A stretch of 64,000 nucleotides of DNA from the NCBI GenBank assembly GCA_030538075.1, contig JAUNUQ010000006.1, positions 22,971 through 86,970 on the forward strand. The letters run 5' to 3'. The translations under genes were made by a program, and so were the position numbers. The notes beneath the pieces are model-generated. The model was not told the origin of the DNA. It saw nothing but the letters and a program-made list of their open reading frames with translations, and searched no databases. The DNA comes from Tissierellia bacterium (GTDB taxonomy: Bacteria; Bacillota; Clostridia; Tissierellales; Peptoniphilaceae). Positions 1 through 64,000 of the stretch are shown piece by piece. Every line of letters starts with the position of its first letter. Position 1 is the stretch's first letter.

Positions 1-1026
1 TAGTCCAATCGCCAATAGCACATGGGATGGATCCAAGGAGCCAGACGTACATGCCGAGCCACTGGAGGCGCAAATGCCCTCCATATCTAACATCAGCAGG
101 AGAGATTCCCCTTCTATATATCGAAAACATAGGTTTACATTATTCGGTAGCCTCCGAATGGGGTCTCCGTTCAAACGGACTTCTTCAATCTCCGTTGTCA
201 ATCTCTCGATGAGATAGTCTCGAAGCGTGGTGAGCTTCGCATTGCGCGCTTCCCGATCATCGGTGGATCGCTCAACGGCTTTTGCCAATCCTACGATCGC
301 TGCGACATTTTCTGTACCTGCCCGGCGTCTGCGTTCTTGCGCACCCCCGTGAATCAGGTTGGGCAGTTTAATCCCGCTGCGTATATAGAGGGCACCAACG
401 CCCTTCATCGCATGGATCTTGTGGCCGGATAGGGACAATAGGTCAATATTCATCTGGTTCACGTCGATGGGCAGAACCCCAAGGGCCTGCACGGCATCCG
501 TATGAAAGAGGACGCCCCTCTCCTTGGCGATGCGGCCAATCTCCTCTATGGGCTGAATGGTGCCGATTTCATTGTTGGCGAACATGATGCTGATCAAGAT
601 CGTCCGATCGGTTATGGCCGATTCCAATGCTTCTAGGGAGATAAATCCGTTCTCGTCCACATCCAGATACGTGACCTCGAATCCATTTTTCTCCAGGTAT
701 TCACAGGTGTGCAGCACAGCATGGTGCTCGATCTTCGAGGTGATGATGTGATTGCCCTTGGCGCCATAGGCCTCCGCAACTCCTTTGATCGCCCAGTTGT
801 CGGCTTCGGAACCTCCAGAGGTGAAAAAGATCTCTTTTCTCTCGGCACCAATGGAATCTGCCACCACTTCTCGGGCATTTTCAATGGCCACCTTGGATTT
901 GCCCCCCAATTGATAAATACTAGACGGATTTCCATATAAATCGGTCAAATAGGGCATCATCGCCTCTAATACTTCCGGGGAAACCCTCGTCGTCGCAGCG
1001 TTGTCTAAATAGATTTGACGGTTCAA
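1..1026 (-). CDS. nifS: cysteine desulfurase (NifS/IscS family), 3' end cut by the window edge
   Basis: Absent from the ORF track because no stop lies inside the window. My translation of the minus strand from TTG(1026) reads [56 protein letters not shown] (PLP-lysine motif)..[20 protein letters not shown] (active-site Cys loop). The TTG start overlaps the upstream Rrf2 stop as TTGA. Confidence 0.85.
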
Positions 1027-1460
1027 GCTCTTGCCTCCTCCTGCTCCATGGTTTCCTTCTCGTCATTGATCATATCTTGTAGCGTATAATTGTCAATAAT
1101 ATCGTTAATGCTATCTCCTATGCGAATCCACAGTCTTCGAGTGACACAGTGATCTTCTCTCTCACAGATGTCCTTTCCCTCCGTGCACTCACAGGGGGAC
1201 ATATGGGTTTCTAATATACGTAAAACCTCTCCTACACAGATCGCCTCTGGCTCTCGGCTGAGTCGGTACCCGCCATAAGCTCCCCGAGAACTCGTCACTA
1301 GGTCGTATTCCCTGAGTTTGCGAATCAGTTGTTCGAGATAACTCTCTGACAAATCCAACTCGCCAGCGATCTCCGATAGGGGAACTGGTTTGGAATTTAA
1401 ATTTTTTGCCAAGTAAAACATAACACGCAGACCATATCTGCCTCGCGTTGATAGTCTCAT
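1023..1460 (-). CDS. Rrf2-family transcriptional regulator (IscR/CymR-like)
   Basis: ORF 1023..1571 trimmed to the ATG at 1460, which is preceded by GGGAGGTGG. The N-terminus [18 protein letters not shown] is typical of Rrf2 winged-helix proteins. It carries a Cys cluster [16 protein letters not shown] and sits directly upstream of the cysteine desulfurase. Confidence 0.85.
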
Positions 1461-1485
1461 CTTCCACCTCCCAATGTACTTTGCC

Positions 1486-1514
1486 ATTATATTATATCCT
1501 ACTATAGCTGTCAA
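1486..1514 (-). promoter_or_regulatory. sigma-A type promoter for the Rrf2-nifS operon
   Basis: Minus strand reads TTGACA (1514..1509), a 17-nt spacer, then TATAAT (1491..1486), about 25 nt upstream of the Rrf2 start. Confidence 0.5.
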
Positions 1515-1676
1515 CATTAAAAGTGGCACAATGGACCACTGCGTAATATTCGATCTACCACGCGAGGCCATGTGCCACCTGATTGAGGTTTCATTTGAAA
1601 TATACCTATTTAGTATATAATATTTCCGTGAAAAAAACTAGTTTATGCGGCCATTTCCATTGAAAAGACCATATCA

Positions 1677-2621
1677 TCAAATGGAGATATTGCGAATCAT
1701 ATCCTCTGTCATTCGATCGATGTCGTATTCAGGACTCCAATCCCACTCTTCTCGAGCACAATGATCATCCAGTGAATCTGGCCAGGAGTCCGCTATCGCC
1801 TGTCGGATCGGATCCACGTCGTAGCTCAGTTCGAAATCTGGAATCTGCTTGCGAATTGCCTCTGCCAATTCCTCTGGTGCAAAGCTCATGGCCGTGACAT
1901 TGAAGGCATTCCGATTGACCAGTCGCGCCGGATCTGCTTCGATCAAATCCACAACCGCTTTTAGCGCGTCTGGCATATACATCATATCCATCTTGGTCCC
2001 CTCAGCTATGAAAGAGGTATAGGCCTTTTTCTGGAGTGCGGCATAATAGATATGCACAGCATAGTCCGTAGTGCCCCCGCCCGGCAGGGTCTTATAGGAG
2101 ATGATGCCCGGATAGCGCACGCCTCTGGTATCCAGACCAAATCGCTTATGATAGTAGTCGCAGAGCACTTCGCCTGCCACCTTGGTCACTCCGTACATGG
2201 TGCTGGGTCTCTGGATCGTCACTTGCGGAGTGAGAACTTTTGGTGTACTGTCCCCAAAGGCCGCGATGGAGCTGGGTGTGAAAACAGAGCAGTTCTCCGC
2301 TCTAGCCACTTCAAGCACATTGACAAGACCTCCCATATTGACCTCCCAGGTCAGATTGGGGAGCTTCTCTCCTGTAGCCGATAAGATCGCCGCGAGATTG
2401 ATGATGGTGTCGATCCGATACTCTTTAACCAATTCGTGTAGGCGCTTTCGATCTGTTACATCCAATGGCTCGAAATGCATTTCTGGAAGTGCCCGTTCCT
2501 TCTTGTCCGATAAGTCTGTCGCCAGGACATTGTCCTCGCCATAACAGTCCCTTAAATAGAGCGCTAATTCCGACCCTATCTGTCCCAGTGCACCTGTGAT
2601 GAGAACCCTTCGCTTCGTCAT
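1677..2621 (-). CDS. NAD-dependent epimerase/dehydratase-fold SDR, L-threonine 3-dehydrogenase-like
   Basis: ORF 1677..2687 trimmed to the ATG at 2621 (GGAGGAAAATA upstream). It has the Rossmann motif VLITGALGQIGSEL and the catalytic YGVTK (YxxxK). Overall it resembles epimerase-like short-chain threonine dehydrogenases. The substrate call rests on family resemblance only. Confidence 0.6.
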   Translation of the reverse strand: MTKRRVLITGALGQIGSELALYLRDCYGEDNVLATDLSDKKERALPEMHFEPLDVTDRKRLHELVKEYRIDTIINLAAILSATGEKLPNLTWEVNMGGLVNVLEVARAENCSVFTPSSIAAFGDSTPKVLTPQVTIQRPSTMYGVTKVAGEVLCDYYHKRFGLDTRGVRYPGIISYKTLPGGGTTDYAVHIYYAALQKKAYTSFIAEGTKMDMMYMPDALKAVVDLIEADPARLVNRNAFNVTAMSFAPEELAEAIRKQIPDFELSYDVDPIRQAIADSWPDSLDDHCAREEWDWSPEYDIDRMTEDMIRNISI

Positions 2622-2761
2622 ATTTTCCTCCTTGAAAGTTGAGAAATCGATATCCTCGTTCATTTTAATAATAACATATTTCCACATATTTGCATAGGAC
2701 TTTTGCTAAGAATCTACACATATTTTCACGAATAACAGTAGAAATTCCAATTTTTTATGAC

Positions 2762-2822
2762 CATAAAATAGGGAACGGATCCTCGTCCCTTAACAGGGGC
2801 AATGATCGGTTCCCTATTTTTT
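2762..2822 (-). terminator. bidirectional intrinsic terminator after yacP
   Basis: Long inverted repeat AATAGGGAACGGATC / GATCGGTTCCCTATT, flanked by an A-run on one side and a T-run on the other. It overlaps the yacP stop codon. Confidence 0.6.
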
Positions 2823-3377
2823 ATAAGGCGGTTTTTCCTTGGGTTGGGATAGCTGTTCTTCTGTTTCAAACTCGTATTGTTCGAGAGCTCGTAAACTCCG
2901 CTCGTCGAGCTTCACCAGATTCCGATGGCTGATTCGCTTTAAGTCCTTTGCCATCCGCTTGCCAGAATTCTTCACCGTCTGGACTTGGATTTTCAGTTCA
3001 GCACCAGATAAGCGGACACCACCGCGACCTAGAATGATATTCTGTATCATGGAGTCCGAGGTGGCCACTTTGACGATATCCTTTCGGCCAATCCGATCCA
3101 ATCTGCGTTCGATATAGGTGTCCGCCGTTTCAAATTCTCGAGTATAGACCACTTCGATGCCCTTATAGCGCTCATGCTTACGCACCGAGCCCTTTACCTG
3201 ATGGGCGTCGAAGATCAATACGACGATTTCTCCCGTCAAGGCGGCGTATTCAGCCATTGTTTCCATCAGTCCCAGGCGGGAGGAGTCCAGTCCAGTTGCC
3301 TCAAAGTCCTGGAGTTCCTCCCACTGGTTGATGATATTATAACCATCTACCAGTAGATAGGTCTTTTTCTTACGCAT
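2814..3377 (-). CDS. yacP: NYN-domain ribonuclease YacP/Rae1 family
   Basis: ORF 2814..3395 trimmed to the ATG at 3377. LLVDGYNIINQW...VVLIFDAH...VVYTREFETADTYIE...VATSD matches the YacP-like NYN pattern. The position after rlmB is the conserved Firmicutes order gltX-cysS-rlmB-yacP. Confidence 0.8.
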   Translation of the reverse strand: MRKKKTYLLVDGYNIINQWEELQDFEATGLDSSRLGLMETMAEYAALTGEIVVLIFDAHQVKGSVRKHERYKGIEVVYTREFETADTYIERRLDRIGRKDIVKVATSDSMIQNIILGRGGVRLSGAELKIQVQTVKNSGKRMAKDLKRISHRNLVKLDERSLRALEQYEFETEEQLSQPKEKPPYKK

Positions 3378-4101
3378 TTTGCCGGAGGACCTCATAGATC
3401 AAAATCGCCGCTGCATTTGATGCATTCAGGGACTCAACCCGTCCCTTCATGGGAAGGCTCACTAGATCATCGCATCGCTCTTTGACCAATCTGCCTAGGC
3501 CACTGCCCTCATTGCCGATGACCAAGCAGACTGCCCCGCGATAATCCGCATCTAAATAGCTCTTTTGCGCGTCACCATCTGCTCCAAATACCCAGATATT
3601 CTGTTCTTTCATCCGCATAATCAGCTCCGCCATGCTATTGACCTTTCCAATTCGCATATGGGCGGTGGCCCCTGCCGAGGATTTGTGCACTGTTTGGGTG
3701 ATTCCACTTGATCGGCGTTTCGACAAGAAGACACCATGCACTCCTGCGGCTTCGCAGGTCCGGATGATCGCGCCAGTGTTGTGAGGATCTTCGATCTCAT
3801 CTAAGGCGACGAGGAAGGGCGGCTCTCCCCTGGACTGTGCATATTCTAGCATATCCTCCAGCTCGTAATAGTTGATGCCCGAGACATGAGCGATCACGCC
3901 CTGGTGTTTGATTCCCTCTGCCAATTCCTCCAGTTTTTGCCGATTCACTTCGACGACGGGAACGCTGGCATCTTGCGCCTTTGCCCGAATCGCCTTCACA
4001 GACCCTTGTAGATCGCCCCTTTGCAGGTAGATCTTATCGATGGCTGCTCCAGATTTCAACAGCTCCATGACGGCATTTCTGCCGGAAATATATTCTCCCA
4101 T
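3370..4101 (-). CDS. rlmB: 23S rRNA (guanosine-2'-O)-methyltransferase RlmB (SpoU/TrmH family)
   Basis: ORF 3370..4200 trimmed to the ATG at 4101, just after the cysS stop. Motifs seen: GRNAVMELL, LDEIEDPHNTGAIIRT, LVIGNEGSGL, SLNASNAAAILIYE. Confidence 0.85.
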   Translation of the reverse strand: MGEYISGRNAVMELLKSGAAIDKIYLQRGDLQGSVKAIRAKAQDASVPVVEVNRQKLEELAEGIKHQGVIAHVSGINYYELEDMLEYAQSRGEPPFLVALDEIEDPHNTGAIIRTCEAAGVHGVFLSKRRSSGITQTVHKSSAGATAHMRIGKVNSMAELIMRMKEQNIWVFGADGDAQKSYLDADYRGAVCLVIGNEGSGLGRLVKERCDDLVSLPMKGRVESLNASNAAAILIYEVLRQNA

Positions 4102-4105
4102 CGCT

Positions 4106-5506
4106 CTACTCAACTCGCTTCCAGACCACGCCGGTTGGGGTGTCTTTGAGCTCAATTCCCATTTCTTTGAGCTGATCTCGGATGGCGTCTGCTCTGGCAA
4201 AATCCTTCGCTGCGCGGGCTGCCTGTCTGTCTTCGATCAGCACTTCGATCGCATTGTCGATGTTCTCCTGTTTTCGAAACAGCAATCCCAATACATCTGC
4301 CAGTTCCATCATCCCCTGATAGACCTTCTCAACTGTGTGGCGCGAGCTGTTTTCATCTAGCTGTGTATTTGCAAGCCGAACGATCTCAAAGAGTGCGGAG
4401 ACGGCATCTGCCGTATTCAAGTCATCGTCCATTACCCGGACGAACTCCTTCTTGAAGTGCTCCAGTTCGGCTAGGATGGATTCCTCCTCATCATTTGAAA
4501 CATCCGCGCAGGTCTCCAGAAGCCTCTCCAGTTTCTCCTTCGCGTTATACATTCGTTCCAAGGCGCTCTTGGATTGCTCCATCACCTCTCTGCTGAAGTT
4601 GATGGGGTTTCGGTAATGAGCGGATAACAGCCAAAGGCGTATGATCTCACGATTGTATTGCTCCGCAATATCTCGAACCAAAAAGAAATTGCCGAGAGAC
4701 TTACTCATCTTTTGGTTGTCCACATTGATCATCCCGTTGTGCATCCAGTATTTAGCAAAGAGCTTTTCCGTTAAAGTCTCCGTCTGGGCAATCTCATTTT
4801 CATGATGGGGAAATTGCAAATCCTCTCCCCCCGCATGGATATCAATTGTATCGCCTAAGATCGACCTGGACATGACCGAGCATTCGATATGCCAACCGGG
4901 GCGTCCCATCCCCCAAGGGCTGTCCCAAGCAGGCTCCGATTCTTCTTTTCTCCGCTTCCACAGGGCAAAGTCCAACGGATCCGCCTTTTCGTCCCCAGCC
5001 TCAATTCTGGCGCCAACCTTTAGTTCATCGATATTCTTTTTTGAAAGCTTCCCATAACCCTCTGCCTTATCGATGTCAAAATATACATTGCCATCCACTG
5101 CATAGGCGGCTCCCTTGTCCTCTAATCCCTTGATAAACTCGATCATCTGTGGGATATACTCGGTTGCCTTGGGGTGAATCGTATGACTATCCAAAATATT
5201 GAGGCCTTGACAGTCCTCTAGATAGGCATCGGTGTAGCGTTCACTGATCTCTAAGAAGTGGACGCCCTCTTCTTTTGCCTTGTTTATGATCTTATCGTCG
5301 ATGTCTGTAAAATTGGACACAAAGGTCACCTTGTACCCCCGATACATCAGATACCGACGAAGGGTATCGAAGATCACGATGGGCCTGGCGTTTCCTATGT
5401 GAATATAATTGTACACCGTCGGTCCGCAGACGTAGATCTTCGCCTCGCCTGGGATCAGTGGCAAAAAATCTTCCTTTTTTCTAGTAAGTGTATTATAGAC
5501 GCGCAT
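4106..5506 (-). CDS. cysS: cysteine--tRNA ligase
   Basis: 466 aa with class I signatures HIGN (YNYIHIGNARP) and KMSKS (QKMSKSLGN). AGGGAGG RBS upstream. Confidence 0.95.
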   Translation of the reverse strand: MRVYNTLTRKKEDFLPLIPGEAKIYVCGPTVYNYIHIGNARPIVIFDTLRRYLMYRGYKVTFVSNFTDIDDKIINKAKEEGVHFLEISERYTDAYLEDCQGLNILDSHTIHPKATEYIPQMIEFIKGLEDKGAAYAVDGNVYFDIDKAEGYGKLSKKNIDELKVGARIEAGDEKADPLDFALWKRRKEESEPAWDSPWGMGRPGWHIECSVMSRSILGDTIDIHAGGEDLQFPHHENEIAQTETLTEKLFAKYWMHNGMINVDNQKMSKSLGNFFLVRDIAEQYNREIIRLWLLSAHYRNPINFSREVMEQSKSALERMYNAKEKLERLLETCADVSNDEEESILAELEHFKKEFVRVMDDDLNTADAVSALFEIVRLANTQLDENSSRHTVEKVYQGMMELADVLGLLFRKQENIDNAIEVLIEDRQAARAAKDFARADAIRDQLKEMGIELKDTPTGVVWKRVE

Positions 5507-5621
5507 CTAAACCTCCCTGAACTGTGGTTCTGTTCACTTATCCATTTGCTTCTTTATCTGTTTCACGATCCAAAGCCATCCCGAACGGATGAGATCAATC
5601 AAAATTCACATACTCTCTCCT

Positions 5622-7085
5622 CTAGTCTGTAAGGCGCTTGAGCAATATGTCCTTGCCCAATAGCTGGATCACATTCACTAGCTCTGGGCCATGGACTTTC
5701 CCCGTCAATAGGGCTCGCATGGGCATGAACAGGTCCTTCCCCTTTACACCCGTCTGCTTTTGGATTCGCTTCATGATGGATTTTGCAAAAGCCTCATCCA
5801 CGACCTCTACTTCGTTCAGCGCTTCTATAAATGCAGTTCTCAGAGCGGGGACATGTTCCTTTGCCGCGTACTCAACGGCATCTGCCTCGGTGATGTCCAC
5901 CTGATCGATGAAGAGGAAACGGGCCTGCGCCTGGATGTCCATCAGCCTATCCAAGCTGTCCTTAAAGGTATTGCCAAGGAGGGTCAGCTTCGCAGCCGGA
6001 TAGTCCCCAGTGATCAGCTTCTCTTCCAATAGATAGGGCTTTAGGAGCTCACCCAATTCCTCATCTGAATATTTCTTGATATGATGGGCGTTGACCCAGT
6101 TGAGCTTATCTCGATCGAAGATTCCACCTGTCTTGGAGACCCTTTCAAATCCAAATTGCTCTACGAGCTCCTCCATCGTCAGAATCTCTTCTGTACTATC
6201 CGGAGACCAGCCCACTAGAGCCAGATAGTTGACCAATCCCTCTGGCAGATAGCCCTGGGCGATAAAGTCCTCCACCGCCACATCGTCGTTTCGTTTGGAT
6301 AGTTTTTTTCGATCTCTGTTCAACACTGTTGGGAGATGGACAAATACTGGCGCTTGCCATCCAAAGACCTCGTAGAGATACACATGTTTCGGTGTAGAGG
6401 GCAGCCATTCGTCTCCTCTAACGATATGGGTGATTCCCATCAGATGGTCATCCACGACCACGGCAAAGTGGTAGGTGGGAAAGCCATCGGATTTAATGAG
6501 CACTTGATCATCCATATCATTGGTGTTGATGACGATTTTTCCCTTCACTTCGTCCATGACGACAATGTCCCGGTTGACCGGCAGTTTTAAACGGATGACA
6601 TGCTCTTCTCCTGCTGCGACACGCTCCCTGGCTTCTTCCAGAGTCACCGCTCGGCAGAGCCCATCATAGCGTGGAATCAGGCCATCGGATTTCTGCTGCT
6701 CCCGAAGATGATCCAGTCTCTCCTTTGAGCAAAAACAATAGTAGGCGTCTCCCCTCTCTAGGAGATCTTCGATATATCGATCGTAAATCCCCTCTGCCAT
6801 TCGCTCCGATTGGATGTAGGGGCCAAATTCTCCCCTCTGTTCTAAGCTGCCATCGGCATTTAAGAAAACCCCTTCATCATAGGTGATACCCGCCCATTGT
6901 AGAGAACGAATCAAATTCTCCAAAGCCCCCTCTACAAAACGAGTGCGGTCCGTATCCTCAATTCGCAGGATGAACTTTCCATCATGTCCCTTCGCATATA
7001 GATAATTATATAATGCTGTGCGAAGCCCTCCAATGTGTAAATATCCCGTGGGACTTGGTGCAAAACGCAATCTAACTCCTGTCAT
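5622..7085 (-). CDS. gltX: glutamate--tRNA ligase
   Basis: 487 aa with RFAPSPTGYLHIGGLRTA (HIGH) and KKLSKRN (KMSKS-type). The start overlaps the upstream stop as ATGA. Confidence 0.95.
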   Translation of the reverse strand: MTGVRLRFAPSPTGYLHIGGLRTALYNYLYAKGHDGKFILRIEDTDRTRFVEGALENLIRSLQWAGITYDEGVFLNADGSLEQRGEFGPYIQSERMAEGIYDRYIEDLLERGDAYYCFCSKERLDHLREQQKSDGLIPRYDGLCRAVTLEEARERVAAGEEHVIRLKLPVNRDIVVMDEVKGKIVINTNDMDDQVLIKSDGFPTYHFAVVVDDHLMGITHIVRGDEWLPSTPKHVYLYEVFGWQAPVFVHLPTVLNRDRKKLSKRNDDVAVEDFIAQGYLPEGLVNYLALVGWSPDSTEEILTMEELVEQFGFERVSKTGGIFDRDKLNWVNAHHIKKYSDEELGELLKPYLLEEKLITGDYPAAKLTLLGNTFKDSLDRLMDIQAQARFLFIDQVDITEADAVEYAAKEHVPALRTAFIEALNEVEVVDEAFAKSIMKRIQKQTGVKGKDLFMPMRALLTGKVHGPELVNVIQLLGKDILLKRLTD

Positions 7086-8728
7086 TCCCTTCCTCCTGTT
7101 CTCGTATTCGCGCCGCTGAGCCCTTTGTGTTGATGGGCCCTAAGCCTCTCTATATGCTTGATCGCCACTATCCCGTTGATATTGAGCGCTCGATCGGAGA
7201 GGGAGTCAAACTCCTCCTTCGATAGAATCTGGTACCAACGGTGGATATGGGTGTCGTATGAACCCTTCAACTCCCTATTCTTGCGACGAGCCACGAGGCT
7301 GCGAAAGAGTTCAGAGGACAACAGTCGCACGACGTCTTTTAGTTCGTATTTCAGATCCAATTTTGGCGCTCTGGAGGGCCCTGCTCCAATCGCATCCCGA
7401 AGGGGTTGCTGAAACGCCTTTGTATAGATATAGTGCAGATTTCTCTCGTATCTGTATTCGATTGGAACCCGCATCCAAAAATCCACCACTTCTTTGTCCC
7501 AGAGCAGCATTCGCCAAGGATGTCCAAAGTATTCGTAGACCCTGATGCTGTTGGCCAAAAACTTGCCATGTTTTTCCTTCCAATCGTAGTATTCCAATAG
7601 CTCACATGCCTTTTCTCGGGGATACTGCCCCCCAGGGGGCAATAGTTTGGTCATGTCCTGGATCATCGAAGCCCGATGGGAATTCACCTGCGCCGTCCAT
7701 TTGGCATTTCCGGCTAGTTCCCTGAGATTCTCGGTGATCAGTCGCTCTTTGGAGATCTGATCCCGTAGTAAAAACAGTTTGGGGATGTGGTTCCCATGGA
7801 GCAGGTCCCCCGTATGGCCGGGGGCGAAGATGGCATCCTCTGGAATTCTCCCCTCTTGAACCAGCGCTTTGACCGCATGAAAATCTTGAAAATGAGGTAT
7901 GGAGACGAGATTGCTAGCGTAATCCGAAAAGTCCTGAAATTCCTCGGACTCATACCAAGCTCTCCAGTCCAGATCGTCATACTCCAAAAAATACCAGGGA
8001 TATCCCAAGTAGTCTGCGATTTTTTTAGAGATCTCCCCTTCGAAATTACCCCTTTTACCATAGGAATAGCAGATGACTTTTTCATAACCAATCTCGTGTA
8101 GAGCATGGACGACCAATCTGGAATCCTCTCCACCAGAGAGTGGGATGACGATGGTACGACCCTGGATGTCCTGAACAAAACGACTTGCCGCTTTGGTGTA
8201 GACCTCGTATAGATCCTTCGCCCATTCCTCAGGAGAACCAGAATATTTCTCCTCGTAGGACAGATTCCGATACTCTAATACCTCCAGCGTTCCACGCTGC
8301 TTATCATAGAAGAGACATTCTCCGTTTCCAAGTCCATGGATCTCTTCGGATAAGGTCCGATTGCCCCAAGTGATACCTGACACCAAGAGCTCTGCAGCAG
8401 CCACCTCGTCAATTGTCAGCTTCCCTTTAAGGAGCTGGGCTGCGGTGTCGCTGAGCTCCAGCTTATCATCCAGCCTATAGAATAGGGGGATGCTTCGGAT
8501 GAAATCCACAGCGGCAAAGAGAAATTCCTCAGTATCCAGGACCAAGGCAAAACAGCCATTCCACTCTTTAATAACTGTAGATAATTCCCCGATGGTCCTC
8601 TTGCCTCTGAATCTCTCTGCGAGATGCTGAATCCCATTGGAGGGGGAATCGGTGTAGAGATAGCCCTTGAAATGCAGATCTCCAGACTGCTCCCAGGCAT
8701 ATCCCCTGTTATTTATTAATCTCATCAT
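7082..8728 (-). CDS. asparagine-synthetase-like PP-loop adenylating enzyme lacking the N-terminal Cys nucleophile (copy 1, PP-loop intact)
   Basis: 548 aa. It has the PP-loop VIPLSGGEDSRLV (SGGxDS). The N-terminal half has an AsnB-like block FAAVDFIRSIPLFY, but the protein starts MMRLINN with no Cys2. The second ATG at 8725 is equally possible. The stop overlaps the gltX start. Confidence 0.6.
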   Translation of the reverse strand: MMRLINNRGYAWEQSGDLHFKGYLYTDSPSNGIQHLAERFRGKRTIGELSTVIKEWNGCFALVLDTEEFLFAAVDFIRSIPLFYRLDDKLELSDTAAQLLKGKLTIDEVAAAELLVSGITWGNRTLSEEIHGLGNGECLFYDKQRGTLEVLEYRNLSYEEKYSGSPEEWAKDLYEVYTKAASRFVQDIQGRTIVIPLSGGEDSRLVVHALHEIGYEKVICYSYGKRGNFEGEISKKIADYLGYPWYFLEYDDLDWRAWYESEEFQDFSDYASNLVSIPHFQDFHAVKALVQEGRIPEDAIFAPGHTGDLLHGNHIPKLFLLRDQISKERLITENLRELAGNAKWTAQVNSHRASMIQDMTKLLPPGGQYPREKACELLEYYDWKEKHGKFLANSIRVYEYFGHPWRMLLWDKEVVDFWMRVPIEYRYERNLHYIYTKAFQQPLRDAIGAGPSRAPKLDLKYELKDVVRLLSSELFRSLVARRKNRELKGSYDTHIHRWYQILSKEEFDSLSDRALNINGIVAIKHIERLRAHQHKGLSGANTRTGGRE

Positions 8729-8747
8729 ACCTCCTAGAGTAATGCTC

Positions 8748-9302
8748 TTATAATAGATGGAAGAGCAGGTCCTCTTCTAATTCTCTTCTCTTATCCGAGC
8801 CCATTATCTCCTCGACGATCTGCAATGCGAAGAGCATGGCCGTGGCGGGACCACGAGAAGTGATCAATTTCCCATCGGTCACAACCAATTCCTCTGAGTG
8901 GCTCGCGCCTTCTAGCTCTACTTCCAGTGTAGGATAACAAGTGGCCGTCTTTCCCTTTAAAATGCCTGCTGCAGCGAGCACCAATGGACCGGCACAGATC
9001 GCAGTCACCCATTTACCACCTTGGTACATCTCACGAACGAGTTCTAATACAATTGCCGAAGCCCTTAGATTATTGACGCCTCCCATTCCTCCAGGCACCA
9101 CCAATAGGTCAAATTCACCCGTTAAAGTGTCTAAAGTCTCATCCGCCTCTACTTTAAGACCATGGGCTCCCTCAACCAACTTGTCCGGATGGATGGAGAC
9201 CGTCGTCACGTCCATCCCCCCTCGTCGAAGGATATCGACCTGTGTTACAGCTTCAATTTCCTCAAAGCCCTCTGCAAATAAAATCAATGCGGTTGTCATC
9301 AT
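8748..9302 (-). CDS. DJ-1/PfpI family protein (class I glutamine-amidotransferase-like fold)
   Basis: 184 aa with FEEIEAV..DLLVVPGG..VTAICAGPLVLAAAG (nucleophile-elbow Cys)..ITSRGPATA, typical of DJ-1/YajL/ThiJ. Confidence 0.85.
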   Translation of the reverse strand: MMTTALILFAEGFEEIEAVTQVDILRRGGMDVTTVSIHPDKLVEGAHGLKVEADETLDTLTGEFDLLVVPGGMGGVNNLRASAIVLELVREMYQGGKWVTAICAGPLVLAAAGILKGKTATCYPTLEVELEGASHSEELVVTDGKLITSRGPATAMLFALQIVEEIMGSDKRRELEEDLLFHLL

Positions 9303-9315
9303 GTCCTCCTTATGG

Positions 9316-10929
9316 TTATTTGATCTGATAGTTGTTGTCCTTGCAAAAATCCCGTAGGTATTTCACCGAGAGCGCGCCGTGAATATTCGTGATACTATCA
9401 CTGAAGTGTTCGAACTCCCTACGACTGAGTATGTTATACCAGAGCATTGGATGATGGTCATACTCACCTTTTATCCGATTTGCGCGCAGTAAAAAGCTCA
9501 ATCTGCGATATATTCCGGGGAAGCGGCTTCGCATGAAGTCTTTGAGTCCTGCCGTAGGCAGAATTGCCCTGACTCCAGAAATCCCAATGTATTCCAAGAG
9601 CTCGGCTTCATAGCGCAGATCCAGTTCTTGTTGAATCCGTTGGGTGTATTTATACGCATCTGGCACCCTCTCCCAGAACTCGAGAATCCCCTTTTCCAAT
9701 TGAATATTTCTCCATTGGTAATGGTACATCTCATAGATGCGTCTGGAGTTCGTTTGATTTTTACCCGTGCGTTCTTTCCAATAGGCGTAGCGGAACTTCC
9801 ATGAAGCAGATGCCTCTTGGAATGCTGGATTATCTGCGTGCTTATTGAAAATATCCTCAATATAGTCGCCGATCATCTGGTAGTCCCTGCGTTGCCATTT
9901 GATATTCGAAGCGATCTCGTCCAGAATTTCCATCCTCAGTATATCCTCTGAAGGCGGATTCTCCTGTATCAGGGTCGTAGGCATTTCCTCTCCGCGGAGG
10001 ATATTCGTAAAACAGACATTGACAAAGATTGCATCTGCGGGGACCATTCTCTTTTCCATCAGAGCTTTCACCGCTAAATATTCAGAGATATTGGGAATGG
10101 TCACCAATTGTGAACAATAGTCTCGATATTTGCGATAATCTGGTCCAGTAAACCACTTAAACCAATCCACCGCCTTATATTCGATAAAATACCAGGGATA
10201 CTCATAGTATTCGGCAATTCCTCTGGCCAGCGCCACCTCTGGATTTTCTAGTCCTCCATAGGTGTAGCAAATCACCTTTTCAAAGCCCAGCTCTTTAAGC
10301 TTGCGCACCAGAATCCTCTCCCACCAGCCTGAGGTCAAGGGGATGACAATGGTGCGATCCCGTAGGCCATCTAGACCACCGAGTACCGCTTGGGAGTAGA
10401 CTGCATCCGCCTCTTCCACCAACTCCTCCAGCGGTCGATCGACCTGATTGTCCTGGATGATGCTCATGTATTCATTGATGGTCAAAGAGCCACTCCGCTT
10501 ATCGTAGTAGAGGATCTCCCCACATCCCAAGGTCTGGATCTCCTGATAGAGGGTGCGATTGCCGAAGGCCGTACCTGCTATTCTAAGCTCTCGCACCGCG
10601 ATCTCATCTACCGTTGGCTCTTTGATCAGCTTCAAAATTCCGTTGGGCGAATCAGAAACGATCAGTTTCTGGTCCCGCATACTGTAGAACAGGGGATAGG
10701 ATCTCGCAAAGTCCACTGCTGCAACGAGAAAATCATCGGTCTCTCGCAGTATGGAAAACTCTCCGTTCAGATCCTGAATATATTTTTCATAGTCCTCTAA
10801 GGCTTCTAGCCCCAACAGATCCTGTAGGATCTTCTCATGGTTCTGAGAGTCGTTGTAAAAATAGCCCTTGATATAGCACTCTTCACGTTCATGCCATTGA
10901 AAAGCGTCATTTTTCGAAAGAAGTATCAT
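9316..10929 (-). CDS. asparagine-synthetase-like protein, paralogue of 7082..8728 with a degenerate PP-loop (predicted non-catalytic)
   Basis: 537 aa, alignable by eye with copy 1 through the blocks VAAVDFARSYPLFY, GNRTLYQEIQTLGCGEILYYDK, RTIVIPL, EKVICYTYG, YPWYFIEY, AVKAL and PADAIF. TSGWWER replaces SGGEDS, and VNVCFTN replaces PGHTGD. Confidence 0.6.
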   Translation of the reverse strand: MILLSKNDAFQWHEREECYIKGYFYNDSQNHEKILQDLLGLEALEDYEKYIQDLNGEFSILRETDDFLVAAVDFARSYPLFYSMRDQKLIVSDSPNGILKLIKEPTVDEIAVRELRIAGTAFGNRTLYQEIQTLGCGEILYYDKRSGSLTINEYMSIIQDNQVDRPLEELVEEADAVYSQAVLGGLDGLRDRTIVIPLTSGWWERILVRKLKELGFEKVICYTYGGLENPEVALARGIAEYYEYPWYFIEYKAVDWFKWFTGPDYRKYRDYCSQLVTIPNISEYLAVKALMEKRMVPADAIFVNVCFTNILRGEEMPTTLIQENPPSEDILRMEILDEIASNIKWQRRDYQMIGDYIEDIFNKHADNPAFQEASASWKFRYAYWKERTGKNQTNSRRIYEMYHYQWRNIQLEKGILEFWERVPDAYKYTQRIQQELDLRYEAELLEYIGISGVRAILPTAGLKDFMRSRFPGIYRRLSFLLRANRIKGEYDHHPMLWYNILSRREFEHFSDSITNIHGALSVKYLRDFCKDNNYQIK

Positions 10930-10991
10930 TCATGATCCCCCATAGGAATTTCTAGTTTAATGATCCAATAGAAAACAAATCGTCATTGTAT

Positions 10992-13847
10992 TTATTCTAC
11001 CATATCCTCGTCATTTGTGGGATAGCGGCGACCTAGGACGGGTTTCAGAAACTGTCCTGTAAAAGAGGCTTCACAGGCAGCCACTTCCTCTGGCGTGCCG
11101 CAGCATACCAGTTGACCACCTGCATCCCCGCCTTCTGGCCCCAAATCAATAATATAATCTGCCGTCTTGATCACATCCATATTGTGTTCAATCACCAGCA
11201 CGGTATTGCCTCCCTCTGCCAACTGGTCCAAAACCCGGATCAATTTGTGGATGTCTGCAGCATGAAGGCCTGTCGTAGGCTCATCTAGGATATAAATCGT
11301 CCGACCTGTTGCGCGTTTACTCAGCTCAGAGGCGAGCTTCACCCTCTGGGCCTCTCCACCAGACAGCTCCGTTGAAGATTGTCCCAGTTTGATATAACCT
11401 AGCCCCACCTCGGACAGAGTTACGATCTTTCGGGAGATCGAAGGCAGATTTTCAAAAAACTTCACAGCCTCTTCTACGGTCATGTCCAGTACATCGGCGA
11501 TGCTCTTGTCCTTGTACTTTACCTGTAGGGTCTCTCTATTGTATCGCTTCCCCTTACATACCTCACAAGGCACGTAGATATCCGGCAGAAAATGCATCTC
11601 CACTTTGATCGTGCCGTCCCCGCTACAGTGTTCACAGCGCCCCCCTTTGACATTGAAACTAAAGCGTCCCTTTCCATATCCCCTCATCTTGGCATCTGGG
11701 GTCATCGCGAAGAGCTCTCGAATCTGGTCAAATACCTTTGTATAGGTAGCCGGATTGGAACGAGGGGTTCGGCCGATTGGGGATTGATCGATCTCGACGA
11801 CTTTATCTAAATGCTCAATCCCCAGAATCTCTCCATAAGCACCGGGCTTGGTCTTTGCACGGTTGAGTCGATTTGCCAATACTTTATGCACGATTCCATT
11901 GATCAGGCTGCTCTTGCCCGACCCAGATACTCCAGTCACACAGGTGAAAACGCCCAAGGGTATCTTGATATCTAAGTTCTTTAAGTTATTCTCCCGAGCA
12001 CCTCGAATCTCCAAATACTTATCCGATTCTCTTCGCTTCAAGGGGATTGGGATCTGCTTTTTCCCAGATAGATATTGGCCGGTAATCGAATCCTCAGCGC
12101 TGAGGATGTCCTCTAGGGAGCCCTCGGCGATCACTCTACCGCCGTGCACTCCTGCACCTGGTCCAATATCCACGATATAGTCCGCTGCGCGGATGGTCTC
12201 TTCGTCGTGTTCTACGACGATCAAGGTGTTTCCAATATCCGTCAATCCCCGCAAGGACTTTAGCAGTAGAGAGTTGTCCCTCTGGTGCAGCCCGATACTC
12301 GGCTCATCCAGGACATATACTACACCGATCAGACTGGATCCGATTTGTGTGGCCAGTCGAATGCGCTGGGATTCTCCACCGGACAGAGTTCCAGAGGAAC
12401 GGGCGAGGGTCAGATAGCCCAGCCCCACTTCCTTCAGGAAGTTCAGACGAGCGCGGATCTCCTTCAGCACTTGCTCACCAATGGCCTCTTGGGTCTTGGA
12501 GAGCTGAAGATTTTGAAACCATGCCAGAGAGGAGATGACCGGCAGTTCCGTGACTTCCGCAATATTTAAGTCATTGATCCGTATGGACAAGATCTCTGGG
12601 CGCAGTCTCTTCCCGCCACAGGCTGAGCATACCGTCTCAACCATATAGTCTTCTATCTTATCCTTCATATAGTCTGATCCCGTCTGGTGATATCTTCGGT
12701 TTAAGTTGGGGATGACGCCCTCCCAGCTCCCTAAGAATTCCTTGTTCCCTGTAAAATGGGACTCGAATTGAAATCGGAGCTGCCTACTACCGGTGCCATA
12801 TAAGATGTCTTGTATCATCTGTTCCGGTGCTTGGGCCAATGCCTGATCAATTGGAAAGTCATAGCTCTTGGCGATGGCTTTGAAGATCTCATAATAGTAG
12901 GTTCCATTCTTAGAGGTGCTAAAGGGATCAATCGCCCCTTCTGCCAAGCTGAGCTCCCGATTTGGGATGATCAGCTCCGGGTCTATCTCTGCATGAAAAC
13001 CCAAACCATTGCATTCTTCGCACATTCCAAAGGGACTATTGAAAGAAAAAGATCTCGGTTCGATCTCCTCGATGGAGATATGGTTGTCAGGGCAGGCCAG
13101 CTTTTGGCTAAAGGTGAGGAGTTCCCCATCTATCACTTGGATTTTAACGAGGCCCTCTGACAAATGCAGGGCCGTCTCCAGTGAGTCGCTGAGCCTGGAC
13201 TGGATCCCCTCTTTGACCACCAATCGGTCGACGACGATGTCGATATCGTGTTTTTTATTTTTCTCCAGTTTGATCTCATCTGTGATCTCGTATTCCACAC
13301 CATCTGCGATCACCCGATTAAAGCCCTCTTTGCGTATATTGGCCAAGAGTTTAACATGTTCACCCTTCTTGCCTCGAACCACCGGCGAGAGAAGCAAAAA
13401 ACGGCTCCGCTCCGGAAGCTCTAATACCCTATCTACGATTTGATCAATGGACGAGGCGACGATCTCCTTTCCACAGACGGGGCAATAGGGCGTGCCCACT
13501 TTGGCAAAGAGCAAACGCAAATAGTCATAGATCTCTGTCACAGTTCCCACCGTCGAACGGGGGTTCTTGCTCGTCGTCTTTTGGTCAATGGCAATGGATG
13601 GGGACAGGCCTTCGATATACTCCACATCGGGCTTGTCCATCTGTCCAAGAAATTGTCTCGCATAACTGGAGAGGGACTCGACATAACGCCTCTGCCCCTC
13701 TGCATAAATCGTATCAAAGGCCAGGGAGGATTTCCCCGATCCACTCAAACCGGTAAATACGATCATTTGATCGCGCGGGAGCTCCAAATCTACCGATTTT
13801 AAATTATTTTCCTTCGCTCCCCGAATCGTAATTTTATCTAAACTCAA
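10992..13847 (-). CDS. uvrA: excinuclease ABC subunit A
   Basis: 951 aa with two Walker A sites ([18 protein letters not shown]) and zinc-finger cysteines ([25 protein letters not shown]). The TTG start overlaps the uvrB stop as TTGA. Confidence 0.95.
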
Positions 13848-15811
13848 TGTCTAAGCTTCCTTATCTCATCTCGTAGGTTAGCAGCCCGCTCAAACTCCAA
13901 TTGCTCCGCTGCCTTATACATCTCTTCTTCTAATCGTATGATCAAGCTGTCTAAATCCCCTGGGGGAATGTCCACACTATATTCGACTTGCTCTTCTGCG
14001 GCGACTGTCGCCTCTATGATATCTCGTATGCCCTTGACGATGGACGTCGGGGTGATGCCATGCTCCTGATTATAGGCATCTTGGATCGCCCTTCTGCGCT
14101 CGGTCTCGTCAATGGCCCGCTGCATGGATCCAGTGATCTGATCTGCATACATGATGATATGGCCACTCACATTCCTGGCTGCTCGACCGATGGTCTGAAT
14201 CAGCGAAGTCTCCGAACGGAGGAAACCCTCCTTGTCCGCATCCATAATCGCAATCAGAGATACCTCCGGGAGATCGAGCCCCTCGCGAAGTAGGTTGATT
14301 CCGACGAGGACATCATATACTCCGAGGCGCAGATCGCGAATGATCTCCATCCGCTCGATGGTCTCTATATCCGAGTGCATATAGGTGACCTTGATTCCAA
14401 TCTCCTGCAGATATTTGGTCAAATCCTCTGCCATCTTTTTCGTCAAAGTGGTGATTAATGTCCTTTCACCCTTTGCCGTCGTGCTGTGAATCTCATGGAT
14501 CAGATCGTCGATCTGGTTTTTGGTCGGCCTTACTTCCACTGGCGGATCCAGCAGACCCGTTGGACGAATCAGCTGTTCGACCGCATCTGGGGTCTGCTGG
14601 AATTCATAGGGACCGGGCGTTGCAGAGACATAGACGATCTGATTTACCATCCCCTCAAATTCCTCGAATTTCAGTGGTCGGTTGTCGAGGGCAGAGGGCA
14701 AGCGGAAGCCATACTCCACCAAATTCTCCTTACGGGCTCGGTCTCCGTTGTACATGGCTCGAATTTGGGGTATGGTGGCATGGGATTCATCGATGATGGT
14801 CAAATAGTCTTTTGGAAAGTAGTCGATCAGGGTATAGGGCTTACTCCCAGGCTCCCTTTCACTCAGATGGCGGGAATAGTTTTCGATGCCGGTGCAAAAT
14901 CCCATCTCATTGAGCATCTCCATATCGTAACGGGTTCGCTGCTCCAATCGCTGCGCCTCCAAGAGCTTGTCCCTTTCCCTGAAATAGGCCAATCTCTCTT
15001 CGAGCTCTCGGTCAATCGTTCCAATTGCTCGCTCGATCTTCTCCTGTGTCGTCGCATAATGGGATGCTGGAAAGATGGACACATGGCTGCGCAGCCCCAG
15101 CACCTCTCCCGTCAGATAGTTGATCTCCGTGATTCGATCGATCTCGTCACCGAAGAATTCCACACGGATGGTGTTCTGATCCGTTGAAGCCGGGAAGATA
15201 TCGAGGCTGTCACCACGGACACGAAAAGTTCCCCGCTCAAAATTGACATCATTTCTGAGAAATTGGATGCCGATCAGTGCGCGGATCACGTCATCGCGAT
15301 CCTTAGTCATCCCAGGGCGTAGAGACACCATCAGATTCTCATAATCGATGGGATCCCCCAGTCCGTAAATACAGGAGACCGATGCGACAATGATCACATC
15401 TCGGCGCTCAAAGAGGGCTGCCGTGGCAGAGTGCCTGAGCTTGTCGATCTCATCATTGATAGAGGAGTCCTTCTCGATATAGGTATCTGTCATGGGCACA
15501 TAGGCCTCTGGCTGATAATAGTCGTAGTAGCTGACGAAATACTCTACGGCACTGTCCGGAAAGAACTCCTTGAATTCGCTGGCCAATTGATAGGCCAAGG
15601 TCTTGTTATGTGCAATCACCAGGGTTGGTTTCTGCACCTTTTCTATGATATTCGCCATGGTAAAGGTCTTGCCTGAACCCGTTACACCCTTCAGGATCTG
15701 GTGCTTCTCACCCTGCATTAGACCTTCGGAAATCTTCTGAATGGCCCGAGGCTGATCCCCTGTTGGCATAAAGGATGACACTAGGCGAAAGGATTGATCT
15801 TCGATGGTCAT
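13844..15811 (-). CDS. uvrB: excinuclease ABC subunit B
   Basis: 655 aa with GVTGSGKT Walker A, a DESH-type box ([11 protein letters not shown]) and a C-terminal UVR motif ([20 protein letters not shown]). Confidence 0.95.
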
Positions 15812-15948
15812 AGGTCCTCCTCACATAGCACAAACCGGGATCGATCTCCCGGTCCTTTTTCATGTCCTACAATAATAGATACAGAGTCATTATATCATTC
15901 CATTGGACTTTCATAAAGAGATCTATTCCCAGTTCCTATTCAATCAAT

Positions 15949-15998
15949 AAAAAAAGCGCATCCCCTTCAGTACTTCACTGAAGCAGGATACGCTTTTT
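15949..15998 (-). terminator. intrinsic terminator after the TRAP operon (bidirectional shape)
   Basis: Stem GCGCATCCCCTTCAG / CTGAAGCAGGATACGC, flanked by an A-run (giving a T-run on the minus strand) and a T-run. It lies immediately downstream of the permease stop at 16002. Confidence 0.6.
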
Positions 15999-16001
15999 GA
16001 C

Positions 16002-18128
16002 CTATTCTACGGCGACGGATTTCGACTTTTGATCCTGTGCATCTCGGTTCTTCTTTCTCCTAGATTGAACAAAATACATCAGAATAACCACGGCCAAGCC
16101 GATGGCATCGGAGATCCAACCAGGGATCAAAAGGCATAGAGCAGCGATAAAGAGTATGAGGCGTTCGTAGAGCTTTGCATGATCGAACAGATAGCCCTCC
16201 AGCGCTCCTCCAAGGCAGACAATGCCCAATATGGCCGTTAGGATATTTGGCAATGCATCCATTATAGACAGCCAGTGGATCGTGGATCCTACCGTGTCCT
16301 GAACCATGATCAGCGCTGGATTGATCGCGAATATATAGGGCACTATAAAGGCCGCCAAGGAGAGCTTGAAAGCCTGCACCCCCGTCTTCATCGAGTTCGC
16401 ACCCGCTATTCCCGCGCCAGCATAAGCGGCGAGAGCCACAGGCGGAGTGACATCGGCGACTACGCCGAAATACAAAATAAATAGATGTGCCGCCATCAGA
16501 TTGACATTGAGTTTTGTAAGGGCTGGCACTGCCATTGTCGCCAAGACAATATATTTTGCCGTCGTGGGCAATCCCATTCCCAAAATCAACGATGCCACCA
16601 TCGTCAGAGCGAGGGTTGGAATCAGCATTCCTCCTGCTACCTGTACGATCAATTCCGCGATCCTAAGACCAAAGCCCGTCAAGGTGACGACGCCAACGAC
16701 CATACCCGCACAGGCACAAGCACAGATCACTCCCAGCGCAGCTTTTGCTCCAGAGTCCAGCGCTGCGAGGATGTGGCTGAGCGTGAAGGAATTGTCCTTC
16801 TTAATTATGGATGCAGCTAGGGCAATCACTACGGCGGAGACGATTCCAATCAATGCGGCTAGAGTTGGAGTATACTGCTTGATCAGCATATAGATGATGA
16901 TGGCCAGTGGGATGACCAGATATCCTTGCTCTTTAAAAATCAAGCTGAGTTTTGGGAGCTGACTCTTGGGAACTCCTTTCAGATCCCTCTTACAGGCCTC
17001 CAAATGCACCATCGTGCCTATGGCAAGGTAGTAGAGCAGAGCGGGAATAATCGCCGCTTTTACGATTTCAATATATTTAAATCCAGTAAAATCTGCCATG
17101 ATAAAGGCTGCCGCCCCCATGACTGGTGGCATGATCTGTCCACCTGTGGAAGCTGCTGCCTCAACTGCACCTGCATAATAGGGCGGATAACCTGTCCTTT
17201 TCATCAGGGGAATGGTAAAGGCCCCGGTGGTCACCGTATTGGCTACGGAAGAACCGGAAATGGAGCCCATCAACCCACTGGATACGACTGAGGTCATCGC
17301 AGGGCCGGATTTTGTATTTCCCGTTAAGGCAAAGGCGAAATCAATAAAGAATTTCCCCACACCTGTCTTTTCTAGAAAGGCCCCGAAGAGAATGAACATA
17401 AAAACGAAAGTGGAGGATACTCCCAAGGGCGTACCGAGGATCCCCTCGGTGGTCAAATACATATGGCTGACAATCCTCTGGACGCCAAACCCTCGATGGG
17501 CTAACATGCCGGGCATCTTGCGTCCAAAATAAGCATAAATCAAAAACACGATCGTCACGATCGGCAGTTCTGGACCGACGACTCGCCTGGTCACCTCCAG
17601 TGTCAGCAAGATGGCGAGTACGCCAAAGATATAGTCGATCTGGGTCATCTGTCCGCCTTTGATGGCAATGGCTTCGACATTCATAAAGATATATCCAAAG
17701 ACTACGACGGACAGCACCATCAGGATATAATCCAATATACTTGGCTTCTCCTTTGAAGAGTTCTTCCAAGCGGGATACAGCAGAAAGCCCAGCGCAAAGG
17801 CGAAGACCACATGTAGGGATCTCTGCTTCATGGCGAGTAGCGTTCCAAAAGCTGCGGTATAGACATGGAACAGGGACATGACGATGGCGATCACAGTGGC
17901 GACGATCGCAATGGGCCCAACGAGCTTTCGCAATTTGGAGCTGTCCTTATCATATTGTTCCAATAGGTCATCCACATCATGTTCCTCATAATCGGACATG
18001 ATGGGAGTGGATTGTTCTTGGTTCACTCCATTGTCATCGTTCGGTAATTTCTCGGATGGATTCTCTACTTCCGTAGCTGATTCGCCGGATTGTAGGATCT
18101 GTTTCTCATTCGAAGGATCTCGATTCAT
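16002..18128 (-). CDS. TRAP transporter fused permease (TAXI-type, 4TM/12TM fusion)
   Basis: ORF 16002..18206 trimmed to the ATG at 18128, which follows GGAGGTG with good spacing. It is a very hydrophobic multi-TM protein sitting downstream of the TAXI binding protein and DUF1850, the usual operon layout. Confidence 0.8.
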   Translation of the reverse strand: MNRDPSNEKQILQSGESATEVENPSEKLPNDDNGVNQEQSTPIMSDYEEHDVDDLLEQYDKDSSKLRKLVGPIAIVATVIAIVMSLFHVYTAAFGTLLAMKQRSLHVVFAFALGFLLYPAWKNSSKEKPSILDYILMVLSVVVFGYIFMNVEAIAIKGGQMTQIDYIFGVLAILLTLEVTRRVVGPELPIVTIVFLIYAYFGRKMPGMLAHRGFGVQRIVSHMYLTTEGILGTPLGVSSTFVFMFILFGAFLEKTGVGKFFIDFAFALTGNTKSGPAMTSVVSSGLMGSISGSSVANTVTTGAFTIPLMKRTGYPPYYAGAVEAAASTGGQIMPPVMGAAAFIMADFTGFKYIEIVKAAIIPALLYYLAIGTMVHLEACKRDLKGVPKSQLPKLSLIFKEQGYLVIPLAIIIYMLIKQYTPTLAALIGIVSAVVIALAASIIKKDNSFTLSHILAALDSGAKAALGVICACACAGMVVGVVTLTGFGLRIAELIVQVAGGMLIPTLALTMVASLILGMGLPTTAKYIVLATMAVPALTKLNVNLMAAHLFILYFGVVADVTPPVALAAYAGAGIAGANSMKTGVQAFKLSLAAFIVPYIFAINPALIMVQDTVGSTIHWLSIMDALPNILTAILGIVCLGGALEGYLFDHAKLYERLILFIAALCLLIPGWISDAIGLAVVILMYFVQSRRKKNRDAQDQKSKSVAVE

Positions 18129-18684
18129 TGGCTTTGCACCTCCAGTACAAATAATGAAAGGGGGATATTCTCTGGATCGATAGTTCAACGGCTCCGCCTG
18201 GCTCACTAAACTCCAAAAAGGGAATCCTCTTGCCGCGGTAGACCAGTTGATGCTCTGCTAAGCTAGCCCCGGTGCGATAGATCACATTGGGGAAGGATAT
18301 ATTCATATCATAATAGCGGTAACCATCTTTCATCCTCTCAAAGGGATGGGGAGCCGATGCAGGGAGCCCTGCTCCCAAGGATTTAAAATGCTCTTCCATC
18401 AAGAGTAGCTCTCCTTTCCCAATCTCATATATTTCACAGACTTCAGTTCGCTCGACGGAATGCGTATAGCATACCTGTATGTCCTCACCCTGGCGGACCG
18501 TTCCCATCCAGAGGAGATCTCCCGTAAATGGGTCCCTTAGGACGAGGGTTCCCATACTGCCAAAAGTCATCCAGAGAATGAGCATCAATGGGATTGCGAG
18601 TAAAAATAGAGAGGAAGGAGGACAAGTCCTCACTTCCTCTTGACATTTGTAGCGTTTAGTTGGCTTGTACTCCCTTTTCGTCAT
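18106..18684 (-). CDS. DUF1850-like small membrane protein of TAXI-TRAP operons
   Basis: ORF 18106..18726 with the start provisionally placed at ATG 18684. It has a single N-terminal TM (LFLLAIPLMLILW). The position between the TAXI SBP and the fused permease is the typical DUF1850 context. The start codon is uncertain. Confidence 0.55.
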   Translation of the reverse strand: MTKREYKPTKRYKCQEEVRTCPPSSLFLLAIPLMLILWMTFGSMGTLVLRDPFTGDLLWMGTVRQGEDIQVCYTHSVERTEVCEIYEIGKGELLLMEEHFKSLGAGLPASAPHPFERMKDGYRYYDMNISFPNVIYRTGASLAEHQLVYRGKRIPFLEFSEPGGAVELSIQRISPFHYLYWRCKANESRSFE

Positions 18685-19732
18685 AGTATTTCTGGGCTCC
18701 TGGGTGTACTTCGATTGGCATACCATCTAATGCAGACTCCAGCGTGATGTCACTCCCTCTAGCATGGGATTCAGCAATCGTCTGCGTATTTTCAAAAATG
18801 GCCTTCGTGATATTGTAGACGAGGCCTTCATCCATATCTTCTGAGACGATGAGCATCGCCATGACAGCAGCCGCTGACACGACCTCTTCCTGTCCACGAT
18901 AATCCCCAGGCTGAATATCCACTTGGATATAATATGGATATTTCTCGCTGAGTTCTTTGATCTTTTCCGCAGTAATTGGAATCAATGCCACATCTGCAGT
19001 TGTCGAGACTTCTGTTACAGCAGATGTTGGAACCGCTGCTGTGACAAAGGCCACGTCGATCTGGTTGTTCTTCAATTGATCTGTGGCTTCCGCAAAGGAT
19101 AGATAGTCCACCTTTGCCAGATCTTCATAGCTCAGGCCGTGGATCTCCAAAATCTGTCTGGCGTTCACTTCCGTACCAGATCCAGGAGCACCGACTGCCA
19201 CACGTTTTCCAGCCATATCCTCGACCGAGGTCAGTTCAGCATCTGCTCGTGCGATAATTTGTACGACTTCTGGATATAGAGTTGCTAAGCCGCGGATATT
19301 CTCAAACTTCCCCTTCTCTGCAAATGCCTCCACTCCGTTGAAGGCATAATAGGTGACGTCATTTTGTACGAAAGCCACCTCAGCATCTCCACGGGTGATC
19401 AGCTCCACATTTTCGACAGAAGCTCCCGTCGCTTGGGCTGTGGCCTGTAGATTGAGCCCATTGTCTGGGCTATTCAAGATCGTTGCAATGGCCCCTCCCA
19501 GTGGGTAATAGGTTCCGCCAGTTCCACCTGTTGCAATGGAAAGGAAATCGAGTTCTCCAGATCCTGAAGCAGCAGGTTCGGTTGTTGTCTCCTCTTGTTT
19601 CTCATCTGCTTTTTCCTCAGTAGCTGGAGCCTTTTCGTCGGTGGCCGTAGGTTCCGTTGCCTGTGGTTGACATCCAACAAAGGTGAATATCATGACCAGT
19701 ACTAAGAAAAATGCGACTACTCTCTTATTCAT
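18656..19732 (-). CDS. TAXI-family TRAP transporter solute-binding lipoprotein
   Basis: 358 aa with a signal peptide and lipobox (FTFVGC), then a Glu/Thr/Ala-rich linker. TGGTGGTYYPLGGAI is the TAXI (immunogenic-protein-like) signature. Confidence 0.8.
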   Translation of the reverse strand: MNKRVVAFFLVLVMIFTFVGCQPQATEPTATDEKAPATEEKADEKQEETTTEPAASGSGELDFLSIATGGTGGTYYPLGGAIATILNSPDNGLNLQATAQATGASVENVELITRGDAEVAFVQNDVTYYAFNGVEAFAEKGKFENIRGLATLYPEVVQIIARADAELTSVEDMAGKRVAVGAPGSGTEVNARQILEIHGLSYEDLAKVDYLSFAEATDQLKNNQIDVAFVTAAVPTSAVTEVSTTADVALIPITAEKIKELSEKYPYYIQVDIQPGDYRGQEEVVSAAAVMAMLIVSEDMDEGLVYNITKAIFENTQTIAESHARGSDITLESALDGMPIEVHPGAQKYYDEKGVQAN

Positions 19733-19757
19733 TGGTTCCCTCCTCTTTTTTTTAAGT

Positions 19758-19771
19758 GTGAAAACATTTGC
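19758..19771 (-). promoter_or_regulatory. cre-like (CcpA) operator candidate
   Basis: Minus strand TGCAAATGTTTTCA lies just downstream of the -10 box. It resembles the cre consensus TGWAANCGNTNWCA but has TG in place of the central CG. Confidence 0.3.
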
Positions 19772-19781
19772 ACTCTATTTT

Positions 19782-19810
19782 AATTATAACACTGTCTCCA
19801 CACCGGGTCA
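19782..19810 (-). promoter_or_regulatory. sigma-A type promoter of the TRAP operon
   Basis: Minus strand reads TTGACC (19810..19805), a 17-nt spacer, then TATAAT (19787..19782). Confidence 0.55.
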
Positions 19811-19819
19811 AGAAAGCCA

Positions 19820-20905
19820 CTATCTTCGCAGGATTAGTTCATATAGACCAGCAGTTGTAAAACCATATAGGCGACCATTCAGAGAGTAATCATGAAATTT
19901 TCGAAATACTATTTCCTCTAATCCCTCTCTTCCCTTTTGCTGCATCCGAATGAAATCGATGATCACGATTCCACCGATTCGTCTTAGTGCCAGTTGGCGA
20001 AAGGCCTCATCCACCGCTTCCATATTTACGATCTGGGCCGCAATTTCTTTGCTCGGTGCGCTATGAAAGCTACCAGAATTCACATCGATCACAGTGAGGG
20101 TCTGCAGCTCCTCGATCAGAATATTGCCTCCGCAGGGCAGCGGCAGCTCCCTCTGAAGACGTCCTTTGAGGCCAAGCTGAACAGCACGATCCTCGAGAAC
20201 AGAATAGGAAGGATCGAAAAACATTATCTCTGAATATTTAGATTTCTTAATAATTTCAGCCACCCGATTGTCATTGACGATCAAGCGATCGATCTTCCAT
20301 TTCCAATCTTCTAGAATCTTCAGTACATCCAGCGGCTTGTAATAGATGAGCTTGGGAGTGGGAAGGAAATGCTCTTCCATGCGAATTGCCTCAGCACAGA
20401 GGAGAAGACTTTGAAACTCTTGAATTAGCTCCTCTTTTTGCATCTTTGTACTTTGCGTACGAAAGATCACTGCGCCCTCCTGGTCTTGGAGCATTTCTCT
20501 TCCGAGCTCCAGTAGCCATCTTCGCTTTTCTTCCTCCAAAATACGCTTTGAAATGCGCACGCCCTTGGAAAAGGGATCTAGAACCAGCCCCTTTCCCTGC
20601 AGACTGTAACCCATTGTCAACCTTGGATCCTTGCCATTTGTGCCTTGGGAACGCAGCTCTACTAGGACCTGTTCCCCCTCATGGAGAGGACGCAGCGCCT
20701 CTTTGAAGGGCAGCACGCCCGTCTCATCCTCTGCCAGTTTGACTAAATAGGTCTGGGTGGCCGGAAAGAGCTTCAGGACCCGACCTCGATAGATGGAGCC
20801 TTCTGGTACGACCTGTGGGTTTTGCTCAAACCAATGGACGAGCCGCTCCCCTTCGACGATCCCGATCTGCAAATTGGGATTGGTATCAATAAATGCGTAA
20901 TTCAT
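19820..20905 (-). CDS. Rne/Rng-family ribonuclease (RNase G-like, short form)
   Basis: 361 aa with an N-terminal S1-like segment (GSIYRGRVLKLFPATQTYLVKLAEDETGVLPF) and a catalytic-core-like LTVIDVNSGSF..IVIIDFI. It follows the radical SAM/TIGR03936 pair as in other Clostridia. Confidence 0.7.
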   Translation of the reverse strand: MNYAFIDTNPNLQIGIVEGERLVHWFEQNPQVVPEGSIYRGRVLKLFPATQTYLVKLAEDETGVLPFKEALRPLHEGEQVLVELRSQGTNGKDPRLTMGYSLQGKGLVLDPFSKGVRISKRILEEEKRRWLLELGREMLQDQEGAVIFRTQSTKMQKEELIQEFQSLLLCAEAIRMEEHFLPTPKLIYYKPLDVLKILEDWKWKIDRLIVNDNRVAEIIKKSKYSEIMFFDPSYSVLEDRAVQLGLKGRLQRELPLPCGGNILIEELQTLTVIDVNSGSFHSAPSKEIAAQIVNMEAVDEAFRQLALRRIGGIVIIDFIRMQQKGREGLEEIVFRKFHDYSLNGRLYGFTTAGLYELILRR

Positions 20906-20913
20906 GACGATTC

Positions 20914-21585
20914 CTATATTAGGATCTGGTCATATTGACCCGATCGATGAAAGTAGACTCCCTCTACGGGAATGCAGCGTCCCAATAATTTAGCGAACGC
21001 CTGGAGAAGCATATCACAGCGCAGATTTCCCGCCTCTCCAGAAGCCCCAATAAAGCGAAGAACCACGAAATCTTCCACCTGTTCCACTCGTAATTGGTAT
21101 AGGAGAGGCCGAATATCAATGGGAATCTGTTCCTTCCTCTTTGTCTTTTTGTTGCGCTTCTCCCGTAGGATCTCAAAGTGGTCACAATGCAGTAGCTCAG
21201 CCGCACTCTTCATGGCTTCCTGGAGGGTGAGCAGTTCCTGTGGGATTCGGATCTCGTATTCGGAGAACTGCATCTTTGGCTGTGCCCCACTGACGGGAAC
21301 TGCGTCCAAGAGCTGAATACCCTCGGGTAGTTGCAGATTGATTTGCTCTAGTAGCTCAGCCGGCTCCCAGCTCTCGACCGTTTCGATTTCCAAATACTCT
21401 GCCTGGGAAGATACTCCCAGTGGCAGTGGATTTCCGATACTGAGCCTAGGTGTTGGATTGAAACCCTGGCTATAGACTAGATGGACACCACTGCGCTTTG
21501 CAGCTCGCTGTAGTAATTTCATCAGGTCCAGATGCCCGAGGAGCCGGAGATACCCTAGCTTGGTAAATTTTGCTCTTATACGCAT
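20914..21585 (-). CDS. radical-SAM-associated protein (TIGR03936/DUF2344-like)
   Basis: ORF 20914..21729 trimmed to the ATG at 21585. MRIRAKFTKLGYLRLLGHLDLMKLLQRAAKRSG..YSQGFNPTPRLS is the characteristic N-terminus. It overlaps the stop of the preceding radical SAM gene. Confidence 0.75.
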   Translation of the reverse strand: MRIRAKFTKLGYLRLLGHLDLMKLLQRAAKRSGVHLVYSQGFNPTPRLSIGNPLPLGVSSQAEYLEIETVESWEPAELLEQINLQLPEGIQLLDAVPVSGAQPKMQFSEYEIRIPQELLTLQEAMKSAAELLHCDHFEILREKRNKKTKRKEQIPIDIRPLLYQLRVEQVEDFVVLRFIGASGEAGNLRCDMLLQAFAKLLGRCIPVEGVYFHRSGQYDQILI

Positions 21586-23426
21586 GGGCAATATCCTCCT
21601 GGATAGTTCTTGTTGACGCCGCAGCCCACACAGGCATGTCGGCAGTCTGGTGTCACCTCGCCCTTGATGGCCTTCTCGTATTCTCTTCTGAGAAAACCCT
21701 TGGTGAGGCCAGTATCCACAAAATCCCAAGGCAAGACCTCATCAAGGGGCCTGGGTCTACTGGCATAAAAGTCGATGGATAGCCCCGTCTCTTCAAAGGC
21801 CTTCTCCCATATCTCATAGCGAAAATAATCTCTCCAACCATCAAATACTGCCCCCAGCTCCAGAGCCTTTAAGATGGCTGCTCCCACTCTGCGGTCTCCT
21901 CGAGAGATGGCCCCTTCCATCCGGCTGAGCTTGGGATCGTGGTAATTGACACTGATCTTCTTATGTCGAACGCCATCTTTTAAGGTCTGGCCTTTGTGTG
22001 CGAATTCCTCAAGAGAATCCTGTCCACACCACTGAAAGGGGGTAAATGGCTTGGGCACAAAACAAGAGGCACTGACAGTCACCCTGAGATTTCCCTTTAT
22101 CTTCTCCTTCTCACGATCAAAGAACAAATCCACCACATGGTGGGCCAGATCTGCAATTCCCTGAATGTCCTCCATGGTCTCCGTGGGCAGTCCGATCATA
22201 AAGTAGAGCTTGATTCCAGCATAGCCATCATCAAAGGCATGGCACAGAGTTCGGTCGATATCCTCTTCTGTGATCCCCTTGTTGATCACATCGCGCAGCC
22301 TTTGGGTCCCCGCTTCCGGTGCAAAGGTGAGCCCACCCTTTCGCAGGGTTTCGATCTGCCGCAAGACCCCCAGACTCTCTGAATCCATGCGAAGGGATGG
22401 CAAGGAGACCTTTATATTCTCAGATGCGTATTGATCGATCAGCTCGTTGATCAGCTCCATCAGCCTAGGATAATCACAAGTGCTCAAGGAGGACAGGCTG
22501 ACCTCATCGTAGCCCGACTGAAGGAGCTTTGAATTCACCTCGGAGAGAATCGTCGACACATTTTTCTCACGTACGGGGCGATTGGTCATCCCCGCTTGGC
22601 AGAAGCGGCAACCCTGAGTACAGCCCCGAAAAATCTCTGAGACGACTCGATCATGGACTACCTCGATATTGGGTATGATCTGTCTGTCGGGAATATGCAT
22701 CTCATTCAGATCGGGTATATAGCTCTTTGAGACGACCATCGGCGCATCCTCCGCGATGGCTACGCGCTCTTTGATGGTACCATCTGCATGGTAGCGCAGC
22801 TCGTATAGACTGGGCACATATACCCCTTGGAGCTGTGCGGCCGCTCTGAGAAAAGCCTTTCGTAAACGACCAGCCGCTCTATACTCCTGATAGAGGCGCA
22901 GCACCTCCAGCAAGCTCTCCTCCCCTTCTCCTATAAAAAACAAATCGATAAAATCCGCCATGGGCTCCGGATTGAATGCACAGGGTCCACCAGCGGCGAT
23001 CAGGGGGTATTCTTCATCACGCTCCTCGGCCATTAGGGGAATCCCTCCGAGGCGCATCATATTCAAAATATTCGTGTAGCTCATTTCATATTGAAGTGTG
23101 AATCCCAGGATATCAAAGTCCTTTAATGCCGTCTTTGACTCCAAAGAGTACAGCGGGACTCCCTCTATTTCCATTTCCCGCTGCATATCCGTCCAAGGGG
23201 CAAAGACCCGTTCACAGGCATAGCCCTCGATCTGATTGATCAATGTGTAGATGATATCTAATCCCGTATAGCTCATACCGATCTCATAGACATCGGGGAA
23301 GGCAAAGGCAAACCGTAGGTCTACTGTCTTTGGGTCCTTGACGATGCTTCCCACTTCCATGCCAATATAGCGACCTGGCTTTTCTACCCGGTTGAGTATA
23401 CGGTCTAATTTTCGTTTATCTATCAT
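21576..23426 (-). CDS. B12-binding-domain radical SAM protein (TIGR03960-like)
   Basis: 616 aa with the CxxxCxxC motif CTQGCRFC. It is a long protein paired with the DUF2344-like gene. Confidence 0.8.
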   Translation of the reverse strand: MIDKRKLDRILNRVEKPGRYIGMEVGSIVKDPKTVDLRFAFAFPDVYEIGMSYTGLDIIYTLINQIEGYACERVFAPWTDMQREMEIEGVPLYSLESKTALKDFDILGFTLQYEMSYTNILNMMRLGGIPLMAEERDEEYPLIAAGGPCAFNPEPMADFIDLFFIGEGEESLLEVLRLYQEYRAAGRLRKAFLRAAAQLQGVYVPSLYELRYHADGTIKERVAIAEDAPMVVSKSYIPDLNEMHIPDRQIIPNIEVVHDRVVSEIFRGCTQGCRFCQAGMTNRPVREKNVSTILSEVNSKLLQSGYDEVSLSSLSTCDYPRLMELINELIDQYASENIKVSLPSLRMDSESLGVLRQIETLRKGGLTFAPEAGTQRLRDVINKGITEEDIDRTLCHAFDDGYAGIKLYFMIGLPTETMEDIQGIADLAHHVVDLFFDREKEKIKGNLRVTVSASCFVPKPFTPFQWCGQDSLEEFAHKGQTLKDGVRHKKISVNYHDPKLSRMEGAISRGDRRVGAAILKALELGAVFDGWRDYFRYEIWEKAFEETGLSIDFYASRPRPLDEVLPWDFVDTGLTKGFLRREYEKAIKGEVTPDCRHACVGCGVNKNYPGGYCPCV

Positions 23427-23434
23427 AATTCTCC

Positions 23435-24103
23435 TCAGTTTCCAATTCGGAACAGATCTAAAAAACGCTGAAATATACCTCGATTGGGGGGATTTGCCGA
23501 TTTCTCATCCCTCCAATTCCCATAGATTTCCATCCAGGTCTGGTGAGAGACCTGTCCATTCACCAAAGCCTTTTCCTCTAGGTATCCGATGACCAGAGGA
23601 GGAGGTTCTGGCAAGCTCTCATAGACCTGCTCCCACTCGATTTTTTCATCTGTGTATTCCCATACCAGATAGTCGATGGAATCCTCAATGGGGTGGTGGG
23701 TGGGAACTATATAGAGCTCCTGTGCACCTTCAAGTTCTATGTCCAGCAAATAGGGCTCCGCCAGTAATAATAGGATCTCATACTCTCCCTTTGCCTCTTC
23801 TATCAAGTCTTGAAGCCTCTCCACACCCGGCTCTACTTCCCCCTTTTCGAAAAAGGGACCGGGAACGAGAGAGAGGCTTTCTGTCACTTCAATACTGGTT
23901 TTGTACAGGTCAGATCGGCCTAGCAAATAGTCGTAAAGGTCATAGATGCATTCATTCTCGACCCCAAAGTGGATGGGAATCCTGCGATCTGCTTTTTGTG
24001 AATCCACGAGGATTACTCTTTCCTCTTGGGATAGTCTATCTGCAAAATAGCTGATTAAGTCCGTGCTATGAATGGAAGTGGTATTGACTCTGAGTATTCT
24101 CAT
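23435..24103 (-). CDS. MinD/ParA-fold protein lacking the Walker A motif (MinD-like pseudo-ATPase)
   Basis: ORF 23435..24208 trimmed to the ATG at 24103, which overlaps the PBP2 stop as ATGA. VILVDSQKADRRIPIHFGVENECIYDLYDYLLGRSDLYKTSIEV..LSLVPGP aligns with MinD switch regions. NTTSIHSTD occupies the place of the deviant Walker A GKGGVGKT. The C-terminal RGIFQRFLDLFRIGN resembles the MinD amphipathic membrane-targeting helix. Confidence 0.55.
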   Translation of the reverse strand: MRILRVNTTSIHSTDLISYFADRLSQEERVILVDSQKADRRIPIHFGVENECIYDLYDYLLGRSDLYKTSIEVTESLSLVPGPFFEKGEVEPGVERLQDLIEEAKGEYEILLLLAEPYLLDIELEGAQELYIVPTHHPIEDSIDYLVWEYTDEKIEWEQVYESLPEPPPLVIGYLEEKALVNGQVSHQTWMEIYGNWRDEKSANPPNRGIFQRFLDLFRIGN

Positions 24104-27100
24104 TCGATGATCTCCTCTTCTGAGGCTTCGGTTGGCTCCACGACCTCCACCGTAGCTGGATCCAGCTTCAAGTATTCTGCTACCAGCTCTCGTACAATCG
24201 GTGCACAATTGGCCCCTGAGCCAGCTTGATAGAGTAAAACGGAGATGGCGATCTGTGGATCGTCGTAGGGGGCGTAGGCAATCATCCAGCTGTAGTCGTC
24301 AAAAGCCTCTCCCGTGTCTGGATTGACCCCTGAACGTTCAGCGGTACCCGTCTTCACAGCGACCTCCACGGGCAGGGTTCCAAAGGTATCCCGCAGGCTT
24401 CCATAATAGGCGGCCATATTCATGCCGATACCCACATGCTTTAGATTCTCCGGATCATTCAGTTCAATTTGATGACGGATGGGCTCATTTTTCAAGAGCA
24501 CCTTCGTGTCGTCAAAACTCTTGACCTCCTTGATCACCGTCACTTTATTTCGATAGCCTCCATTTGCAAAAATGGACATATAATTCGCCATTTGCAATGG
24601 AGTATAGGCGTTTTGCCCCTGTCCTATCACGACATTGAGCATATCCGAAATATTCCAAATGCCTTGATCGACATAGGTGTATTTGATGATGTCCGTCAGA
24701 TTCTCTCGTCCCCCATCCAATACCAACTCCGAATCGATCTGCATTTCCTCCAGCTTCTCGGCGATTTCTTGATATTCGAGAGTTTGATCCTGCTCAACCC
24801 ATGCTGTAATGGTACGGATCATCTCCTCTTTTATGACCGGATTGATATTCTTTGAGGGCTTTACATAAGACTCTAGGTTCTCTTCTAGGAATTGCTGGAG
24901 TAGGGCCTTGATGGTCTCTTTCTTTTCCATTGGATTGGGGATACGTCCACCATTTTCGTAGGGGATATTGATCTCGATCCCCGTTGGCGCGTCCAAGCCC
25001 AATAGAATGGTGGTCTTTCGAATATCCGCTAAATCCAGCTGTACCTCGAGTCCATCGCCCGTCTGCGGATTCTCCCCCATTGCCAAGGCGTAGTAATAGT
25101 AGTTGCACGAATCTCGAATGGCATCATATAGGTTTTCCAAGCCATGGGTTCCCTTGACCGTATTCCAGATCCAGCATCCAAAGATGGTATCTCCTAACTC
25201 TACATAACCCGAGCATTCAATCTCCCTATAGGGGCTAAAACCCTTCTCCAGAGCCGCTAATGAAGTGGCCAGCTTGAAGATGGATCCCGGCTGGATTTGG
25301 GACTGCATCGCGATATTCAGCAGCGGTCGATCTGCCAAGGGGTTGTTCTCATCCTCTGGGAATAGACTCTTCCAATCGCTATTGGAAATCCCAGTAGCAA
25401 AGAGATTGGGGTCATAGGAAGTCTCATTGGCTAAGGCCAGGACTTCTCCTGTCTTGACATCCAGCACGACTGCGGATCCACTTGTCGCGTGATAATGGGG
25501 CCGACCTTCGGACTCGTTGATGCGCAGGGGAGCTGTGCCCCATTCGGACTCAAATGAGCCCCCCACCTGGAGCTGTTCTAGGGCATGCTTGAGGGAGGAC
25601 TCTGCCTTGCGCTGTAGTTCAATATCCGCACTTAAATAGACGGAGTTCCCTTGGGTGGGAAGGATCTCCTTGAGGAGATTCGTGCGATTTCCCATCGCAT
25701 CCACTTCCACCACCTGTTTTCCCACCTCGCCTCGTAGTACCGACTCAAAGCTCTCTTCGACGCCAGTCTTTCCGATCAGGTCATTGGGACCATAGCCCTT
25801 ATCCTCCACATAGCGTTGTATCTCATCTGGCTGGGATATTCGACCGATATACCCGAGAAGATGGGCAGCGCTCTTGCCCTCAGGGTAGTATCGAATGGGC
25901 TCAGCAGAGATATTGATGCCATAGTTATTCCCCAGTTGTTCTTTTAATCGAGCGATGGTCTCTTCCTTGATACCATAGGCGATGGTTATGGGCTGGTAGC
26001 TATAATGCCCCTGTTCCTCAATACGCCTGTGGAGAGAGATCACAGAAAGGGCTTCAGGATCACTCATCTCCTCCAACTCGTAATACTTCTTCATCTGATC
26101 GAGTAGCTCCTTTGCACCTGCCTTCTCCGATGCATCATAGTACTCAATGAGATCCGATTTGTTTTTAATAAAGATATAATCCCATTCCAACACGGAGATC
26201 TGGGGTAGAATACCCAATTCCGTGTTCACCTCTTGGGCGATGAATTTGATGCGATCATCTACTGCGAATTTTCCGATCACCCCAGCTTCCTTGGCCAATC
26301 GAGTCAGCCGCTCCATAGGTAGCTCCGCAGTTTCAACATTTTCATCCGTGTAATGCAGATGGACTGTTTCCTGCTCTAAATCCACCTCAGAGCTGATGCC
26401 CGCACTCCGTCCCGTCTCCTTCTCAATCATCTCCAGCAATATCCCTGCAGGATTGATCAATGTGGAGTCCTCTTGTATCTCAATGCGTTCGAGGATTGGA
26501 CGCAGAGAGTTTTCAGAGACGATGGCGATAAAATCCTCTCGTGCACCGCTCTCCAATGTGATCTGTGGATAACTGCGATGCAGGTCTGCTTTATTTTGTA
26601 GAAACTGTTCATCATAGGTGATGACATAGTCTTTCAGGACCAGATTCTCTGCCAAACCGCGGCTCTCCAGTAGCCCATAGGCCAGCTTTCTAGCCAAATG
26701 ATGATCCAATACCGATCGCAGGATGGTCTTGTCCTCATCCACCAAATCGACAATGGTCTGGATGGGATCTTCCTTTCCAGTCAGACTATGCTTCTTTAAG
26801 AAATCGTTTAAAGTATCCGACTCCACATAATCTCCTGTTACCACATCCTCCAGCTTAACTCGAATGGGAATGGATTGCCCACGCTTTTCCAGGGCAGTCA
26901 ATGCTCGATTGATCAGCAAAAACTCGATGCCTTCATCCCCTTCTGTATGATAAAGACGCAGAAAGTCTCCCGTCAGATTATTGTCCACAATAATTCGCAG
27001 AGCCTTCTCATCCGGTGAACTCTCTTCCGAAAAATAGTCCGATTCTCCTTGGTACGCAAAGACATTCATATCCACAGGCATGGATTCGACGTATTGGGTA

Positions 27101-27423
27101 CCATCTTCTTCTAGAATTCGGACCAGATCCAGAAATTCCTGATTCTTTTGTGCCAAGCTGCGTTCCTTGAGATCGTCTAACAGGAGCTGCACAGCAAAAG
27201 ACGGCCTAGTTCCAGCGAGGAGCACGCCGTTTCGGTCGTAAATATTGCCCCTTGGGGCTGTGATATACACGTCCTTGATGCGCTTGTTGTCCGAGATCTC
27301 CCGGTACTTCTGTCCATCCACCACCATCAGGCGGAAGGTCTGGGCCAGGAGTAAAAAGAGGAGAAGGGCCAGTAGCACGGTCATAACGGTATAGCGATTG
27401 AGTTGATCCCGTGATTTATTCAT
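24100..27423 (-). CDS. penicillin-binding protein 2 (class B transpeptidase) with very large insertions
   Basis: 1107 aa with an N-terminal TM anchor and the PBP dimerisation start (ITAPRGNIYDRNGVLLAG). Transpeptidase motifs are SxxK (GSIFK), SxN (SCN) and KTG (KTGTAE). It lies after mreBCD. Confidence 0.85.
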   Translation of the reverse strand: MNKSRDQLNRYTVMTVLLALLLFLLLAQTFRLMVVDGQKYREISDNKRIKDVYITAPRGNIYDRNGVLLAGTRPSFAVQLLLDDLKERSLAQKNQEFLDLVRILEEDGTQYVESMPVDMNVFAYQGESDYFSEESSPDEKALRIIVDNNLTGDFLRLYHTEGDEGIEFLLINRALTALEKRGQSIPIRVKLEDVVTGDYVESDTLNDFLKKHSLTGKEDPIQTIVDLVDEDKTILRSVLDHHLARKLAYGLLESRGLAENLVLKDYVITYDEQFLQNKADLHRSYPQITLESGAREDFIAIVSENSLRPILERIEIQEDSTLINPAGILLEMIEKETGRSAGISSEVDLEQETVHLHYTDENVETAELPMERLTRLAKEAGVIGKFAVDDRIKFIAQEVNTELGILPQISVLEWDYIFIKNKSDLIEYYDASEKAGAKELLDQMKKYYELEEMSDPEALSVISLHRRIEEQGHYSYQPITIAYGIKEETIARLKEQLGNNYGINISAEPIRYYPEGKSAAHLLGYIGRISQPDEIQRYVEDKGYGPNDLIGKTGVEESFESVLRGEVGKQVVEVDAMGNRTNLLKEILPTQGNSVYLSADIELQRKAESSLKHALEQLQVGGSFESEWGTAPLRINESEGRPHYHATSGSAVVLDVKTGEVLALANETSYDPNLFATGISNSDWKSLFPEDENNPLADRPLLNIAMQSQIQPGSIFKLATSLAALEKGFSPYREIECSGYVELGDTIFGCWIWNTVKGTHGLENLYDAIRDSCNYYYYALAMGENPQTGDGLEVQLDLADIRKTTILLGLDAPTGIEINIPYENGGRIPNPMEKKETIKALLQQFLEENLESYVKPSKNINPVIKEEMIRTITAWVEQDQTLEYQEIAEKLEEMQIDSELVLDGGRENLTDIIKYTYVDQGIWNISDMLNVVIGQGQNAYTPLQMANYMSIFANGGYRNKVTVIKEVKSFDDTKVLLKNEPIRHQIELNDPENLKHVGIGMNMAAYYGSLRDTFGTLPVEVAVKTGTAERSGVNPDTGEAFDDYSWMIAYAPYDDPQIAISVLLYQAGSGANCAPIVRELVAEYLKLDPATVEVVEPTEASEEEIIE

Positions 27424-27431
27424 AAATACCT

Positions 27432-27926
27432 CTAGTAAAAACGCACATTTGGAAAGATGAAAAGCCGTCCAATCCCCATTGCCACCCCATAGTATAGAAG
27501 GGAATTCATCAGGATCTCCAGCAGCAATGGACCCTTGAGATGGGCGATGTACGCAGCAGAACTTCCCGTGAATAAGCTTACAACCAATTCAAAGGCGAAG
27601 ATACCCAAAGTGGCCAGAGCAGTGATCAACATGCCCGTCTTATTGTCTTTGATATTGAGTCGGTACTCAAAATTCCCAATGACAAAACCAGTAACAAAAT
27701 AGATCAGTGCATGGTAGCCGATTACTGGTGAAAATAAAATATCCTCCACCAGACCTATGGTCAGTCCACTAAAGCCCCCAGCATAAGAACTGAAGCCTAT
27801 GGAGAGTAAGACGATGACGGGCAGGGCCACATTGGGCTGCACGCCCAGTATTTGAATGCGGCTAAACACAGTATTTTGTAGGAGAATCGTGATGAAAAGC
27901 ACGATTCCCATTCTAATTCGATTCAT
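27432..27926 (-). CDS. mreD: rod shape-determining protein MreD
   Basis: ORF 27432..27959 trimmed to the ATG at 27926, which has the best spacing to AGGGAG. It is a small polytopic membrane protein directly after mreC. Confidence 0.75.
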   Translation of the reverse strand: MNRIRMGIVLFITILLQNTVFSRIQILGVQPNVALPVIVLLSIGFSSYAGGFSGLTIGLVEDILFSPVIGYHALIYFVTGFVIGNFEYRLNIKDNKTGMLITALATLGIFAFELVVSLFTGSSAAYIAHLKGPLLLEILMNSLLYYGVAMGIGRLFIFPNVRFY

Positions 27927-28770
27927 ATTTTCCATCTCCCTGATTGAGGATGAACACACGAGATAGACTAGAAAAATCCACCTTGGTCTCCACTATCACC
28001 TGTAGGAGCATCTCCTCCGTCTGCTTCACTTCCAGGACATCCCCGATATACAAGTCCTTTGGGTAGATTCCACCTATGCCGGAAGTGATCAACTTGTCGC
28101 CGACCTTAATATCTGCGTCTGCATGAAATGCGTAACCGATCAGCCCTTTGTCCCCTCGACCGCTGATGACCCCATAGTCCATTGTGCGAGCCGACTTAAA
28201 AGAGATACTCTGATTCTCATCGATGATCGTGGACACTTTGGCCCAGTTACTACCTGCCTGCTCCACTTTCCCGACTACGCCCTCCACATAATTGGCGTCT
28301 GTATAGGCAACTCCCATTAGGATGATATCTCCCTTCGACACATCATCACCGGAGCCCTTATCAATCGTGAAATTGACAAAAATATTGCTGGGATCTTTGG
28401 CGATAATATTGGCTGTCTGCAGCGGGTACTCTGTCTTTTTCAACAATTCGTATTCCCCCTGCAGAAAGTCCATACGGGAGATGACATTTTCGTAGAGTAG
28501 TATATCTTCTTTTAATGCCTCATTTTCTTGTTTGAGGGTCTCGAAATCCCGGCGCATCTGCGCCGTTCCGAATACATAGACAAAGGCATCTTGCGCCTTT
28601 GTTCCGATGGTGTAGACCATCTTATCCACGGGCTTGATCACGATGCCGACGACATTCTGCAAGATGCCAACCGTCGCCGAATTGCGGCTGGTGATCAGCA
28701 TCATCACACAGAGGAGCAGGACCGTCCCGATGAATACGAGGGTCTTTTCTCTATTGGAGTATTTATTCAT
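27913..28770 (-). CDS. mreC: rod shape-determining protein MreC
   Basis: 285 aa with an N-terminal TM, a coiled-coil (LKQENEALKEDILLYEN) and a C-terminal beta domain (VVGKVEQAG..ISGRGD..GIGGIYPKDLYIG). Confidence 0.85.
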   Translation of the reverse strand: MNKYSNREKTLVFIGTVLLLCVMMLITSRNSATVGILQNVVGIVIKPVDKMVYTIGTKAQDAFVYVFGTAQMRRDFETLKQENEALKEDILLYENVISRMDFLQGEYELLKKTEYPLQTANIIAKDPSNIFVNFTIDKGSGDDVSKGDIILMGVAYTDANYVEGVVGKVEQAGSNWAKVSTIIDENQSISFKSARTMDYGVISGRGDKGLIGYAFHADADIKVGDKLITSGIGGIYPKDLYIGDVLEVKQTEEMLLQVIVETKVDFSSLSRVFILNQGDGKYESN

Positions 28771-28779
28771 GATCGCCTC

Positions 28780-29802
28780 TTATCGTAATCTTCTGGTCTT
28801 CTTCAGATTAGCAAACTGCTTTAGCAGTTTGCCCGTCCCACTCACAGCTGAGGTCTCTGGGTTGTCATCTAAAATCAGCTTCATATTGATGGCGCGAGAA
28901 ATCCACTCCGCTAAGCCGTTCAGTCGACTGCTCCCGCCTGTGAACAGGATGCCATCTCGGATGATATCCGAGGATAGTTCCGGTGGAGTGCGTTCTAAAA
29001 CGGATTTGATCCCGTCGATGATGTCCACAATCGATGGCAAGAGTACCCTTGTGATCCCTGTCGAACGAATGATGGCAGTCTTCGGAAGTCCCGTGATCAA
29101 ATCCCGTCCGGAGACCTCGCTTTTCATCTCCTCATGGTCTGGATTGACCGTCCCTATCGTCATCTTAAGGCGCTCTGCCGTATTGTATCCAATCATCAGA
29201 TTGTATTCTTCTTTGACATGCTCTGTGATCAATTGGTTAAATAGGTCTCCCCCGATAAAGATGGACCTCGAACTGACCATCCCATTGAGGGATACTACGG
29301 CCACCTCTGTCGTACCGCCTCCAATGTTGATGACCATGTTTCCCTTGGGCTCATCTGCAGGTAGCCCCGCTCCCACTGCTGAGGCCAGAGGCTCTTCGAT
29401 CAGTAACACATCCCGCGCTCCAGATTGAAAGACTGCATCCTCAACGGCTCTTTTCTCCACATCCGTTATCCCTGATGGGATGGAGACGATCACTCTGGAC
29501 TGCAAAAAGGAAAATCCAGGACTGGATTTATCGATAAAGTATTTGAGCATCACCTGGGTGATCTCGTAATCAGAGATCACACCCTCTTCTAAGGGGCGCA
29601 TCGGCACGATATTGCCCGGGGTCTTTCCGATCATATCCCAGGCCGCTTTACCCACGGACACGATGTCTCCGTTATTGATATCTATGGCAACGACAGAAGG
29701 TTCGTTGATGACGATCCCCTTTTTGTCCACATAGACCAAGGTGTTGATCGTCCCCAAGTCGATTCCGATGTCCCCAGCGACTAAGCTGAAAAATGTAGCC
29801 AT
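28780..29802 (-). CDS. mreB: rod shape-determining protein MreB
   Basis: 340 aa with an actin-fold phosphate-1 motif (GIDLGTINT), IEEPLASAVGAG and NIGGGTTEVAV. Confidence 0.95.
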   Translation of the reverse strand: MATFFSLVAGDIGIDLGTINTLVYVDKKGIVINEPSVVAIDINNGDIVSVGKAAWDMIGKTPGNIVPMRPLEEGVISDYEITQVMLKYFIDKSSPGFSFLQSRVIVSIPSGITDVEKRAVEDAVFQSGARDVLLIEEPLASAVGAGLPADEPKGNMVINIGGGTTEVAVVSLNGMVSSRSIFIGGDLFNQLITEHVKEEYNLMIGYNTAERLKMTIGTVNPDHEEMKSEVSGRDLITGLPKTAIIRSTGITRVLLPSIVDIIDGIKSVLERTPPELSSDIIRDGILFTGGSSRLNGLAEWISRAINMKLILDDNPETSAVSGTGKLLKQFANLKKTRRLR

Positions 29803-29813
29803 CTATTACTCCT

Positions 29814-30620
29814 CTATTCTATAATGTCGTGTTCACGCATACTGTAATACTGATTATAACCGATAATCAAATGATCCAAAATACGAATCCCCAAGATCTT
29901 GGCGCCCTCCAACAGTCTCTTGGTCACTTGAATGTCCTCTCTTGAGGGCTCTGGATCTCCAGAAGGGTGGTTATGTACGAGAATCATCGCATTGGCACTG
30001 CGCTTGATCGCCAGTTTGAAGACTTCCCTTGGGCTGACGATCGATCGATTTAGGTCTCCTGTCGATACCCGAACCTCGCCGATAATCCGGTTTTTCGTGT
30101 CCAGAAGCAAGGCGATGAAATGCTCTTTGTCTTCGTATTGAAAGCGGGCAATGAACAGGTCTGCGATCGATCTGGGGCTGTGGATATCCACTTTTCGAAT
30201 GGACTCCCTCGTCTGCAATCGGCTCCCCAGTTCCAAGCCGGCGATAATTCGACAGGCCTTCGAAAGGCCAATCCCCTTTATCGCCGTCAATTCCTCGATG
30301 GTCATGGTCATCAGATTTTCGTGATTGCCCACGGCGATCAGCACCTGATTTGCCAGGGCGAGAGCGCTCATGCCACGGGTTCCCGTTCCCAGCAATATGG
30401 CGAAGAGCTCGTTGTCGCTGAGTTCATTAGGACCCAGTAGCTGCAGCTTCTCCATTGGGCGATCACTCGCCTGCATATCCTTGATCCGGGCTGCCGATTC
30501 CTCAGCAAGGGAAAAATAGCCCTTACGCTGCTCCATAGAAAGCAGCTGATCCGGTTCAAAGATCTCTGTATTTCCACTTACTATCTCTTCATTGCACTCC
30601 CAAATCTCATCCCGTTTCAT
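29814..30620 (-). CDS. radC: RadC-family JAB/MPN domain protein
   Basis: 268 aa with HhH-like ELFAILLGTGTRG and the JAMM motif LVHNHPSGDPEPS. The real start may be internal. Confidence 0.85.
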   Translation of the reverse strand: MKRDEIWECNEEIVSGNTEIFEPDQLLSMEQRKGYFSLAEESAARIKDMQASDRPMEKLQLLGPNELSDNELFAILLGTGTRGMSALALANQVLIAVGNHENLMTMTIEELTAIKGIGLSKACRIIAGLELGSRLQTRESIRKVDIHSPRSIADLFIARFQYEDKEHFIALLLDTKNRIIGEVRVSTGDLNRSIVSPREVFKLAIKRSANAMILVHNHPSGDPEPSREDIQVTKRLLEGAKILGIRILDHLIIGYNQYYSMREHDIIE

Positions 30621-30646
30621 ACACTCTCCATTCTCAAGTTCAAAGC

Positions 30647-31147
30647 TTATAGATTTAGTTTAAGTCTCCTGAGATGATTGGTGAGATACTCTGTGGTCAG
30701 GCCGACAAATATCCCTGTCCCTATCCCGATGAGTACCAGTAATGGCAGATATCCATACATCCAAAAATTATTTAAGATCAGTGCGGCAACGGTAATCTGC
30801 GCAAAATTATGTGCGACAGAGCCCAATACACTGACGCCGGTCAGACTAAACCAATGACTCAAGTATCGATAGGCGAAAACCATCACCAAACAGCTGAGGA
30901 TGGAGCCGGCCATGCTGTAGATCAGGCTCGTCACGGAACCAGTCACCAACATCAATACAAAGGGCTTGATCACAGCGATCATAAAAGCCTCTCGGAAGGG
31001 AAATAGGACGATGGCCAATAATAGGACGATATTTGATAGTCCCAGCTTGGCTCCAGGGGCGACAAAGGGCAATGGCAGGGACATCTCCAAAACGGATAAG
31101 GCCAATGCCAGTGCGACCAATACGGCCATACTAATTAACCGGCGCAT
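30647..31147 (-). CDS. Gx transporter family membrane protein (heptaprenyl-diphosphate-synthase-component-I-like fold)
   Basis: 166 aa and polytopic, with LSVLEMSLPLPFVAPGAKLGLSNIV at the N-terminus. It is paired with a NusG-domain-II protein, as is common downstream of rnf operons. Confidence 0.6.
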   Translation of the reverse strand: MRRLISMAVLVALALALSVLEMSLPLPFVAPGAKLGLSNIVLLLAIVLFPFREAFMIAVIKPFVLMLVTGSVTSLIYSMAGSILSCLVMVFAYRYLSHWFSLTGVSVLGSVAHNFAQITVAALILNNFWMYGYLPLLVLIGIGTGIFVGLTTEYLTNHLRRLKLNL

Positions 31148-31156
31148 CGGGATCTC

Positions 31157-31537
31157 CTAATAGTTGATGTGGTCAATATCATCCACCTCCGCAGGGTCAA
31201 TAATCTGAAGGATCAGACGATGGGGAAGGCATACAAGGGTCTCCCCTGGCTTGGAAATCCAACCCTGGAGCACATCGATCTGATCTCGACAATCCGCTTC
31301 TAAGACGCGAATTCTCCCATCTCCAATTTCAATGAGATTGTATCCCCCCTCGGTTTCGACTCGAACCGTCTTTCCCACCATAGTCTTGTCCAATTGAATC
31401 TTCTGTACTTCCTGACCGTTGACCTGTACACTCACATAGGCTCTTTCTGTCAGCAGCCCTCGGTCGGTAAATATCACCATCGACAGCAGACTCCCCAATA
31501 CGAGGATCAGGATCAGAAATTTGTCTCCTCTTGTCAT
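31157..31537 (-). CDS. NusG domain II-containing membrane-anchored protein
   Basis: 126 aa with an N-terminal TM and a small beta domain (YVSVQVNGQEV..VETEGGYNLIEIGDGRIRVLEADCRDQ). The call rests on resemblance and context. Confidence 0.55.
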   Translation of the reverse strand: MTRGDKFLILILVLGSLLSMVIFTDRGLLTERAYVSVQVNGQEVQKIQLDKTMVGKTVRVETEGGYNLIEIGDGRIRVLEADCRDQIDVLQGWISKPGETLVCLPHRLILQIIDPAEVDDIDHINY

Positions 31538-31614
31538 AAATTCCCCCAGTTTAGTAGATATAGTCTATCATTATTTTGACTATGAAACAAGTCAGAGCCT
31601 CATTGTACCTCAAT

Positions 31615-31640
31615 AAAAAAGTCCCATAAAGGGACTTTTT
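31615..31640 (-). terminator. intrinsic terminator after rnfB
   Basis: AAAAAA-GTCCC-ATAAA-GGGAC-TTTTT, 9 nt downstream of the rnfB stop. The stem is short. Confidence 0.5.
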
Positions 31641-31648
31641 CTAGTCGA

Positions 31649-32470
31649 TTATTCTGCTTTTCTTTCGAGACCGGGGTGTATACACTTCGTTGGGCATTTG
31701 TCGATCGCCAGTTCCAGTTTTTCCTGATCTGGATTTGCAATATCATAAGTCGCGGTTGCCAGCCAGTTCTCTACGACAAAACCCTCCGGATACTGCTTGA
31801 CGCAGATCTTACATCCGATACAGCCGACGGTGCAAGCGCCTCTTACTATCTTGCCCGCATCCTTGCTCTTACATTTGACCATGGATTTCTGCTCATAGGG
31901 CAGCATTTCGATGATATGCTTCGGACAAGCATCTACACATTTTCGGCAAGAAGTACATTTTTCTGGATCTACTATGGCCAGACCATTGACCATCTCAATG
32001 GCGTCAAATTGGCAGGCGTCTTTACATGACCCTCCGCCAAGGCAGCCATAGAAACAGATCTTATTTCCGCCATGATGTCCGGCGATGGCTCGACAATCTG
32101 CTATGCCATCGTATTCGAATTTGTCCTTCGCGCGGCTCTTGTCCCCTTGACAGAGGACGACTGCGACTTCTTTGGCAGCTGCCTCTGCAGTCTGACCCAT
32201 AATTTCAGCTAGGGCATCCACCAGTGCCTGCCCGCCTATGGGGCATGCGTTGATCGGTGCTCCGTCCAATGCTATGGCCGCGGCCAATCCATCACAGCCA
32301 GGGTATCCACAGGCGCCACAGTTGGCACCAGGTAATGCCTCTCGAACCTCTTCCACTCTGCGATCAACCGCCACGTGAAACACATGGGAAGCATAGGACA
32401 GAAGTGCTGCAAATGCAATTCCCAAGGCTCCCAGCGCGAGTACGGGAATGATAATTGAACTAATATCCAT
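31649..32470 (-). CDS. rnfB: Rnf complex subunit B (ferredoxin-type Fe-S subunit)
   Basis: 273 aa with an N-terminal TM, CGACGYPGC and several CxxCxxCxxxCP ferredoxin motifs (CTSCRKCVDACP, CIGCKIC). Confidence 0.9.
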   Translation of the reverse strand: MDISSIIIPVLALGALGIAFAALLSYASHVFHVAVDRRVEEVREALPGANCGACGYPGCDGLAAAIALDGAPINACPIGGQALVDALAEIMGQTAEAAAKEVAVVLCQGDKSRAKDKFEYDGIADCRAIAGHHGGNKICFYGCLGGGSCKDACQFDAIEMVNGLAIVDPEKCTSCRKCVDACPKHIIEMLPYEQKSMVKCKSKDAGKIVRGACTVGCIGCKICVKQYPEGFVVENWLATATYDIANPDQEKLELAIDKCPTKCIHPGLERKAE

Positions 32471-32479
32471 ATCCGCCTC

Positions 32480-33055
32480 CTATACCAATCCTGAGAAGCC
32501 CATAAATGCGATGGACATCAGACCGATGGTAAATAACGCAACGGGTACGCCCTTGAACATCTCCGGTACAGGAGCATGCTCGAGGCGCTCTCGAATAGAG
32601 GCCAGAATGACGATGGCGATGATGAAGCCTATCGAAGCGCCGAGTGCGTTGGCGATGACTTCAATTAGATTATACTCTGCATCGATGTTCAGAATTGCCA
32701 CACCGAGGACGACACAGTTGGTCGTGATCAGAGGTAAGTAGACACCCAGGGCATTGTAGAGATTCGGCACCGATTTTTTCAGCACCATCTCCACAAATTG
32801 TACTAGAGTTGCAATGACCAAGATGAATACGATGGTCTGTAAGTAGCCCAGATTAAAGGCATCCAATAGAAAGCTCTGGATCATATATGTGATGACAGAG
32901 GCCAGAGTGATGACGAAGGTGACCGCCAATCCCATTCCCAGGGCCGTTTCCGTCTTCGAGGACACTCCCAGTACGGGACAGATTCCAAGGAATTGTGCCA
33001 GTACGAAGTTGTTGACAAAGATCGATCCGATAATTATCGTAAATAGATTTTCCAT
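32480..33055 (-). CDS. rnfA: Rnf complex subunit A
   Basis: 191 aa, polytopic, with the RnfA/NqrE-type sequence (NNFVLAQFLGICP..YLPLITTNC). Confidence 0.9.
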   Translation of the reverse strand: MENLFTIIIGSIFVNNFVLAQFLGICPVLGVSSKTETALGMGLAVTFVITLASVITYMIQSFLLDAFNLGYLQTIVFILVIATLVQFVEMVLKKSVPNLYNALGVYLPLITTNCVVLGVAILNIDAEYNLIEVIANALGASIGFIIAIVILASIRERLEHAPVPEMFKGVPVALFTIGLMSIAFMGFSGLV

Positions 33056-33666
33056 TAATTATCTCCTCTCGACAGCTCTTTGTTCTTGTTCTTAGTCAAG
33101 ATCAGGTTGAAGACGCCGATGATGATTCCCAGAATGATATAGGCCCCTGGCGCTTGTGTGAAGACACCGACCGTATAGGCTTCAGGGATGATCCTCGCAC
33201 CCAATAGGGTGCCTGATCCAAACAGTTCTCGGATCGTCGCAACTAAAACGACTGTAAAGGTATAGCCTAAGCCCTGTCCCAGGGCGTCTATTGCAGAAGC
33301 AAAAACCGTCTGTTTTGAAGCGAAGGACTCCGCCCTTGCCAGGATGATACAGTTGACGACGATCAACGGGATAAAGATTCCCAAGGCATTATTAAGAGCC
33401 GGTAAATACGCTTCTAGTACCATCGCAACAATCGTTACGAAGGTCGCGATGATGACGACATAGGATGGAATACGCACTTTATCCGGGATAAAATTCCTGA
33501 GCATGGAGACCACTATATTGGAGCCTAAGAGAACGAAGATGACCGCCGCTCCCATTCCAATGGCATTCTCAATGGATGTCGTAATCGCCAGTACAGAACA
33601 AAGGCCTACTAATTGTACGATGACGGGATTGTTTTTGAAAATTCCATCAAAAAAGATTTTTTTCAT
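33055..33666 (-). CDS. rnfE: Rnf complex subunit E
   Basis: 203 aa of RnfE/NqrD type (KNNPVIVQLVGLCSVLA..FIPLIVVNCII). The stop overlaps the rnfA start by 1 nt. Confidence 0.9.
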   Translation of the reverse strand: MKKIFFDGIFKNNPVIVQLVGLCSVLAITTSIENAIGMGAAVIFVLLGSNIVVSMLRNFIPDKVRIPSYVVIIATFVTIVAMVLEAYLPALNNALGIFIPLIVVNCIILARAESFASKQTVFASAIDALGQGLGYTFTVVLVATIRELFGSGTLLGARIIPEAYTVGVFTQAPGAYIILGIIIGVFNLILTKNKNKELSRGDN

Positions 33667-33675
33667 GTCCGCCTC

Positions 33676-34251
33676 CTACTTGATCAGCTCTCTGGCAATT
33701 GCCAAAGTACCATTGAGTCCACCCAGCACAGATTTTGTAGTGATGGTACTGCCACTGATCGCCTGGATGTCGTTGTCCGCCGATGGAGTCTCCACGGCCA
33801 CTAAATCCTCTGCGATCTGATTTCCCGTTATCCCCTCTGCAAAGAAGGGCTGCTCGATCTGCTGACCATATCCTGGGGTTTCTGAGTGATTGAGCACCTG
33901 CCAACCAGTGATTGCCCCCTCCTTGGATATGCCGACGATGAAGCTGATGTCCCCACCAAAGCCTTGCTTTCCAATGGAGCTAAACACATAGCCTGCTTCT
34001 TGCCCACCGACCAGTGCCTTATAGATCTCCTTGACATTTGGATTGTCTCCAATTGCCGCTGCCGTCTCCTCAGCTGATAACGGTTCAAAGCTCTCCGCTT
34101 CAGGATATGCCACGATTAGTGATTCGGCCAATTTTTTTGCCTGCTGCTCGGCTATGACCGGCGCCGTGGCATTATTGACCAAGGACAACACCAATCCGGC
34201 AACCGCTGTGATCAGAAACAGCCGAATGATTAGAGTTCCCATGTCTTTCAT
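33676..34251 (-). CDS. rnfG: Rnf complex subunit G (FMN-binding)
   Basis: 191 aa with an N-terminal TM and the FMN attachment motif ISGSTIT (S/T-G-A/S-T). Confidence 0.9.
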   Translation of the reverse strand: MKDMGTLIIRLFLITAVAGLVLSLVNNATAPVIAEQQAKKLAESLIVAYPEAESFEPLSAEETAAAIGDNPNVKEIYKALVGGQEAGYVFSSIGKQGFGGDISFIVGISKEGAITGWQVLNHSETPGYGQQIEQPFFAEGITGNQIAEDLVAVETPSADNDIQAISGSTITTKSVLGGLNGTLAIARELIK

Positions 34252-35207
34252 TCTTTGACACCTCCCACTCCAAAGGGTTTGTCCGACGTGAATTTTTCAA
34301 TCAGTGGTACACACATATTCATAATGAGGATGGCATAAGATACCCCTTCCGGATATCCACCAAAATTTCGAATGATGGCAGTCAATAGACCCAGCCCGAC
34401 GCCAAAGACAATCTGTCCCTTCTTCGTGATGGGACAGGTCACATAGTCTGTCGCCATGAAGAAGGCCCCCAAGATCAAGCCTCCAGAGAGAACCTGATTG
34501 AGTATTTGGTTCGCTGGGGTTCCAGTGAGCAGTAGGAATACAACTGTTGAACCTATGTATACCAATGGTATGCGCAGGCTAATCACCTGGCGATAGACCA
34601 GATAGGCAGCTCCTATGAGCAATGCTAACTTGGATACTTCGCCTATGGTACCAGGCATATTTCCGATGAACAGATCCATCACCGCAGGCATCGGACCACC
34701 ACTCAGCGGCGTGGCCTGTGAGACCATATCTGTGAGGGGTGCTGTGAAATTGCTCATCTCCTTGCCCCAAGAAGCCATCAGTACCGCTCTGGCAGCAAGT
34801 GCCGGGTTCATGAAGTTGGAGCCCAGCCCACCGAAGAACTGCTTAACCACTATAATGGCGAAGACACTGCCCAGTACGACCATCCAAATGGGCATACTGA
34901 CCGGCACGTTGAAGGCCACCAATATACCTGTGACTACCGCAGATAGGTCGCGTATCGTCACTTCTTGTTTCAATGCTCTCTGGATCAGGGCCTCTGCGAC
35001 GACAGCGCCGATGACTGAGGCAGCAATCGTGATCAAGGACCGGATCCCAAAGAAATAGCCAGCAGCTAGAATTGCTGGCGCCATCGCGATGATGACATCC
35101 AGCATGACTCGCTGAACTGTTAATTCCGTTCTGATATGAGGAGCGGAAGAGACAACTAGAAGCTCGTCTAATACGACTTCGTTTCCTCTAACTTCTGTAT
35201 TTTCCAT
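34248..35207 (-). CDS. rnfD: Rnf complex subunit D
   Basis: 319 aa, polytopic, with the NqrB/RnfD pattern (SSAPHIR.., FFMATDYVT). ATGA overlap with rnfG. Confidence 0.9.
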   Translation of the reverse strand: MENTEVRGNEVVLDELLVVSSAPHIRTELTVQRVMLDVIIAMAPAILAAGYFFGIRSLITIAASVIGAVVAEALIQRALKQEVTIRDLSAVVTGILVAFNVPVSMPIWMVVLGSVFAIIVVKQFFGGLGSNFMNPALAARAVLMASWGKEMSNFTAPLTDMVSQATPLSGGPMPAVMDLFIGNMPGTIGEVSKLALLIGAAYLVYRQVISLRIPLVYIGSTVVFLLLTGTPANQILNQVLSGGLILGAFFMATDYVTCPITKKGQIVFGVGLGLLTAIIRNFGGYPEGVSYAILIMNMCVPLIEKFTSDKPFGVGGVKE

Positions 35208-35216
35208 GCTACCCCC

Positions 35217-36542
35217 TTATACTCTCTGTGATTTCTTGCGCAGCTCTTGCTTGCCCAATTTGATCAGTTCGACCAATGGGCGTTTCGCTGGGCAAATATA
35301 GGAACAGGAGCCACACTCTATGCAGTCCATCGCATGCAGTTCTCGAGCATTGTCCATCAGATCATTATCTACCGAACGCGCGATGTACAGAGGTTGTAAA
35401 AATACGGGACATGCATCCACGCATTTTCCACATTTGATACAGGCTTCCATCTTGGGAGGCTTTGCCTCCTCCTTTGTCAGGACCAGCATGCCGCCAGTGG
35501 CCTTTGACACGGGAGCATCAATGGAGAACTGCGTTGCACCCATCATGGGGCCACCGATAATCACCTTTCCTGGTGTTCCCTGTAGTCCTTGTGCTTCCTC
35601 CAGAAGATATCGAAGGGAAACACCGACTTTGGACATCACATTGATGGGGTTTTTAACGCCGTGGCCTGTGACGGTGACAATCCGTTCGATCAGCGGTTTG
35701 CCCGCGTGGACTGCTTCATAGATCGAATGGGCTGTATAGGCATTGATGACCACCACGCCGATATTCATCGGCAGCCCTCCCGAGGGGACAACTCGCTTCG
35801 TAGCCGCGTCAATCAGCCGTTTTTCATCCCCTTGGGGATACCTTGGCTTAAGGGTCACTACCTCCAATTGGGAATGGGCCGCCACCTTCTGTTTCATGAT
35901 CTCAATGGCTCTTGGCTTATTTGTCTCAATACAAATAAATCCCTTCTCGGCCTTCACAGCCTTCATGGCCAGAAGCAGTCCGCCGATGACTTTGTCTGCT
36001 TCAGACTCCATGATCATCTGGTCGGCTGTGAGATAGGGTTCGCATTCCGCACCGTTAACTAAAACGGTGTCTATTGGTTGATCGGCTGGAGGCGATAACT
36101 TAATATGGGTTGGAAATGCTGCTCCGCCCATCCCGACAATCCCCGCCTCTTTGACAAGGGCTACGATTTCCTCTGGGGATAGATCCTCAGGAGCTTTTCC
36201 CGGTTTGACATATCCAATCTCCTCATTGCCGTCCGATTCAATTGTGATGGCCATGCACTTTGTGCCTGCCGTTGTTGCGATCTCCGTGATCGCCGTTACC
36301 TGTCCCGACACACTGGCATGGACCGGTACCGACATGAACGCTTTTGACTCTCCGATTTTTTCCCCAACCTTAACGACATCCCCGACGCCAACTAGCGCCT
36401 CACAGGGAACACCGATATGCTGCTGGAGGGGAATGGTCACTGTTGTTGGCCGACTGCCTGGAACGACGGGCTTGTCATTCGTCAATTCCTTGAAGTCGTG
36501 CATATGTACGCCGCCTCGGAAGCTTGCGTTTTCAAGACTCAT
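35217..36542 (-). CDS. rnfC: Rnf complex subunit C (NADH-binding, 2x[4Fe-4S])
   Basis: 441 aa with GMGGAAFPTH and two ferredoxin motifs (CIKCGKCVDACP, CIECGSCSYICP). Confidence 0.9.
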   Translation of the reverse strand: MSLENASFRGGVHMHDFKELTNDKPVVPGSRPTTVTIPLQQHIGVPCEALVGVGDVVKVGEKIGESKAFMSVPVHASVSGQVTAITEIATTAGTKCMAITIESDGNEEIGYVKPGKAPEDLSPEEIVALVKEAGIVGMGGAAFPTHIKLSPPADQPIDTVLVNGAECEPYLTADQMIMESEADKVIGGLLLAMKAVKAEKGFICIETNKPRAIEIMKQKVAAHSQLEVVTLKPRYPQGDEKRLIDAATKRVVPSGGLPMNIGVVVINAYTAHSIYEAVHAGKPLIERIVTVTGHGVKNPINVMSKVGVSLRYLLEEAQGLQGTPGKVIIGGPMMGATQFSIDAPVSKATGGMLVLTKEEAKPPKMEACIKCGKCVDACPVFLQPLYIARSVDNDLMDNARELHAMDCIECGSCSYICPAKRPLVELIKLGKQELRKKSQRV

Positions 36543-36578
36543 CCAAATCCACCTCTCATTTTGTACTATTCAAATTAA

Positions 36579-36664
36579 TGGTGCAGAAGGGGGGACTCGA
36601 ACCCCCACGAGCATTGCCCACTACCCCCTCAAGATAGCGTGTCTACCAATTCCACCACTTCTGC
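36579..36664 (-). tRNA. tRNA-Leu (anticodon GAG), CCA encoded
   Basis: Minus strand GCAGAAG-TG-GTGGAATTGGTAGACAC-G-CTATC-TTGAGGG-GGTAG-TGGGCAATGCTCGTG-GGGGG-TTCGAGT-CCCCC-CTTCTGC-A-CCA. It folds as a class II cloverleaf with a long variable arm. The anticodon loop UU-GAG-GG gives GAG. Confidence 0.9.
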
Positions 36665-36682
36665 TTTCGGATTACCCTTACT

Positions 36683-36710
36683 ATTATATACTATTTACGC
36701 AATTTTTCAA
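36683..36710 (-). promoter_or_regulatory. sigma-A type promoter upstream of tRNA-Leu(GAG) and probably rnfC
   Basis: Minus strand reads TTGAAA (36710..36705), a 16-nt spacer, then TATAAT (36688..36683). The tRNA 5' end is about 18 nt further on. Confidence 0.5.
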
Positions 36711-36746
36711 TAGAACAAATGAAGTGCAGTGAAGTCTGACAGGAAA

Positions 36747-37391
36747 TTAAAATTTTTCCCATATGTCCTTCACAAAGGTCACATAATTGTCCCAGATAAG
36801 CGTAATTGGATTGTCAAAGGCCTTTTGGTTTGGAATCCCCCTCTTATAGAAGAGTTTGTAGGTCTCGTAGGTATTCATCACCTTCTCCACATAATTCTTC
36901 GTCTCTCCAAAGGGAATATTGTCCAATTTATCTCCGTGATAGGAGATCTGCGGATCCTTTAGCCACTCCTCCACATTACCCATGCCACCGTTGTATGCAG
37001 CCAAGGCGATCTCCACGTCCCCAAAGTGCTCGTAGAGGTATTCGTAATAATACGCACCTAAGTGGATATTGTAGTCAGGGTCATATAGCTTTTCGTCATG
37101 GTAGTCCTCTTCAAGTTTTTCTGCAATCCATTCCCCCGTATCTGGAAGGATCTGCATCAGTCCTTTGGCATTCATCGGCGAGGTGGCCCCTGGGTCAAAA
37201 CCGGATTCGACTTTGACAATCGAAGCGATCATCAGTGGATCCGAATTGTATTTCTTACTGTATTTTTCGATGATATCCACATAATTGATCTGCATATCAT
37301 AAGTCTTCATCGTGATCAGGGCCAGGCTCAAGCCGATGGCCAGAATCACGGCGATCACTAAGGTCGCCAATAGATTTCGAATGAATCTCAT
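36747..37391 (-). CDS. lytic transglycosylase (SLT domain) with N-terminal membrane anchor
   Basis: ORF 36747..37409 trimmed to the ATG at 37391, which follows GGAGAGGTGGAGA. It has the catalytic ES motif (IVKVESGFDP), GLMQI and AYNGG. Confidence 0.8.
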   Translation of the reverse strand: MRFIRNLLATLVIAVILAIGLSLALITMKTYDMQINYVDIIEKYSKKYNSDPLMIASIVKVESGFDPGATSPMNAKGLMQILPDTGEWIAEKLEEDYHDEKLYDPDYNIHLGAYYYEYLYEHFGDVEIALAAYNGGMGNVEEWLKDPQISYHGDKLDNIPFGETKNYVEKVMNTYETYKLFYKRGIPNQKAFDNPITLIWDNYVTFVKDIWEKF

Positions 37392-37405
37392 TCTCCACCT
37401 CTCCT

Positions 37406-38026
37406 TCATATTTTATAGGGTCTGTTGGCCTCTAACAGTGGCAATAGCTCCGTCAACTGCCCCGATAGATCCACTATTCCCCTGCTGTTATCCAGGATAT
37501 AATCTGCCATTTTACGCTTCTGTTCGATGGGTATCTGGGCTTTGATTCTCTCCAATGCCTCTTCATAGCCCAAAGCATCACGGATTTGTAGACGCTGGAG
37601 CTGCTGCTCAAAAGTGGCGTAAACGAGCACGGTGGCCGTCGGTTGAATCAAGGGCTCAAGGACATCCCGCTCTTCAAAATACAGGGGCACATCCCAAAAT
37701 ACCAAATCTCCCTCAACAGACTTCTCCTCCTGGAGCATCCTCTTGATTATAACCGGATGGGTCATTCGATTCAACACTTTTCGCTCTTTCGCGTCTCGAA
37801 AAATCCTCTCCCCGAGTTTTTTCCGGTCCAGCTTTCCCTCAGCAGTCAGTACTGTCTCACCAAAATGCGCTCGGACCCGAGAGAGAAGCGCATGATCCTC
37901 ATAGATCCCACCAGCGATTCGGTCCGCATCGAGCACGGGATAACCGCGCTCGATTAGCATTCTAGTCACTGTCGACTTTCCCGTTGCAATTGAACCGGTG
38001 ATGACAACTCGTCTACTTTGATTCAT
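37406..38026 (-). CDS. coaE: dephospho-CoA kinase
   Basis: 206 aa with the P-loop ITGSIATGKST, and VLDADRIA. The conserved position after polA supports the call. Confidence 0.9.
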   Translation of the reverse strand: MNQSRRVVITGSIATGKSTVTRMLIERGYPVLDADRIAGGIYEDHALLSRVRAHFGETVLTAEGKLDRKKLGERIFRDAKERKVLNRMTHPVIIKRMLQEEKSVEGDLVFWDVPLYFEERDVLEPLIQPTATVLVYATFEQQLQRLQIRDALGYEEALERIKAQIPIEQKRKMADYILDNSRGIVDLSGQLTELLPLLEANRPYKI

Positions 38027-40745
38027 ACCAAGTGCTTCCAGTATTCACATCCACCTTGATGGGGATGGACAGAGTCATCGCAGACTCCATCGTCTCCTGG
38101 AGAAGCACCTTCACTTCCTCTACTTCATCTTCACGTGCTTCGACGATCAATTCGTCATGCACCTGAAGGATCAGTCGAGAGGCGAGCCCCCTTTTCTTCA
38201 ACTCGCGATAGACATCCACCATCGCCACTTTGATGATGTCTGCAGCAGAGCCTTGGATCGGCGTATTCAGGGCGATGCGTTCGCCAAAACCCCTAATATT
38301 GTGGTTAGAGGAAGCCAGTTCCGGAATATACCTGCGCCTGTGTAGAATCGTCTCCACATATCCATCGGACCTCCCCTGCTCGACGATGGACTCCATATAC
38401 TGCCGAACCATGGGATAGGTGTCCAAGTAGCGCTCAATATACTCCTTCGCCTCGGCTCGTGGAATGTCCAGGTCCCTAGACAATCCAAAGTCACTGATCC
38501 CATAGATGATCCCGAAGTTGACCGCCTTGGCCCTTGATCTCTGGAGCGGCGTCACCTCTTCTAAGGGTGTATGAAACACCTCAGAAGCCGTGCGTGTATG
38601 AAAGTCGTCCCCCGCTAAGAAGGCTTTGATCATCGCCTCATCCTGGGACAAATGCGCCAACACCCGCAGTTCGATCTGGGAATAATCCGCGTCCACTAGC
38701 AAATACCCGGCTTTGGGGACAAAGGCCTTTCGTATCCGCCGCCCCTCCTCTGTCTTGATGGGAATATTTTGCAGATTGGGATCTGTGCTGCTGATGCGGC
38801 CGGTCGCAGCAATATTTTGTTTAAAGGTGGAGTGAATCCGTCCATCCTCTCGAATCAGGGGAGTGAGTCCATCGATATAGGTTCCGATCAACTTGACAAT
38901 GCTCCGATACTCCAAGATCTTCTCCACGATGGGATGCTGTCCAGAGAGCTTTTCTAATACCTGGGCATCTGTGGAATACCCGGTCTTGGTCTTCTTGACA
39001 ACAGGCAGCTTTAGCTGATCAAAGAGCACCTCACCCAATTGTTTTGGGGAGTTAATATTAAAGGAGACTCCGGCATCCTCATAAATTCCATGTTCCAGCC
39101 GCGTCGCCACCTCTTGAAATTCCCTTCCCAAATCCTCCAGCACTTGGATATCAACCTGAAAACCCTGATGCTCCATTTCCGTCAAGACCTCGATCAAGGG
39201 TAACTCCACCCTCTGATATAGCTCTGTCATCTGACGTTCTTCCAGCATGGGAGTAAAATAGGGGAAGAGCTTTTCTATGCCGTGAACCACCTGCGCTATA
39301 TAATCAAAGAGGGCTTCCTGCGCAATATCCTCCAATGGGATTCGCTTTTTCCCCTTACCCTGCAGTTCATCGCGGGAGAGGATTCGTATGCCCACATGTT
39401 TTTCGAGTTGTTTTTCCATGGTCATCCCCGTCTGGGACGGATCCAACAGATAGTCCATGATCATGGCATCATCGTAGTTTTGGAGGGCTACGCCCCCATT
39501 CTTTAACCAGAGCATCTCCTCCTTTACATCAAAGGAGCCTTTGGTGAGCGCCGGGTCTGTAAAGAGATCGTTAAAGCACTCCCAGTTTAATCTACTGGAG
39601 TCCGTAGTCTTTATGGAGCTCTGCAGCTCTTCAGGATCCGTTTCAAAAAGGGATCCCTGGGAAAATTCCACCTCTGCATCTGGTTTTTGGATCTGGGCCA
39701 AATAGACCCTTGGTTCCCCGGGTAGTTTAAACCCAACCGCCTCAATCCTCTTGCGCAGGGCATAACCCTCATCAGAAAAGAACTTAAAGGTGACACGGCC
39801 GGCTTTTTTTGCCGCTAATAAGAACTCTTGGAGATTCTCTTCGCCCAAAACAACCTGTTCTAGTCTCACTTCAAGCTCGACCTCTGGCTTTGGAAGCCGA
39901 GAGGCAAAGGTGCGAAATTCAAGTCGTTCAAATTTCCTTCTGAGCTCCTCCACATCTTCACTCCGCAGGAGATAGCTGTCTAGCTCCAGGTCGATTGGAG
40001 CATTTAGAAAAATCTCCCCCAAACTGCGACTTAGATAAGCTATGTCCTTCCCATCGATGAGCTTCTGCTTTATGGCCTTTCCGCTCACCTGATCGATGCT
40101 CTCATAAATACCATCCATGCTGCCGTATTCCCGTATCAACTTGAGTGCGGTCTTTTCACCAATTCCCGGGATGCCTGGAATATTGTCGGAGGTGTCTCCC
40201 ATCAGGCCCTTTACATCGATGAATTGCTGCGGCTGTATTCCATATTCATCGAGGATCCTCTGCGTATCGTATTCGATGATCTCGCTGATCCCCTTTTTCG
40301 TCAGTACCACCTGTCGATTTTCCCCCACCAATTGGAGGAAATCGCGGTCCCCGGTAAACAGGATCACCTGATGTCCCTCCTGAGAGAAAACACGGCCCAA
40401 AGTCCCACAGATATCGTCGGCTTCATATCCATCCAGATCCAGATGCACCACACCCATCGAGTCCAGTACATCCTTTAGAATTCCAAACTGGGCACTCAAC
40501 TCACTCGGGGTCTCTTGTCGATTTCCCTTGTAGGCGGCATAGTCCTCCTCCCTGAAAGTTGGACCACTGCGGTCAAAGGCCACACAGACATAATCAGGAG
40601 CATATTGGTCTACAATGCGATAATACATGCTCAAGAAGCCGTAAACCCCATTCGTATATATGCCATCCTTTGTCGTCAACTCGCGAATTGCATAAAAGGC
40701 TCGAAACAACAAACTGGAGCCGTCAATCAAAACAATCTTCCCCAT
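38013..40745 (-). CDS. polA: DNA polymerase I
   Basis: ORF 38013..40757 trimmed to the ATG at 40745. It has a 5'-nuclease N-terminus (LIDGSSLLFRAFYA) and polymerase motifs A (DYSQIELRVLAH), B (RSRAKAVNFGIIYG) and C (LQVHDEL). Confidence 0.95.
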   Translation of the reverse strand: MGKIVLIDGSSLLFRAFYAIRELTTKDGIYTNGVYGFLSMYYRIVDQYAPDYVCVAFDRSGPTFREEDYAAYKGNRQETPSELSAQFGILKDVLDSMGVVHLDLDGYEADDICGTLGRVFSQEGHQVILFTGDRDFLQLVGENRQVVLTKKGISEIIEYDTQRILDEYGIQPQQFIDVKGLMGDTSDNIPGIPGIGEKTALKLIREYGSMDGIYESIDQVSGKAIKQKLIDGKDIAYLSRSLGEIFLNAPIDLELDSYLLRSEDVEELRRKFERLEFRTFASRLPKPEVELEVRLEQVVLGEENLQEFLLAAKKAGRVTFKFFSDEGYALRKRIEAVGFKLPGEPRVYLAQIQKPDAEVEFSQGSLFETDPEELQSSIKTTDSSRLNWECFNDLFTDPALTKGSFDVKEEMLWLKNGGVALQNYDDAMIMDYLLDPSQTGMTMEKQLEKHVGIRILSRDELQGKGKKRIPLEDIAQEALFDYIAQVVHGIEKLFPYFTPMLEERQMTELYQRVELPLIEVLTEMEHQGFQVDIQVLEDLGREFQEVATRLEHGIYEDAGVSFNINSPKQLGEVLFDQLKLPVVKKTKTGYSTDAQVLEKLSGQHPIVEKILEYRSIVKLIGTYIDGLTPLIREDGRIHSTFKQNIAATGRISSTDPNLQNIPIKTEEGRRIRKAFVPKAGYLLVDADYSQIELRVLAHLSQDEAMIKAFLAGDDFHTRTASEVFHTPLEEVTPLQRSRAKAVNFGIIYGISDFGLSRDLDIPRAEAKEYIERYLDTYPMVRQYMESIVEQGRSDGYVETILHRRRYIPELASSNHNIRGFGERIALNTPIQGSAADIIKVAMVDVYRELKKRGLASRLILQVHDELIVEAREDEVEEVKVLLQETMESAMTLSIPIKVDVNTGSTWYESK

Positions 40746-40860
40746 ATTCCACCTCACTTAAACTTAAGTATATAATAGGAACGAAGAAATGAAAAGCAAT
40801 GAAATTTCGCTACCCTATCGACAATAATTAAAGATTTCGGAAAATTCATGCAAAATTCAC

Positions 40861-40890
40861 TTGCAAAGTACCCCCTCTTTATGCTATTAT
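40861..40890 (+). promoter_or_regulatory. sigma-A type promoter of tRNA-Leu(CAA)
   Basis: TTGCAA (40861..40866), an 18-nt spacer, then TATTAT (40885..40890). The tRNA starts 16 nt downstream. Confidence 0.5.
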
Positions 40891-40905
40891 CTATTGGTAA
40901 CTTAA

Positions 40906-40992
40906 GCCGAAGTGATGGAACTGGCAGACGTGCTGGACTCAAAATCCTGTGGTGGCAACACCGTGCGGGTTCAAATCCCGCCTTCGGCACCA
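40906..40992 (+). tRNA. tRNA-Leu (anticodon CAA), CCA encoded
   Basis: GCCGAAG-TG-ATGGAACTGGCAGACGT-G-CTGGA-CTCAAAA-TCCTG-TGGTGGCAACACCGTG-GCGGG-TTCAAAT-CCCGC-CTTCGGC-A-CCA. It is a class II cloverleaf. Anticodon-stem pair 28:42 is a U-U mismatch. Confidence 0.85.
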
Positions 40993-40997
40993 ATCAT

Positions 40998-41046
40998 ACG
41001 CGTATCTTCTCAAATCGTCCCGCGACGTGAGAAATACGCGTTTTTA
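40998..41046 (+). terminator. intrinsic terminator of tRNA-Leu(CAA)
   Basis: A 14-bp stem ACGCGTAT(C)TTCTCA / TGAGAAATACGCGT with one bulge, followed directly by TTTTT. Confidence 0.7.
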
Positions 41047-41136
41047 CTTTGTCTTTTCTCGTACCTTCTCGTATTTTCTCACCCTAGTAGCAGATAAAAA
41101 AGATAAATATAATCGTAAAAAACTCAAAAATAATGC

Positions 41137-41164
41137 GAAAAGGGGCTGATATTGATCAGCCCCC
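41137..41164 (-). terminator. intrinsic terminator downstream of murT
   Basis: Minus strand GGGGCTGAT-CAAT-ATCAGCCCC followed by TTTTCGC. It lies about 175 nt after the murT stop. Confidence 0.6.
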
Positions 41165-41339
41165 AAATAGGATTCCCCATAAATAAATTCCACAGTCAGC
41201 GGTTACAGCATCTTCTGCCTTCTCGCGGTACTCCACTGACAAATCCAATTTGTTTTGGATGTAATCTGTAAATGCAATCAACATTCGCCCTGAAAAGCCA
41301 GCATTTTAAGATCCCAATATACTTGAAAGGCATCTTCCA

Positions 41340-42635
41340 CTAGATCAGCTGGGAACGGATTGCTGCCAGGGCCGTATAGTTCGAAAGAATATAGGGCTTA
41401 AGATGAGAATCGCTAAGAAGGGCGATTGCCTCTTTGGGATCTAGTATGATCTTGAGCCGATCTTCTGCCAGTCCCTTTTCCAGCAGGATTCCCTTCAGAT
41501 ATTCCGCCTGCTCTCCAGCGCAGATAAAAGTCTCTAACCCACTTTCTATCAGCTGCTCAAAATGCACTGCTTGGAGCCAACTTGGGTCTTCCCCATCCGC
41601 TGGACGGCTGTTGATCGCCAGATATAAATTGAAAGGGTCCTGTCTTTGTTCTGCCAATATGAACTCTAGCGATTGGTTTAGGCCTGCGGGATTCTTTACC
41701 AGATTGAGAATGGTATTGTGTCCCCCCAGTTGAATTTCTTCCATTCGTCCCGCACCGATCGAATAATCTGCAAGAGCCTTATCGATCACCGAATCGATGA
41801 TCTCGAGCTGTTTGGCATAGGCGATTGCCCCCAGCATATTATAGACGAAATATTTGTTTCCATATTTTGAATGGTATCGGTAACCATCGACGACAAAACT
41901 CTTGTCAACATCATCCACATCAGTGGCGAGGTATTCTATGGGAGGGGTTTCAAAACCACATTTACAGCGGAATTCTCCGATCTTGTCATAGTATCGACGT
42001 TCGTATTCCAAGGGCTGTGAGCAGACAGGACAGTTCGATTGTTCCATTTCTACTTGGGTCTCGTCTGGAAATGCCTCTACGCCAAAATAGATTTTATGGC
42101 AGTCTATCCGATCATTTCCCAGTTTCACCAATAGGGGATCATTTCCATTCAAAATCAATTTGCTGCCCTGTGGTATGGCCTCTGTCAACTTTTTTGCCAG
42201 CTGTTTTGCGCTTCCAAAACGGTCAGCCTGATCCTCAAATAGATTGGTGATCAGGATGTATTCTGGTCGTATCGCCTCAGCTAAGGAACCCAAAAAGCCC
42301 TCATCGACTTCGAATACACAGACCTGCGCATCCACCTTCCCCTGAAAATCCGTCTTCTCCAATACGACGGTGGCAATGCCCTGGGGCATATTGGCACCTT
42401 CCCTGTTGTGGACGACTCGCTTTCCCGCCTTTTCCATGATTGCGGCAATATAGTGGGTTGTCGAAGTCTTGCCATTGGTGCCCGTGACCATCACCACATC
42501 TTTTGGGTAGTCCAACTCTTCCAATAGGTCTGGGGCAATCTGTCTGGCCAGCTTGCCCGGCATACTGGATCCTCGCCCCAGTAGTCGCCCCACAAAGAGG
42601 ACGAGTTTCCCTATGAGTATTGCTAAATTCTTCAT
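41340..42635 (-). CDS. murT: Mur-ligase-family protein MurT (lipid II isoglutaminyl synthase ligase subunit)
   Basis: 431 aa with the Mur ligase P-loop VTGTNGKTST, a four-Cys ribbon (CPVCSQPLEY..FRCKCGF) characteristic of MurT, and a C-terminal DUF1727-like region (LNLVKNPAGLNQSL). Confidence 0.75.
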   Translation of the reverse strand: MKNLAILIGKLVLFVGRLLGRGSSMPGKLARQIAPDLLEELDYPKDVVMVTGTNGKTSTTHYIAAIMEKAGKRVVHNREGANMPQGIATVVLEKTDFQGKVDAQVCVFEVDEGFLGSLAEAIRPEYILITNLFEDQADRFGSAKQLAKKLTEAIPQGSKLILNGNDPLLVKLGNDRIDCHKIYFGVEAFPDETQVEMEQSNCPVCSQPLEYERRYYDKIGEFRCKCGFETPPIEYLATDVDDVDKSFVVDGYRYHSKYGNKYFVYNMLGAIAYAKQLEIIDSVIDKALADYSIGAGRMEEIQLGGHNTILNLVKNPAGLNQSLEFILAEQRQDPFNLYLAINSRPADGEDPSWLQAVHFEQLIESGLETFICAGEQAEYLKGILLEKGLAEDRLKIILDPKEAIALLSDSHLKPYILSNYTALAAIRSQLI

Positions 42636-42663
42636 AGTCTTCCTTTATTTCGTCCAAAGACGA

Positions 42664-44286
42664 TTATTTTCCTACGAGTAGGTTTAAATCCATCAGATTT
42701 CGGTTCAGGTCCTTAAGGGCCTGTTTTACCGCAATGGCCTTCTCTTCGGGGAACTGGTCCCACTCGACTCCCTGCTTAACCTTGTCGAAGGAGTCCATAT
42801 TCAAGTCCAAATCGACCATCTCCTGATGCACCGCAGACAGGATCTCCTCCTTGTTGACTGGGCTTTCACTGCGGTTCAGGTGACCCAGTTCCACGGTCTC
42901 CCACAATTCTGGTATCTTGACTTCTAAGTCCAGTTTTTCTCGAAGCACCATGGCAAGGGGTTCGCTCTCCTCAGGCTCCCCATGAACCAGAAATACTTTT
43001 GATGGTTTGGTCTTCATACTATCGACCCAGTTGAGGAGCATCGGCTCATCGGCATGCCCAGAAAAGCCATCCAATCTGTGAATATCACAGTTGACGGCGA
43101 TGGTTTCCCCCAATAGTTTGACGGATTTCGCACCGTCTTCGAGGATACGGCCCAATGATCCCACAGCTTGGTAGCCCACAAAGACGACTGCTGACTTCTC
43201 ATCCCAGAGGTGATGCTTTAAGTGATGGCGAACCCTGCCTGCCGTGGCCATCCCGCTGGAGGAGATGATCACACGAGGAAAGCGTACAGTATTAAGCATT
43301 TTGGACTCTTCTGCGCTCTGGACATATTTCAGGTTGCGAAACTCGAAGATATTATCCCCTTGGCGGATTAAATCCCTCGCTTCCTCGTCAAAGACATAGG
43401 AATTTTTCATAAAGGCCTGGGTTGCCAGGATCGCCATTGGACTGTCGATATATATTGGGATTCGCTGGTATTCCTCTATCCTCTGGTTATGCTCGTAGTA
43501 TTTATTCAGCTCATAGATGAGCTCTTGGGTTCGACCCACGGCAAAGGAGGGGATGATCACGGAGCCGCCCCGGGTTGTCACCTCGTCAATGATCTCGATC
43601 AACCGCTGGATGCTGGCGTCAATGGGTTCATGGACCGTATTTCCATAGGTGGATTCGAGTAGCAGGTAATCCGCCCCATCCACGATCTGTGGATCCCGAA
43701 TGATCGGCCTGCCAGGCATGCCCAAGTCTCCGGAGAATACGACCTTCGTCGTCTTCCCCTCTTCGTGGACCCACATCTCCAATATGGCAGAACCGAGTAT
43801 ATGACCTGCGTCGACAAAGCGAATCGTCACCTCTTCGTTGATCTGAATCAAACTGCCGTAGTGGTTGGGGACGAAGTGTTTCAAGGCGTCCTCGGCGTCC
43901 TTCATCGTGTAGAGGGGCTCGATCAGCTCCTTGCCCGAACGCTGTCTCCTCTTATTCTCCCATTGTGCATCGGACTCTTGGATCTTTGCACTGTCCTTCA
44001 GCATCACATCACAGAGATCCACGGTGGGCTTGGTAGCGTAGATGCGCCCTCGAAATCCATCCTTGACCAATTTGGGCAATCGGCCACTGTGGTCGATATG
44101 AGCATGGGTGAGAATGGCGAAATCCAGCTCGCTAGGAACAAAGCGAAACGCCTCTTCATTGAGTCGCTCTAGCTCCTTCCCACCTTGAAACATCCCACAA
44201 TCAATAATGAATTTCGAGTGATTCGTCTCGACCAGAAAATTGCTGCCCGTCACATCCCTCGCAGCTCCTAAAAATGTAATTTTCAC
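42664..44286 (-). CDS. metallo-beta-lactamase / beta-CASP family hydrolase (RNA-metabolising MBL type)
   Basis: 540 aa with a GTG start. It has the HxHxDH motif (THAHIDHSG) and beta-CASP-like blocks (ESTYG.., PSFAVGRTQE, FSGHAD, LVHGE), plus a roughly 80-aa C-terminal tail. Confidence 0.7.
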   Translation of the reverse strand: MKITFLGAARDVTGSNFLVETNHSKFIIDCGMFQGGKELERLNEEAFRFVPSELDFAILTHAHIDHSGRLPKLVKDGFRGRIYATKPTVDLCDVMLKDSAKIQESDAQWENKRRQRSGKELIEPLYTMKDAEDALKHFVPNHYGSLIQINEEVTIRFVDAGHILGSAILEMWVHEEGKTTKVVFSGDLGMPGRPIIRDPQIVDGADYLLLESTYGNTVHEPIDASIQRLIEIIDEVTTRGGSVIIPSFAVGRTQELIYELNKYYEHNQRIEEYQRIPIYIDSPMAILATQAFMKNSYVFDEEARDLIRQGDNIFEFRNLKYVQSAEESKMLNTVRFPRVIISSSGMATAGRVRHHLKHHLWDEKSAVVFVGYQAVGSLGRILEDGAKSVKLLGETIAVNCDIHRLDGFSGHADEPMLLNWVDSMKTKPSKVFLVHGEPEESEPLAMVLREKLDLEVKIPELWETVELGHLNRSESPVNKEEILSAVHQEMVDLDLNMDSFDKVKQGVEWDQFPEEKAIAVKQALKDLNRNLMDLNLLVGK

Positions 44287-45449
44287 TTGATCCTCCGCCT
44301 ATTTTCAATGATCTCATCTACATATTTATCCTTCGAGGAGATATCCCCATAGATTACGATTCCCATGAGATGACCCTCTCGATTTGACTCCCCATCTCTC
44401 TTCCAAAACAGTTGTTTGAAACCATCGCTATCCCGAAAGAGTTCTTCTCCCTCTGCTCCCGACGTATCCCCAAATGCGAATAGCTTTTTATCGCCGATCG
44501 GCATAATGGAGATCTCATCTGGATACCGGTAACTGGTGGGCTGATAGATCATATTCTTTGCGGCGGCCACCCCCTGCTTCAGGGATGCCTCCCACTGCCC
44601 GACCAATCTTTTATCAAATTCTACACAATCACCTGCTGCATAAACCCCATCGACATTGGTCTTTAAATTTTCGTCAACTTTGATACCGATGTCATATTCG
44701 ATCTCTGAGCCAAATAAAAACTCGATATTGGGCTTGATCCCCTTATTGAGAATCAGGCCGTCAATGGGCATTACCCTTCCATCCTCAAAGGCCAGCTCCT
44801 GTACATTGCCATCTCCATGCATGGCCTGAAGGGTGAGTCCAGTCATGATCTGTATCCCCATCTTCTCTAGATCCTCTGCAATGATCTTTGCTGCTGTGGC
44901 ATTGATAAAGGGGTGTAGGATGGACTGACCCCGCTCCAGTAGCAGCACAGATTTACCCATTCGGCGGAGTTCCATGGCTTGGGTCACCCCCAAATAGGTA
45001 CCACCGAGTATGGCAATGCGATCCATTGCGGATAGATCCAAGCCGATCAAGTCCTCAAGGGTCTTTAGCATAAAGGCGTTGTCGTAATTCTCGATCTGAA
45101 TCGACGGCAATACAACGCGGCTGCCCGTCGCGATCAGCAGCTGGGAATACTGAATTCCGCTGCCACCTTCCAGACCTACGATCCGGTTCTCTGTATCAAT
45201 TCGAGTCACATTGGTACTCAGACGTAGCTCCACATTATTCTCATAATACCAGTTTGTGGATCCCAACCATTCATCCCGCTGCAAAAAGGCATCGTATTCC
45301 TTCTTGGTCAGTCGTTCGATATATTTATTCAAACTCTCATTTCTAGAAATCACTGTGATCATACGATCCGGATAATACTCGCGAATGGTTTTCGCTGCAT
45401 TGTAGCCGGCTATTCCACATCCCAGTATCAGGTATTCCGTTCTGTCCAT
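44283..45449 (-). CDS. FAD-dependent pyridine nucleotide-disulfide oxidoreductase family protein
   Basis: 388 aa with two dinucleotide-binding motifs (ILGCGIAGYNAA; ILGGTYLGVTQA) and AAGDC. The stop overlaps the downstream GTG start as GTGA. Confidence 0.7.
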   Translation of the reverse strand: MDRTEYLILGCGIAGYNAAKTIREYYPDRMITVISRNESLNKYIERLTKKEYDAFLQRDEWLGSTNWYYENNVELRLSTNVTRIDTENRIVGLEGGSGIQYSQLLIATGSRVVLPSIQIENYDNAFMLKTLEDLIGLDLSAMDRIAILGGTYLGVTQAMELRRMGKSVLLLERGQSILHPFINATAAKIIAEDLEKMGIQIMTGLTLQAMHGDGNVQELAFEDGRVMPIDGLILNKGIKPNIEFLFGSEIEYDIGIKVDENLKTNVDGVYAAGDCVEFDKRLVGQWEASLKQGVAAAKNMIYQPTSYRYPDEISIMPIGDKKLFAFGDTSGAEGEELFRDSDGFKQLFWKRDGESNREGHLMGIVIYGDISSKDKYVDEIIENRRRIK

Positions 45450-45476
45450 GTCATCACCTCAACAAATATGATATCA

Positions 45477-45508
45477 ATAAAACCGCCGATATGCAATCAG
45501 CGGTTTAT
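45477..45508 (-). terminator. intrinsic terminator after potD
   Basis: Minus strand AAACCGCTGAT-TGCAT-ATCGGCGGTTT followed by a T-rich run, about 45 nt after the potD stop. Confidence 0.55.
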
Positions 45509-45553
45509 CGTATTACTATATTTTACTGGTCGACAACCCCGTTCGATCCCAAA

Positions 45554-46585
45554 CTAATTGGCTAAGACATCCGTCCAAATCTGATCGTATACAGTGATCA
45601 TCTCACCTGGATCATTAAAGACTTCCATATTTGCGTGTTTGGACAGATCCGGATAGGCGATTAGAGAGCCTTTCATCTCCTCTGAGAGCAGATCTTTCGC
45701 CTTTGCATTCGGAGTCGAATACCCTACATAGTCTGCGTTGCGCATGGCAATCTCAGGATCCAATAAGAAATTGATGAACAGCTCTGCATTTTCTTTGTTC
45801 TCTGCGTCCTTGGGAATGACACAGGCATCAAACCATAGGTTTGAGCCCTCCTTTGGAATGACATATTCCAAATTGGGGTTTTGTCGAACTGCATCGTAGG
45901 CATCCCCAGAGTACATGACGGCGATGGCAGCCTCTTCTCCAACCATCATATCCTTGGATTGGTCCACTTGATAGGCCAAAGTCAGGGGTTTTTGCTGAAT
46001 TAAGAGCTCCTTCGCCTCTGCCAACTCCCCTTCATCCATAGAGTTGATGGAATAACCCGACTTGATCAGGGCAATCCCGATGGAATCCCTGGAGCTATCG
46101 AGCATCAAGATCTGGTTTGCATATTTTTCATCCCAGAGGATGTCCCAGCTGTCCACCGGCTCCGATACCATAGTCTTGTTGTATACGATGCCCAATGTCC
46201 CCCAGAAATAGGGCACGGAATACTTGTCCTCGGGATCATAGCTCTTATGCAGTAATTCGGGGTCGAGGTTCTCAAAGTTCGGGATCTTTGAGAAGTCAAC
46301 CTCCGCCAATAGATCCTCCTTGATCAGCTTTTCGATCATATAGTCCGATGGAACCAGCAGATCGAAGGAGCTTCCGCCCTTCTTCAGCTTCACATACATG
46401 TCTTCATTCGTCACAAAAGTGTCATATTTCACTGTAATGCCGGTCTGTTCTTCAAATTCGGCGAGGAGATCCTTGTCGATATACTCTCCCCAGTTGTAGA
46501 CATTGACTACCTTTTTCTCTTCGCCTCCACCACAGCCCACCAGCAACAGGACACAGGAGAGAACCAAAATTAAAATTTTCTTCAT
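45554..46585 (-). CDS. potD: spermidine/putrescine ABC transporter substrate-binding lipoprotein
   Basis: 343 aa with the lipobox LLVGCGG and PotD-type blocks (VYNWGEYID, VPSDYMIEKL, YFWGTLGIVYN, YVIPKEGSNLWFD). Confidence 0.85.
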   Translation of the reverse strand: MKKILILVLSCVLLLVGCGGGEEKKVVNVYNWGEYIDKDLLAEFEEQTGITVKYDTFVTNEDMYVKLKKGGSSFDLLVPSDYMIEKLIKEDLLAEVDFSKIPNFENLDPELLHKSYDPEDKYSVPYFWGTLGIVYNKTMVSEPVDSWDILWDEKYANQILMLDSSRDSIGIALIKSGYSINSMDEGELAEAKELLIQQKPLTLAYQVDQSKDMMVGEEAAIAVMYSGDAYDAVRQNPNLEYVIPKEGSNLWFDACVIPKDAENKENAELFINFLLDPEIAMRNADYVGYSTPNAKAKDLLSEEMKGSLIAYPDLSKHANMEVFNDPGEMITVYDQIWTDVLAN

Positions 46586-47361
46586 CAGTATAAATCCTCC
46601 GTTTTCGTATTTCTATTGATCAATATTAGCAAGAGTAGCATTGCTACAAACATCAGAGTTGACAATGCATTAATAATCGGATTGATTCCACGTCTTGCCA
46701 TGGAAAAAACCGTCGTCGAAATATTCGCCACTCCATGACCCGTCGTAAAGAAAGAGATGACGAAATCGTCGATGGAGAGGGTAAAGGCCAGCATGGCTCC
46801 CGTTGCGATTCCCGGTTGAATCTCAGGTAAGACCACTTTGAGAAAAGCTTCCAGAGGCGTTGCTCCCAAATCCATCGCCGCTTCGGGAATATGGCGGTTC
46901 ATCTGCTTGAGTTTCGGCAAGATGGATAGGACCACATAGGGGATCGTAAAGGCCACATGAGACAATAGCATCGTAAAGAGCCCAAACTTCATCTGCATCG
47001 CCCCATAGAGCACCATCAACGAAACCGCCGTCACGATGTCCGGGTTCAGCACCGGAATATAGTTGAGGTTGAGGACAACCCCCTTCCACAATTTGGAATA
47101 ATTTGAGATTCCCATCGCTGCCAACACGCCGATCACCGTGGAGATAATCGTCGTCAAAACGGCGATTAGAATCGTATTGTACATGGCCTGCATGACTTCT
47201 CTATCCTGAAAGAGCTCCACATACCATTTGAGGGTAAAGCCCTCCCAACTGCCTCTGAGCCTTGAATCGTTAAAAGAAAAGACGATTAAGACGATGATGG
47301 GAGCATAGAGGAACAAAAAGGTCAAAGCCAGATAGAGCTTTCGAAACTGAAATTTCACCAC
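46585..47361 (-). CDS. potC: spermidine/putrescine ABC transporter permease PotC
   Basis: 258 aa with a GTG start, 6 TM segments and an EAA-loop-like EAAMDLGATPLEAF. Confidence 0.85.
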   Translation of the reverse strand: MVKFQFRKLYLALTFLFLYAPIIVLIVFSFNDSRLRGSWEGFTLKWYVELFQDREVMQAMYNTILIAVLTTIISTVIGVLAAMGISNYSKLWKGVVLNLNYIPVLNPDIVTAVSLMVLYGAMQMKFGLFTMLLSHVAFTIPYVVLSILPKLKQMNRHIPEAAMDLGATPLEAFLKVVLPEIQPGIATGAMLAFTLSIDDFVISFFTTGHGVANISTTVFSMARRGINPIINALSTLMFVAMLLLLILINRNTKTEDLY

Positions 47362-48182
47362 ATCCCCCCCTCTCCCTCTTCACCGAATCGGTTTGTGATC
47401 AGCATGGAGATCACGATCAGCACCATCAAGATCATACTCATACTGCTGCCAAAATGCCAGTCCCCTGTCACGCGAAACTGCTGTTCGATGACATTCCCGA
47501 TCAAACTCACCTTATTGCCTCCGAGTAGACTTGAGATCTCGAAGGTGGAGACAGCGGGGATGAAGACCATCGTGATCCCAGTAATAATCCCTGGCACGCT
47601 CATGGGCAGCTTGATCTTCCAAAAAGTCTGACTATGGTTGGCCCCCAAATCCCAGGCCGCCTCCTCCAAGTCCAGTTCCATCTTCGCCAAGACCGAGTAG
47701 ATTGGAAGGACCATAAATGGTAAAAAGTTGTATACCATCCCAATCAGTACCGCTCCCTCTGTGAAGAGCATATCGACGGGACCTAGACCCAACAGACCCA
47801 AAAAACTGTTGATAATCCCGTTTTTGCTGAGGATGGTCAACCAGGAATAGGTCCTCAATAGGAAGTTCATCCACATGGGGATGATGACCAACAGGATCAT
47901 CGTACTACGGATATTCGCTTTCGTCCTCGCGATAAAATACGCCATCGGATATCCGATCAATAGACATAAAACCGTGGTGATAAAGGCCAGCCGAAGGGAC
48001 TTAAACAATATCTTGAGATACTGCGGAGTAAAAAAACGCTCATAGCTCGCAAGACTGAATGAGACGCCCATTTCGCTCAGACTTCCCGAAGTCACCGAAT
48101 AGTAGAAGACGAGGAGCAATGGCACGACGATGAAGATCGCCAGCCACAATAGATAGGGATAGGCCATCTTCTTAAATCGCAT
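47355..48182 (-). CDS. potB: spermidine/putrescine ABC transporter permease PotB
   Basis: 275 aa, polytopic, with the EAA loop [15 protein letters not shown]. Confidence 0.85.
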
Positions 48183-49218
48183 GGCCAGCCGCCTTCATAA
48201 TATGGATATTCTCCGGGATGATCACGATACCGACCTCTTCGCCAACTCCTCGGTACTGGGTCGAATGTACCAGGTATTCGAAGCCATCCACCACTACGAC
48301 CATCTCATAGTGCACCCCCATAAAGATATTGGACTGAACGATGCCGCGGAGCATCCCCTCCTGCGGTGCAGTGATCTCCATATCCTCTGGTCTGATGACC
48401 ACCTCCACCCCTTCCTCTGGACCAAATCCCCTATCCACACAGACAAATTGTTGACCGGAAAAGCTGACCGAATAGTCCTTGTGCATGACACCCGGAACGA
48501 TATTGGATTCACCGATAAAATCTGCAACAAAGGAGTTGATCGGTTCGTTGTAGATATCCACAGGTGTTCCGATCTGCTGAATGACCCCCTTGTCCATCAC
48601 GACGATCTTGTCGCTCATCGTGAGAGCCTCTTCTTGATCGTGAGTGACATAAATAAAGGTGATCCCCACCCTCTTTTGAATGGCTTTTAACTCCAGCTGC
48701 ATCTCCTTTCGAAGCTTTAAGTCCAGTGCCCCTAAGGGCTCATCTAGCAAAAGGAGCTGAGGCTCATTGACCAATGCCCTGGCGATTGCAATACGCTGCT
48801 GTTGCCCACCACTCATCCGGTCGATGCTCCTCGTCTCAAAGCCCTCCAAGTTGACTAATCGCAGAATTTCCTTTACCCTACGGTCGATCTCATCCTTTGG
48901 CACTTTCTTGATTCGAAGACCAAAGGCGATATTCTCATAGACATTGAGATGGGGAAATAGCGCATATTTTTGAAAAACCGTGTTCAACTGCCGCTCATAA
49001 GGAGGCTTATTCGTGATGTCCACGCCATCAAAAATGATTTTCCCCGTGTCTGGCGTATCAAACCCACCGATCAAACGGAGAGTCGTCGTCTTCCCACATC
49101 CACTAGGCCCCAGTAGAGTCAAAAACTCTCGGTGGGCTACAGACAAATCGATATTGTCTAAGACCACCTCTTCTCCAAAGCTCTTGGTCACCCCTTGTAA
49201 CTCAATTAAATTCGTCAT
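48172..49218 (-). CDS. potA: spermidine/putrescine ABC transporter ATPase PotA
   Basis: ORF 48172..49254 trimmed to the second ATG of AGGAGGTATGATG. It has Walker [10 protein letters not shown], the signature MSGGQQQR and Walker B LLLLDEP. Confidence 0.9.
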
Positions 49219-49226
49219 CATACCTC

Positions 49227-49766
49227 CTAAAAACTTGGGGGGGTCGAAATCCAAAGCACCTCAGATTTTCCCCTAGCAGCATTGCTCAATTTTCTCGTAT
49301 TCTCTCCACCTGTATAAAAACATTCGCCCTTTTTCAATAGATGCTCCACACCATTCACAGTCAGGTGGATTTTGCCCTTTAAAACATATCCGAACTCCTC
49401 ACCTTCATGGGGGCTATACTCTTTTGAATGGCCTTTTTCCGTCAGTTCCAAACGAATCGGCTCCATACGGTTTTTTTGTGCATTTGGCACAATCCAAGAG
49501 ATCGAAACGCCACTCTGCTCATCCTTAGAAATATAATAGTCTTCTTCTCGAAAGACAATCCGTCGATCTACTTCTTCTTTGAAAAACTCACTGAGACTCG
49601 TCCCCAGAGCTTCCAATAGATCCTCCAGAGAATCTACGGAAGGGGATGTCAGATCCCGTTCAATCTGGCTGATAAACCCCTTTGTCAGCTCCGAACGCTC
49701 CGCCAGCTCCTCTTGGGTCAACCCCAATTGCAGCCTAAGCTGTTTTATCTTGTCTCCGATGTTCAC
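49227..49766 (-). CDS. XRE-family HTH regulator with C-terminal cupin domain (PuuR-like)
   Basis: 179 aa with a GTG start after GAGGAGGAG. It has the [28 protein letters not shown] and a cupin block [16 protein letters not shown]. Confidence 0.8.
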
Positions 49767-49804
49767 AGACTCCTCCTCTCGTAGCTTGAACCCTTTTTCT
49801 TCAA

Positions 49805-50842
49805 CTATTCCCCAGAAATGACATCTGTCCAGATCCGATCGTAGACGACGATCATCTCCCCCGGGTCATTAAAGATCTGTATATTTTCAATCTTGGATAA
49901 GTCTGGAAAGACGATCTCCGAATCCTTCATATCCGACACAATATATTTTTTCGCCTCCACATTTGGAGTGGAATAGGCCACGTATTCAGCGTTTTGGGCC
50001 GCCACCTCAGCATCCAATAAAAAATTGATGAATGCCTCCGCATTTTCCTTATTCACAGCATCTTTTGGAATGACCATCGAATCAAACCACAGATTCGTGC
50101 CCTCCTTGGGAATCACATATTTCAGACCGGGATTCTCCCGAACAGCATAGAAAGCATCTCCAGAATACGTAGCCGCCAAAGCCGCCTCTCCCGTCGCCAT
50201 CATCTCCTTGATCTGGTCCACTTGATAGGCATAGACGAGGGGCCGCTGCTGTATGAGCAGTTGTTTTGCCTCTTCCAACTCCGTCTCAGACGTCGAGTTG
50301 ATCGAATACCCCAGCTTTAATAGGGCAATCCCGATGGACTGCCTGGAGCTGTCCAGCATTAGAATCTGATTTTCGTATTGAGGATCCCATAGGGCATCCC
50401 AACTATCGACGGGCGCCTGTACCACCTCCGGATTATATAGGATCCCCATCGTCCCCCAGAAATAGGGGATGGCATATTTTCCATCTGGATCATAGCTCAT
50501 TCCCATCAGCGCAGGATCGATGTTCTTAATATTCGGGATATTATCAAAATCAAGGGTTGCCAACATATCTTCCTTGATCATCCTCTCGATCATATACTCC
50601 GAGGGGACAATCAAATCATAGCTTCCCCCTCCCTGCTGCATCTTTACATATAGGTCCTCATTGGTCACATACATGTCGTACTTCACTTGAATTCCCGTCT
50701 GCTTCTCAAATTCAGCGAGTAGCTCCTTGTCGATATACTCCCCAAAATTATATACATTTACAACCTTTTCATTATCCCCATTGCCACAGGCGGTCAACAG
50801 CAATAGCAACACTGCCAACACAGACAGCATCCATTTCTTCAT
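49805..50842 (-). CDS. second PotD-type polyamine-binding lipoprotein (paralogue)
   Basis: ORF 49805..50878 trimmed to the ATG at 50842 after AAGGAGAGGG. It has the lipobox LLTACGNG and is alignable by eye with potD throughout (VYNFGEYID, VPSEYMIERM, YFWGTMGILYN, YVIPKEGTNLWFD). Confidence 0.8.
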   Translation of the reverse strand: MKKWMLSVLAVLLLLLTACGNGDNEKVVNVYNFGEYIDKELLAEFEKQTGIQVKYDMYVTNEDLYVKMQQGGGSYDLIVPSEYMIERMIKEDMLATLDFDNIPNIKNIDPALMGMSYDPDGKYAIPYFWGTMGILYNPEVVQAPVDSWDALWDPQYENQILMLDSSRQSIGIALLKLGYSINSTSETELEEAKQLLIQQRPLVYAYQVDQIKEMMATGEAALAATYSGDAFYAVRENPGLKYVIPKEGTNLWFDSMVIPKDAVNKENAEAFINFLLDAEVAAQNAEYVAYSTPNVEAKKYIVSDMKDSEIVFPDLSKIENIQIFNDPGEMIVVYDRIWTDVISGE

Positions 50843-50922
50843 CCCATCCCTCTCCTTATCTCTATGATTTTTAGTCACAATTTATTAAACATCTTGTTTC
50901 ATATATTAAACTTGCAAGTAGT

Positions 50923-50950
50923 ATTATATAAGAAAAAAACAGGAAGTCAA
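50923..50950 (-). promoter_or_regulatory. sigma-A type promoter of potD2
   Basis: Minus strand reads TTGACT (50950..50945), a 16-nt spacer, then TATAAT (50928..50923). Confidence 0.5.
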
Positions 50951-51063
50951 TCATCCAAAGCAAAAAACTCGTTAAAAGCAGATGGTCTATAAAATTGGCG
51001 TGAAAAACGAAAAACTCTTCAGTATTCAACTTCAATTATTCGTGTATCACCATCATTCCCCCA

Positions 51064-51106
51064 AGAAAAAAAGGTCTATTTCCGTATCCAATACCGAAAT
51101 AGACCT
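51064..51106 (-). terminator. intrinsic terminator after trpS
   Basis: Minus strand AGGTCTATTTCGG-TATTGGATA-CGGAAATAGACCT followed by TTTTTTT, about 15 nt after the trpS stop. Confidence 0.75.
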
Positions 51107-51119
51107 CTTGTATGATTTT

Positions 51120-52115
51120 TTAAACCTGATAGAAACCAACTTTTTTGTATACTTTTCGCAGAGTTTTCATGGCCGCATAGGATGCCCTTTGGGCGTTCTT
51201 CTTACAGACCTCCTCCAGATATCCCTTATCCGAAGAGATCTCCCTATATCTCTCCTGAATCGGACGAAGTCCTTCTGCCACCAACTCTCCCAGCTCTTCC
51301 TTGAATCTGGAGTAGTTTTCGTTCTCATAGCGCTTCACTATCGTTTCAGAAGTCTCTCCGGTGAAGGCGCTGTATATATTAATCAGATTCATCAAGCCGG
51401 CCTGTTCCTCTGAATAGCGGAACTCTCCCATCGAATCCGTCACTGCGCGCTTGATCTTGCGTACGATCGCATCCTTATCATCCAAGAGGAGAATCCTGGC
51501 ATTCTCATCCGGATCCGATTTTGACATCTTCGCCGTTGGATCCTTTAGGCTCATTATTCTCCCACCACTATCGGGAATCAATGGCTCAGGCACTACAAAG
51601 GTGTCGCTGTATTTGTTATTGAAGCGCTCTGCCAGATCTCTGGCCAGCTCTAGATGCTGCTTTTGGTCCGACCCTACGGGTACAAAGTCCGCCTGATAGA
51701 GCAATATATCCGCAGCCATTAGCACAGGATAGGTAAACAGCCCCACATTTTGATTATCCTGATTCTTCGCCAGTTTTTCCTTGTATTGGGTCATTCGAGA
51801 CAATTGTCCCATATAGGTGATCGTGCTGAGCACCCAAGAGAGCTCCGCATGTTGGGGAACATGGGACTGTATAAACAGCACAGATTTCTCCGGGTCAATC
51901 CCCGTGGCAATATATAGCGCCATTAAAGACAAGCTGTTCTTGCGCAGCTGAGCTGGCACCTGATTCACCGTAATCGAATGCATATCCACCACGCAGAAAT
52001 AGCAATCATTCTCCTCTTGTAGACGGGCAAATTACTGAATTGCCCCTAAATAATTCCCTAGGGTCAAATCCCCCGAGGGCTGCACCCCACTAAAAACTGT
52101 CTTCTTCGTCTCCAT
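51120..52115 (-). pseudogene. trpS: tryptophan--tRNA ligase with an in-frame TAA at codon 28 (pseudogene, sequencing error or recoding)
   Basis: The ATG at 52115 (after GGGAGGAAGA) gives METKKTVFSGVQPSGDLTLGNYLGAIQ, then TAA (52034..52032), then in the same frame FARLQEENDCYFCVVDMHSITV, which continues into track ORF 51120..51992. That ORF contains KMSKS (AKMSKSD). A Trp-specific T-box leader lies upstream. Confidence 0.8.
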
Positions 52116-52134
52116 TCTTCCTCCCATTGTCAAA

Positions 52135-52378
52135 ATAAAAAAGCCGTTCACTCCAAGGAGCGAACGGATCAGGTTCACGGTACCATCCTATTTTTTGGCA
52201 AAGCCACTCAATCGGTGCATAACACCTTCGCCCTATAACATGAGCCCACGGCTTTAGCTACTGTCCTTCACCAAAGCATCTCCCGAGTCCATTCCCCGCC
52301 CTCCGCATATCCCCTCTCAGCGACCAGGGACTCTCTGTAAATTGGAGCTTGCAGCTACTACTCTCGTTCTCAGATTCT
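52135..52378 (-). promoter_or_regulatory. T-box riboswitch leader, specifier UGG (Trp)
   Basis: The minus strand shows the AG-bulge/distal-loop elements AGAGAG..CCTGGTCGCTGAGAGG and the specifier-loop candidate GGAA-UGG-A (52291..52289). The conserved T-box sequence AGGATGGTACCGTGAAC is at 52189..52173. The terminator CCGTTCGCTCC-TTGG-AGTGAACGG plus TTTTTT is at 52167..52135. Confidence 0.8.
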
Positions 52379-52384
52379 GAAGAT

Positions 52385-52413
52385 ACTCTATCAAAATGCG
52401 GGTTCTCTGTCAA
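52385..52413 (-). promoter_or_regulatory. sigma-A type promoter of the T-box/trpS transcript
   Basis: Minus strand reads TTGACA (52413..52408), a 17-nt spacer, then TAGAGT (52390..52385). Confidence 0.5.
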
Positions 52414-52499
52414 GACCAGATCCGCATACAAGTCGGATTCTCATCACAGACATTAGCTTCTCTTCGCAATTTCGTCTTTTGCTGCGGACTTACTCTGGC

Positions 52500-52543
52500 A
52501 TAAAGAAAAGCGGTATCACGATCGATCTCGTTAAGCCGCTTTC
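52500..52543 (-). terminator. intrinsic terminator after CWB2 gene 1
   Basis: Minus strand AAAGCGG..(loop)..CCGCTTT followed by TCTTTAT, directly after the stop at 52551. Confidence 0.5.
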
Positions 52544-52550
52544 TCCTTCA

Positions 52551-53900
52551 CTATCTCAGTTCCCGAAGTTCCTTTTCCACTTCCTCAGAAACGGAATTCT
52601 CCCCTCCGATAATCGTGACGCGATGAATCTCATTTTCCTCAATAAACTCTGCAATTCCAGGCGAGAGTTTGTTCGGTGATGTGAGTAGGATCACGGCATT
52701 TGTATAAGTAGCGCATGGGCCTGCCGCCAGTGCATCAGGATAGCTCGTTCCATCTACTATGATCACTTTTTTGAGATCTATGTCCTTATTCTCTTTCAGT
52801 AGCGCTTTATGGGCATCTGCGACCTTTAGTGCGGTTTCATAGCGATTATCCCCCGCTATTCTCTCTTTTTCACCTTCACCCGGCACAGAGTTCCTACCTC
52901 CGATGACGAGGTCTCTTTCATACAGGAAATCCGTATAGGGAACAAATCGGCCATAGCCTGCACTTTTCTGCAATAAAAACGCATAGGGCGCTGCTGAAAG
53001 GGCATCTGCAAAGTCCGACCCACTGACAAAAATAGATGGCGTATCTCCTAGAACCTTAATCCCTCTGAGAGTAGCGGCCTCCTTGTTGATTCGGGCAGCT
53101 GTCTCAACTCTATTTTCTCCTGCAATACGAGTTACCCCATATCCCAGATCCTCTAATTCTGCTACCACTTTTTCGGAGATGGTATTTTCCCCACCTAGTA
53201 GATAGATCAGTTTTACTCCCAGGGACTTTAGCACATCTGCCATACCAGTTGGCAGATGATCCTTGGATGTCAATAACATCGGTCCACTTACCTCTGATGC
53301 CAAGGGTCCCCCGAAGAGGGCATCTGCAAAATTGTCTCCACTGGCGATGACGGCGATCCCAGCTTGAGAGATCATCTCACTCCCTTGCATTGCAGTCTCA
53401 TATCGATTATCTCCAGAGATCCGAGTTACCTCGTATTTCTCTTTCTGATCAAAATATGCCTGTAGCTCTTCTTCCGTATCAAAGGCGATCAGATCTAAGC
53501 GCGGTTCCACAAAGGGTTGACCATTATATAGTACCACTTTCCAAACCCCTTTTTCGTCTGGAGTCACCTCGAAGAAATATACACCGGGCCGAGCCGCACT
53601 CTCTATCGCGGTAAATTCGGCATAGGATTTATCTTCTCGCTGATACGTAAGCACTGCGTCCTTTGTGATCTGAATCGATCCAGAGTGCACCGTTATGGCG
53701 ATCCCGACCTTGGTCTCACCGGACTGCCCCTTTAACAGTGGTGATTCCCCCACTTGGTCTTGATCCGAAGTCGGTACTGGATCCTCATTCGCTTTTTCCG
53801 TCGATACGACTGCGCTGTTGTTGTCGTCACTGGCTAGAGCTGGAATACTCGTAAATAATAGCGCTACAACCAATAAAGAACTAAAAACTCTTCTGCTCAT
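52551..53900 (-). CDS. secreted cell-wall-binding-repeat-2 (CWB2) surface protein, copy 1
   Basis: 449 aa with a signal peptide (LLVVALLFTSIPALA) and an N-terminal beta-rich domain of about 150 aa. Three CWB2 repeats each begin with ISGDNRYETA / IAGENRVETA / IAGDNRYETA and contain FADAL/YPDAL and LLGG/IIGGENS blocks. Confidence 0.8.
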   Translation of the reverse strand: MSRRVFSSLLVVALLFTSIPALASDDNNSAVVSTEKANEDPVPTSDQDQVGESPLLKGQSGETKVGIAITVHSGSIQITKDAVLTYQREDKSYAEFTAIESAARPGVYFFEVTPDEKGVWKVVLYNGQPFVEPRLDLIAFDTEEELQAYFDQKEKYEVTRISGDNRYETAMQGSEMISQAGIAVIASGDNFADALFGGPLASEVSGPMLLTSKDHLPTGMADVLKSLGVKLIYLLGGENTISEKVVAELEDLGYGVTRIAGENRVETAARINKEAATLRGIKVLGDTPSIFVSGSDFADALSAAPYAFLLQKSAGYGRFVPYTDFLYERDLVIGGRNSVPGEGEKERIAGDNRYETALKVADAHKALLKENKDIDLKKVIIVDGTSYPDALAAGPCATYTNAVILLTSPNKLSPGIAEFIEENEIHRVTIIGGENSVSEEVEKELRELR

Positions 53901-54213
53901 CTATTCCCTCCTATATTGTATTCCACTGACAAGAGATGTCAGATGGTTTAAGAGTTAGTTTAGCTAAACGCCCTACATTACAAACCTTTTTTATTATTAG
54001 TTTATTATTACCAAACTGCAGATTCTCTATGAGACTTGAGAGTGATCGAATATCAGCAGATCCAGCAGACCTATCCATTCCAATATGGAATAGTACCCAT
54101 TCAGATCGATTAAGACGATAATGAAAAGAGCTGATCGAATCTCGCATCTCCCTTATCTTACCGGGTACTCGGGCGAGCCGATATGCGTAGTTGTAGGCTC
54201 AATTAAGTGCAAG

Positions 54214-54257
54214 GAAAACGCCCTGTCCTCGCCTTTGTAGAGGTTCAGGGCGTTTTC
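54214..54257 (-). terminator. terminator-like hairpin after the flavodoxin gene
   Basis: A 12-bp stem GAAAACGCCCTG / CAGGGCGTTTTC. The U-tract lies partly inside the stem, so efficiency is uncertain. Confidence 0.45.
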
Positions 54258-54341
54258 TTCCTCTTATCTGAGAAATTCTGATTACCAGAAATACATCCCG
54301 CTGTTGATGCAAATCAAAAACCTAGATTTTGGCATCTCAAA

Positions 54342-54764
54342 CTAGACTAGAGTCATACCCAGTCTTCTGCACGCAGCCAAGCCGGCTGCATCTGGATATT
54401 CGTTGAGAATTAAGTATTCATGCACCTGCTCTGCCCCAAGGCCCTTGCATCTATCGTCCCAATCTCTCATCCACTGACCGTCTCCCCAGCCATAGGAACC
54501 AAATAGAGCAATTTTTTTACCCTTTAATGCCGATTCACAGGATGCAAACATCGGCTCAAACTCCTCCTCTTCTAGCACCTCTTCACCCATAGAGGAACAG
54601 CCAAATGCCAATATATCATAATCCTCTATCATGCTGGCATAGAAATCCGTGCAATTAAAAAGAGATGCTTCACTACCCGCTTCTTTTGCCCCTTCGAAAA
54701 TTGCCTTTGCCATTTCCTCCGTGTTTCCCGTACCGCTCCAATATACAACTGCCACTCTACTCAT
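54342..54764 (-). CDS. short-chain flavodoxin
   Basis: 140 aa. It has the FMN phosphate loop VVYWSGTGNTEEMA and FGCSSMGEE..FGSYGWGDG. Confidence 0.85.
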   Translation of the reverse strand: MSRVAVVYWSGTGNTEEMAKAIFEGAKEAGSEASLFNCTDFYASMIEDYDILAFGCSSMGEEVLEEEEFEPMFASCESALKGKKIALFGSYGWGDGQWMRDWDDRCKGLGAEQVHEYLILNEYPDAAGLAACRRLGMTLV

Positions 54765-54801
54765 TGCTTTATCTCCTATTCATTCGAATTTTTTCATATT
54801 C

Positions 54802-55371
54802 TCATATGCCAATTGCCAGATAGTCCATATGCATTCCCCAATCCCATAGCATATGATAGATGGCCTTGCATCTCCTATAGTCATCAAATTTCTTAACCGC
54901 ATTCTCTACATCGGAATACACCTTCCAATCCCCTGCCAGTATGAAATTCTTAGCCTTATATTTGATGAACCCATCCACATCTGCTGGAGGGTAGCTGAGA
55001 AATAGTCCAATTTCATGGGGAAATCCATCATTCTCCTTCAGTCTCATAGCCAATTTCTTTACGCATAGGCCTGCATTGCCGCAGTTGTAGCCCCTACTTT
55101 GCATGAGTTCACATGCCAGATCAACTGATAAATCCGCCTCTAAATACTCCGGTCGATATATATATACAAGTGCTTTACAGTCAAAGAATTTTAATGGGAC
55201 AAGCCGCATGCCCTTAGGGACGAGCCTCGTGTTCAAGCAGCGTATTTCCTCCCAGAATTGTCCTAGATCCTCATAGGGCACCGTAGAAATATTTCCCGTT
55301 TTTATTCCGGCCAAGGTCGGAGAACAATGCCTTACAATGAACTCTTCAAGCATGGGATGGAATTTGTACAT
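54802..55371 (-). CDS. DUF3793-like protein
   Basis: 189 aa. HCSPTLAGIKTGN, FPHEIGLFLSYPPADVDGFI and GDWKVY match my memory of the DUF3793 family. Function is unknown. Confidence 0.55.
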   Translation of the reverse strand: MYKFHPMLEEFIVRHCSPTLAGIKTGNISTVPYEDLGQFWEEIRCLNTRLVPKGMRLVPLKFFDCKALVYIYRPEYLEADLSVDLACELMQSRGYNCGNAGLCVKKLAMRLKENDGFPHEIGLFLSYPPADVDGFIKYKAKNFILAGDWKVYSDVENAVKKFDDYRRCKAIYHMLWDWGMHMDYLAIGI

Positions 55372-55646
55372 GTGTTCATGTCCAAGATGTCTCTCAGTGC
55401 ACTCATAGAGCTCGAGTGGGATCTGGCTATTACGGTTTCTTTCCCCTTTATTCTATCCAGAGCCATTTCTAACATCTTATGTGAAGTTGTATTGGTAAAG
55501 ATCACCAATAAGTCCGGGCTGCCAATTCTGTCCTTTAGACCATATTTCATCTTTGTAAACACCTTGACATCATAATTGTACTCTCGACACAGATCTTTAT
55601 ACCTTCTCTCCATTCTCTCATTGCCACCTACGATTACTATCGACAT
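55332..55646 (-). CDS. DUF2325-like protein
   Basis: 104 aa. MSIVIVGGNERM..PDLLVIFTNTTSHKM..SHSSSMSAL matches my memory of DUF2325. Its 3' end overlaps the DUF3793 gene start by 40 nt. Confidence 0.55.
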   Translation of the reverse strand: MSIVIVGGNERMERRYKDLCREYNYDVKVFTKMKYGLKDRIGSPDLLVIFTNTTSHKMLEMALDRIKGKETVIARSHSSSMSALRDILDMNTCTNSIPCLKSSL

Positions 55647-55675
55647 ATTCTCTCCTTTTCTATTTAAATTTTAAA

Positions 55676-55690
55676 TGATATCCATTATCA
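55676..55690. promoter_or_regulatory. Fur-box-like operator upstream of the DUF2325-DUF3793-flavodoxin operon
   Basis: TGATATC-C-ATTATCA compared with the Bacillus-type 7-1-7 consensus TGATAAT-N-ATTATCA. The right half is perfect and the left half matches 5/7. It lies 30-45 nt upstream of the start at 55646. Confidence 0.45.
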
Positions 55691-55704
55691 TTAAGTCAAT
55701 ACTA

Positions 55705-55751
55705 ACAATAAAACGGAGCCCTTTCTACTCCAAAAGATCAGAAAAGGCTCC
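55705..55751 (-). terminator. intrinsic terminator after the P-type ATPase gene
   Basis: Minus strand GGAGCCTTTTC..(loop)..GAAAGGGCTCC (one mismatch) followed by GTTTTATTGTT. Confidence 0.55.
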
Positions 55752-55782
55752 AAAAGGTCACGAACAATTGTGTCAAAAATCA

Positions 55783-57816
55783 TTATTTCAGCTTTGTCAT
55801 ATTCTTTAATCCCAGTCCTATGGTGGACGCATTGTGTAGAAGTGCCAAGGTCGTAGGTGTCAACTGACCTGTGATCCCCAAGCCCAAGAGCATCAGATTA
55901 AAACCCAAGATAAAATCATAGCTATGACGGATTCTCCTCGTCAATAGCTGACTCAGGATCCGCAGCTCCGCCAGACTGTTTAAATCCCTTGTGGAAACGG
56001 TAATATCTGCCACTTCCCTCGCTATGGCGGCTCCTGAGCTGACTGCAATCCCACAGTCCGCAGCAGACAAAGCGGGGGAATCGTTGATACCGTCACCGAT
56101 CATCAACACTCTGTTTCCCAGCTTTTGTTCCTCCATAATATATTTCGCCTTAAACTCCGGCAAAACCTCGGCATAGAATTCATCAATTCCAATTTGTTCT
56201 GCAATATGCGCTGCATTTTTTTTATTGTCCCCTGTCAACATCACAGTTTTTTTGATGCCCAATTCCTTTAGCCTTCGTAATGTATTGGCAGCCTCATCCT
56301 TTAATGGGTCCTCAATGCAGATTACAGCAGAGAGTCGATTTGAAATTGCTAAATATAGCAGGGAATACGCAGATGGAAGGGCGTAAAATTTCTCCTCTTC
56401 CCCTTCCGGAACTGCACATTGTTCATCTTGAAAAACGAAATGATAGCTGCCGATGATCACCTTATCACCCTCTATGGTACTGGCAATCCCGTGGGCTACG
56501 ACATATTCCACCTTCGAGTGTTTTTCCTCATGATGTAGATTTCTATTCTTCGCCTCTTTCACCACGGCATTTGCTACGGAATGTGGATAATGCTCTTCGA
56601 GACAGGCCGCCAACCTGAGCATTTCGTCTTCGTCCCTTCCATTAAAGGTGATGATTTTCTTTACCTTCGGTATGGACTGGGTCAATGTACCCGTCTTATC
56701 AAAGACAATGGTATCCGCCTCCGCTACGATCTCCAAAAACTTTCCACCCTTTACGACCATATCATAGGAGCTGCATTCTCTCATCGAGGATAATACCGCC
56801 AGGGGGATGGAGAGCTTCAGAGCACATGAAAAATCCACCATTAAGACCGAGAGGGCTTTCTCGAAGCTGCGAGTGAGTCCATAGACGAGCGCCGTGCCCA
56901 AAAATGTCATGGGCACCAACTTATCCGCTAAGCCCGCAGCTTTACTCTCGGTTTTTGATTTTAACCTCTCTGATTTTTCTATCATACCGACGATTCGATC
57001 GTATTGTCCTTGTCCAGGGGATTTGTCCACTTGGATCCTACATTCACCATCTTCAACCACTGTTCCTGCGTAGACATAACTGCCAGGAGCTTTTCGAATG
57101 GAATAGGGTTCACCTGTTATCGAAGCTTGGTTGATGCTGGCTTCACCAAAGACCACGACCCCGTCAAAGGGAACGGTGCTGCCCATCCTCACTACGACTT
57201 CGTCCCCTTCCTCCACACAAAATACACTGACGAGCTCTTCCGTTCCGTTTTTATTTATCCATACCTTATCGATTTTTAGTGCAATCGTCTGGGCGAGATC
57301 ATTGACGGATTTTTTATAAGTCCAGTTTTCCAACAGCTCTCCCACATTTAGCAAATAGATGATCGACGCCGAAGTCGCCATATCATTTCTCAAGATAGAA
57401 ATAGAAATCGCCGTAGCATCCAAGACATTCACATCTATTTTCCCTCGAAGCAGGGAAATAACGCCCTTCTTAATGAATTTAATGGATCGGAGGATCGTAA
57501 TCACCATGCCCACTATCGGTGGAAATAGATATTTAGCGCCCAATCTCATCACCGTCATCAGTATCAGCTTGTCTTCGCTATCCCGACTCAGCTCTCTACC
57601 TGTGTTCATAGGGAGTAGATTTACCGTGTTTTTGTCCCGGTAGGAGAAATGAACTAGATATTTTAGTACCTCCGTTCGAGTCGTAGTATAATGAATAATT
57701 GCATTGCCCGTCCTGTCAAAAACCCTTACATTTTTGATTCCCGCTTTATCCTTCAGATAATATTCCAAAAGATGATATGAACTCTCATTCGATTTTTTGA
57801 CTCGTGTAAAATACAA
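55783..57816 (-). CDS. P1B-type (heavy-metal) P-type ATPase with a non-canonical SCA transmembrane motif and a Cys-less HMA-like N-terminus
   Basis: 677 aa with a TTG start. It has TGEP (SITGEPYSI), DKTGTLT and GDGINDSPAL. The TM helix preceding DKTGT reads DFSCALKLSIP where CPC is expected. The N-terminal ferredoxin-like domain has KKSNESSY in place of GMTCxxC. Confidence 0.8.
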   Translation of the reverse strand: MYFTRVKKSNESSYHLLEYYLKDKAGIKNVRVFDRTGNAIIHYTTTRTEVLKYLVHFSYRDKNTVNLLPMNTGRELSRDSEDKLILMTVMRLGAKYLFPPIVGMVITILRSIKFIKKGVISLLRGKIDVNVLDATAISISILRNDMATSASIIYLLNVGELLENWTYKKSVNDLAQTIALKIDKVWINKNGTEELVSVFCVEEGDEVVVRMGSTVPFDGVVVFGEASINQASITGEPYSIRKAPGSYVYAGTVVEDGECRIQVDKSPGQGQYDRIVGMIEKSERLKSKTESKAAGLADKLVPMTFLGTALVYGLTRSFEKALSVLMVDFSCALKLSIPLAVLSSMRECSSYDMVVKGGKFLEIVAEADTIVFDKTGTLTQSIPKVKKIITFNGRDEDEMLRLAACLEEHYPHSVANAVVKEAKNRNLHHEEKHSKVEYVVAHGIASTIEGDKVIIGSYHFVFQDEQCAVPEGEEEKFYALPSAYSLLYLAISNRLSAVICIEDPLKDEAANTLRRLKELGIKKTVMLTGDNKKNAAHIAEQIGIDEFYAEVLPEFKAKYIMEEQKLGNRVLMIGDGINDSPALSAADCGIAVSSGAAIAREVADITVSTRDLNSLAELRILSQLLTRRIRHSYDFILGFNLMLLGLGITGQLTPTTLALLHNASTIGLGLKNMTKLK

Positions 57817-57847
57817 AACCGCATTCTGTCCTCCGTCTTAATGTAAG

Positions 57848-57867
57848 AAGCCGCCTTTAGGCGGCTT
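57848..57867 (-). other. GC-rich stem-loop between the DUF6110 and ATPase genes
   Basis: AAGCCGCC-TTTA-GGCGGCTT, a perfect 8-bp stem with no adjacent U-tract on either strand. It could be a processing or stability element, or a weak attenuator. Confidence 0.35.
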
Positions 57868-57917
57868 ACAGATTCCTCTTATACTGTATTCTCGATTGCC
57901 CGAAGTGGATATCCCTA

Positions 57918-58208
57918 TTATTCGTCTCCCAGATCACAGCCACATGATTGTATTTCTATATCCTCAAACAATTCCGCTTCTTCACTTTCCGCTCTACTCT
58001 CGTTAATATCCTTGGCTTCAGCCATTACATCATCGATGTTCTCCCGTATTTCTGTAACCGCTGTCAGTAGAGATTCCTTAGCTCGTAGAGCCGCCGCAGC
58101 CGTATGTGCATATCTGTTCTTTGCATCCTTGCTTCCGAGTATTTTAAAACCAGCTGATCCCATCAAGATACCGCCAATAAAGATACCCATCCTCTTCATA
58201 CTTATCAT
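57918..58208 (-). CDS. small membrane-anchored protein (DUF6110-like) with C-terminal CGC motif
   Basis: ORF 57918..58223 trimmed to the ATG at 58208 (GGGAGGT plus 6 nt). It has an N-terminal hydrophobic segment GIFIGGILMGSAGFKILGS, a helical acidic region, and ends SCGCDLGDE. The family name is from memory. Confidence 0.5.
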   Translation of the reverse strand: MISMKRMGIFIGGILMGSAGFKILGSKDAKNRYAHTAAAALRAKESLLTAVTEIRENIDDVMAEAKDINESRAESEEAELFEDIEIQSCGCDLGDE

Positions 58209-58253
58209 ATTGAAACCTCCCATTCATTAATTTCTCCTCTTAATGATATCGTT

Positions 58254-59270
58254 TTATTCCATCATTTTCTGCTCCAAAAGGACACTATCTGCCCTGTGGT
58301 TTTTCCGATATTTCATGGGTGTACTTCCCAGCACATCCGAGAAGGCCTTTGCAAATTTACTGCCATTGTCATAGCCTAAGCTCCCAGCGATCTCTAGAAC
58401 AGACAGGCTGCTCTGTCTGAGTAGAGAAGCGGCCATATGCATTTTCTGCGATCGAGTATGGGAATAGATCGTATCTCCATATACTTTTTTAAAACAAGAT
58501 TTTATGTATGTCTCAGAAGTGTCAAATTCTGTTGCAAGCTCTTTAATTGTGACCCTCCGGCTCAGATTATTATTTAGGTAATGACAAAGTCTTCTGGCCA
58601 ATAAAATCTGGGATTTGGGAATGTCCCCCTTAACCAACTGATCTTCCTCAATATTTAGACTATTAAGATACAAGAAGAGTTCAAGGACCTTAATCTTGTA
58701 ATAGCCTTTCAAAATCTCTTTTGGTGCATCAAATAAATCCTGGAATACTCTCTTGATATTCGAGCCGACATTCGTAACAAAACAGCTTCTATCCCCACAG
58801 AACTTCATCGCCAAATTCGTTGGCCGAACATTCACATCCTCCATAAAGCAAGACAAACAACAGGGCACTTTGCCCAGATCTATGACAATCGAAACTCCAT
58901 TGTATTCACTTAACGGAAAATAGGATAGCTTTTCCATCCCTCTTCTCAAACTGATGCTCAGATCTCCCGGCTTTAGATAAAAGAAGCTGTCCACCGTCTC
59001 ACATTCAAATCTACCTTCTTTACAAAAATTGATTTCCAGGATTTCACTACTGCATTTACAGTCAAAACTGCACTCCCTATTTTCTACATTATTAAACAAT
59101 AGGTGGATCCCTTCAAAGACTTGATAACCGGTGAAGCTCGACTTTCCATTTACACCACTAAGTCCAAAATTCGCAGTTTCACCATCTCTTACGATCAGAT
59201 TTCCCTGACAACCATTGATACAATATTTTGGGGACCGTTCTTCCAATATCATCACCACCCAACACAGCAT
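58254..59270 (-). CDS. AraC-family transcriptional regulator
   Basis: 338 aa with a C-terminal double HTH (VTIKELATEFDTSETYIKSCFKKVYG..LSVLEIAGSLGYDNGSKFAKAFSDVLGSTPMKYR) and an N-terminal Cys-rich sensor-like domain. The start may be the ATG at 59252. Confidence 0.8.
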   Translation of the reverse strand: MLCWVVMILEERSPKYCINGCQGNLIVRDGETANFGLSGVNGKSSFTGYQVFEGIHLLFNNVENRECSFDCKCSSEILEINFCKEGRFECETVDSFFYLKPGDLSISLRRGMEKLSYFPLSEYNGVSIVIDLGKVPCCLSCFMEDVNVRPTNLAMKFCGDRSCFVTNVGSNIKRVFQDLFDAPKEILKGYYKIKVLELFLYLNSLNIEEDQLVKGDIPKSQILLARRLCHYLNNNLSRRVTIKELATEFDTSETYIKSCFKKVYGDTIYSHTRSQKMHMAASLLRQSSLSVLEIAGSLGYDNGSKFAKAFSDVLGSTPMKYRKNHRADSVLLEQKMME

Positions 59271-59317
59271 AGTTATGCATGACTAACTAAAGGATAGCGT
59301 ATATTCTAAAATGTGTC

Positions 59318-59336
59318 AATGATAATTGTTATCATT
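59318..59336. promoter_or_regulatory. Fur-box candidate (perfect 8-3-8 palindrome) upstream of the AraC gene
   Basis: AATGATAA-TTG-TTATCATT. The core TGATAAT-T-GTTATCA (59320..59334) matches 13 of 14 specified positions of TGATAAT-N-ATTATCA. It lies about 50-65 nt upstream of the AraC start. Confidence 0.55.
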
Positions 59337-59384
59337 ACTCTTTTGCTGTCGTTCCGTTTTGGAGTATCCTCACCCCTTCTCGTA

Positions 59385-59415
59385 ATTGAAAAGACCTCCC
59401 TATCGCCGGAGGTCT
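59385..59415 (-). terminator. intrinsic terminator after CWB2 gene 2
   Basis: Minus strand AGACCTCC-GGCGATAG-GGAGGTCT followed by TTTCAATT. Confidence 0.55.
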
Positions 59416-59454
59416 CTGTTCACGTGTTGTGGTTTGATCTTCAATTCCATTTTA

Positions 59455-60792
59455 TTATCTCAGTCCCTTCAACTCCTCCTCTACTGCTTTCGACACCGAA
59501 TTCTCCCCTCCGATGATCGTCACGCTTTCGATATCATTCTCCTTGATAAATTCGGCGATGCTCGGCGAGAGTTGATCTGGTGCAGTCAATAGGATCGCTC
59601 CATAGTTATTCGTTGCAAGGGGTCCTGCAGCCAATGCATCCGGATAATTCGTCCCATCCACCAGAATAACCCTACGAAGGTCCAGGCCTTTCCTTTCTTT
59701 GAGCAATACACGGAAAGCCTTGGCGACTTCCAGCGCAGTTTCGAATCGGTTCTCCCCTGCAATCCTCTTCATCTCCCCTTCGCTGGGAACGGAACTCTCT
59801 CCGCCGATCACGATATCTTGCAGAGTATTGTAACCACTATAGGGAATAAATCTACCATAGCGCTCGATTGTCTGAAGCAGATAGGCATAGGGCGCAGCGG
59901 ACAAGGCATCCGCAAAATCAAATCCGTTCACGAGGACGGAAGGGATATCCCCAAGGATCTTTACGCCCTTTAGAGATCCCGTCGTACTACTGATAAGCGC
60001 AGCCGTCTCTATGCGATCCTTTCCGGCGATCCGGTTGACTCCGTAGCCCAGACTCCTCAGTTCCGATTCCACTTCGGCGGAAATAGAGTTCTCTCCACCC
60101 AATAGATATACAAAACGGACCCCAATGTCCTTTAATGCTTCAACCATCCCAGTAGGCAGCTTGTCTTTATGGGTCAGTAGCATCGGTGCGCTGACTTGAG
60201 ATGCCAAAGGACCTCCAAAGAGGGCATCGGCAAAGTTTTCACCACTGGCGATAACTGCAATTTCCGATCGGTAAACCCCTTTACTCACTTCGAAGGCTGT
60301 TTGATATCGATCCTCCCCGAAGATACGCTGCACTTGGTATCTGTCTCTTTGTGCAAGATAAGTATCTGCATCTAGTACAGTCAGCTTCATGAGCGGCTCC
60401 TCAATCGGCTCACCATTATAGAGCACCATCTGCCATTCCCCAGTCTGGTCTGGCGTTACGGTGAAGGAGTAAACCCCAGAAAACACATCACTTTCTACCG
60501 CAGTGAATGCAACCCGGGTTTTGTCATCTCTCTCATATGTTAATACTGCATCCTTTGTAATCACCGTGGTCCCTGAGTTTATCTTAAAGGGTACCCCCAG
60601 TTTTACCTCGCCAAATTGTCCAAGGAAACGCGGATGGTCAACCCAGACCGTTGACTCCGATCCCTCTTCACTGAACGCATCCACCTTTTCATTGGGCGTC
60701 ATTGCCGCTCTATCTGCCGCGCTCGCCAATATCGGTGTGCTCATTAGCAAAATCGCCAGCACCAATAACCAGCTAAGTACTCTTTTTTTCAT
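59455..60792 (-). CDS. secreted CWB2 surface protein, copy 2 (paralogue of 52551..53900)
   Basis: 445 aa with a signal peptide (LLVLAILLMSTPILASA) and the same architecture and collinear blocks as copy 1 (VITKDAVLTYERDDK, VTPDQTGEWQMVLYNG, IFGEDRYQTA, IAGKDRIETA, IAGENRFETA, VTIIGGENSVS). Confidence 0.8.
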   Translation of the reverse strand: MKKRVLSWLLVLAILLMSTPILASAADRAAMTPNEKVDAFSEEGSESTVWVDHPRFLGQFGEVKLGVPFKINSGTTVITKDAVLTYERDDKTRVAFTAVESDVFSGVYSFTVTPDQTGEWQMVLYNGEPIEEPLMKLTVLDADTYLAQRDRYQVQRIFGEDRYQTAFEVSKGVYRSEIAVIASGENFADALFGGPLASQVSAPMLLTHKDKLPTGMVEALKDIGVRFVYLLGGENSISAEVESELRSLGYGVNRIAGKDRIETAALISSTTGSLKGVKILGDIPSVLVNGFDFADALSAAPYAYLLQTIERYGRFIPYSGYNTLQDIVIGGESSVPSEGEMKRIAGENRFETALEVAKAFRVLLKERKGLDLRRVILVDGTNYPDALAAGPLATNNYGAILLTAPDQLSPSIAEFIKENDIESVTIIGGENSVSKAVEEELKGLR

Positions 60793-60963
60793 CCTTTCCC
60801 TCCAAAAATTATTCCAAAGGCTAATCCAGCCGATTGGTAAAATATAATCATCACAGACGATCCATCAAGGGATATCACGCAGAGGCATATGCAGAGAAGA
60901 TAGATCCATCCCCTCTTATAGAGTACTATATCAAATATGTTTGATAAGGTCTTTACAAAGCAG

Positions 60964-60992
60964 TTGCAATATCCTTTCAGACTAGTTACAAT
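60964..60992 (+). promoter_or_regulatory. sigma-A type promoter of the plus-strand small gene
   Basis: TTGCAA (60964..60969), a 17-nt spacer, then TACAAT (60987..60992). Confidence 0.5.
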
Positions 60993-61078
60993 TTTTCCAT
61001 TCATAAACAATTCATCAAGATGCAGGTTTCCCCAAATTTTATTATAGAATTGAGAAAATCATGATAGGAGGACCTCAG

Positions 61079-61375
61079 ATGAGCGAAAACGCAAAAGATC
61101 GTATGCTCAGCGCACAAGAAATCTATGAAGAAGTGAAAAAGGACAATGCAGAATTAAATGCTATGCTAAATGCATTTCCGGAGAAATTTGCTCGTATGAA
61201 GCAGCTCTTGTCCTACTACGAATCGGACTGGATGGAAGATATGGAGACTTTAGATAGACAGGGCGTCAATATCGAAGTAATGGGACAAGACCCCATTTAC
61301 GAAGAAATCCAAGAACAATACCAAACCATTAAGAAAATCCTATTAACATGTGCTGAATACATTAACAGATCATAA
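61079..61375 (+). CDS. DUF4298-like small helical protein
   Basis: ORF 61061..61375 trimmed to the ATG at 61079 after TAGGAGGA. The YYESDWMEDME..GQDPIYEEI pattern resembles DUF4298 as I recall it. It is the only plus-strand protein gene in the window. Confidence 0.5.
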   Translation: MSENAKDRMLSAQEIYEEVKKDNAELNAMLNAFPEKFARMKQLLSYYESDWMEDMETLDRQGVNIEVMGQDPIYEEIQEQYQTIKKILLTCAEYINRS

Positions 61376-61420
61376 AACGTGAGTTTACTCAGATCTATTA
61401 ATGCGATTTCTAACTATTGG

Positions 61421-61452
61421 GCGTGAGTTTCTACCACGATAGAAACTCATGC
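61421..61452. terminator. hairpin between convergent genes (terminator-like, no U-tract)
   Basis: GCGTGAGTTTCTA-CCACGA-TAGAAACTCATGC, a 13-bp stem including one G-U pair. It lies between the plus-strand stop at 61375 and the minus-strand stop at 61577. Confidence 0.4.
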
Positions 61453-61576
61453 CTAGTCAGCTTATTGAAAAGACCTAAGTTTAGGCAGCATAACGGTTCA
61501 ATAATCAGCTAAAGAAGTCGATTAAACAACTCCTGATCGGATATTATGAAACTCGATTAACCATATCGATAAAGTC

Positions 61577-63696
61577 TTATTGGACGAAATGATTGCCTCT
61601 AAGCCAATTATAAACGGCTTCATTTGCGTTCTCATTTACATAATAAAACCGTTTAGGTTCCATTATCGAACGATCTGAACTTTTGATAATTTTTCCGGTT
61701 TTATCAATTAAAAACACCTCACTATCAGCTCCGTTGAATTTTGTACCTAAATATAGTCCACTTCCTACTCCATCAAATGCGTCATATACTCCTAACTCTT
61801 GAACACGGTTTCCTTCTTTGTCAATCAAATAATACTCTTTACGATCTTCACTCACCGGCGCAACGCCATGATTAAAAGCATCGGCATAGGCAAGCGATTT
61901 TGGGAGAATATCCTTTCCACTCGTGTCGTAAAACTTAATCTCACCATTCGCATAAACCATGATGATGTTTTCGCTCCAATAAACACGTCCCAATGATCCG
62001 TTGATTTGAAGAGAAGAAGCTATAGTGGTTAAAGTTTTTCCTTCATTGTCCAAAATGGCACATCCAGAAGTAGACATATCATCATCAGTCTCGTTAAAAA
62101 CACCACCAAATCTGTCTTTTTCTAGGGGGTAAAGATTAATATAACGATCACTAACAGAAAACAATTCATTTCCATTGACGTCAATTACCCGTTTGACATC
62201 ACTTTGTATTTCTCCTCCAAGAAAGTAATCTTTCCCAATTCGACGACTCCGGTCAGCATCTCCAATATAGGTGAGTGTATTTTCATCTTTGTTATAGATA
62301 TTAGCAGTCCCATTGTGCTTTACAAAAGCAACTCCATTCCAGAACTCCCCTGCATTGTCAAAAGTTAATGGGATAGCAACTCGTCCCGTACTATCAATAT
62401 AGCCTTCCTTACCTTGCTTATCGCGTACAGGGGCTAGTCCTTCAGAGAAAAAACCAACATGCTGGTAATCGTTTTCAAGTTTTGCTAATTTATTACCACT
62501 AATATCCAGAATACTCCATTTTCCTTGATCATCTTGGGCAGCAACCTTCCCTTCAGAGGGCCAACTCACAAAACGATACTTGGGTTCAATCAAAATATTT
62601 CCTTTACTATCCATCAACCCTACCCTAGATCCTTTGTCATACCTAGAATAAAAAGTAGAAGCAATGATAGGAGCATCATTTTCTTGGTCAGAGGATTCCC
62701 CTTTGTTTTCCATAAGTTCCTTCAGAGATTGCTCCACCTGTGCTGATATTGAATTAACGCCTCCTAGAATATAGATTTTTTGAAGGTTTTCGCGGTTTTC
62801 TTTGATGTACTTTTCTACAGAATTTGGAATACTGTTTTTTTGTATGAGAAGAATTGGTGCCGATTCTTTACCTGCCAAGGCAGATCCAGCCAATGCGTCA
62901 GGATAACCTTCACCTGCAGCTAAAATAATTGTTGAAGGATTGTGAAAGTTTTCAGCAATTTTCATGCTTGTATCATAACGAGTATCACCGAAATAACGCT
63001 TTAAATTTTTGTCAAATTCTCTGTAGAGATTTGACGTTTCTTGATCAAAGGCAAGCTCTCCTCCAAAGAGGGTGAGTTGAGGTGCTTCAATGCTCTCTAA
63101 ATAGTCTTTTGTCAAAGTCGGTATACCAGCATTATTTCCTAAGAGAATGACTCCTTTGTTTTCTAATGCTAGGGCCGAACCTGAAAGGGCATCTGGAAAA
63201 TTTAACCACTTGCAACATAGATTTGATTTGTCCTGATCTCCTTTGCGATTAATGCAGCTGTTTCATAACGGTTTTGACCAGAAATACGTTTGTAGAGAAT
63301 GCCTTCGTTTTGAAGTTCTGTTGTAACCTCAGAAGAAATGGTCAGTTCTCCTCCCAAAATAGTGACTTTAGGTTTAGAAAGATTTCTAAGTTTTGTAAGC
63401 GCTTGCGAATCTAGTGAATTTTTGCTCGTGAGTAGAATAGGAATTCTCCCTTTTGAAAGAGGAGCGCCTGCTAAGGCGTCGGGGTAATTCTCTCCGCTCA
63501 CCAACAAAAATTCCGTACTATCAGGGTTAACTTCTTCAGCTATTTTCAGTGCAGTTTCATATCGGTTCCCTCCAGAAATTCTCTGAATGCTTATTTCTTC
63601 AGCACTGACAGTAGATGAAAAGAGAGTGATGAACATACAGGATGTCAATAATAGCAATACTCTCTTTTTAAAGCTTATTGATGCTTTCGTTCTCAT
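61577..63696 (-). pseudogene. CWB2 + WG-repeat surface protein gene interrupted by a 1-nt frameshift near 63200
   Basis: Track ORFs 63202..63891 and 61577..63115 are two pieces of one gene. The first has a signal peptide from the ATG at 63696 and CWB2 repeats ISGGNRYETA and ISGQNRYETA. The second has a third CWB2 repeat FGDTRYDTS and then repeated WG/KWG-like units such as GKWSILDISGNKL, GKEGYIDSTGRVAIPL, YYLIDKEGNRV and FLIDKTGKII. After ..IYVASG-TAA, the -1 frame continues LNFPDALSGSALALENKGVILLGNNAGIPTLTKDYLESIEAPQLTLFGGE. Confidence 0.75.
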
Positions 63697-63799
63697 GAAC
63701 ATTCTCCTTTCTACATTATCAATTAATACTATGTGTTTTTTTCGTTCATCTAGATTATGTTGTAGATGAAATAATATTAATACAACAATATGTTTTTTT

Positions 63800-63825
63800 A
63801 TTACTATATCATATGATATAGTAAT
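63800..63825. repeat. perfect 26-bp AT-rich palindrome upstream of the CWB2-WG gene
   Basis: ATTACTATATCAT|ATGATATAGTAAT, verified base by base. It lies about 105-130 nt upstream of the start at 63696. Confidence 0.7.
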
Positions 63826-63826
63826 C

Positions 63827-63850
63827 GTCAATTGTAGGGTTGCAATTGAC
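63827..63850. repeat. second inverted repeat adjacent to the palindrome
   Basis: GTCAATTG-TAGGGTTG-CAATTGAC, with 8-bp arms. Confidence 0.6.
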
Positions 63851-64000
63851 ATGATACCGATAGACATAAATGCGAGTATTATCCAATACAACTGAATAAT
63901 CCCAACATCTTGTAAATTTCATCCAGTATTCTAACTGCACAGGTATAACTTCGATTAAATGGTTTCTACTTGTCGTCCTGAAAGAATTGGTTAAAAAAAT

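Follow-up and report, generated by a model that had tools for sequence, protein, structure and literature searches.

A Cys-less asparagine-synthetase-like pair, one member with degenerate ATP-site motifs, flanking a DJ-1 gene between uvrA and gltX in Tissierellia

Gene organisation between uvrA and gltX

The window, by which we mean the whole 64,000-nucleotide stretch of Tissierellia bacterium DNA analysed, carries three minus-strand genes between uvrBA and gltX-cysS-rlmB-yacP (Table 1). The outer two encode asparagine-synthetase-like proteins, here called copy 1 and copy 2, and the middle one a DJ-1/PfpI protein. They are spaced 19 and 13 nt apart, the stop codon of copy 1 and the start codon of gltX share the letters ATGA, and each of the three starts is preceded by a Shine-Dalgarno-like AGGAGG or GGGGGA; the ORF coordinates agree with the tight packing described in the first-pass annotation. 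The spacer that separates copy 2 from its upstream neighbour uvrA is 62 nt long, and a promoter scan of it returned one promoter-like match, the whole scan not rising above chance. The identities of uvrB, uvrA, gltX, cysS and rlmB were verified with Pfam and NCBIfam, and yacP was identified through its 57% identity to an NYN_YacP orthologue. Elsewhere in the window, murT is encoded at 41340-42635, with no adjacent gatD.

The setting among translation-apparatus genes had raised the possibility of an RNA or aminoacyl-related substrate; in relatives the gap to gltX is 1-14 nt. The three genes sit where two generic conserved Firmicute housekeeping blocks meet, ftsX..uvrBA on one side and gltX-cysS-rlmB-yacP on the other, and because they fall at this junction their place beside gltX indicates no translation role. 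That suggestion is therefore not upheld; gltX does not appear to be part of the system, and its adjacency is probably incidental.

Table 1. Features of the trio and its immediate neighbours (positions within the window)
Feature	Position	Strand	Basis
gltX (glutamate--tRNA ligase)	5622..7085	-	TIGR00464, 549.6 bits
Copy 1 (548 aa)	7082-8728	-	ORF call
PGHTGD motif of copy 1	7805..7822	-	conserved family-wide
PP-loop SGGEDS of copy 1	8120..8137	-	aligned to CarA and ASNS PP-loops
DJ-1 gene (184 aa)	8748-9302	-	ORF call
Cys103 nucleophile elbow AICAGP of DJ-1 protein	8985-9002	-	
Copy 2 (537 aa)	9316-10929	-	ORF call and translation
NVCFTN of copy 2, replacing PGH(S/T)GD	10003..10020	-	aligned position
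Degenerate PP-loop TSGWWE of copy 2, replacing SGGxDS	10318..10335	-	aligned position
N-domain family signature AAVDFARSYPLFYS, kept in copy 2	10681..10722	-	conservation analysis
uvrA	10992..13847	-	Pfam UvrA domains

The two large proteins and their family

The alignment of copy 1 with copy 2 spans the full length of both, with 35% identity (E = 4e-110), far past chance, and the view that they are mutual paralogues is borne out. Both fall within a large branch, as yet uncurated, of the asparagine synthetase B / beta-lactam synthetase superfamily; at E <= 1e-30 this branch comprises 1622 representatives of 50%-identity clusters. The asparagine-synthetase-type layout proposed for them holds, with a two-domain asparagine-synthetase-B-type fold in the AF2 models (pLDDT 93.9 for copy 1; pLDDT 94.2 and pTM 0.93 for copy 2) and among the best Foldseek matches in the PDB, which are beta-lactam synthetase, CarA, ASNS and TsnB9 for copy 1 and TsnB9, beta-lactam synthetase, ASNS, CarA and AsnB for copy 2. 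Among the Pfam assignments suggested beforehand, those of copy 1 to Asn_synthase (29.4 bits, cut-off 21) and of the middle protein to DJ-1_PfpI stood, whereas copy 2 has no Pfam match, PF00733 included. On the asparagine synthase model TIGR01536, with its cut-off of 267 bits, copy 1 scores 30 and copy 2 scores 14. Among the matches listed, identity to homologues in the wider family is 28-38% over most of the length for copy 1 (30-38% in one search, for the best 120 of 153 matches) and 20-28% for copy 2.

The two proteins begin MMRLINN and MILLSKN and, having no Cys2, are without the Cys nucleophile, as the first-pass annotation had it. The same is true of the family, with Cys2 in 0 of the 287 sequences sampled. 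The profile-to-ASNS alignment begins at about residue 100 of ASNS, the region of Cys1, Arg49 and Asn74-Gly75-Glu76 being missing, and since the Ntn glutaminase domain survives only in its second half, the family is taken to be unable to hydrolyse glutamine. The PP-loop S/T-x-G-x-D-S is present in every sampled sequence (n=287) except 13 that form what we term the dead clade, to which copy 2 belongs.

Copy 1 keeps both the PP-loop and the PGHTGD motif; from its position some 105 residues past the PP-loop, we infer that the latter corresponds to the SGEGSDE / GYGAD loop in the active site of AsnB and beta-lactam synthetase. Because every motif needed to adenylate a carboxylate and turn it into an amide is retained, copy 1 is best read as an active carboxylate amide synthetase that uses ammonia or an amine, an activity predicted from its sequence. 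Copy 2 has other residues at both positions, and this motif loss is a fixed, conserved feature of the whole dead clade. The PP-loop position reads x-x-x-W-W/F-x-R in 13 of 13 sequences, and 10 of 11 representatives have Trp where the Asp would stand; at the PGH(S/T)GD position Pro has become Asn in all 11 and Gly has become Val in 8, and the His and Asp are gone. The proposed division into a live and a dead copy is well founded, and proper alignment leaves copy 2 without its ATP-binding residues. The losses are confined to the PP-loop and the PGHxGD loop, together with ATP-site residues close by. Copy 2 keeps the Lys/Asn/Arg/Tyr helix of the C-domain (K390/N394/R397/Y399) and an N-domain signature whose residues D73, R76 and P79 are invariant in live family members and dead-clade sequences alike; the signature lines up with the human ASNS motif GRDxxGxxPLF.

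Within surface-polysaccharide loci, members of the wider family usually follow directly on a Wzx flippase and are sometimes fused to one, as in the natural Wzx+AsnB-like fusions P0336 and P0402. The gene order is wza-wzc-wbpABDE-wzx-[member] in Pseudoalteromonas and wzx-[member] in Parabacteroides, and one member lies within a C. perfringens capsule locus. In metagenome loci, Polysacc_synt_3 / Wzx accounts for 29 of the 68 ORFs immediately upstream of a member, with GT4, DegT, hexapeptide transferases and UDP-sugar dehydrogenases also nearby. The P. gingivalis asnB-like gene PGN_1234 ('WbpS'), in the order wbpE-wzx-asnB, is needed for the glucuronamide linking sugar, its deletion abolishing the uronamide, and its product is reported to be 17% identical to true WbpS (PMC7468200). 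Given this identical synteny and the reported identity, PGN_1234 probably belongs to the Wzx-adjacent family. In such loci, the complete PP-loop ATP-pyrophosphatase domain would use ATP to adenylate a carboxylate, most plausibly the uronic-acid group of a glycan precursor, and free ammonia or an amine would then attack the adenylate to give the amide.

This usual role may not hold for the sub-clade formed by copy 1 and copy 2, since that sub-clade, its nearest live relative P0270 (located between a cbi operon and thiI/iscS) and the stand-alone archaeal members of Methanosarcina and Natronorubrum all lie outside polysaccharide loci. No Wzx, glycosyltransferase or sugar-nucleotide genes were found near the trio in the window or its relatives. 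Membership of a polysaccharide-locus family, which the first-pass annotation had named as a finding that would count against its proposal, is thus seen at the level of the family, whose members are Wzx-adjacent or fused, and not for the copy 1/copy 2 clade itself. A neighbour-joining tree of 285 sequences, which carries no support values, unites the dead clade with the copy-1 clade and P0270 in a single 20-tip clade, and a lineage-specific duplication is the best explanation that the sequences offer for the pair.

Conservation of the trio and its possible functions

We compared the locus in six lineages (the window, L001, L004, L010, L011 and L012). Conservation of the triad and of its linkage to gltX held in part: the uvrA and gltX flanks are constant and the complete triad is present in four of the six, but in L011 and L012 only copy 2 and DJ-1 stand between uvrA and gltX, copy 1 being missing from the 13-18 kb of each that the analysis covered. 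Copy 1 may lie elsewhere in these two genomes. Copy 2 and DJ-1 adjoin in all six lineages, with a gap of 0-15 nt in five, a constancy that would fit a true functional pair. Identity across the six lineages is 47-68% for copy 2; between distinct lineages it is 41-56% for copy 1, 43-55% for DJ-1, 52-70% for rlmB and 45-70% for yacP, and in the close pair L001/L004 these last four reach 85%, 76%, 88% and 93%, respectively. Copy 2 is therefore conserved above copy 1 and to a similar degree as rlmB and yacP. Its orthologues, at 43-58% identity, occur only in a small set of gut-type anaerobes from a few lineages of Tissierellia/Peptoniphilaceae, and nine of these orthologues share 130 invariant columns at a mean column identity of 65%. 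Considering its slower evolution than copy 1 and its retention with DJ-1 at loci that lack copy 1, copy 2 is best read as a conserved non-adenylating pseudoenzyme that can do without a copy 1 next to it.

The middle gene encodes an ordinary, generic DJ-1/YajL-type protein. Its score against Pfam DJ-1_PfpI is 169 bits; against the DJ-1 glyoxalase III equivalog TIGR01383, which has a cut-off of 131.25, it reaches 187.8 bits, and the intact nucleophile elbow ascribed to it is indeed present. It is 45-53% identical to proteins of Clostridium, Halanaerobium and proteobacteria as against 46-55% to the DJ-1 of other triads, is unremarkable among 1350 homologues, and in comparison with homologues yielded no triad-specific residues; DJ-1 also falls outside the 25 commonest Pfam families among the neighbours of 80 wider-family loci.

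The first-pass annotation had envisaged a heteromeric adenylating/amidating (or ligating) enzyme with copy 2 as a dead scaffold, perhaps with the DJ-1-fold protein used in trans and possibly with an RNA or aminoacyl-related substrate. In the form weighed here, the heteromer is obligate, copy 1 is its catalytic member, DJ-1 donates ammonia as a glutaminase-like protein and the substrate is linked to gltX. The full-length paralogy, the tight packing with its ATGA overlap, the triad of four lineages and the fact that asparagine-synthetase-B-family enzymes are oligomers all fit such a heteromer, and the class-I-amidotransferase-like fold and Cys elbow of DJ-1 would suit a family that lacks a glutaminase of its own. 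We nevertheless regard this model as distinctly unlikely, given that two lineages keep copy 2 and DJ-1 with no copy 1 at the locus, that the supposed scaffold is better conserved than the enzyme, and that the flanks are generic syntenic blocks. DJ-1 as a dedicated partner fares no better, its similarity being about the same outside triads as within them and its score on GATase_3 only 14 bits where 27 would be needed. If copy 1 is set aside, copy 2 and DJ-1 could form a two-gene module in which copy 2 binds a ligand or protein that bears a carboxylate or amide and presents it to a DJ-1 Cys hydrolase/deglycase, or regulates DJ-1. Their unbroken adjacency, the strong purifying selection on copy 2 and its loss of ATP-site residues alone, with the N-domain signature and C-domain helix kept, speak for this reading, which we still consider unlikely; the adjacency is possibly inherited synteny of one narrow clade in which uvrA and gltX are just as constant as neighbours, and DJ-1 is of the generic kind, with a higher rate of divergence than copy 2.

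It is very unlikely, in our view, that copy 1 is a housekeeping ammonia-dependent enzyme amidating a small cytoplasmic or cell-wall carboxylate (for example in asparagine synthesis or peptidoglycan-precursor amidation), with copy 2 as its regulatory paralogue. The housekeeping surroundings of P0270 and of the triad, the stand-alone archaeal members and the unusual organisation of cell-wall amidation genes implied by a murT without adjacent gatD would agree with it, but copy 1 falls well short of the score required for asparagine synthase, and two lineages dispense with it at the locus. It also evolves faster than any other gene in the block, which is atypical of a core biosynthetic enzyme. That copy 2 is a decaying, functionless relic of a duplicated gene might be supposed from the loss of all its adenylation motifs and of any Pfam match. 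This is extremely improbable and essentially refuted by the intact full-length ORF in every lineage, the invariant columns, conservation on a par with rlmB and yacP, replacement motifs (WW, NVCFT) conserved in their own right and a model pLDDT of 94.

The account that we prefer, and to which we give about an even chance, combines a live amide synthetase (copy 1), a pseudoenzyme (copy 2), an ordinary DJ-1 and an incidental link to gltX. Copy 1 would perform amide synthesis outside the polysaccharide context that its sub-clade has left. Copy 2 would have been born from duplication of a copy-1-like gene and would then have lost the ATP-site motifs, its present role perhaps being ligand- or partner-binding, regulatory or scaffolding. 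For the copy-2 clade, which is annotated only as hypothetical protein, the earlier remark that the triad does not match a described system still holds.

Comparison with known systems

The best Foldseek matches of copy 1 are beta-lactam synthetase (1JGT/1MBZ) and CarA (1Q15), at E ~1e-13 and TM 0.47-0.58, and CarA is the sole PDB match by plain sequence search. They share with our pair the two-domain fold and a non-catalytic Cys-less N-domain, and with copy 1, though not with copy 2, the PP-loop adenylating C-domain. Identity is, however, just 12-16%, their catalytic Tyr/Glu dyad was not identified in these proteins and the window has no clavam or carbapenem gene cluster; these enzymes close a beta-lactam ring intramolecularly, whereas the Cys-less family is linked to Wzx flippases. 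AsnB/ASNS (TIGR01536, PF00733) are alike in overall fold and in the GRDxxGxxPLF-type N-domain motif, and the live family shares their PP-loop and R-x-P-(F/L)-(L/W)-D region, but here Cys1 is missing and about 50 unrelated residues replace the first ~100 of the glutaminase domain.

The Wzx-adjacent 'asparagine synthase-related proteins' have the same Cys-less architecture and, like copy 1, SGGxDS and PGHxGD, the catalytic motifs that copy 2 has lost. WbpS/WbqG and the XrtA/PEP-CTERM amidotransferases (TIGR03108) would resemble them in converting a uronic-acid carboxylate to an amide with ATP in polysaccharide loci. These are separately curated proteins of ~630 aa, which we take to be glutamine-dependent with an N-terminal Cys, and copy 1 reaches 24.5 bits against a cut-off of 816.9. 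The lipid II amidotransferase MurT/GatD offers an analogy to the first-pass model, in that a carboxylate-activating ATP enzyme works with a separate class-I-fold glutaminase, but the DJ-1 protein is not a GATase of the GatD/CobQ type and the window has its own MurT. Among DJ-1/YajL proteins (TIGR01383), the middle gene product is a bona fide member with the family-invariant E14/E15, Cys103 elbow and Y123-P124, and its only distinctive trait is the constant place of its gene beside copy 2.

The three-gene block and its surroundings

The interval between uvrA and gltX is filled by three tightly packed minus-strand ORFs, and the first-pass description of this block holds in every detail: the gaps are 19 and 13 nt, and the stop codon of the last gene overlaps the gltX start as ATGA. 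A Shine-Dalgarno-like sequence stands ahead of all three starts. We refer to the 548-residue protein with an intact ATP site as copy 1, to its 537-residue paralogue as copy 2 and to the gene between them as DJ-1. In relatives the left flank reads ftsX-pcsB-ctpB-uvrB-uvrA and the right flank gltX-cysS-rlmB-yacP; both are conserved Firmicute housekeeping blocks, and the genes considered here are placed at their junction. Because of the tight spacing, co-transcription with gltX is plausible; promoter- and terminator-like matches in a scan of 2600-16200 did not rise above shuffled expectation, and no operon structure can be inferred from them. None of the three proteins matched a PADLOC anti-phage defence model.

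Features of the window, with identity ranges for the block and its flanks across six lineages (close pair L001/L004 excluded)
Feature	Position	Strand	Description	Identity
yacP			downstream flank	45-71%
rlmB	3370-4200	-	downstream flank, ORF as listed	52-71%
cysS	4106-5506		downstream flank, followed by rlmB and yacP	66-78%
gltX	5622-7085		downstream flank	64-80%
copy 1	7082-8728	-	ORF, 548 aa	41-56%
DJ-1 gene	8748-9302	-	ORF, 184 aa	43-55%
copy 2	9316-10929	-	ORF, 537 aa	47-68%
uvrA	10992-13847		upstream flank	67-83%
uvrB	13844-15811		upstream flank	77-91%
DctM fusion	16002-18206		TRAP/TAXI transporter part
NMT1_3 binding protein	18656-19732		TRAP/TAXI transporter part
murT-like gene	41340-42635	-	MurT_C + Mur_ligase_M
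TrpRS/TyrRS-family ORF	51120-51992	-	class Ib
T-box leader	52153-52380	-	101 bits
CWB2 repeat protein	52551-53900	-
CWB2 repeat protein	59455-60792	-
CWB2 repeat protein	61577-63115	-	also WG beta repeats

Upstream of uvrB (15812-19732) the window has a TRAP/TAXI transporter where the related loci L001, L010, L011 and L012 have ftsX-pcsB-ctpB, and its GC content is 47.5% against 33-43% in the relatives' loci. The rlmB ORF has a TTG start and a 95-nt overlap with cysS; since the RlmB profile match runs from residue 35, the real start probably lies downstream. The TrpRS/TyrRS-family ORF, which has the T-box leader upstream of it, begins at profile position 44, so its true start is probably further upstream. 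Elsewhere in the window, the three CWB2 proteins imply an S-layer-type surface for which a secondary cell-wall polymer serves as anchor. The murT-like gene has no adjacent gatD; either another locus encodes its glutaminase partner or there is none. In its surroundings (40758-41339 and 42664-44286), only a tRNA and short ORFs separate it from polA downstream, and RNase J lies upstream.

A Cys-less branch of the asparagine-synthetase superfamily

Copies 1 and 2 align from end to end (35% identity, E = 4e-110), which bears out their proposed paralogy, and both lack the Cys2 nucleophile, their N-termini being MMRLINN and MILLSKN, respectively. Copy 1 carries SGGEDS and PGHTGD, and at the aligned positions copy 2 has TSGWWE and NVCFTN. 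Judged by their primary structure, the two are only marginal relatives of asparagine synthase. Copy 1 scores 29.4 bits on PF00733 (Asn_synthase), above the 21-bit gathering threshold; copy 2 has no Pfam match at E <= 0.1, PF00733 included; and on TIGR01536 (AsnB) the copies reach 30.3 and 14.2 bits against a cut-off of 267.1. The asparagine-synthetase-type layout suggested for them is nevertheless found in both, with an Ntn-type N-domain and a PP-loop-type alpha/beta C-domain, in AF2 models of high confidence (pLDDT 94.2 and pTM 0.93 for copy 2, 93.9 and 0.92 for copy 1) and in Foldseek searches, where the strong PDB matches of both copies are exclusively BLS, CarA, TsnB9, human ASNS and E. 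coli AsnB (E 1e-10 to 1e-14, TM about 0.45-0.59).

Where the copies belong within this fold was considered against several described families. A true AsnB was rejected on the missing Cys2 and on scores far under the TIGR01536 cut-off. The WbpS/WbqG, XrtA/PEP-CTERM family (TIGR03108) was likewise set aside, copy 1 scoring 24.5 bits against a cut-off of 816.9 and copy 2 giving no match. Lasso-peptide or macrolactam cyclases (NF033535, NF033561) match neither copy and no precursor or B-protease genes neighbour the block; distant members of the wider family give only weak matches to these two models, far below the cut-offs. A beta-lactam synthetase proper is considered unlikely; no beta-lactam biosynthetic cluster lies near the triad.

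The copies instead fall within a wider Cys-less family. Among the matches listed, copy 1 has full-length homologues in bacteria and archaea at 29-39% identity (E 1e-54 to 1e-100) which, where named, are called 'asparagine synthase-related protein'; copy 2 reaches the same family at E 1e-28 to 1e-42, and 1622 cluster representatives (50% identity) match a profile of its clade at E <= 1e-30. In a sample of 287 aligned members, Cys2 is present in none and the canonical S/T-x-G-x-D-S PP-loop in all but 13. No NCBIfam model attains its cut-off on any member tested. Aligned with human ASNS, the family profile begins only at about ASNS residue 100, its motif LNGxFA...AVDxxRSxPLFY pairing with LDGVFAFVL...GRDTYGVRPLF; of the Ntn glutaminase domain the family therefore keeps the second half alone, and the segment with the Cys nucleophile and oxyanion residues is missing.

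The genomic company of this wider family is that of surface polysaccharides. In Pseudoalteromonas the member gene comes after wza-wzc-wbpA-wbpB-wbpD-wbpE-wzx, in Parabacteroides it overlaps the end of wzx and in C. perfringens it lies within a capsule locus. A metagenome scan seeded with a 14-sequence alignment returned 464 relatives, from which 80 loci (L024-L103) were kept. Among the 68 immediately upstream ORFs of these loci, 29 are Wzx/Polysacc_synt_3 and six GT4, and the Wzx and AsnB-like genes frequently share a few bases. More Wzx and GT4 occur among the downstream and +/-2 neighbours, together with DegT, hexapeptide acetyltransferases, UDP-GlcNAc 2-epimerases and UDP-sugar dehydrogenases. 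Natural fusions also exist: the cluster representatives P0336 (1044 aa) and P0402 (1006 aa) each carry Wzx at the N-terminus and a family domain at the C-terminus. Stand-alone members are few and occur in Methanosarcina and Natronorubrum, the one from Natronorubrum coming from the plasmid collection and being uninformative. This coupling to Wzx by adjacency and fusion would mark the family as a probable route to amide-modified uronic acids. Such sugars are common in O-antigens and capsules and, to our knowledge, the enzymes that make them are mostly without assignment. M. maripaludis AglU (MMP1084), a threonine-to-uronic-acid ligase, was considered as a lead and set aside. A literature search on enzymes for amide-linked O-antigens and capsules found nothing relevant.

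The family probably includes one published protein. P. gingivalis PGN_1234 ('asnB') comes directly after porR (wbpE) and porS (wzx); the T9SS linking sugar depends on it for its uronamide form, and it shares only 17% identity with true WbpS/WbqG (PMC7468200). The gene order around the family member P0044 matches that of PGN_1234 and, on this synteny and the published identity values, PGN_1234 is probably a member. T. forsythia Tanf_01265 asnB (605 aa) was, going by its description, not placed in the family: a conserved AsnB domain is all that describes it, and the Pse acetamidino group is its predicted target.

Conservation of copy 2 and its DJ-1 neighbour

Copy 2 has about a dozen relatives at 43-58% identity, in Tissierellia/Peptoniphilaceae MAGs and in Microaceticoccus formicicus AMB_02, a cultured strain whose complete genome carries it; a survey of GTDB, with each species represented by a single genome, placed this dead clade in three species. 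Every member has the degenerate loop, with the consensus x-x-G-W-W-x-R, and an NVCFT-like sequence. SGGxDS is absent from all 13 dead-clade sequences, and its Asp has become Trp in 10 of 11 representatives. Position by position, copy 2 keeps all conserved N-domain residues (W12, G22, G56, D73, R76, P79, F81, Y82, D93, E114, T126, Y154) and, in the C-domain, R205, Y224, G225, A239, W246, A286, G313, K390, N394, R397, Y399 and W406. It has lost S198, G199, D202 (now Trp), S203, S234, Q281, P303 (now Asn) and G304 (now Val), as well as the His and Asp of PGHxGD, P408 and W410, and the residues that replace the lost positions are conserved too. This pattern indicates a loss targeted to the nucleotide and catalytic site. 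Judging from its spacing, PGHxGD would be the counterpart of the SGEGSDE/GYGAD active-site loop of AsnB and BLS.

A neighbour-joining tree of 285 family sequences, which carries no support values, joins the dead clade, the copy-1 clade and the protein P0270 in one clade of 20 tips, consistent with a lineage-specific duplication giving rise to copy 2. Among live proteins, P0270 is nearest to the dead clade. Its gene (10001-11638 in loci L021-L023) looks monocistronic; a divergent cobalamin (cbi) operon lies on one side of it and a convergent thiI-iscS pair on the other, and neither polysaccharide genes nor DJ-1 are near it in these loci. As P0270 stands alone, the sub-clade would have quit the polysaccharide context before the duplication. 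Within the copy-1 clade (the window, P0002, P0003, P0268 and P0269), the Pro of R-x-P-L-W-D is Met or Leu, the Asp is Asn in three of five and Gln132 is also replaced; the orthologues have an N-domain insertion of about 16 residues that the window copy 1 is without, and copy 1 is the fastest-evolving gene of the block.

The arrangement itself is conserved in part. The full order uvrBA-copy2-DJ1-copy1-gltX-cysS-rlmB-yacP is found in the window and in the related loci L001/L002/L003, L004/L005 (where copy 2 is contig-truncated) and L010, but L011 and L012 have, at the level of the locus, copy 2 and DJ-1 alone between uvrA and gltX. DJ-1 always adjoins copy 2, at 0-15 nt in five of the six lineages, and uvrA and gltX are equally constant neighbours. 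From the identity ranges and the distribution, copy 2 is thus vertically inherited, under a constraint similar to that on rlmB and yacP and above that on live copy 1.

The middle gene does encode a DJ-1/PfpI-fold protein with the AICAGP elbow noted earlier (DJ-1_PfpI, 169 bits vs 26.6), and it passes the DJ-1 glyoxalase III equivalog TIGR01383 at 187.8 bits against a cut-off of 131.25. Its identity is 45-53% with the DJ-1 of Clostridium, Halanaerobium, Gallionella and other genera and 46-55% with that of the other triad and pair loci. Its alignment contains no triad-specific residues, and at the family-invariant E14/E15, Cys103 and Y123-P124 it does not differ from generic DJ-1 proteins. The nearest non-triad DJ-1 genes (P0151, P0155) lie in unrelated contexts and are uninformative on Peptoniphilaceae outgroups. 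In neither set of neighbour ORFs taken from the metagenome loci of the wider family does DJ-1 rank with the 25 most frequent Pfam families.

Possible roles and relation to known systems

Since the PP-loop and active-site motifs of copy 1 are complete and a glutaminase is lacking, copy 1 is likely to be an adenylating amide synthetase, which would adenylate a carboxylate and form an amide with ammonia or an amine; copy 2, having lost these residues, is likely to be unable to adenylate. That copy 2 is a decaying relic is ruled out by a conservation about equal to that of rlmB and yacP. The first-pass annotation saw copy 2 as a scaffold for copy 1 in a heteromeric amidating enzyme, an idea that is weakened because copy 2 is the more conserved of the two. 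It also had DJ-1 perhaps acting in trans; a glutaminase role there is not supported: on the GatD/CobQ-type glutaminase PF07685 DJ-1 scores 14.1 bits (E = 0.036) against a threshold of 27, and its residues are those of a generic DJ-1. For the suggested RNA or aminoacyl substrate, neither the proteins themselves nor the gene neighbourhoods of the wider family offer a pointer. A carboxylate of a cell-envelope glycan could perhaps be the substrate: the organism does encode surface proteins anchored through CWB2, but the copies themselves have no Wzx or polysaccharide genes beside them, the flanks in the window and in L001-L012 being uvrA and gltX only.

Copy 2 might be a non-catalytic binding or regulatory protein, whose intact N-domain and Lys/Asn/Arg/Tyr helix would still engage the ligand or partner of the family. 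A more specific proposal, which we regard as improbable, is that copy 2 and DJ-1 form a two-protein module co-expressed with gltX-cysS and directed at a carboxylate- or amide-bearing cellular target. Copy 2 would there have swapped its ATP site for a conserved Trp-Trp/NVCFT pocket and would serve as the specificity or regulatory subunit of a DJ-1 Cys hydrolase/deglycase; or else, in loci that have copy 1, the two copies would make up an asymmetric amide synthetase of which copy 2 is the non-catalytic half.

If the reading of copy 2 as a non-catalytic protein is right, it represents a clean natural pseudoenzyme derived from an adenylating amide synthetase, in which the ATP-site residues alone have been swapped, and a useful case for the repurposing of PP-loop enzymes, the dead copy being more constrained than its live sister. 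The tie to translation can, on the same condition, be dropped, which spares work on RNA and aminoacyl-substrate hypotheses. The wider family, with about 1600 50%-cluster representatives, no curated NCBIfam model and weak Pfam cover, would probably be a general means by which uronic acids of surface glycans become amide-modified.

No earlier description of the conserved, clade-restricted pseudoenzyme beside DJ-1 is known, and databases list the members of this clade as hypothetical proteins. In outline, the superfamily and its Cys-less branch are familiar already, from beta-lactam synthetase and CarA and from the database label 'asparagine synthase-related protein'. Sequence likeness to BLS and CarA is confined to the PP-loop. 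The catalytic residues of BLS are Tyr348, Glu382 and Lys443; a conserved Lys (K389/K390) occurs in the copies and is at most a candidate counterpart of the last.

Follow-up and report, generated by a model that had tools for sequence, protein, structure and literature searches.

A predicted Fur-controlled ferrosome (fezAB) cluster and iron-sparing flavodoxin operon in an uncultured Clostridia bacterium

Gene content and context of the block

Within the 64-kb stretch of DNA analyzed here (hereinafter, the window), positions 54342-59336 carry six genes, all of which lie on the minus strand and were assigned to families with Pfam. In the direction of transcription, these genes encode an AraC/XylS-family regulator (HTH_18; 58254..59270), a FezA-like protein (DUF6110, PacL-like; 57918..58223; 104 bits in Pfam), the P1B-6 ATPase FezB (55783..57824, with the Pfam P-type ATPase match at 55783-57816), a DUF2325 protein (55332..55646), a DUF3793 protein (54802..55371) and a short-chain flavodoxin (54342..54764; Pfam and TIGR01753). 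On the same strand, the flavodoxin gene is followed by a terminator-like hairpin (54214..54257; 12-bp perfect stem, dG -26.6 kcal/mol, z -4.4) with a weak U tract. Many relatives add a 26-aa micro-ORF that is missing from the window cluster.

All six genes had been listed in an earlier note on this DNA, together with two palindromes, an SCA motif in the ATPase and a lower GC content, and all of these features are present; the GC difference, which had been judged by eye, was upheld by windowed computation (42.8% for the block compared to 48.6 +/- 0.9% in non-overlapping 5-kb windows). The lower GC and the two paralogous CWB2 genes that flank the block would fit its description as an island; however, a relative (L039) harbors the same cluster beside the same HTH-cupin/potABCD neighbours, and the label is uncertain.

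The DUF6110 protein and the P1B-6 ATPase

The ATPase core, with its actuator and HAD-type phosphorylation domains, is recognized by the Pfam E1-E2_ATPase and Hydrolase models and, as a member of the heavy-metal subfamily, by TIGR01525 (469 bits, with a cut-off of 346), and contains the motifs DFSCALK (residue 328), DKTGT (373) and HNAST (661). The P1B-6/FezB group is defined by D[Y/F]SCA in TM4 and HNxxT in the last transmembrane helix (Grant et al.), and both signatures are found here, DFSCALK being the same in C. difficile FezB and HNAST the same in the C. difficile and Eubacterium siraeum proteins (tabulated by Grant et al. as DFSCALK / HNAST / HEIRGRIRFDLQ and DFSCALK / HNAST / HESKGRLRVHLF, respectively). 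The replacement of CPC by SCA at the metal site, as read previously, is thus confirmed. A sister assembly (L037) has an intact allele, which begins MRFCILHESKNRMRVHIKQNRMTLYQADLLEYYL and contains the N-terminal R-rich motif (RxR, replacing CxxC) as HESKNRMRVH; in the window, this motif is split from the rest of the ORF by a 31-nt frameshifting deletion (see below).

The gene directly upstream encodes a small DUF6110 membrane protein, with a likely true start at 58208 (96 aa), that shares 58% identity with the DUF6110 cluster of E. siraeum. It combines an N-terminal hydrophobic GxxxG segment, IFIGGILMGSAGFK, which parallels those described for fez proteins of group 2-2 (IFLGGVLFGTVGVK in C. difficile BG47_10395 and IFAGGVAFGSVGLK in E. 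siraeum EUS_25580), with an acidic tail. The translation ends in SCGCDLGDE, as had been noted, and this cysteine tail is not conserved, being found only in the window and in two other loci (L008 and L017). The DUF6110 gene is followed by the ATPase gene in nearly all of 36 related loci, and the pairing of DUF6110 with P1B-6 ATPases has already been published.

Ferrosomes are a recently recognized bacterial organelle, a membrane-bound store of iron phosphate that is built by FezA and FezB. Judging from the motifs (DFSCALK, HNAST and, in the intact allele, the R-rich N-terminus), the DUF6110 protein and the P1B-6 ATPase are a predicted FezA/FezB ferrosome pair, and the block is a clostridial copy of an already described system, that is, a known kind of module. 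The characterization of the locus in the earlier note as an uncharacterized module whose pump has no known substrate is therefore outdated, because P1B-6 ATPases with D[Y/F]SCA and HNxxT are FezB, and their GxxxG neighbours FezA.

Fur-type operators

The first operator (59318..59336) is a perfect 8-3-8 palindrome, AATGATAA-N3-TTATCATT, the core of which, TGATAATTGTTATCA (59320-59334), has one mismatch to the 7-1-7 consensus TGATAATNATTATCA. The core of the second operator, TGATATCCATTATCA (55676-55690), has two mismatches to this consensus. For operator 2, a perfect right half had been reported, and the site is actually better than that, being a perfect 7-5-7 repeat (AATGATA-N5-TATCATT; 55674..55692); the perfect palindrome at operator 1 and the distances of 50 and 30 nt from the operators to the respective start codons were correct. 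When the 64-kb window was scanned with the 7-1-7 consensus allowing for up to two mismatches, the two operators were the sole matches (0.42 expected), and AATGATA-N5-TATCATT without mismatches occurs in both of them and nowhere else in the window. Both operators also match the C. difficile Fur consensus, TGATAATVAWHWTCA (PMC6311696), at 14/15 positions. By sequence, each of the two promoters carries an operator that conforms to a 7-1-7 or 19-bp Fur consensus.

For the AraC-family gene, a sigma-70 promoter is predicted at 59291..59319 on the minus strand (TTGACA, 17 nt, TATCCT); it matches at 10/12 positions and has the top score in the region, tied with a site inside the ATPase gene. Operator 1 abuts its -35 hexamer with a 2-nt overlap, and operator 2 sits 6 nt downstream of the predicted -10 of the DUF2325 operon. 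Operator 1 lies upstream of the predicted -35 and -10 elements rather than across them, a placement that counts against Fur control. The intergenic region that contains operator 2 shows zero SNPs among five strains that are 1-1.5% diverged. Among 59 loci, the Fur-type operator is confined to this species; when metagenomes were scanned for this arrangement of promoter elements, the matches were chance ones only, and a fur gene was not found within the 64-kb window.

The AraC-family regulator and its putative box

The AraC/XylS-type C-terminal double helix-turn-helix was confirmed by Pfam (HTH_18, 63.9 bits; HTH_AraC, 43.6 bits). Translation may start at either 59270 or 59246. The N-terminal approximately 220 aa had no match in the Pfam search and contain conserved cysteines (C83, C90, C138, C141, C158 and C163); this Cys-rich domain probably supplies a second input, be it metal, an Fe-S cluster or redox state.

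A conserved box, TGTC-N4-TGGAGYRGAR, is located 18 nt upstream of a -10 element before fezA and again before the DUF2325-DUF3793-flavodoxin operon. Both are activator-type promoters on the minus strand: at fezA-fezB (58243..58284), the box TGTCCTTTTGGAGCAGAA (58284-58267) is separated by 18 nt from TATCAT (58248-58243), and at the DUF2325 operon (55699..55740), the box TGATCTTTTGGAGTAGAA (55740-55723) is separated by 18 nt from TAGTAT (55704-55699). The first of these promoters is located inside the 3' end of the AraC gene. At the second, the terminator hairpin that follows fezB on the minus strand (55715..55751; dG -22.9 kcal/mol, z -3.9, then GUUUUAUUGUU) overlaps the box with its 3' arm.

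Altogether, the box was matched 40 times on the gene strand and 9 times on the opposite strand, with 4 matches expected per strand. Twenty-six matches precede either fezA or the flavodoxin operon; in 21 of these, TAnnnT follows at a distance of exactly 18 nt. The box is present in 15 of the 18 loci with an adjacent AraC gene compared to 2 of the 13 without one (Fisher p = 2.6e-4, with loci treated as independent and phylogeny ignored). Thus, at two loci, the box occurs without an adjacent AraC gene. Given its co-occurrence with the gene for the Cys-rich AraC-family protein, the box suggests a relay from Fur to the AraC-family regulator and on to its targets.

An earlier concern, namely that the palindromes might be the AraC protein's own sites, was ruled out by the AraC genes of the relatives, because these orthologues keep a different, asymmetric box whereas the palindrome at that position is replaced.

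The flavodoxin operon and the iron repressor of the relatives

The DUF2325 protein contains an invariant cysteine (C20) and, in the predicted model, adopts a small four-strand Rossmann/CheY-like alpha/beta fold. The DUF3793 gene overlaps the DUF2325 gene by 40 nt; its product contains the conserved motifs CSPTLAGxKTGN and FPHEIGxFLGYP, and comparison of its confident predicted model with the PDB gave no match. The flavodoxin passes the flav_short model TIGR01753 (140.7 bits, with a cut-off of 123). These three genes form a separate, putative iron-limitation module that is also found without fezB and, in other Clostridia, stands alone beside dtxR-feoAAB.

In the relatives, the homologous clusters are linked to feoAB and DtxR-like iron repressors. 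A different operator, GTTAG-N6-CTAAC, was detected about 70 times in 490 kb, with fewer than one site expected. It precedes the AraC gene, DUF2325/DUF3793 and feoA, with DtxR-like genes nearby, and occupies the same promoter positions as the Fur-type operators of the window. The iron logic thus appears to be conserved across the relatives, with a different repressor. The promoter positions, the match to the C. difficile consensus and the feoAB/DtxR linkage of the relatives jointly support, in silico, the iron control of the block proposed previously.

Comparison with known systems

The closest parallel is C. difficile, where fezA and fezB (Pi et al. 2023, as cited in later papers) are CDR20291_1517 and CDR20291_1516, and both products are under Fur repression and increase when iron is limiting. 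Also in C. difficile, an 'ATPase' gene, CD630_05910, and the adjacent hypothetical gene with a Fur box, CD630_05920, respond with induction to low iron and to the loss of fur (PMC6311696), and look like this same fez pair. As in the window, the C. difficile fez genes encode a small GxxxG protein and then a P1B-6 ATPase that contains DFSCALK and HNAST (compared by motifs) and whose R-rich N-terminus has its counterpart here in the allele of the sister assembly, both hosts are Gram-positive anaerobes and both pairs are under Fur-type iron control, which in the present case is predicted. In contrast to C. difficile, the Fur-type sites of the window are located at the upstream AraC-family gene and the downstream flavodoxin operon rather than at fezA, which instead has an activator-type promoter, and FezA is 96-101 aa long as opposed to 131 aa. 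The fldX genes of C. difficile and C. acetobutylicum likewise encode a short-chain flavodoxin, the classical ferredoxin substitute, behind a Fur-type operator, but C. difficile fldX is monocistronic and located elsewhere in the genome, whereas the flavodoxin gene here is the third gene of a conserved operon.

The fez clusters of D. magneticus, S. putrefaciens and R. palustris (Grant et al.) share with the window the FezB motifs, the adjacent GxxxG protein and an anaerobic host, but consist of 3 to 6 or more genes (including those for the HMA-domain FezC, DUF4405, FeoA-domain and ferritin-like proteins), whereas in Clostridia the system comprises just a minimal core of two genes. Genes for AraC, Fur, DtxR and FeoB are frequent fez neighbours (Grant et al.). 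In the PacL1-CtpC system, the gene immediately before that of the P1B ATPase (with HN in TM6) likewise specifies a single-pass membrane protein, which has a C-terminal tail and a cytoplasmic part that is helical and rich in Ala and Glu, and DUF6110 has been reported to be related to DUF1490; however, CtpC, an exporter of Zn when metal is in excess, has CPC in TM4, whereas the window combines SCA and DUF6110 with predicted control by iron scarcity.

Proposed mechanism and alternative explanations

We consider it likely, with a probability of about three in four, that the block is a Fur-controlled ferrosome (fezAB) cluster joined to an iron-sparing flavodoxin operon in a two-level circuit; for this organism, we infer Fur binding, the role of the activator box and ferrosome formation from the DNA. 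By homology and from the literature, FezA, the single-pass GxxxG protein, and FezB would form membrane-bound vesicles into which FezB would pump Fe(II), to be kept as iron phosphate. When iron is sufficient, Fur-Fe would occupy the AATGATA-N5-TATCATT site at the -35 element of the AraC-family promoter and the same motif just past the -10 of the DUF2325-DUF3793-flavodoxin promoter. Under iron scarcity, Fur would be released and the AraC-family protein produced; bound to its boxes at the -35 position, 18 nt upstream of the -10 (class-II-type activation), it would turn on fezA-fezB and the flavodoxin operon. Given that the latter has both a Fur site and an activator box, its expression would need both the loss of Fur and the presence of the activator. 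The flavodoxin would then substitute for ferredoxin, with DUF2325 and DUF3793 as accessory proteins.

The most serious alternative is that the cluster is decaying in the window strain, with fezB a pseudogene and the pump signals relics, although the flavodoxin operon may still work. The window ATPase ORF is not intact: the ATG at 57824, which has a good ribosome-binding site, is out of frame, and the frame that it initiates ends after 23 codons. A 31-nt deletion, apparent from the 31 extra nucleotides that the sister assembly (L037; 100% identical) carries after window position 57773 and that yield a 690-aa protein, drops the codons for KQNRMTLYQAD and shifts the frame, in an N-terminus (MKCxILHESxGRxRxH...RMT..QAD.LEYYL) that is kept in all of the approximately 30 homologues. 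This frameshift may mean either an inactive pump or a misassembly at this point. Given that the sister assembly is identical on both sides and has an intact gene, the deletion may reflect a mistake in the assembly or the consensus, or else a rare variant; the fezB genes of three other assemblies (L038, L029 and L030) are split as well, which suggests errors, and the remaining ORF (677 codons) is open and includes every catalytic motif. We regard decay as possible but doubtful.

The other two alternatives concern the function of the block, and both appear improbable. The palindromes could be bound by a PerR-like Fur-family paralogue or an unrelated repressor, making the block a redox-stress rather than an iron-starvation module, as might be suspected from the induction of C. 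difficile fldX about 250-340-fold by O2 and superoxide (and also by iron loss), the PerR regulation and massive ROS induction of the C. jejuni DUF2325 gene cj1384c, and the absence of a fur gene from the window. In B. subtilis, two bases of the 7-1-7 core, the G in position 2 and the C in position 14, set Fur boxes apart from PerR (TTATAA) and Zur (TCGTAA) boxes, and both operators carry these bases (TGATAA...TTATCA); their 14/15 fit to the C. difficile Fur consensus and the presence of the relatives' replacement operator before feoA also argue against this possibility. Slightly less probable still is a PacL-like metal efflux platform (as in M. tuberculosis PacL1-CtpC) that would expel a toxic metal (Zn, Mn, Co or Fe) through the cell membrane instead of filling an organelle inside the cell. 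In its favor, DUF6110 proteins are called PacL-like and their genes usually accompany those of P1B-6 pumps, one UniRef name of the E. siraeum homologue is 'DUF1490 domain-containing', the Cys/Asp/Glu tail SCGCDLGDE might be a metal ligand comparable to the motif at the C-terminus of PacL, and ferrosomes are a prediction from genes in this organism. The block does not fit the definition of a PacL/CtpC platform (a DUF1490 protein with a His/Asp metal motif at its C-terminus, plus a CPC-type P1B6-like pump), given the Pfam match to DUF6110 only, the unconserved tail and SCA in TM4 where CtpC has CPC; moreover, the predicted control by an iron-bound repressor and the feoAB/flavodoxin linkage of the relatives suit iron scarcity rather than metal excess, and C. 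difficile FezB, which ferrosomes in that organism require, shares this set of motifs.

Implications

Returning to the ferrosome reading, a more far-reaching version of it, which we advance as speculation and consider rather unlikely to hold in full, is that a dedicated Cys-rich AraC-family regulator, sensing metal or redox state, forms a second gate for clostridial ferrosome clusters below the iron repressor (Fur here, DtxR-type in the relatives), directly co-activating fezAB and the flavodoxin operon through one box, with the DUF proteins and flavodoxin as ferrosome partners. If so, these partners could supply or handle electrons for the loading or release of Fe(II), and the locus would represent a clean repressor swap at fixed promoter positions. 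For annotation, DUF6110/P1B-6 pairs are better named FezA/FezB-like than 'unknown heavy-metal pump'. The locus and about 40 relatives provide testable regulatory elements, namely the AraC-linked activator box and two alternative iron-repressor operators, as well as a recurrent tie to the flavodoxin module of three genes, all of which may help in planning experiments on gut Clostridia.

Gene content and setting of the cluster

The six genes of the block all lie on the minus strand, and the Pfam search bears out the families that the earlier note had assigned to them: an AraC/HTH_18 regulator (58254-59270), DUF6110 (57918-58223), a P-type ATPase (55783-57816), DUF2325 (55332-55646), DUF3793 (54802-55371) and a flavodoxin (54342-54764) that also passes the short-chain flavodoxin equivalog model. 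The lower GC content of the block, previously judged by eye, holds when computed over 5-kb windows (42.8% vs 48.6 +/- 0.9% in the others), and an Rfam search gave no match inside the block. Two co-oriented CWB2 cell-wall-protein paralogues, 56% identical, bracket it (52551-53900 and 59455-60792), amid a series of CWB2 surface-protein genes that also includes 61577-63115 and 63202-63891; GC content is 36-38% at the right end of the window (61-64 kb). Elsewhere in the window, a T-box leader (101 bits; 52153-52380, minus strand) precedes a class-I tRNA synthetase gene of the Trp/Tyr type (51120-51992), and an Rrf2-family regulator gene (131 bits; 1023-1571, minus strand) is located at the far end. 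The observation of the earlier note is thus confirmed, and its interpretation is partly supported.

The pump and its small partner are FezB- and FezA-like

The ATPase contains the motifs DFSCALK, HNAST and DKTGT. The P1B-6 subgroup, which corresponds to FezB, is defined by D[Y/F]SCA, HNxxT and an N-terminal R-rich motif, and FezB makes ferrosomes in concert with small GxxxG membrane proteins (Grant et al.). The supplementary table of the same study lists DFSCALK, HNAST and HEIRGRIRFDLQ for FezB of C. difficile, and DFSCALK, HNAST and HESKGRLRVHLF for that of E. siraeum; the group 2-2 GxxxG proteins include BG47_10395 of C. difficile, with IFLGGVLFGTVGVK, and the 95-aa EUS_25580 of E. siraeum, with IFAGGVAFGSVGLK (Grant et al.). 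The DUF6110 protein of the window carries IFIGGILMGSAGFK and shares 58% identity with the E. siraeum DUF6110 cluster; work on mycobacterial PacL proteins had independently noted that DUF6110 and P1B-6 pumps are paired. According to later papers, C. difficile ferrosomes require both FezA and FezB, both are repressed by Fur, and Fe(II) loaded by FezB is kept as an iron phosphate mineral. Given these motif matches and the published work on the ferrosome pair, the pump and its partner no longer count as uncharacterised. A sequence search of the PDB with FezB found no solved P1B-6 structure, the nearest chains being P1B-4, ZntA and CopA, three other subgroups that score alike (all ~217-220 bits), and NCBIfam holds no model specific to FezA or FezB and none for DUF2325 or DUF3793.

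A C-terminal cysteine motif was considered as a defining feature of DUF6110 and rejected, being not conserved among homologues. The Cys-rich acidic tail of the window protein, QSCGCDLGDE (57918-57950), is reminiscent of the metal-binding motif at the C-terminus of mycobacterial PacL proteins and has counterparts in few homologues only (SCCCC in locus L008, CAETCGETVC in L017). Between fezA and fezB, a 7-bp GC-rich hairpin, AAGCCGCC-UAAA-GGCGGCUU (57846-57868, minus strand), might reduce read-through towards fezB; it does not reach significance when compared with shuffles (z = -1.7) and is not conserved, the two genes overlapping in L039.

The ATPase reading frame listed in the window, which begins at a TTG, is not intact. 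An ATG located 8 bases upstream, in another frame and preceded by a GGAGG ribosome-binding site, opens MRFCILHESKNRMRVHII and then runs into a stop. The sister assembly of the same organism (L037, a Logan contig) has 31 additional bases after window position 57773 (L037:6962-6992) between flanks that are 100% identical, and encodes an intact 690-aa protein with the N-terminus MRFCILHESKNRMRVHIKQNRMTLYQADLLEYYL, a pattern found at the start of every homologue. The fezB of the window is therefore either an allele with a frameshift or the product of a faulty assembly. Split fezB genes were also found in four related loci (L038, L029, L030, L035), so that fezB frameshifts are common in assemblies.

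Conservation of the cluster

The comparison covered 36 related loci from species-representative genomes, with FezB 52-62% identical. The order DUF6110-fezB is nearly universal among them, with an AraC-family gene upstream in ~20 of the 36 and DUF2325, DUF3793 and/or flavodoxin downstream in ~12. The nearest relative with wider synteny, L039, has the arrangement AraC-DUF6110-fezB-DUF3793-flavodoxin, after which the cluster runs into the same HTH-cupin/potABCD genes that occupy 45-50 kb of the window, which argues against a very recent insertion of the block. The DUF2325-DUF3793-(flavodoxin) unit is also present without fezB, in L051 directly after dtxR-feoA-feoA-feoB. In 22 of 39 related loci, a 26-aa single-helix micro-ORF (MKKHKxFAWLTVxxFLLTxxTGY[EK][KR]K; for example, L039:6909-6986, L007:1883-1960 and L016:7389-7466) is located between the activator-box promoter described below and the DUF6110 gene; it is absent from the window and could represent a further membrane component of clostridial fez clusters that has escaped annotation.

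DUF2325 and DUF3793 are constantly accompanied by flavodoxin and iron-repressor operators. The predicted model of DUF3793 (pLDDT 92.7) had no meaningful match in a fold search of the PDB (best E = 0.04, TM 0.28); the motifs CSPTLAGxKTGN and FPHEIGxFLGYP are conserved in this protein. DUF2325 is predicted to form a small Rossmann/CheY-like domain with one invariant cysteine, for which the fold search returned generic matches of this kind only, and a Campylobacter homologue is PerR-regulated and strongly induced by ROS.

Putative iron-repressor operators

When the whole 64 kb was scanned for the Bacillus 7-1-7 Fur consensus with at most two mismatches, two sites came up (0.42 expected), precisely the two palindromes of the earlier note. 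The site before the AraC gene (59318-59336) is a perfect 8-3-8 palindrome and the one before the DUF2325 operon (55674-55692) a perfect 7-5-7 repeat, so that both fit AATGATA-N5-TATCATT exactly; there is no other exact match in the window. An operator-like site at 3033-3051 (one mismatch) is internal to a housekeeping gene of the YacP/NYN type and was taken as a chance match. Of the promoter-like sites in the intergenic DNA, the best one on the strand that carries the genes adjoins the first operator (59319-59291, minus strand; TTGACA, 17 nt, TATCCT, with the predicted -10 at 59291-59296); the second operator begins ~6-8 nt past the -10 element predicted for the DUF2325 operon. Five strains diverged by 1-1.5% show no SNP across the 136 nt between fezB and DUF2325, compared with ~20 in the flavodoxin-CWB2 spacer, which lends weak support to constraint on this region. 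The Fur signature HxHxxCxxC was not found in the window.

Among the 36 homologous loci there are no relevant Bacillus-type Fur boxes, so that conservation of the operator cannot serve as support; the Fur-type site is species-specific. Instead, the related loci contain ~70 GTTAG-N6-CTAAC palindromes in 490 kb (<1 expected), placed 30-115 nt ahead of feoA, of the AraC, DUF2325 and DUF3793 genes and of a gene with an HMA domain (for example, L039:5728 and 9454; L051:2408, 2516 and 5961), whereas neither the N6 nor the N8 form occurs in the window. In several of these loci, small DtxR-like regulator genes come after feoB and shortly before the AraC gene, and in L051 a canonical DtxR gene is flanked by the palindromes, which a DtxR-type iron repressor of gut Clostridia probably uses as its operator. 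In L039, the palindromes stand at both places that Fur-type sites occupy in the window. Given the same promoter positions with another operator, the iron-linked wiring is conserved between the window and its relatives, with a different operator and, presumably, a different repressor. Iron control of the block, as originally proposed, thereby gains independent comparative support from the operators and DtxR-like genes of relatives. The alternative that the palindromes belong to the AraC protein is contradicted by the same replacement, since the operator is swapped in relatives that keep the AraC gene.

A putative activator box

There are 40 copies of the motif TGGAGYRGAR, mostly with TGTC-N4 before it, on the gene strand and 9 on the opposite strand, with ~4 expected per strand by chance. 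For 26 copies, DUF6110 or DUF2325/DUF3793 begins within the next 300 nt, and 21 of these are followed by TAnnnT at exactly 18 nt. On the minus strand of the window the motif occurs just twice, at 58267-58276 (TATCAT at 18 nt; predicted -10 at 58243-58248) and at 55723-55732 (TAGTAT at 18 nt; predicted -10 at 55699-55704); the terminator hairpin of fezB (dG -22.9 kcal/mol, z -3.9) contains, in its 3' arm, the box that follows this gene. A box upstream of DUF6110 is present in 15 of 18 loci with an adjacent AraC gene vs 2 of 13 without it (p = 2.6e-4, phylogeny ignored), and stand-alone flavodoxin modules have none. A metagenome scan for the box, 18 nt, a -10 element and a Fur box returned eight matches, all attributable to chance, in AT-rich DNA without fez or flavodoxin-operon genes. 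We infer that the AraC-family regulator binds to TGGAGYRGAR and would act there at the -35 position. The N-terminal domain of the regulator has no Pfam match; its cysteines, in HCxEGRxEC, CLSC and FCxxxxC, are conserved in 9-12 of 12 full-length orthologues and hint at a metal or redox input.

Proposed regulatory model

Taken together, the block reads as a ferrosome fezAB cluster under iron repression, the regulatory part of this reading being computational. As far as we could find, the activator box with its AraC relay, the replacement between Fur and DtxR-type operators, and the link of fezAB to DUF2325-DUF3793-flavodoxin would all be new. Under the proposed scheme, Fur would leave its operators at low iron, allowing the AraC-family protein to be made, which in turn would activate both fezAB and the flavodoxin operon, the latter also being de-repressed directly by the loss of Fur.
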